DNA from: Tubiluchus corallicola
Taxonomy: Eukaryota > Animalia > Priapulida
Direction: 5' to 3'
NCBI GenBank assembly: GCA_030141605.1
Contig: JAQGDQ010000077.1
Coordinates: 372,001-436,000 of the forward strand
DNA length: 64,000 bases
Position numbers and translations under genes: made by a program. Shown in pieces: positions 1 to 64,000 of the stretch. Under the pieces are notes generated by a model that ran no database searches, was not told the DNA's origin, and saw only the letters and a program-made list of their open reading frames with translations. Each line of letters opens with the position of its first letter. The stretch's first letter is position 1.

Positions 1-735
1 TACATGTACGTATAATTTTATTTACAGTGGTGTTCTGCACAGTGTAGAGTATTTGAAATATCATTCTACTGTTATAATGAAGTCATCATTCACATTGACA
101 CTAGTCCGAAAGTACTTGAGCATGCATATCCCTTTAGACGTGTCTGCCTGCAAAGTCTGTAACACATTATAAAATAATAATAGTATGCTAAGCATACTAT
201 TAGCTACCATGTTATCCATATAGGATCTACTGCTTGCCCTACTTCTAGTGGTGAGCATTCTCTATCAGAAAAAAGCCTATTCGAATCAAATCGAATTCGA
301 ATTGGGTTTGAAAGATTTTCGAACAAGTTTTCAAACCTCCAGCAGAAGCGGTCTTACAGAGATCACGCATATATTACTAGATTTTGTTCTGCAATAAAAC
401 CACCAATAATTTGCTTAAAAATTGTGAGCAGAAATCACTGCTAAATCATGCTGGATGTTTCAAACGTGTAAGGAACTTATGTAATTGAAGTGCTGAATTA
501 TTCGAACTAAAAAAATTAGATTCGCACGTTCGATGCTCACACCACTCCTACCTATTACTGACGCTGGCCGGTGGGTTCATTGCCATAGACAGTATTTTGC
601 CAATGCGCGCCGTGCGCTGAGTCGCTAACGTTGACCTGTCTCTAGCATTCCGCCACTCTCACTCATTTTTCAGGATTTCGAAGTGTGAAACACATGGTGG
701 AACAGCCGCAAACTTCGCAAAGATTATAAAACGGC

Positions 736-30751
<30,016 letters not shown>

Positions 30752-31314
30752 TTTGGAATTGTGCAGTCACTTTAGTGTGTGCTAATAGTTGTAGTCATTT
30801 TAATAGAACTCAGGAATATACTGATGAAGTTTTATGCATCAGTGATTAGGAGTATCGTTTGGAATAATAGTTTGCGGAAGTAGTTTTTGCGTCAGTGATG
30901 TTTGGTCACTAGTTATAGTTTTCATTTTTGAGCATTTGTGACAGTGGTTGCTTAGCATGCTGGATGAGTTTGGTGCAAGTTGAGAAGAGACCATTTTATT
31001 GAGGAAAGTATTGTTTTACGGAGTCAGGAAATATGTCTCCTTATTGTGGACTTGCAAATGTGCAAATTGTTGGTTTTAGATTGCCAAGTGATACATGAAT
31101 ATTGTTACATTCCAAAGATGTTCGTATGTAACTACACCGAGTGCACACGTGGAAACACGATTATTAATGTGGTACATAATCATAAACATAAATGATGAGT
31201 GTTTTGAAAAATATCTGCTATCACGACTGGTGGAACAGTGAATTATTTCTAATTATTGTCTTTTAAAACTGGTATTTCTGTACTTGAGTATCACCAAATT
31301 AGTTGCATAAATTT

Positions 31315-32348
31315 CATATTTAGAGTAATAAAGTGAGATTGAATATTTTATTTTAACTAATTTTGTGCATCATGTAATCAATAAGTGCAACAAGTTGTTT
31401 AACATTCAGTCAGTGCTTGTACTATGTTTAAACTATGCACACTTGTTCTAGTTATAGGTCAGTGACATCAGCCACCACATTTCCTAGAATCAACGTTAAT
31501 AAAAATGCATCATGTTTGTTTATTATTTGTTGAAGGTATAAATAAATGTTCTTGAATGTGATCGTATAGTTTTATTCTAGTATATGATCATCCATAGTAA
31601 TATTAACACTGAGAAGCATTCTTCTATGACGAGAGCAAATACACAAGTTGAGCACAAGTGTCTAAACCATAATCCTTCTCACAGCAACATTCTGCAGCTG
31701 TTTATATATACCTTAGTGAGAGTGTTATTCTTAGTTTATGATATCAATTCTATTCTTAGAATGATCCTCCTGACAGCAGAAAATTGTCCTCTGCTGATTT
31801 GTCACCTTGGTAGTGGTCCTCTGCTGACTTGTTAGTTAGTGGTCGATGTCTGTATTTAAGGCTCTGACATCAGTTCTATCTTTAGGTCTCCTAGTGACTC
31901 TCTGGTTAGTGCTTGACTCGTATTGGTCATTGCAGCTGCTTGCAGATTGGCTGTATGGGCGGGAGTTTGCTAGGCTGTTTCCAAGAAGTGAGGAAATGAG
32001 CTCAGCGGGCCATTGCCCTAAAGTGGCTGTTTCCAAGAAGTGGATGGGTCCTTGCTGTTCTTCATCGCCCTGTAACATTTGCTAAAAAGTGTGTGCAGCT
32101 GGTCATTGCTATTTCCAGGAAGTAAGTAAATGAGCACAATGGTTCATTGCCCTGATGCAGCTGTTAGTTGATTCTAGGAAATGGGGTAGCTGATGTCACT
32201 GACCGCTAACTCGAACAAGTGTGCATAATTTAAGCATAGTATAAGCACAGACTCAATGTTAAACAACTTGTTGCGCTTACTGATTACATGACGTGCAAAA
32301 TTTGTTAATATAAAATAATTCAATCTCACTCTAGTACTTTAGTATATG
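31315..32348. repeat. Long inverted repeat (about 180-bp arms) 3' of the ABCC1-like stop codon
   Basis: 31315-31494 is an imperfect reverse complement of 32167-32348 (shared blocks include CAACAAGTTGTTTAACATT, GGTCAGTGACATCAGC, ATTTCCTAGAATCAAC); the loop holds degenerate GCTGTTTCCAAGAAGTG repeats. Confidence 0.9.
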
Positions 32349-33127
32349 GTAAAGCTTGAATATTTGAGTATGACTGACGATCAGATTTAAATGTATTTTT
32401 ATTTTGTGTTTGCTTGCATTTTAGGGGTTGGCAATTCATCTTAATAATCATGGAAATCTAGATAAAGTTGGTTTAGATAGCAGTTTGCTGTGGGAATGGC
32501 TTCCTTGTGAAAATGTGTTAGGTTGTTAGACAATTTTAAATGTCTGATTTTCTATGATTTTTCCTATTCACTGAGAGATTATTATAATACTTTTCATGTT
32601 TCATGCTGAGGCTGAGCAGAAATCAGCATAGCCAAAATTATTGCTGTTTCTTCCAAATAATATACTGGCTTTCCTCCTTTATTATTTTGGAAGCATTCTA
32701 GGTAATTAATAGAACGAGTTGTCTGAGTAATTCTTTGCAGATAAACGTTATATTTAAAAAACTTAAGTTTTATTTAAAAGGATATAAATATTCTTATTTG
32801 ATTGTCTATTTGCTTGTTTGTTTGTTGTAACAGAATGCAGAACATAATTGTTATTATCAGATAGTTCAACAAAATGAGTAATGTATAGCCTTAACTTAAA
32901 AATAATACTGTTTTTATTTAAGTTTGTGGTGTAACAGGAAGTTTAATTTCTGTGTAAACATAACTACTAACCTATTTTTTGAGTTTGCACATCTTACTCA
33001 GTGAGGTATGCGTTCCCTAGTCACAGTAGTAGACCATCTAAAAAGCAGTGTTGCAAGTTCTTTATGGTTTTGACCAAGTACATCACAGTGACGTACGTTT
33101 CAATTGACATTCCATAAATCCGTTAAC

Positions 33128-33293
33128 GCGCGTTCAGACTAGAGCATTTTATCTCAACATTTCGCCCAATGAATAGAGCTTGTCTGGAAGAAACTCGCGA
33201 GGGGAATTCTCAGCAACTCTAGGAAAGTTTGCAATAACTTGCCCGGAGAATTCGCAAAGCCGGTCGAGAGAAAACTCTCTAGTCTGAACGCGC
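33128..33293. mobile_element. MITE with perfect 17-bp TIRs
   Basis: GCGCGTTCAGACTAGAG ... CTCTAGTCTGAACGCGC; 166 bp, non-coding; superfamily not assigned. Confidence 0.75.
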
Positions 33294-33472
33294 AATTATT
33301 GTCTATCCTTTTACGTAAATTACTACAGAACTAAGACAATACAAGTACATTAAATCTGCATACTTTAACCTAAAAATCATTAACATTTGAGGATATGGAA
33401 CGCTATAGCTATTAGCAGCAAACACACTTAATTTTTCACTTGGGTGTATCTGTACAGTCATAAAAGTGATAA

Positions 33473-33531
33473 TATAAACCTTGTCCAAACGAGCGGAGCT
33501 GAAAAAGCTGCGGAATGACGTCATCACAGTT
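33473..33531 (+). promoter_or_regulatory. Candidate otopetrin promoter (TATA-like box plus palindromic CRE)
   Basis: TATAAA at 33473 and ATGACGTCAT (full CRE) at 33515-33524, about 3.1 kb upstream of the first coding exon. That exon has its own acceptor at 36664, so at least one non-coding exon must lie upstream. Confidence 0.3.
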
Positions 33532-36500
33532 ATTGTTGCTTTAGGGTTAAGGTATTTTTAACAGTTAGATCTTTCATCCTTTTAATTCTAGTTTTCTTAT
33601 ATTTGCATTTTAATACAAGATGTGCGAAATAAGGCTATAATTTACCATCTAATAGAGGGTCGTCCAGAAAAAAGTTCCTGAAATTAACTCGCAACTTTTT
33701 ATCCTGGTTTAGACTCCACGTTATCGTGTATTCCGTTTTCTCCTCTTTCCAAAGAACTAGTATAAATTTCCCTACAAGGTTACCTGTAAACGTCCTAGCT
33801 GCACTTGGTGTGGGAGGGATGTCTTAACAGATCTAATATCCCATACACCCCCTGTTTGAACGAAAGTGCAAGTTTTTTTAAGATGGGTTATGTTGTGTAT
33901 TAAAGGGTATTAATATCTTATCTGACGAGGTTTAAGGCTGCCTGACAAGATAATTCCTACATAAACACATTAGATAAGCCCATGGTACACTAGGACTATA
34001 CCCACAGCATATGTTTTAAAGTAAGTCAACATACATAATAATAACTTTGCATGAGGACACATGAGTAAGAAGTAATAAAACTTTACAGTTATATTTTTGA
34101 TTGTCAAAGCGCAAGATATAATTATTCAAAGTTTTTTGAGACGCCAGTCACAGAAAGGTATGTAAGCAAAAGTGGAGCTAATGTGCATGAAATGGAATTT
34201 ATCTTTCTTGCTGTAAAATCTATCAATGTTATTTTTCTCTGCATGAGCAGAATCTATAATAAAGGGCTGTGGCTGCCAATAGTAGTACCCTCGAAATTGA
34301 TTTGTGTAAACTCACTGATTATAGATTTAAAATGAATTATGAGATCGTTTTTGTTAAATAAGGTACAACAATTAAACGAATTGGCATTGATAGTGACGCG
34401 CTGCTTTCAAATTCATTAAATTATTTTTAGTAAATTTTTTTATACCACTGGGGCGCTCGTTTTTATCTGTTAGTGATTTTCACAAGATGTTTGCTCACTT
34501 TGTAATCCTACTCATCCTAGTAATTGGTAAAAGTTTACAAGATACTAATAAATAGACAAGTTGAACAAACGTGAATGGAAATTATCGAGCTTAGCCAGTA
34601 CATCGCCGCGGCTTTTTATAACTTCAGGTATATGCGTGTTTTAGCATTATGATTGCAGGTAAATAAAACGGCCCAATCAGGAACTACGAATGCGTTTATT
34701 AAACCTGGTAATTTTGTCTAGAGAACGAATTTTTAGTCTTGCTGTCACTTAGCACGTAGTAGTAGTTTTTATTTTGCATTTTTATTCTTTGTCAGTCGGT
34801 TGAACGCTCTGTAAACGAACAAGTTGAACGAACCTGACTGGAAATTACCGAAACTTGAACGAATTGAACGTTGTAAAAGCTTATTTTGTTGTTTGTCTAA
34901 CCCGACTTAAAATAAACTATACGCTACTCTACTGTACTTTAGTAGAGATAATCGGTTAACTATTGGAGGGAGCAGGCTATACATGCACCTACATTACCAT
35001 CAACTTCGATGAATGAATATCCAACAACTTCGATGATTAATAAATTAAACAAAGGGTCTCGATCTGGTGTCTTCTCCGAATCCGGGCAACTTGGAGAAAT
35101 TGGAAGCGCAAAACCTTATTAGTTTGACAAAATGGGAAACAGCTTAGAGCCGAGCTGGTACCGTTTAGATAGACCGTTCGAGGACGGGATTTCTGATTTC
35201 TACGAATACCTCGAAAGCAAATCCATATGACTTTGTTCGAATCCAGTGACCCTTACGCTTTCTGTTCTGTGCTCTTTGCTGGTTTTAGGTAAGCAGTTTA
35301 ACATTAAAGAGCTACAAAAAGCCGGATGACTGAATAGTACCAAGTTACATTTCTGCGTTTTTTCACTTGGAGAACAACTTGCGTTATTTTATCGGGTACC
35401 TTCTATCGCATAGCTGTCGCTTATTAGGTGGCTTCTGTAGTAGTATATATCCCTAAGTAGTGTTATTAACCCTTGTTAAGTTAAAGATGTATATAAGAAT
35501 AGTAAACAGATACTACGTAGCATGTTTATGGATCACATGTTTACATGTTTTATATTATATGTACGCAAAATTTCGAACTATCGCTAGCGTGATTACATAC
35601 GTGTCGGACTATGGTACTTAAGGGTAAATACAGGTTATACATCTTGGTACTTTCCTTACTCGCCTACGCAGTTACGCAATTGCAGGCCTGGTAATTTTAG
35701 GCCATCGCTGATTTCATCGAAATCGGTGACTATAATCACAAATCTACTAGACAACGCGCAATTAAACAACTATTGGTGTAAACAACGACGTATTGCATAT
35801 GTTCGAATAAGAACTGTAAAAGGCGGATGTTTACTTCACAGTGGTATAAAACCTCTTGATAGCTGATGGCTGTTACATATAATATTGCTGTGTATGTATG
35901 TACCTGTGTCTTATAGTTGGTGTTATAAACACACACACATATACAACTAAGTCTAGCTATTATATACTTTTCTGTTAACTCGTGATCGATTTCAGTTTAA
36001 TTCCGCAAGAAAGCAACGTGAGAGTTCTCAATGTTATACATTAATTTTAATTTTAATAAATAACTTGATAAACGACGATGTAATAAGAAACAACTAAATT
36101 TAAATGTTGTTTGTACATGTAGTACCAAAAATTAATTACGTAGTTAGTTAAGCCAAATTAAGTAACTAATTAATGAACAGTTTTTGCGAAAAACAAGATT
36201 CAGTAACTATGTGGATCACCAAATCAACGTTTTGGTACGTGAATTGATTGTAAAGTATGAAGGTCAGGAAGTTTCATCCACTTAGCTGATAACAGGCGTT
36301 TGTGATACGGTAAAAAGGATGTTATTAAATTTATAAAAAATACCATAATACGTGAATAACGATTCTGAGACTTTGTCATTTCATAAAAAAACATAGTGAG
36401 TTTGAAATTTTTAAAATCAAGATAAAGCTTCGTTCATACAATGTGGCATCGCAATTCTGCATAATATTTTCTGCAACTTGTAAAACGAAATGGCGCAGTG

Positions 36501-36675
36501 ATTCATAGAAAATATCCAGAAACAGTAATTTGCTCGTATAAAACGGGTAAGTCACATAACTTGTAATAGGTAAAGAACATGCGGCTGTACATTGTCATTT
36601 CCACTACTTAACACAAATGCGTATCTCACCTAAATGCAGTAACTTTTCCTTTTTGTGATTTCAGATTCTTTGATT

Positions 36676-39600
36676 ATGGAAGAAGACGAAAATGATCGAA
36701 TCCAGAAAGAATATGGTAGTCCTGATGAAGGGCCCCGTCGCAAGCCAAGTCAGACCTCAGTTAAGCGTGTTTCAGGAGACCCAGGCATTGAAATGCCTGA
36801 CAGTCCACGTGCTACGTTTAATAATGACTACGATAGTGACGATGATGATAAAAGCAACCGCAGTTCACCAGTGATGATACTGACACCAAGCAGTTTAGAT
36901 CTTAACAACAGCAATGTGGATATACCAGAAATGAGGATGACCGAGACAGAACCCAATAAGTTAGTGACTGTCACTGAGCAAGTGGAATTGAAGGCACAAG
37001 GAACTGAATACCAAAATAGTGATCTATTGCGTGTACCAAGGACATCGGGATCACCATCGGGATCACCGTCAAGCCTCACTCGCAGTGCAGAAAGTTCTTT
37101 TCGGCGACCCAGGTCCTCCGAGAGATCGGAACGCTATAGGAAGATCTCTAGCGGAGATAAAAGATTCTCAAGAGGGGAGGTAATCGAAACGATGAGTCTT
37201 GGCAGGTTCCAAAGAAAATCTTCTAAAGAATTGTGGAAATACGCTGCAGACAACATTGGCAGGATTAGATGTTTTTCTACAGGAGGAGAGGTGAAGTTAC
37301 GTCAAGCAGGCAGCTTCAGTAGCACGTTTGTGGATGGTACCAAGAAGTTCAACGTTGTGGCGGTGAAACCTTCATCAAGACAAAGACGGACCAGCGGTAA
37401 GAGTGATGAGGTAAATTTAATTTAATTCTTTAAAATTATCAGTGGCGCTGTAGATCAGAACCACATACCGGACATGCTTGTTTTAAATTTGTGCGCCAGG
37501 AGGTCAGCAAACCAACACCAATCCTGTCCTGAATAAGTCAGTCTGAGACTCATTACATAAATCAGAGTTATCACAATTAAGTTTAACAAGTATCTAACAC
37601 TCACACAAATGAATGAGTCACGTTTATTCATCTTTTTATTTACTTTTTTCCCTTGCTGCTTGTCTACCTGGCTTTACATGTAGAGGCATGAAAAGCAAAA
37701 ATCAAGATCACGCTAAGTTGAAATAGCTAAAATTTTTAAGATCAAATTACGGTCAACTAAGCTGGCGGTGAGTTTGAAAACTATTACCATTATAATCACT
37801 GGTGTCAAAGGTCATGATCACGGTTACCATTATAAATTTGAAAATGACTAATGCTAGTCATCAAGTTACACAGACACTAAATCTGGCATGAATATTAAAA
37901 TGAAAAGTCTAAGACCAGACTATGTTCAAGGAAAGCAAAAGACGGCTCTGTTTTTCTACTGGCCTTTTGTCTTATTGTTAAATGCATGTAGCAGACTGCT
38001 ATAACGCATTTACAGTAATGATATGCACACTAAATATCACCAGTCAGTCAGAATGTTCACCTTAGGGGCCTCTCTATCTAACCTGAATATGAACGTGAAA
38101 GGTGAAAAGCAAGAGGCAATGGTCACAAAGGGAAGTTAGGATTAGCGAATCTAGGCCTGTCTTTCTATTGAAGGTCTGTTCGTTTGTAGTGGCAGGCTAT
38201 TACAATTTTTCGTCTGTTTTTCCCCGATTTTAGAACATTGACGAGAATCCAGATGCACGAAACACATCTAGCGAAAAAGATTTCGACATGACCAATGGAG
38301 TTATTAATCCAGCATACGCCGATTCCCTGTCAGGTATTAGTGCTGTGCTTAAAGTTCGCTATGTAACAAATGGTCATTATGTAAAAATACAACATTAGGT
38401 AGTAAAAGGCGTTACGTGACAAATCAGATTATATTCTGGTCGGATGACAATCACATAACAAGTTTTATGTCATTATGTAAAATTTTTTTCATCATTGTGT
38501 AACAGCCATTTACTAACAAAAATGATGCATTGTGTAAAGGGGTCAATAATGTAAAGTTAGTCGTGGTTTATGGTTGAGTTTTGTCTAGTTCTGGGTGTGT
38601 TCTAAACTTCTAATGCGGGTCTGGATCGGTTTCAGTCGGGTCTAGATGTGGGTCTAGCTCCAGCTCTGTGTAGTCTGCTGTGAGGTTGACGTCTACCTAA
38701 GCTCTACGGTTGGTATGTCAGGGGTCTGGTCTGTTTGAGGTTAGGCCAACGTAGGAATGTAGACCCGCGCCTCGAACATTTCTGCACTATTCTATTTCCC
38801 AATATTTATGCTTGTTTATAAATTCAATAGTTATTGCCATGAGCTAAATATAAATTGAAGGAGAGAGATAAGGAATACCAGTTCTGATGGCGAGATGGCT
38901 ATAATTTTATTCTGGTCAGATCTCACTCAGGTCACTCACACACTCTAGTCATACCTGGCCTGCGGCAGACCAGGCCCCGGCCAGGGGCAGACGCACATCT
39001 CGAACAGAAAAAAGTGGACTCAGTCCAATAATTAGGTCACACCCAGACCGTGATGAGACCTAATCATAGACCAGCCCTACGTTGGCGTATTACACAATGC
39101 ATCATTTTATTATTTATTTACTTACGACTTTTTTATAAATTTTTTCGTCTTTTTCTGAATGCGGAATTATGATGTTTAGGTAATGTAGTCAGGTTTCTAA
39201 ATAGTGCTGTGTTTCTCTTGTTACAAGTAGCGCACTGCTGCTTCTGTTCTGTATTTCAGGTGGTTATGACGGAGATTATCAGCGCGTCCGTGACAGCGAC
39301 ATTCAGCAATCACTTGGAGTTGATGACTATGACGAATTGGCATCAAGATCATCTGATAACACAGTATTCTTCCTAACTACTGAGAAAAAAAATGTTCTTG
39401 TGTATGTAATTAAAATCAATGTAGTATATTAATGTAAATCTTTGGGCGGGATTAAAATCTACCTCACTATCAAGAATAATCTTTTAAGATGCAGAGATAT
39501 CTTAGTCAGACTCGAATGCTAAAGTAAACGGTAGTACAAAAATAAAAAACCAGAAGCCTTTTTTCTGGCGGTCATCTATCCACTCAGCTTTTGCTACGAA

Positions 39601-40222
39601 GCACATATTGCAATCATTCTGCAAATTTTGTCGCCCCTGAAAGACAAGGATGCGAATTGCAAAAACGCGGTTTCTCAGTGGTTTCACCTACCTTGCTGTC
39701 ACTTTTCGTCAAAGGTATTTGCATTCAAATTTCGAATCCGATTGGAAACCTGTAAATTCTGGCACGGACTGCCCATAGATACTAGCCCTATCTGAGATTC
39801 ATCTCATCACAAGGCGCTCTTAAATCTATTCTCATCAGGTACAACAAAATACCAATAAATGGGTCTTCGTAGGCGTATTTTCTCTATTTTAAACTCTTTC
39901 TCTATTCGAATTAGGGTTACTTTATCCGAATCATTGCAGATTTTAAGACAACACTGCTGCTTCAGCAGTTGTTTCTATTACCAGAGCTTAGACTCAGGCT
40001 AATTTACAGACCGGCCTCGGTCAGCAACTGTAAAACTAAGGCTTCGAACCTCTTCACAAAGGGTAAACATTAGCCACTTTTAAGTGGAAGACAAAAACTA
40101 TGTGAATGTAAAGCAGACGATCTCTGGTAAATTATACATACCTTGCCTATTCAGTCTTATTGTATTTTGATTTTTGAACACTGCCGAATACTTGCTTCTC
40201 AAATTGTGAATCCCCCACCGGC

Positions 40223-40290
<68 letters not shown>

Positions 40291-43200
40291 GTATATATAT
40301 ATATTATAGACACAGAGAGAGAGTTACAAACCGGTGTTGGGGATGTCTTCCACGTATATATATATATATAAATTATAGTTATGGGTTAGTCACCATAAAT
40401 GTTGCGGCTATAGTATTGTATGTATGTATAATATAATTTGATAAAAGAACGATCTTTTTCTATATTTCAGTGCGAGTTTGTCAAAATTATTTAGCGTCAT
40501 GTATGCATTGTTTCTGGTCTTCTTCTCTGTGGCAATAGTCATCACACCTCTGCTCATTACCAATCCGCCAAGATACAAGTACCTCTTCAACGTAAGTACA
40601 GTTACTGGTACTCTCAGGTAAATGTTTGCATCACTTCGTCGTGAGAACACTAACCCTGGGAATGAAGATTATCTGCTAGAAATTGATGCAGAAAGAGACC
40701 GAAAGTCAACGCAGAAGAATGCCACGAAGAAAATGATTATACTAAACATCGAGGTCTGACACACATTAACAGGACCGGATTTACCAATAGACCAAGCAAG
40801 CCCATTGGCCTAGGTCCTACGTGTATCTGGAAGGCCCACTGAAACTAATTTAATGTTTGGAGGGACACTAAAACTGTTACACTATCTATAAACGTGTACA
40901 ATAAGTATAGGCCTACAGCGGTCCATACATATTGAAAACTGAAAAAAATATATATATTAGGTGCTGAAACATGTCAACATTTCTATAAATTTTTGTCCCA
41001 CTTACGAGTTTGGCTTAGCGCCCACAAATAGGTAAATCCGAGCAGGCACACAAAGCGGGGCATGATTGTCAAAGGCTGTATGGGAATACAGATGGCGGTT
41101 CTATCAATCAAAGTATGTGTCCTTTCATGCAAATTAAATGCACCTTATCTTCAATGCCTGATATTTAGACCAAATAAAATCGTAAAAAATCATTAAAACA
41201 GTTCGAATGGTGAACTATAATCAAGGTCAGGCTATTATGCAAACAATATCTTATTTTTACCTTATGACTTCAAAGTATATCTGTACATCTACCAGCAAAA
41301 CAAAATTAATAACAGATTAATGCGTCTGTTGCGTTATTCGCATCTCAAACAATATTAATATTTACGTTTCTTATTTTATTTCTAGTCATTTTTCAGTGCC
41401 ATTTTCCTCCTGTCGATATTATGGCTGTCACTTTCCATAATTCGAATCAGAATATTTTTACAGAAGACAAAAGAAAAAGAGATGAAAAGTAAAAAGGTAC
41501 GTGGGCAGGAATGTTTGTAGGGATAATACTGGAGTGTATTGTGCGTTCACTATAGTAATCATATAAATGCACAAAATAATGCGTATTAAATTCGAGTCTG
41601 AAAATTTTTTCACCTGCACTGGGACTCGGACACAAGCCTTTTAATTTTTGAGCAACCATTCTGACCTTCCATGCAGACTCGCAAATTTTCAAATATATAT
41701 ATATATATATAAGCCATTATAGCTCTATCAACGAGGAATCATAGTCCATAGTGCATCAAGAATTGTTTTTGGTTTGTTTACGTTGACCTTAACGATCTTG
41801 AAGTGCTATTAACAAACTCAAATTGTCCGCATCGAATGTCTTAATCTGACATCTCGCATAATTCTATACTCATACCTGTTTGGTGACCTTTACATCAATA
41901 CTTAATAGATCAAATTCAGCAGTATTGTAATTTCATCAAATTTTTGTATGACATTTCTTGACATGTGTATACAAATTGTCCTACATTTGCTTGCACAACT
42001 AACAGCAAAAAGTTTGGGTGCACTACTTTGCACCATAAAAACGGCAACATATGGACTAGTGGTTGGAGTTGTGATTTGCGGAACAAGTCGAAACAACTGG
42101 GAAATGTATCATACCTAAAAGTAGTTACAATAGTGTACACTTATATAGCTAAATGTTTATGTTATGAATTGACTTAGTCATTTTCCTATAATTCTAAATT
42201 ATTAAGAATTAAAATGATTTCCTATAATTGACTATTCAGCTTAAAAACAAGCTTCAAGAGATACAGGTTGGTGATGAAGAATCAGCAATAAAACCCAATG
42301 AAACTATGGAATACTTTGGTTTTCAACATGGCCGCCATGCAGGAAGCACATTCCTTAAATTTGGAGCTGCATGTAAGTAGGGTATTGTTGGATAAGGCAA
42401 AATAATTAGTTTCTTTTATACAGTATGTAGGCCAATGTGGATTAAAAATTGTATAAAATATTACCGACATGGAATATATGAGTGATTATTGTAGCTTGAC
42501 TGAAAACAGCACCAATAAAATTAGGCTATACACACTGCTGTTATCTACATAAATGAATGAAAAGAAAACAAACGTTTTCACTGCTACTGGGTGACACAAT
42601 TAAACAGTGACACTGCTTGTTATCTGCAGCTGAGGCAACATATGTACACAACTTTTTAGGCCATTACCTATAAAAACTACAGAGAGAAAAACTCGAAACT
42701 AGGCTCATGTAAACATCAATCATGATTCAGAATAGAGGTTGATCAGATTAAAGCAATTTTTAAATAAGTGTAACGCATTAAATTTGTAGTATATATATAT
42801 ATGACTAATGTAAACTAGGCTCATGTTGCATTTGCACTTGCACTTGTTGATCTTGGATTTTAAACAGACGGCAGGATATCAACTGAACTTGGATGAGTCT
42901 TTTTTATCATTTCATATATATCATGTATTTCTAAAGTTCGATTTTCAGAACTCAGTTTAAATAAAACAGACTGCAACTCCACATCAAATGGATGGTCTGG
43001 TAGTAACTCAGGACAAACATCATGAATTTGCTTTTCCTCAGAATCACAGACTGGCTTTGATTGCAATTCAGTGTTGTTGTTATTATCTTTAAAATGATTC
43101 AAAAAATCTCCAGTGGTATCAGCCTTTTTTTGGTAGCATTTTCGAATTTCGCTACTTTCATAAATATCAAAATAGTCTAATATTTTTTTAATGGTGGTAT

Positions 43201-46200
43201 ACTTCACAGGATGACCAGGTTGTAATTTGAACTGAGGATCTAAGACAGAGAGTGCTTTCAGTAAAGTAATTTCTCTATCACCTGTGATGCTAAAGTGCAG
43301 CAAAAACTGATTATAATTCAATTGCTGTGTGTGGCTATCACAGAAAATATCAAACAAGGCATGCTTTAGTGCTCTAGGAACGTCGAATCCTTCAGGTTTT
43401 GTAGGAGGTGAATTTTCAAACCATAGTATCACAGAATCGTATTCTGCCTTTGACAGAAACCCAGTGAAGTTTTGGTCCCTCTTAGTGAATGCATCTCTTA
43501 CTTCAAGTAAATCACGAAGAGATGGAGCATAGCTCTGTAATATCGATATAATACTTCTTCGCCAGTCAGCAATTCCAATTTTAAAGTTAGATATGGACAC
43601 CAAGAGACGAAATACATCATCAAACGACTCTAGCCACTGTTTCGGCAGAGATGGCCTAGGGCTCGTCACACTGGCAATGTTTCTCAGCACAGCTGAAAAT
43701 GTACATGTTGACATAAATCCATCTGGTGCTTCTTGTTTGAAATGATTGGCAAGTGTAAGAAGTTGTCGGACAGTTAAACGATCGTAATATTCATATTCCT
43801 CAGGAGGAGGTGGAGGTTGAGGTATAGGGTTAGCATACAGCAAAATGCTTTCGTCTATGAAAAAGTTATCACGGTCCATAACTAGTTCTCGTTGAACGGG
43901 CTCTCCTTTTTCGATTGCTCTTCCTGTGACTGCACTCAAGACCTCGATGCACTGAGTTTCTCGGACATAACGAGCTTCTAATAATTTTCGCATTTCGTTG
44001 AAAACACACTCACACCTGGTGTACAAGTCATGCAGCTCATTAGTTGCCTTTTCCTTTATTATAGAAAGTTGGCGTTGACATCGTTCTTTTTCCTCAGAGT
44101 GTACAATAATATACTCAGTAAGGATTTCATCTGTTTCATTGTTTTCACTTGGTGCATACACATAAGTCAAGTCTTTCATTTCAGGCATTTGGTAAGCAGC
44201 ATATGCATGTTGATTTGCATGCAAGCCTTGTGTTTTCAATACCAAATTTTCTTTTTCCAACAAAACACATTTTGCTACAATCTCATTGGCAGCCTCATAT
44301 GCATCTAAGAACACATTTTGCTGCTCCTCAAAAACTTGTGCGGTAGTGCGCTGATTCTTATCAAGAGGTGGTGTCTCTATAGTGCCACCGCGTTTTTTGG
44401 AATGAGTATGTGACACGGATGAGCTGGTAGTGCTTGTTAAATCATCAGTTGGTGATTGAGGTGGATTTGGCGGGACTGGATACTTTGGGTCATCACATGA
44501 CAACTGAGACACAAACAAAGCTTCCTGAACTTGCAAGGGTTCAGTCAAGTCATGCTGCCGCAAGGATGTATAGTAATCTGTGATGATTGCAATTGTGTTA
44601 AGGAACCGATCAATTTCAGCTTGCATTAGTAATGTGTAGTAATTTGTGATCATTGCTGAATTATCATTAAACCAGCCAGAAGCAGCAATTTTGGCTCTCT
44701 CATCCTGAGCTTCATTACGTCTAGAGTCACATATTTCCCACAGTGTTTCAAGCAAATTACCTAGTCGATGGTGGAGATCATTTTTTACTTCTTCATCATT
44801 TCTCATGTCTTCAGAAATGCTATTGAAATCTGCTTGCCATTGGGACACAAACTCTTGCTTGTGATCGGGACGTTTCAGAAATGAAATAAAGTCAATCTGT
44901 ATATTATACAAATACCCATAACTCAGTTTACTTTCATTCCGAAGTTTGTTGAAAATGTCCTTGCAAGCAACAATGTAACTGGCTTCCATCATTAGCCACT
45001 GTATAAATATTCCCTCTGCAATGTCTGTTTGAAGGACAAACTCTACAAAAGTTTGCATACAAGCTGGGCCTGGAAGTGGTGATGGTGCAATCGGTACCAA
45101 TTCCTCTCGGTCCTGCTTGCGTTTTAATTCCTCTTCTTCCAACTTTCGCCGAGCAGCCTCTTCATCATATACAATCTCTTGCTTTTGAGGTTGTTTAGCG
45201 GCGCGCTTAGAAAATTTTGAACCTTTACGCTTTCCTACAGTTGCTGGTCTTGATGGTCTCCTAATATTAATGACCTTTACATGACTTGACTTTTTCTTTT
45301 CTTGTCGTGAAAGTTCCCCATGAACAGGACATGGAGAAGTCTTGTTCGGAAACATCCTCAAACAATATGGATCATGAGTAGCTGGCATTTCTATCTGCAG
45401 TATATCACAGACAATCTTTACAGCTTGACGACACATGATATCCTGGTCTGCAGTTCCTTCAACTATTCTTAATACTCCAAATTTTTGCAGCCAATTTTTG
45501 AAAACAGGCCAATTCTCACAAAAGCAGACAAAATTCTGAAAAAGATGTGCAAATGAATATTCTCCAAAAAGTATCTGAGATTCTATTGTATCTACACCTG
45601 CCACTAGTGATGACATGGGCTTATTTGCCTCCCTTTTTCCTAATGGTGATCTGGAAGTGGTTGTAAAGATCTTACTAGGATTACTGCCTTTCTTAATTAG
45701 TTCCCTTTTATATGCAAATGCGCCATTAGTTGCTCTTGTTATAGCATCTTTGTTAGGAGTATCAACACAAATAATAGCATCAAAACCACTCTTGAGTGGC
45801 AGTTTTTCCCATCTGTTTGTAGGATCAGGCATTAGCACAGACCGTTCTAGTTGGCATCCACTGCTGGCTTTCATTACCAATTCAAAATCTGTTTGTTCTT
45901 CCGTATCAATGTGATTACAACCAGTTAATATGTGTTCAACAATCTTTGCTTGGTTTAAGTTAAAAGGAAACCCATCAGAAATCCATGCCCTTCCATCAGG
46001 AATTCGTTTAAGTCCTAGCAAGAAGATTTCACACAAAGTTTGATCATCAATTTCTTCTCCTGCACGAATGCACCGTAAAGCTTGCTTGCCCAGTTTCTGT
46101 CTTTCTGACAAATTCTCATCACTTTCACTCTTAGAAATAATAGCCTTAGTGACTTTAGCAGGCACGTCTTCACTAGAGTAGCCCACGATTTCTCCACTAT

Positions 46201-49200
46201 TTATATCATCTATTTGATTTTCAAGATTTACAGTAACATCATCCTCTTGTTCTTCAGTAATTTCAGTAGCTGCTCCCATAACATGTTGATATATTTTTTC
46301 TGGATCCACATCATTCAGGTTTTCGATCGGAGAGTACTGGTTTTCATCAACTGAACTAACAGATTGAACTTTTACAGGAGCATTCTTTTCATAATCTTCA
46401 ATTGCTTCTTGAATGAGCTCTTGTATAACAACAATATGAAAATTGAATACATCTCTCAAAGTGGCTGCAATAGTAGACTTCCCACTGCATTGCTTTCCAA
46501 CAAGAAATATCTTGATGGGTGCTTTTGGCAATTCTTCTGGAGTGGGAGGTGGTGGGGGAGGCTGAATTAGATGCCTAGCCCGCCCAATAATATTGCCAAG
46601 GATTCTATTTTTTTCCTGAATGATATCATAATCTAATTTACTGCTGATATTTGCCCATCGGTGTGGATAATTAATATACTGCATAAATTCTGCAGAATTG
46701 AGAAGATTTTGTCTGTGCAGCTCAGCTTCTACATTCCCTTCATCAACTTCCCCTAGTTCTGCTTCTTCTGGAATTTCACATTCAAGATCAGTCCTTGCAA
46801 TACTTTCAATTGGTTGCTCATTCATCAACAAATATTTCCACTCTGCCAGAAACTTTCTTGGTATGTCTTTATCTGTTAATTTGCGAAACTCTATAATCTT
46901 TATGACAAACTCCAGTATACTGTACACCATTTCTCTGCAAAACTGAATGTGTTTTTCATGTTTTTTAGCCATTGTTTCTGTCAATAAGGCCTTGTGAAGT
47001 TGCTGCTGTCGCTCAATTTCTGCAAACTGCTCCTCTTTAAGTTGCAATAATCGTTGCGTTTCCTTCTCCAAAGCAAGCCTATATTCTTGTTCTCTTTGCT
47101 CTTTATATTGTATATCTCTGTCTACTCTGAAACAAACAATATTCCTGATTGTAACAAAAAGTAAATCACGTAATCAGTAACCAACTGGATTATGATATTT
47201 CAAACTGCAGCGGAACCAAGAACAGAATGTAACCGTACTTTTGTGCCAATGTTTTTAACTACAAATCAAGTACACCAATGTTTAACGTGTTCTAATATTT
47301 CAAAGTTATATAAACAGCGCATAGAAAATATGAATAAATGAAACATTCTTCATAAATGAAATCAACACTGAACTTGATAAAAACACTGGTTTCACCTATA
47401 ATCTGCTCACAGAATGGCGGCTATTGCTTCATCCTTTGTCTGCTACCCACCTTCCAGGTCCCTCCCGAGATAGAAAAAACAAACCTTTTACGAGACTGGT
47501 TCTTCCAAATTAGTCAACTTCATAATTCACGCACTGGTGAATTTTGATTTCCATTTTTGCATTCAAAGATCATTAAGGCATTTCAAGTTTATTCTTGCTC
47601 GGGGTTATAGATTGTACAGTGTTCATTTTGTCCTGTCTCAGATGTGTTTAGTTTTATATGGGTTTAAGCTTGTGTGAATTAAACCTGTGTTTCACTCAGC
47701 AGTTTATATCACCTATCAATGAAGTAGCCAACAGGTAAAAATTGCAATTTTAATGCTCAGTTTAAATTTATATTTCCATTTAATATGAATTGTACCAGTC
47801 TAGTTCAGTGTTTTTTAAACTTTAAATTTTTTCGTCTAGCAATTTAAATTATTATTTTGATTTTATCATCTTGTACATTACTTAATTTTAGTTATCTTGT
47901 AGCTGTAATGTTTGACGAAAAGATCTGAGAATCTCAAAACATCAATAAAATAATCTCAATAAAATATGTAGTTATCATGTTTAAATGGCAGCAGTGGCAA
48001 ATTAAGGTTTCATGGAGCCCGGTGCAACTTTGGCACCCCATTTTTAGCGAGCGTTTGTAGGTGGCTGGTCCACTTGCACCCCCCCCTTAATACACCACTG
48101 TTTAATAGCACATTTTTTTTGTTGCTTCATGTAACAGTAATTGTCATTATTTTTCGTTCTAACTGTGCAACTAAATATTTTCGTATTATGCTAATAGCTT
48201 CCATTCACCTAGTATTGAGCCTTTATTTTGGAATTTTTTATCCAGAAAATGTGCTTGAGTTATGCGAGCTATATCAGGCACAGGCACAAAGTCCCACAAA
48301 ACTGGAAACTTGCAGTAAATAAAAATCCCCAACAGAGAAACATAATGCCCTTTATAGTCTCAAAGATTATAATATTTATAATTAAATATTATTGAATATA
48401 ATTAAATTTATATTATAATCTTTGAGACTAAAAAGGGCATTACGTTTTCCCCTGTTAATGATGACAAGTCTCAGGAGAATCTCTCGTATTTCAAATAAAA
48501 ATCTCCATTACACCTCTATGCAAACCTCCAAACTGGGCCAAGTTCATTTGATCACTTTAACCACGAGAATCAAAGTTACCTGTTTTGGATAATCTGTCCC
48601 TTCTCCAGGCGGGTTTGCATTAGATGGGCTGCAATACGCTGCTCCTCCACTGTCTGCCTCATCAGGTCAAGAACTAGGGATTCTTCTCTTTGTAACTTTA
48701 ACAACTAAAAAGAAAGTTACTTGTTCCATGATTGTCTCAATACGTTGCCCTTTCACCGAAGTGAAAAGTGAGCATGACTTCTAACAAGCTGCTGGATCAT
48801 ACAGAAACATTTTCTGCAATCAGTTCCATTTTGTATTTATTGCAAATTTCTATTTTTGCAACATTTACAGATTTCGCAAAGTGTGCATTAGATTATATCA
48901 GAACCTTGTTTTTATGTTTACAGCTAAGTACAACAATTGCAAGAAAAGAGTTGCAAAAAGATAAGGAAAGGTAATCTAAAGCTATATAAGGAAGGACTTG
49001 TAGAAATGATGATACATAGGAATGAATTCCTAAAATGTCAATGCTTTTAATAAACTGCAACAAGGTTGCAAAGCCACACAATATCTGGAATCACAGCGCA
49101 ATAAGACATACTTTCACTAATATTTATATGTATATATAATATATATATATATACAGTGGGCGCAGTTTATTAGATTCACGGTTAATAGACTCAATGGGTT

Positions 49201-52200
49201 AACTGATTCAAAAATGTCTGGTACGGGCCTATTCAAATGTATATAAAAACTGTCGGCAAATGACTCAAATTACTCCGCATAATTGGCTCAATATTTTTAC
49301 TTCATATGCTTAAATAAAACTCTTTTGTGTGACCAATGAGCTTTCACTATTTTTATGTCATCTTAGTTCATTTTTGTAAGCTATAATATACACAGAAACA
49401 ATCTTGTTAAGTACCGTTTTGTTTGTAAGCAACTACGTTTATCATGCACTAATATGTTAGCGTAATGGTTTTTGCTTTGAATCTGTTACCCGCTCAGAAT
49501 TGGGTCAAAACACATCAGTCCCAAAGTGAGTCTTTTAAGTGGCACCACAGGACTACCTAGTACCTTTATCCCAATCGAATCACAAGTCTTTTTTGCCCTT
49601 CTATCATACGGCAAACAGTTTAATGCTCGATTTAAATCTGAAAATCATTGTTTTTTTACCATTTCTTCTGCTCTTAGACGTTCAACCATAACTTGCTTTC
49701 TTCGCATTGTCCTAAGTTTCCTACCCTCCTCATCGTCAATGATCCTCTGGCGAATAGTCTAAATTAAATTTAAAACATGTTTGGAACCAAGTGAAATTCT
49801 AAATATAACTGTCCCAGGTCTTCTAATTTTATTATAATTATTTACTCGAAAAATTATTGTCCAATATACAGAAGGTAGACAATGAGCCATGTTGTTAGAC
49901 TTTCAAGCTAGTGCACTTTAGCACTTAACCAATTTACTTTATTTCCAAGAATTTTGAACACACTGGTACTTACTTGAATATATTGTCTGTTGCTAGCTGG
50001 CTGAAAAATTGTTGATCGAGTTCTACATGCTTCCCTATCCAGCTCGGGAAACAGTGCAAGGTTAACGTCTCTAGGTTTAAGCTTCTGTTCAAAAAGATCA
50101 ATATCCTGAATTACACGCCTTGCCTCTTCTTTCTTCTGTGAATCCAGTTTAGATACATTTGTTTTTATTGGCTTGTGGTACCATGGCCTTTTGCTAGATT
50201 TGCCAGACTTCCCTGATGCAATTTTATTTTCCACTACTGCGACATGTGCAACAAGTGAATCCATTGTAGCTAGACATCACAATTGTCAATCAATGCACAT
50301 TATACTATCTTTATACAATGTCAAGTTTTATTGATTGCAAAAATGAATTTGTATGGCCACAACCTATGGAAACTTATCTAGTTGTCATTTTAGTCACATA
50401 GTTAGCAGAAAAATAGTCACTCATTTCAGTCATTTGAATTGACTTTTCAACCAGCTGAGTAGGTCATGGTATACGAAGCCTAAGAAAATTATTTAGGCTG
50501 TCCAGTAAATGAAAAGCAACTTAATTCTAGGCATTTTCATCTAATGTGCTGCCACTTGCTATATCTCTATAATTACACACACATACACATTCAGACTAAA
50601 ACACCGTAGGACACTCTAGTGTGATGCCTGGTACATGTAATGCATAGGTACATGTACTCTATGGCAAAGTTTGCTTCTTCGTTTTGTCATAAAATAATAT
50701 TAACAAGTGAGCTGCGAAAGATAAATATATTACACTTAGATCTATTACTACGTAATATGTGTGCTTGCAAACCAAAATCGTACATAAATCGGCATAGTTA
50801 AAACTACGTTATGATGCTTCAAAGCAGAAAGCACCAAAAATTTCGTCAAATGTCGATTTTTTATTTTTAATGAAAACAAATGCTAAATATAATGGACTTT
50901 TATATTCTAGCATCAGATTATCAGGAAAATGTCCAAAAAATACTAAAAATCTAATTTCATAACTCCTTACCCACTTTTCTGTCTTGAAACCAGTACTGCA
51001 ATTGTAAAAAACGTGCATTTTCTAACTCTGATTGTAGCTCATGGAAGCAGCCATTATGCTTCGGGTTTTCTCTGACAAGGCCAGATCTTTGTCAGGAAGA
51101 GCCATCTACTGGATTTAAACATAACTTCAATTTGCTCTTGTAAAGTCCATAGCAACCACACTTTCGTACGTTTACTAAGTGTTTTGTAGAGATATGACAA
51201 AAAACAATGGAGGTTTATTGTCTTTTGCAATGTCTTTTTGGAAGTTTATTACAGCACTGTTAGCTAGTATTTTTTTATAGTCGTTATCTGTTTTTAAAAT
51301 GATCTATTCAAAACATTAACATTCCGTTCCCATTAATTTTAGCAGATTCTGCATCAGTACCCTGTGTTCTAATGTAGCTATTTTTTAAACGATTATTTAA
51401 GGTTATTAAATTTATTTCGAGCTATTTTGTAACTTCTATAACTGGTTTGACTTTTCATTTTCTCTTAGAAATCGTTTTTGGTTTCACTTAAAATAATAAT
51501 TCTGAATTACTCCATGCGCTTTCAGATTTTTGTCTATAACAATAATTCCAGAATATGCTTTGAGAATATAGTTTTATACGGAGCATGTATAATATTCTAT
51601 ATCCAGAGAGCATTCTACATTGTTAATTAAATATTATATTTCTCACATAGTGTAGTTCATAATAGTTGGTTTATTTTAGTAGTTCGCCTTACCAAAATTG
51701 CTAACAGCAATTACTCTAACTGCAATCAGTAATAATGCAACATTAAAATTTCCATTTCGGTCACGCGAGCAACGTTCGCATAGAACCACACTGTCTTCTT
51801 GATTCACGTTGCCACGCAACAAATGTAGTCGCCGACTCGCCATCTATAGTCGCTTGTAGGAAATAAGTAAAAAATTAATAATTATTGTAAGAAAATTAGC
51901 ATAAATTTAATCTCTTACATTCAGAAATGTTTGGTTTTTGTTTCTGTTGCAGTTTTTTGCTTCGGTAACATGATACATCAAGGGCTGCTTTATGCTAAAG
52001 CTGTGGAAACGAATTCTTGTGCAGACTTTACGGATCATTTAAAGCCCTTGCTACATTTCTTATTCAGTTTTCTACAACTTTTCTACATATTTAAGCGATC
52101 AAATGTAAGTTTTATGAATAACAGTTTTGTACGTGCCATTTTGTCTACATAGTCAAATGCGTTTCTCTCTCATTTAAACCAGATTCAACCAAAACGAGGT

Positions 52201-55200
52201 ATATGTGAAAAAATTCAAAGAAGTAGGGCTGAGTCTGGACTTTAACCTTTCCAAATGTCGGTTTATTCCCACCCTAAAACTAATACTAGGAAATATTAGA
52301 TTTGTTGCCGAGTTGTTAAATTATTATTGAATTGAGGTCTGTAGGTTTGACGGTTGATTTGTTAGTCAGTTTGTTGCTTGGTTAGTTATTAAAATATTTA
52401 ATTACTTTATCACTTACATAGCTAGATAGTCAAAATTAATTAATCAATTAATTAGTCGATTAATCAATTAATTAGTCAATTAATCAGTCAGTCGGTCGGA
52501 TCAGTGTAATCAGCGGTCAGTCCCTCAAATGGTTAATTAGTTATAGTTAGCAAGCGGTAGCTAGTTAATTAGTTAACTACTTAATATTAATTAATTAGTT
52601 ACTTAGTCACTCAGTCAGACAACCATCAGTGAGCAAGTGCGTGAGTCAGGCAGTCAGTCACTTAGTGAGTAAGTGAGTGAGTGAGTCAGTGAATGAGTCA
52701 GTCAATCAGTGATCCAATCAGTCAGTATGTCTGTTATTGAATTCCTTCGTTTGGTCATATTGCATGAATTCCCTTGTGCAGTTGTTCAATTAATTATTAA
52801 AATATTAATTTTAGTTAATCAGTCGGTCAGTAGTCAGTCTATTAGTATATGTATCTGTCATTTAATTAGCGAAGTAGTTAATTGGTTAGTTAATTAGTTA
52901 CTTAGTTATTTAACTGGTTGGTTGATAGGGGTGGTCATTCAGTCAGTTAGTTGGTCATTTGGCTGGTGAGTTGGCTGGTTGGCCAGCCGTTTAGTCTATC
53001 AGTCAGCTAATCTTTAAGTTTATTCGTTTGCTTACTTCTTTGCTTGGTTTGTTTTATAACAAGCGTCTGTTTGTTTGTTCAGGCATGTGGTGTAGCACGA
53101 ATTTCTTTTCCCCGGTGACAAAAACTAATCTGCTCACTCTTATTGTCACTTAATGGATTGAAGAGTAATTGATTATGCATTATTACAGGTAATTATTAAT
53201 CAAGATAAAGCTCTCGCCCGATTTGGAATGATGCATGTATTAGCAACGAATCTTTGTGTCTGGTTTGAAACTCTGATTCACGAGGCTGTAGTTGAAATAT
53301 ACCACGATCATGACATGACTGTTAAGGATCCGCTCATTAAAGCATATTTCAAGGCTTACGCAGAAGAACACGATATTAGTAAGTTGAAAGCTCAAGTAAT
53401 TTGTGAATTTTGATCATTGCTGTCCTTATTAATTAATGTTAAGCTTGTTTTAGCTTGTTCCAGTACTTCAGCTTTGAAATTACTTTTAATTATACGTACT
53501 TTATTTCATTCAACCTGAACAAGGAGAAATAATCAATCCATGTTCCATGTCTTTTTAGACGTAACAGAAGCCACGCCTCCCAGTAAGGATCCTTGTGATA
53601 CTTATCAGAACGGCTCTTACAAAAGCGCCATATCCGAAGTCGAAGCGAATATAGCTGTATACCTGTATCCACTTACTATCGAGTACAGCCTCATCTCTGC
53701 AGGCATATTCTACATGATGTGGCATAACGTGGGGAAGGTACGTTATTACTGTACAGTGTTTCACAAGTCACTATAGATTACATTTTCTATATTATTTTAA
53801 CAAACAAAGAAAAACTTTTGAAAATTGGCACAGATGAACAAAAACCTTGGAGAATTCTTTTGGTCTAATGAGACGAAAATCTGAAAAGAACTACTGCACT
53901 TTGCTATTGCTATTGATATTTTGGTATTTCCATTATCTTCTTCAGCAACTTCAAGAGCTTAAATTCAGAGACTGGTCCCAAAGCCTAAAAAGTGTTTCTA
54001 TCATGTTCTGGGGCGTTTTTCAAAGTGGGTAACATAGCCAGTCTTCTCAATTTGATATGCTGAATCCGAAAAAACTGCTACCGGCTTAAAAAATTAACCG
54101 AAAATGGTCAAAAAACGCAAAAAAACAAAATAGTTGCAAAGTTTTTATGCACACAATGTAAATCAAAACAAGCTCCAAAAACTTAATATTAGGAAGCAAT
54201 GATGTCATCTATTCCAGGGCCTTTGAAGTCCGTTTCTGTTACTTTTTATGCAAAAATGGTCGTTATTTTCAAAATGGCCGCCGCACAACAAGAAATTATG
54301 CCGATCAATTAGATTACCTGTTTTACCAAAATATTTCTTATAAAAAGAAAAAGCAAGTCAGTTTTATTAATTCGACCTTGTTGAATCTAAATATTGCTAG
54401 ACCAATAAAAGGATGCAATAAGTTATAAGCAAAGAATAAAATGGCCACCAGGTCCCTGACAGCAGAATGGTGAAATTGCTCATGTCGTCTAAAAGTTATG
54501 AAACTCACCACAATGCTAGAACCTGTCAAGGTTAATAATTTATTAATTTTGGATATGGAGTCAATAAAAAAAATCTTCCAATATGGGCATCGTTTTCAAG
54601 ATGACAAACAAGATGGCTCGCTAGTATATCATATATAGCCTATATCTCAATTGTTATAAAAGATAAGATGATGATTTTATGTGTCTAAATATAGGTTTTA
54701 AAGGTCAAGCAATCCACAAGTGATGCAAACACTTATCTGCTCTAGCAGCTAAGATTCGACTGTCAAAAACTAGCAATTATAGCTATCGATTTTGTCGGCA
54801 TTTTGAAAGTGGCGGCAATATTGGATGATTTATTTTCGATTGGTCTCATATCCAAAATGAATCATCTTGATGGGTTTTAGCATTGTGCAGTTTTGTAACT
54901 TTTAAATGAAATGAACAAATTTTTCACCGTTTTGCTCGATAATCTGGCGGCCATTTGACATTTGACATTTGACCTTATTTAGAATTTCAAGATTCTTGCT
55001 AAGATGGTTGCAGCCACGTGACTAATATATTAGCTTTATTGCCTGTCCTAAGGCAGTGAGGATGATGATTTTAGCATTTAAATATATGATGATTTTAGTA
55101 TTTAAATATAAGGTTTCACTGTAAATGTTATAGAATAGTATCCAATGCATCTGCCACTTTTAAGATGGTCAACAAGATTTCTGTCGCTAGCACATGATTT

Positions 55201-58200
55201 TGGTGTGTGAATGTAGTGTCAATGTTAAGGAATCCACCTCTGATGCTTAAAAGCATCTATAACATTGCCTATTTGGGATTTCAAAATGGTTGCAGCAACA
55301 CGTGTTAACTACATTGCACCTCTACTGGAGATAGGACGATGGCTTTAGTATTCAGATATGGATTTTAACGATCAAGGAATTAGGATAGTACCTATTTTTA
55401 TTATTCTTACAGAACTGTAACAACAATATAATGTATGCACATCAGACATTCAATGCAAAGTTTGATAAATGAGCCATCAATAAGAAACAAACAGTTCAAG
55501 TAAGAATTTATAGACCCATCTTCCTGGTATACAGTTAACATATATACATATAGATAACATTACCACCTGTCACATTCACCACCACAGTTCCACAGAGCGG
55601 TGCAAACAAGACTTGCTCGGACAATTTATATCTGCCGCGGCACCCGTTGGCTGGCCGGGTGCTACATTATTTAATAAGTTGCTGGCACGCTTCAGTTCTT
55701 CACTCATGCCCAGTGTGGTTCTCACGTCACCTCTTCCAAGCCCAACAGTACCTGCCTGTTATATTACTCCTCTGGTGTGTCCCAACAGTGCGGCATATGT
55801 TGAAGAAATTAGCTCCAAAAAAACCTTCCCTTTCTTGTGAACAGGTTTTTATATGCTTTGCAAACTGGTAGCTTTGTGAAACAGAAGTACAACAAAACGT
55901 TCGCGCACAGGCATGAGTTCAGTCAACTGTTTTGCTAGTTAAATAGGTGTTTTTTGTTATAATGATATACAGATGATAATGACAATGTTCCGATAGTCTA
56001 CAAAATTCCCAATGTTAAATGTCGAATAATGTCAATGTTGAAAATGTTAATTTATCTCCTTGGCTTAGTTCATAAAATATTATATAAAATTAAACCAAAC
56101 CTGGGTGGAACCTCGATGAAACACCTTCGTTTTTCTTTAAGCAAGTGACAAATGACATTTGCTGTCTATTACCTGCTATTTACTTTTCATCCTTTGGAAA
56201 TTCTGTTATACTAGATATCCAGAGAAAGGCTGACGTTGTACTTATTTTAAAAGAGAGAAAAGTTCAAATATTAGTAACCATAGGCCCGTATAATTGACTT
56301 GCATAGCTTGTAAAATAATAGAAATGTGTGTTGTCTAAAATACTTTCTGTTATCAACATGAATATAATTTAATCTCAAAACAGCAACATGGGTTTTTATC
56401 ATGCAGACCTACATGTACGCAGCTTCTTGAATGTATTAAAGGTTGGTCCATTGCACTAAATGATAAGATGTCTGCTGATACAATTTATATTGAATGCCAA
56501 AAGGCTTTTTGTACTGCATGTCATAAAAAATACTTCTCGAGTTAAAATCATTTGGCATTCCACCAAGGCTTGCTATATAAATGGACCGAAGCATTTATTA
56601 TGCGTAGAAAACAAAGACTGTGTGTAGCGCTATGTCAGAGTATGTTACTGTCCGCTCTGGAGCCCTCAAGTGTTAGGGCTACTCCTATTCGTTCTGTCTA
56701 TCAATGACTTGTCTGACTGATGACGATATGTCGATGATGTCTATCTAACACTAGACAAACTTTTCAAATGGTCAAAGTAATGACAGTTAAATACGTGTGC
56801 ACTTCTAAATTCCCTACTGTTTTGCATATAGGAAGTAAGAATCCTCCTGCACCTAGTGTATTGCTACTTTGCTGGTAGACGAAGTAGTAACAATGTTACA
56901 TAACGTTGGATTCCGTTGTACGTCACGTTCCGGTGTCGAGATTTACGTAAACCTATGTGAAAGTTGGTGTAAAATCGAATGTGAATTCATTAAACACTCA
57001 AATAAATTTCTTTTAAAATATATCTATGTCATGTCGCGTGGCAACTCTAGCAGCTTAGATCTACTGAGTCTGAAAAGAATGATGGTATTTTAAAAATCAA
57101 AAAAGGAAAAAAAACAAATGGCACAGTGTTAAAAAAACTCGGGTAAAGTTGATTTCATACGAGCAAAAGTGAGAGGAGAATATTAAAAGGAGGAAAATGC
57201 ACGAAAAGGCTGATATATAGACAGTAGACAGGCTAAAAAGTATGTGCGCACATGGGTGTGATGTATTGTGTTGAGGTTACCGTCGACGAAAGACGGTTAC
57301 CTATTCTGTGAGTGAAAAGATGTTCCAGAGTCAAAATTGTTGATTAGCCGCATGTTGACATATAGGCCTAAGATAAGTATCTACCAACTCTCTAATTATC
57401 CCCACCATCATTGAATAAATATATCCAAAGCATCGTGACTGTGTAAGTCTATTGACTATATACACCAGGCCCTGTATTAAGTACCAGGCATGCCATATAT
57501 ACTGCAATTTGACGTTACATGCAAATAGTTTGACACTAATGTTGTAGCCTAGGCTATTTATTAGCGCACCTGGCAATGATAAGATACTGATTAATGTAGT
57601 ACAATAATCAAACTCAGAATACATCTGAGCTACGTCTGCTGTCAATTTTTAAAAACAAATTACTTCATTAAAGCCTTTTATGGATATAATGAACAAGTAA
57701 TGGCAGATTACGAATGAATGAGTCCTAATACCATTCAGATTTTTAATCCGTATAGCTAACAAGTATGTTGCTACCCAAAGGCTACCGTTAGCGGAAAAAA
57801 ACGAAGCGTGTGGGAGATTTTTAAATCTCACGTTCAAACAATAAAATAGCAGAAATAAGAACAACGAACAACCTACATACGTATCTTTGTAATTATTGCT
57901 ACATAGCTTACTTATCTGTGTTTTTCACATCATTATTGTACGATTTTTTACATGCCAAAGACCTACCTGTTTGGGCTGTTTTTATGTTTTATAGTACAGT
58001 GTCTATGCACTGCGTCTTTTAATAATATGTGTACTGTTTAGACGAAAGTAGTTTAATGTTTATGCATTTTATAATTCGTACTCGAAACCTGAAATACTTC
58101 ATATATAGCAGTCTTTTTGGATGTATGTAGTTAGCTACCGTATCTAAAGCTTTGTTATAGAGTGTGTTTTCTTAGTGTTGCCAGGGTAATCCAATGATGA

Positions 58201-58996
58201 AAGTTTTTGTTTTCAGATGCATCTACAATGCAAGACACATTCCTCTAGTCATGATCACAGCCCACTGTCAGAAGCCCATGAAGCGGACTGCCATGCCACA
58301 CACAAAGGCCTATTTTCTGGTCTGTTCGTCTTAGCAATGACCTTTATCTCTGTCATTGTCTTTTTTGTGTTTCTCGGATCTGATAATCTTCATGATGAAG
58401 GGAAAGCAACAGCTACTAACTATTACACTGAAATTAGCCTAAATGCAGTCAGTGGTATTTGCTGCATGGTGGCTTTCTTCTATACTTCTAAGATGCATGT
58501 TGATCCACATGCTATCAAGTTCTTAGATGACTTTCTTTTATTGATACCACTTCCAGCTTATTACTTAGTCTGCACTTTTGGTATTATCGCTATCATGTTC
58601 ACTCATGAAACTGAGATGGGGGCGTCGTTGGTGACATATATTGTGGCGTTGCTTCAAGTGACAGTACAGACCACTTTCATCATGGATGCCTTGAGGCGTT
58701 GCTCCAACACAGTACAACTGCGTCGGGTCAAGCCTGGTCGTGGACTCGTCATGTTTTTGCTGTTGTGTAATGTCTGTCTGTGGCTAGTGGGTAGTTTTGA
58801 GATTAAAGAAGCGAATAGTAAGCCAATTCAGACTGATTTTTTCAACTATTTGAATTGGGTAATAATTAGTAACCTGTGTGTGCCATTAATGATTTTTTAT
58901 AGGTTTCATTCTGCTGCATGTTTAGCTGACATTTGGCAAGATGCCTACACAGCCGCAGACGAGACATGTGTACATGAGGAATCAGATTACTTATAA
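36676..58996 (+). CDS. Otop: Otopetrin-family proton channel (10 coding exons, about 880 aa; isoform using terminal exon A)
   Basis: Phase-compatible GT-AG exons 36676-37410, 38234-38333, 39260-39401, 40471-40591, 41386-41496, 42240-42372, 51953-52104, 53189-53378, 53559-53737, 58217-58996 (sum 2643 nt). Motifs: LFSVMYALFLV, RHAGSTFLKFGAAFFCFG, FSFLQLFYIF, ARFGMMHVLATNLCVW, YLYPLTIEYSLI, DCHATHKGLFSG, QVTVQTTFI, KPGR, FLLLCNVCLW, PLMIFYRFHSAACLADIW. Joining of the three N-terminal exons rests on splice phase only. Confidence 0.9.
40229..40283. repeat. (TA)n microsatellite
   Basis: Uninterrupted TA run; source of the IYIYIY ORFs. Confidence 0.95.
40770..41046. mobile_element. Probable hAT-type MITE
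   Basis: CAGGACCGGATTTACCAATAG versus ATAGGTAAATCCGAGCAGG imperfect inverted termini. Confidence 0.45.
42860..51105 (-). CDS. SPEF2: SPEF2 (KPL2)-like sperm flagellar / motile cilia central-apparatus protein, 5 exons, about 1621 aa, nested in an otopetrin intron
   Basis: Minus-strand exons 51105-51027, 50269-49974, 49758-49660, 48704-48580, 47126-42860 with GT-AG and matching phases (sum 4866 nt). SPEF2-like segments LMRQTVEEQRIAAHLMQTRLEK, FLKRPDHKQEFVSQWQADFNSISEDMRNDEEVK, LMQAEIDRF; adenylate-kinase-like P-loop GKQCSGKST and DGFP; C-terminal EF-hand-like DQNFTGFLSKAEY. The first exon is the least certain. Confidence 0.88.
47993..48100. mobile_element. Short hAT-type MITE
   Basis: CAGTGGCAAATTAAGG ... 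CCTTAATACACCACTG imperfect TIRs; GC-rich island in an AT-rich intron. Confidence 0.5.
48331..48456. repeat. Short fold-back inverted repeat
   Basis: TAATGCCCTTTATAGTCTCAAAGATTATAATA versus TATTATAATCTTTGAGACTAAAAAGGGCATTA with an AT-rich loop. Confidence 0.85.
51143..51156 (-). promoter_or_regulatory. Candidate RFX X-box upstream of the SPEF2-like start codon
   Basis: AAGTCC-AT-AGCAAC (GTTGCTATGGACTT on minus) about 40 nt upstream of the ATG at 51105; a second near-palindromic GTTGCC-A-CGCAAC lies at 51808-51820. Confidence 0.4.
52430..53010. repeat. Degenerate tetranucleotide-rich tract (AGTC/AGTG/AATT/GGTT)
   Basis: Runs such as GTGAGTGAGTGAGTCAGTGAATGAGTCAGTCAATCAGT and TTAATCAATTAATTAGTC. 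Confidence 0.8.
55560..55910 (-). mobile_element. Degraded C-terminus of an Academ(X)-like DNA transposon protein
   Basis: Minus-strand broken frames give ERFVVLL, KKG, STYAALLGHTRGVI*QAG, EACQQLIK, GCRGRYK, ASLVCTALWNCGGEC. These resemble the XPG-like end plus Cys-rich finger recalled for AcademX proteins. 53965-55550, with repeated AAAATGGC/CAAGATGG motifs, may be its non-coding end. Confidence 0.5.
56070..56840 (+). mobile_element. Degraded CR1/L2-group LINE reverse transcriptase fragment
   Basis: Broken frames KADVVLI, SNHRPV*LTCIACKIIE, QQHGFLSCRPTCTQLLEC, DTIYIECQKAF, SG(A)PQ-VLGLLLF, INDL match non-LTR RT motifs NYRPISLT, QHGF, DFxKAFD, SGVPQGSVLGPLLF. Confidence 0.85.
58217..58996 (+). 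CDS. Otopetrin terminal exon A (C-domain, TM7-12)
   Basis: ttttcag|ATGCATCTA phase-0 acceptor; 259-aa ORF containing the family FYRFHS motif; AATAAA at 59464. Confidence 0.93.
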   Translation: MHLQCKTHSSSHDHSPLSEAHEADCHATHKGLFSGLFVLAMTFISVIVFFVFLGSDNLHDEGKATATNYYTEISLNAVSGICCMVAFFYTSKMHVDPHAIKFLDDFLLLIPLPAYYLVCTFGIIAIMFTHETEMGASLVTYIVALLQVTVQTTFIMDALRRCSNTVQLRRVKPGRGLVMFLLLCNVCLWLVGSFEIKEANSKPIQTDFFNYLNWVIISNLCVPLMIFYRFHSAACLADIWQDAYTAADETCVHEESDYL

Positions 58997-60839
58997 AAAA
59001 GCACTTCATTGAAACCATAAATTTGGAACTTAATGTGATTTTTATTACCTGTAAATGATGAGTGATTCTGAAGGTCAGATTGTATGTCTGTAATTTTATG
59101 TCTCGATGTAGTAAATTTGTCTTATAGTATTTCTTTATAACTGTTCTTGTATTAAGTATTATTTTTATCACTACTGAGCGTTGAATGTCTTCCATTTAAT
59201 ATAATGCAGACTCTAAAAACTTTTAAAAAATTATGTCAACAGTTTATCAGTCTCTTATTCATGCATACATTGACAAGTGCAGTGTCTTCCTTTCTTTTCT
59301 TATTCGCGTATCTGCAACTATTCCTTATTCGTATTTACAAAAATGTTCTAATTTCGTTCAGTCAGGTGGTGCCACAGACATACAATACTTTCACAGGATG
59401 TAATAGCATAATATACATTAAAACATGTATATATTGGCTGCGCTCATATCTATGGTTAAGGCAAATAAAAATGATTATGCTTATTAAGTCAGAGCCCAAG
59501 TCGAGAATAAGTATTTTGTACTTAGGCCTAAAATAGTTATATCATGTAAGCTAAATAATTTCGTTATAATTTTACTGCAATTTATTTAAACATTATCTTT
59601 CTCTTCCACATGTAGTTAATAATTAAATCTGAACTTATTAATTAATTACATTTATAGTTGAATATGCAGTATATTTATAAATGAAATGCTAAAAATTGGT
59701 TTTATGTTGTTTTTCCTGTGGCTTCAAAGACTGCTTACACTTACATTTTGAACTTCAAAAAAACTCATGCTGATGATTATATTAAGATGCATTTAGGTTT
59801 CGTTGATATAAACTTTGCTCGACTACAAAAGAACTTTTCGAATAACATGCCAAAATAACGTATATGTACGTATATGACGTGAATATTTTTTACAATAATT
59901 ATTTTCATTACATAAATTTCTTAAACACTGACAAGAAGCAAAAATTCTTGATATTCTGTCCAATTTTTTCAACTTACCTGTTCGGTAACACAGTTTTAAA
60001 TGTGAATTGAAATTGAGTGAAGTCATGCTTATACCCCAGGCCTCTAGACATTGGGGAAACAAATATCAGTGAGAACGAGTGAATGACTAGGCTATTCGAG
60101 GTGACCGCCTTTTGAAGGAGCTTTGACTTATTACTCTTCAAGTCTGGGGTATCGGCGTCAACAGTGCCGGTAATTGTACATTGGCTCATTGGGCATGCGC
60201 GTCTACTGACAAGGAAGATGAAGCTTTTGTAACCTTGTACGGTTAGAGGGGAAGAACGGGCATTTTAAAGTATATCCCAAAAAACGTTCTATAAAAAATT
60301 ATGTTACTCAGCATTGCACTTACATGTTTGAAAAACGTATGTAATTGGAAAGAAATTCTTAATATTATAACTTATTCGTGCCAACTGAGTAGCGCCATTG
60401 TATCACGATTACAGGATGCACCGCCGCTTCACCAAAAAGCGCATTATTGATGTTATTTGCAAATAAATAGTAATTTATACTTTCGCTTAGTTAACTTAGC
60501 TGGCGAAGAGTGTGCTACGAATGGTGTGATTATTTTGTCAAACTTTACGAGATGTTATCTAAAGTAGTTTCAACCGACTTAATTAATTATTATCGCTAAA
60601 TTGTCCGCAATAACCACCATTCAGTGTTACTGCTAAAGCAAGCCCTGTGTGCAGTAAAGGCAGCATATAAATGATACAAAATTTCAAGACCAATTTTTTA
60701 AGCTTTTTTAGAGCATTTTCTTGTCCTTCTGATGAAGCAGTCTAAGTCATCTAAACAGCCACATAATACTATAGCAATAATAAGGAAATATAAGAGTATA
60801 GATACTAGCTAAACCCCGCAAAGAATTTTGGGCATAAAC

Positions 60840-61260
60840 TCACAACAACTTACATCACACCACCAACACCATACCACCCACACCACACCACACAACCACC
60901 TACCACACCACTCACAACACACCACCCACACCACACCACACAACCACCCACCACCCCACTCACAAGACACCACCCTCACCATACCACAACCACACACTAC
61001 CCACACAACACACCACACCCACCGCACTACACCAAGACCACCCTCATCACACCACACACACCCTATCACTAACACCATAGCACATCACCCACAACATACA
61101 CCACACTACACCAAAAGCACACACAACTACCACCCCACTACACCATCCATAGCACAACACCCACAGCACACTCACCACAGCACACCCACTACATCACATT
61201 GTGATGATGACGACGACAATGATGACGACAACGACACCACAGCACCAACACCAACAGTAC
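60840..61260. repeat. (CAC/CCA/ACA) low-complexity repeat
   Basis: Almost only C and A, with tandem CACCACCCACACCACACCACACAACCAC units and a short GAT/GAC run. Confidence 0.9.
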
Positions 61261-61639
61261 AGTATTACGGCGAAACCATTCAAAGCATTTTCCACAAAAT
61301 CGAAACTGTGTGCTATAACAAATGCTCTTAGTCTGCCTACCAATGATTAATAATGTGTGGACATGCCATATAGTTTTGTTTGCCGCTTCTCTGATGATAA
61401 TATGCTAACAGAATTTACACATAAAATCTATATACCACTGTAGAACGGCGCGTGACAACAATGCCTGGAACAGCCACGAAATTTCTCAATCTCAAAGACA
61501 ATGAATGTTACAAATAGCATGCAGGTGGGGGTGGGGGGGGGTTGAAAAAGGAGTTTGAAATACACGCTTGCTGTTTCGTCTAATGGACATCTCTCCTAGT
61601 GAAACCTTCGGGTGTGAGTGTGCATATTTTTTCTAACAT

Positions 61640-62050
61640 GCCCAAACAGTTGCAGAAATTGAGTTTTTCTAGAGGGCGGTTGAGCAGTTTTTTGCAAAAT
61701 TTGGGTGATTTCGTCCGGGAAAACGCCTTTTGCGAGACGCCGTGGCCCTCCCGCGAAATATAAATATGACTATTACACCCACGTTGAAGGGCTATTCAAC
61801 CATTACCAGCACCACCCACGGCCCATTCCGGATCTATAGAAATAAGAGGTATAAGTTTTGCAAAAAATGGGCAAAAAATGGCCATTTTTGGAGGTTTTTC
61901 GCCCCCCCCCGTTCCTCCCGGTGCGCCCGATTCGAAAAATAAAACCCCAATGGCAAATCTGTGAGTCCGAACCTTTCGTTTGATGTATAGGTCGTCGAGA
62001 ATGGTGCCGTCGTTGGAACTGTAGCCTCGTCGATTATATATTTATATATG
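61640..62050. repeat. GC-rich probable interspersed repeat fragment (unclassified)
   Basis: Abrupt CpG-rich segment ending in a TA-rich tail; no convincing ORF; single copy in the window, so repeat status is inferred. Confidence 0.35.
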
Positions 62051-62075
62051 CTAGCGAAATTAATATATACGATTG

Positions 62076-63525
62076 ACTGCAATACTACAATACAAAATAA
62101 TTTCAGAAAAAAAATTTTGGTGACAATGTTTATTTTCGTTTAGACATTTTGGGACAATTGACGTCTAACATAATGTCAATCATTTTCGTTGACTGCCCAG
62201 TCAGCGTGCAAGTTATTTCACACACCCTGCAGCAGATACGTACGGGTCATTTAGCTACAACTCCGTCTAGCACTGTTATGAAAAATGCTCAACTTTTCAT
62301 TAGTTAGCGGGAGAAATATTAGCCTGCTTCTAGATTTTATTATTGTCAATTGAAATTGCAATTGAACTGGTAAAAATATGTAGTCTAGCTTCGTTTGTAG
62401 GAAGAAATGCACAGTGCATACGTCTATGAGTTGCTGATCAAACCATTTTGCAATCAAAAAAATACGCAATTTAGTTTAGTTTATGACTTTTGTAAATTAG
62501 ATAAAAACAACTATTTGATTAACTTTAAATAAGGACAAAACAATGTTTTCTTTCCTGGCTAGTTTTTTAAACCTCAATGAGATCTTCACAGTCAAAATTA
62601 ATGCAAATTAGGGTCAAAACTTATATTATACGTCAATATAATATTAGCTAATTTTACGCTCTTTTTCTGGTTATAATCAAGGTTAAAAGATACAATTGGG
62701 ACTTATGTGACTCGGGCGTTCAATATAAGAGTCGTCTATGGAATGGAACAGTCAAATTTATTCCATTTCCGTAGCTTGACAAACGGAAAAACGTAATAAA
62801 TCTTGCAGACGAGCACATGATCAATTAATGTAGAAAAATACATCGCAGGCTTGATGTTCGTAGTTTATTGGCAAGAGAGACTTAATATTTTTGGTGCTCA
62901 TTTTTTGTTAATTCCGTTCTTAAAATAGCTGCTGCTCTGCAAATTTGTGTTTATGAAAAAGAGCAATCTGTTTATCTGCTGATTGACATTAGTTGTGACT
63001 GTCATGTTGTTTAGTTTAGTCAGCTTAGCTTCGACAGTTGTCCTGCGTGAGCTGCTGTCCCGAATGCTACTGAGCGTTCTTACTTTGCAAGGGGGGCGGA
63101 GCGATAGACCAATACGTTTGACGTCAATTGGAACAGACACAAGTAACTTGTATATTACGCGTTTCATTACGTAAAATAAGTAACTGAATTGATCACTTGG
63201 ATTACTTAAGTGCACTTCATTATATATAAATTATATATATATATTATGTTATATTCATATTAATATGTTATATTATATTAATATAATAATAACATAATAT
63301 TATATTGGTGTATAATATTATGTTATGTTATATTAATATAATTTATATATAATGAAGTGCACTTAAGTTATCTAAGTGATCAATTTAGTTAGTTATTTTA
63401 TGTAATCAAACACGTAATATACAAGTTGCTTGTGTCGGTTCCAATTATCCCAAATGTCTAAAAGAAAAAAAACATTGTCACCAAGATTTCTTTTCTGAAA
63501 TTATTTTGCATTGTAGTATTGCAGT
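62076..63525. mobile_element. Fold-back (long inverted repeat) element with a nested insertion in its left arm
   Basis: 62076-62159 plus 63130-63240 together form the reverse complement of about 63335-63525; AT-rich centre. Confidence 0.85.
62160..63125. mobile_element. Non-autonomous TIR element with 4-bp AATT target-site duplication
   Basis: Termini GACGTCTAACATAATGTC / GACCAATACGTTTGACGTC; AATT at 62156-62159 and 63126-63129; the opposite arm of the host repeat preserves the empty site GGGATAATTGGAAC. Confidence 0.75.
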
Positions 63526-63629
63526 GAATATCCTTATATATACATATATATATATATATGTATATATAAGCTCTGAAGTCGTGGTTGAAAGACCCAATAA
63601 GCAGTATGTGGGTGTTTTTTTCGTTTCAG

Positions 63630-64000
63630 ATGAATCAGCAATGTAAACAACATCCAGCTACTCATGATCACAGTCCTTTGTCAGAAGCTCACCAAGCGGA
63701 CTGTCACGCCACCCATAAAGGTTTATTCTCTGGAATATTTGTCCTGGCAATGACTTTTATGTCAGTTATAATATTCTTCGTGTTTCTTGCATCTGACAGC
63801 AGAGCTGACAGGGAAAAAGCAACACAAACTATTTACTACACGGAGATAGTTTTAAACTCAGTTAGCACTATTTGCTGTATAGCGGCTTTCTTCTACACTT
63901 CTAAGATGAATGTGGATCCCCATGCGATTAAATTCTTAGATGATTTTCTTTTATTGATTCCACTTCCTGCTCACTATTTGATTTGTACTTTTGGCATTAT
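63630..64000 (+). CDS. Otopetrin terminal exon B (duplicated C-domain exon, truncated by the window end)
   Basis: gtttcag|ATGAATCAG phase-0 acceptor; open to the window end (MNQQCKQHPATHDHSPLSEAHQADCHATHKGLFSG...FLDDFLLLIPLPAHYLICTFGI); 97/123 aa identical to exon A by manual count, no indels; absent from the ORF track, presumably because it has no stop in the window. Confidence 0.9.
   Translation, partial: MNQQCKQHPATHDHSPLSEAHQADCHATHKGLFSGIFVLAMTFMSVIIFFVFLASDSRADREKATQTIYYTEIVLNSVSTICCIAAFFYTSKMNVDPHAIKFLDDFLLLIPLPAHYLICTFGI

Follow-up and report, generated by a model that had tools for sequence, protein, structure and literature searches.

The otopetrin locus of the 64-kb window (the whole stretch of DNA analysed, 64,000 nucleotides) raises the question of whether two tandem copies of its terminal exon, here called A and B, are alternative last exons of one gene, which would combine a constant N-half with a variable C-half. 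Judged from the genomic sequence, this is probably the case. A single otopetrin gene was present in the window, on the forward strand, and its N-half is encoded by nine exons. Coding exon 1 (36676..37410), for a low-complexity cytosolic N-terminus, was called as an ORF with a GT donor in an open model, with the ATG start at about 36676 being inferred. Exons 2 (38234..38333) and 3 (39260..39401) would encode the N-terminal tail and were placed by frame-compatible AG/GT ends, exon 2 without homology support. TM1 is encoded by exon 4 (40471..40591; profile match iE 3e-4), TM2 by exon 5 (41386..41496; AG/GT ends, weak profile match iE 0.11) and a loop with the start of TM3 by exon 6 (42240..42372; iE 4e-4). 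Exons 7 (51953..52104; TM3-TM4), 8 (53189..53378; TM5 and the 5-6 loop) and 9 (53559..53737; TM6, open model) matched Pfam Otopetrin positions 9-60, 62-107 and 161-199 with 30, 48 and 41 bits, respectively. Together, the nine exons form an open N-part of 621 codons which ends at the phase-0 donor 53737|GT at the end of exon 9. The sequence-only reading had proposed this donor as the end of the N-domain; the donor and its phase were confirmed, while the start of the gene was now placed far upstream. The conserved TM6 glutamate lies within a Y-P-x-x-I-E-Y motif in exon 9 that was found in 98 of the 158 fetched homologs, and is presumably equivalent to zebrafish E267. A SPEF2 gene lies antisense within the sixth intron and an ABCC gene is located upstream on the same strand. 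Homolog searches with SPEF2 and with exon 8 as queries produced no match, and the ESM Atlas returned generic otopetrin clusters only.

Terminal exon A (58217..58996) encodes the cytosolic linker, TM7-TM12 and the stop in 259 codons plus the stop codon. Exon B (63630..64000), recognised by homology to A and by contig continuation, covers the linker and TM7-TM9 in its first 123 codons, and its reading frame stays open as far as the window end. The TTTCAG|ATG boundary is the same in the two exons. The two copies shared 97 of 123 amino acids and 276 of 371 nucleotides (74%) with zero indels, and their codons comprised 49 identical ones, 48 with silent differences and 26 with residue changes. The extent of A, the start of B, the shared acceptor motif and the gap-free identity were all as first described from the sequence. 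Pfam Otopetrin (PF03189) matched A with an E-value of 4e-59 (201 bits) and B with 1.5e-21 (77 bits), and A, B and exons 7, 8 and 9 all scored above the curated cut-off of 27.8 bits. The predicted model of exon A is a six-helix C-domain (pLDDT 87.8), and a fold search with it returned otopetrin chains at all of ranks 1-12 (TMq 0.53-0.70). Alignment to 6nf4 (zebrafish Otop1) showed that the Q-N-Y triad (Q151, N185, Y228), R229 and H231 are conserved in exon A. The strongest divergence between A and B was in the extracellular TM7-8 loop (54-62), where six of nine residues differ, a histidine is lost and two arginines are gained. The nearest named sequence, a Priapulus caudatus fragment, was 47% identical, and a tree of 62 C-halves placed it with A and B (support 0.98). 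Candidate poly(A) signals 3' of exon A (59417..59469) were found by motif scan as ATTAAA at 59417 and AATAAA at 59464.

Comparison of the two copies showed saturated synonymous sites, with a pS of 0.74 vs a pN of 0.12. A total of 61 synonymous differences were counted over 82 sites and 34 non-synonymous differences over 287 sites (Fisher p ~3e-27), and third codon positions took 60 of the 95 nucleotide differences. When 93 random substitutions were simulated in 5000 trials, at most 75 of 123 residues stayed identical, vs the 97 observed. This comparison of synonymous and non-synonymous change, which had been suggested as a check of the sequence-only reading, points to constraint, and both copies have been kept by purifying selection over a long time after an old duplication. 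Simulation of 46 neutral changes gave a mean of 90 and a maximum of 101 identical residues, so the A/B comparison is also compatible with a recent loss of function.

The splice acceptor of exon B (63610..63629) ranked 1st and that of exon A 7th among the 517 AG sites in 53760-63990, using a matrix built from eight acceptors of the otopetrin gene itself. A C/T variant at 63627 preserves the YAG of the B acceptor. More than 20 nt upstream, the flanks of A and B were unrelated (4, 4 and 2 matches per 20). No copy of the N-half was found in 58997-63629, where the best E-value of a tblastn search with the N-part of this gene was 0.24. A profile built from 50 of 180 fetched homologs and scored over 2842 frames ranked the eight real otopetrin frames first, the weakest being the TM2 exon given above; its best iE in the A-B interval was 3.5-3.9, and it detected no further N-half over the full 64 kb. 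Both searches uphold the earlier observation that N-domain exons are absent from 59000-63629. Between A and B, the read-depth table marked 60257-63175 as a high-copy repeat.

In sequencing run X1, which may be the source of the window, A and B were on separate contigs with depths of 174 and 159 vs 184 on exons 7-9. Both differences listed inside B in this run were synonymous. Depth on exons 7 and 8 was at the single-copy level (190 and 194 vs 184) and no additional contig turned up there, a weak test for a second N-half. Both copies were also found in run X5, from a relative about 8-9% diverged, in which B showed 23 differences and no gaps in 278 nt; this identity of 91.7% is close to the 90.1% of an intron-containing piece, so X5 says little about whether B is constrained at present. 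Run X4 had low depth and no cover on 63593-64000, a gap that proves nothing. Run X6, presumed to be RNA, aligned to repeats only and speaks neither for nor against expression. The repeats between A and B were crossed by no run contig, and the linkage of A and B therefore rests on the window's assembly. Beyond 64000, the visible part of the X5 contig with B stays in frame up to about codon 175. A gap-free paralogous contig piece covering codons 211-254 is probably the 3' end of B, by elimination; six of its seven listed codon changes are silent, with only eight of its 18 differences listed. Codons ~124-135 of B were unseen and the stop was not reached, and within the visible continuation there was no stop or gap. 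The DNA contigs also contained a third C-half copy from somewhere in the genome outside the window, which bears out the earlier guess of further copies. One form of this third copy has a frameshifting deletion, and the copy likely segregates a frameshift allele, which indicates that copies of the C-half exon can decay. The TM12 motif Y-R-F-H-S was unchanged in both paralogous contig pieces. The 5' half of the third copy went undetected at 85% likeness, and the same threshold could miss diverged N-half paralogs.

The case that B was long functional but is now silent or decaying, so that the gene yields the A form alone, draws on this frameshifted sister copy, on the blindness of the A-B comparison to recent loss and on the 3' half of B having been read in part only. 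It is nevertheless unlikely, since the B acceptor is the strongest in 10 kb, the X1 variants in B are silent only, the diverged X5 copy is without gaps and the probable B 3' end retains the TM12 motif. The ATG as first codon of both exons leaves room for another reading, in which B is expressed without the N-half, either by trans-splicing or as a half-size protein of six helices that starts from a promoter of its own or from a non-coding first exon. In structure, the two halves of the channel resemble each other (10.1101/542308, as far as the available text goes), and C-half-only sequences made up 38 of 158 fetched homologs. However, all nine such entries that were looked up proved to be unnamed ORF predictions on assemblies, and the one with a name (Priapulus) came from a contig of 1540 bases, which makes exon fragments the probable explanation. 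The TM6 glutamate is also required by the conduction path that has been proposed (PMC11343839), and expression of B without this N-half is very unlikely.

Equally small is the probability that B is part of another, complete otopetrin gene, through a misjoin across the repeats or with its own N-half beyond the window. The missing A-to-B contig and the third copy with its unseen 5' half would fit such a gene, and whole-gene tandem duplication is described as the usual otopetrin route (PMC3038909, in the part available). Against it, no second N-half was found in the 64 kb, an upstream N-half would need splicing across the same-strand ABCC gene and the entire otopetrin gene, and the depth of exons 7 and 8 argues weakly in the same direction. 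The view of B as an allelic copy of A or an assembly duplicate, which the sequence-only reading had named as a possible refutation, has next to no probability and was refuted by contig depth and A/B divergence: nucleotide identity is only 74%, synonymous sites are saturated, the flanks are unrelated, each copy has its own full-depth contig and both are in X5. Nothing was found in its favour.

Alternative last exons of one otopetrin gene thus remain the favoured reading. The terminal exon, with the complete C-half (TM7-12), would have been duplicated long ago within the gene, and A and B would be alternative splice partners of the one donor at 53737. The choice between them would be set by poly(A) cleavage after A competing with read-through to the stronger acceptor of B. 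An inverted-repeat search for an RNA docking site gave no credible candidate; one A-rich site of 23-24 nt (54550-54573) pairs with both exons, but sits in a repeat. In the published model, as far as available, proton transfer requires the TM6 glutamate and the TM12 histidine (PMC11343839), so that conservation of the C-half implies an N-half to pair with. The proton-transfer pair is predicted to be the same in all isoforms, with the glutamate from the common half and the histidine from the variable half. The A and B isoforms are predicted to differ in gating because they diverge most in the extracellular TM7-8 loop, and swaps of the C-domain linkers are reported to alter OTOP3 activation (PMC9348849, in part). 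Mixed dimers would require both isoforms to be co-expressed in one cell. A wider version, rated somewhat below an even chance, is an array in which at least three C-half exons (A, B and the third copy with a null allele) are interchangeable and subject to birth-and-death turnover; the resulting channels would be tuned via the TM7-8 and TM11-12 loops, and mixed dimers would be possible.

Known otopetrins (PF03189; insect OtopLc-like, vertebrate OTOP1-3, C. elegans OTOP8) have the same twelve-helix, two-half plan, and the C-half fold matches. Unlike the arrangement proposed here, their described isoform variation is small or 5' and none swaps the whole C-half: in the source text available, variation consists of non-coding first exons in mouse Otop2 and of alternative starts and short exons in fly OtopLA. 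The C-halves were identical within each of two RefSeq otopetrin isoform sets. No pair with a shared N-half and different C-halves was found among the 106 of 196 fetched proteins that have at least 450 aa, a weak test with mostly 50%-identity cluster representatives. One Stomoxys entry (P0004) has a second C-part that repeats the same letters; it looks like an annotation artefact and was rejected as a precedent. Three loci from 46 candidates in a metagenome scan were spurious, with a single match of 31-33 aa, no further otopetrin similarity and 50% GC. Outside the family, the 3' variable regions of Drosophila PGRP-LC, CG42235 and Pip likewise join common 5' exons to one out of a set of terminal cassettes that arose by tandem duplication (PMC6191721, PMC9013439, in the parts available). 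Those cassettes are multi-exon, shown by RNA and steered by competing RNA pairings, whereas the putative otopetrin cassette is a single exon encoding half an ion channel. The constant-N, variable-C interpretation of the sequence-only reading was strengthened by selection on B, its strong in-phase acceptor and the lack of an own N-half nearby; its layout, however, was already known in other genes. The otopetrin instance appears to be new as far as the literature search shows, which found no report of alternative C-half last exons for otopetrins.

How gating and conduction in otopetrins are divided between the two halves and the interface that joins them is still debated in the literature available. 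Engineered OTOP2/OTOP3 linker chimeras, in which C-domain parts are exchanged on a fixed backbone, shift activation rate, pH threshold and zinc potentiation according to the available text (PMC9348849, PMC10101688), but these are laboratory single-loop swaps whereas the present locus would be a natural whole-half swap. If the proposed splicing is true, the gene would provide natural channels that differ in the C-half alone, all fitting the same TM6 glutamate and the same dimer surface on TM1, and a cleaner comparison of C-halves than the loop swaps which approximate it. If the array is true, it would be a natural domain-swap series for the part of each half in gating and conduction. The splicing, if real, would also mean that some otopetrin gene models consisting of a C-half only in invertebrate annotations may be alternative last exons that went unrecognised.

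The otopetrin gene comprised nine upstream exons on the + strand (36676-53737) with AG/GT ends, which encoded an open N-part (the TM1-6 side) of 621 codons ending at a phase-0 donor, the basis for exons 1-3 being frame and splice sites alone. With a homolog profile built from 50 of the 180 fetched homologs, the window sequence being left out, eight otopetrin frames took the top ranks among 2842 frames. Joined to terminal exon A (58217-58996), the N-part was stop-free over 880 residues, and joined to the visible part of the homologous exon B (63630-64000) it was likewise stop-free. A SPEF2 gene (Pfam SPEF2_C, SPEF2_D5 and ADK) with one very large exon was nested antisense in intron 6 (42860-47173, - strand). 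More small antisense exons in this intron (48560-50264, - strand, start near 50264) had no credible Pfam match and may belong to the 5' part of SPEF2 or to another nested gene.

Exon A encoded 259 residues and a stop codon while the reading frame of exon B was still open at the window end. As the sequence-only reading had stated for these coordinates, 97 of 123 residues were identical without an indel; at the base level, identity was 276/371. The duplicated terminal exon is real. Both exons shared the acceptor TTTCAG followed by ATG as first codon, and both matched Pfam Otopetrin. The predicted structure of exon A had six long helices (pLDDT 87.8), the best 12 matches of a fold search with this model were all otopetrin structures (12/12), and alignment to zebrafish Otop1 located the Q-N-Y triad, the TM12 arginine and the TM12 histidine, which indicates that a single exon carries the whole C-half (linker and TM7-12). 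By every sequence and fold test applied, the encoded protein is an ordinary otopetrin. An exon A allele in DNA sequencing runs X2 and X4 had arginine for threonine at residue 206, in the TM11-12 loop (58833-58834).

The differences between A and B occupied 61/82 synonymous and 34/287 non-synonymous sites (Fisher p ~3e-27), with a dN/dS of ~0.04 that is rough because dS was saturated. Judged from sequence, long constraint on B is what this comparison shows. The upstream flanks were unrelated past 20 bases. Among 517 AG sites in 53760-63990, the B acceptor ranked 1 and the A acceptor 7, scored with a matrix of just 8 acceptors, all of this gene. In simulation, 46 neutral changes left 90 identical residues on average and 101 at most, so a recent loss of B would be compatible with the A-B comparison. 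In run X1, both listed differences within B were silent and its acceptor variant retained YAG; recent silencing of B is considered unlikely. An AT-rich inverted repeat (63126-63446, 135-base arms) ended ~180 bases 5' of the B acceptor and could be a pre-mRNA hairpin or a mobile-element remnant.

Haplotype duplication was rejected since A and B each had their own contig of similar depth (174 and 159) in X1, the run from which the window sequence may derive. In run X5, ~8-9% diverged, contig pieces matched exons 7, 8, 9, A and B. Its piece on B (23 differences, 0 gaps in 278 bases) probably attests presence more than constraint, because the identity was near that of an intron-containing X5 piece. 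A stop or frameshift of B past 64000 was not seen in the visible stretch of the X5 B contig, which was in frame to ~codon 175 when aligned to the 3' half of A at 80% likeness.

At the same setting, X1 produced three extra pieces on the 3' half of A, with depths of 167, 180 and 178. Two overlapped over TM12 with different tails, so the exon exists in at least two copies other than A. The 630-base piece was rejected as B since it did not align to B and had S-M-D-A against S-N-T in the B of X5. It ended exactly where the 931-base piece started, and the two are therefore read as one third copy, C, as had been guessed of copies beyond A and B. The path of C in X1 missed 14 bases (A positions 58852-58865), producing a frameshift and a stop before TM12. 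Because a 53-base piece from X2, of the same sample, spanned the deletion spot ungapped, heterozygosity of C for a null allele is likely. The last of the three pieces (codons 211-254) had 18 differences, 0 gaps and an intact TM12 motif, with 6/7 of the listed codon changes silent. By elimination, it would be the 3' end of B; a fourth C-half copy could also be its source. The tails of both extra pieces ran in a frame one base off that of A, so the end of A is different and shorter.

The probable arrangement is a single gene in which the C-half last exons are used alternatively. No N-half exon was found between A and B by the homolog profile (best match iE 3.5), in line with the earlier claim, so B has no N-half of its own inside the window; ~3 kb of the interval was high-copy repeat. 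At 85% likeness, X1 had no second full-depth contig on exons 7 and 8, a weak result because the 5' half of C was equally invisible there. A separate gene or a misjoin is a very unlikely origin of B. Elsewhere, P0044 and its cluster were ORFs for the C-half only, on contigs as long as several megabases, suggesting that a single-exon C-half is present in other animals too. A conserved C-half would require an N-half partner, as shared exon 9 supplies the glutamate of the proton path and the variable exon its histidine and the moving barrel, and the only N-half at hand is that of this gene; a stand-alone C-half is highly improbable.

Upstream, an ABCC/MRP-type gene (+ strand) had a homologous exon pair in tandem (11731-11922 and 12075-12266; 53% amino acid identity over 64 residues), a candidate mutually exclusive pair which we take to be the same exon as in Drosophila MRP. 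An intron of this gene held a frameshifted hAT-like transposase remnant (22726-23831, + strand; weak Pfam match, E 0.015). Drosophila MRP is among the genes with mutually exclusive exons in the accessible part of PMC9013439.

The otopetrin layout, as seen in genomic DNA, is like the Drosophila 3' variable regions of PGRP-LC, CG42235 and Pip, as far as PMC6191721 and PMC9013439 were available. No otopetrin with swapped whole C-half last exons was found in the visible part of the literature matches, which lay mostly outside subscription papers, nor in the available portions of PMC2268672, PMC3038909 and 10.1101/542308 or the available text of PMC8713817, whose supplementary isoform figure may bear on the point. 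Within each of two RefSeq otopetrin isoform sets, the C-halves were identical.

Most likely, donor 53737 would be joined to A in transcripts cleaved at a candidate signal around 59417-59469, and to B upon read-through to its stronger acceptor. In the otopetrin structural model, as partly available, protons pass from the TM6 glutamate to the TM12 histidine and the C-barrel swings against the TM1 helix of the other subunit (PMC11343839). A and B differed at 6/9 residues of the extracellular TM7-8 loop, with 7 differences in the cytosolic linker and 7 along TM8. Residue 200, part of the TM11-12 loop, was histidine in C and asparagine in A, and an X4 piece, possibly B, had the same base as C. According to the accessible parts of two reports, mouse C-domain loop swaps alter OTOP3 activation, two such swaps leaving OTOP2 gating unchanged (PMC9348849), and zinc potentiation is set by the TM11-12 loop (PMC10101688). 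Since the copies differ in such loops, A- and B-form channels are predicted to differ in gating, and mixed dimers of the two forms may, speculatively, occur.
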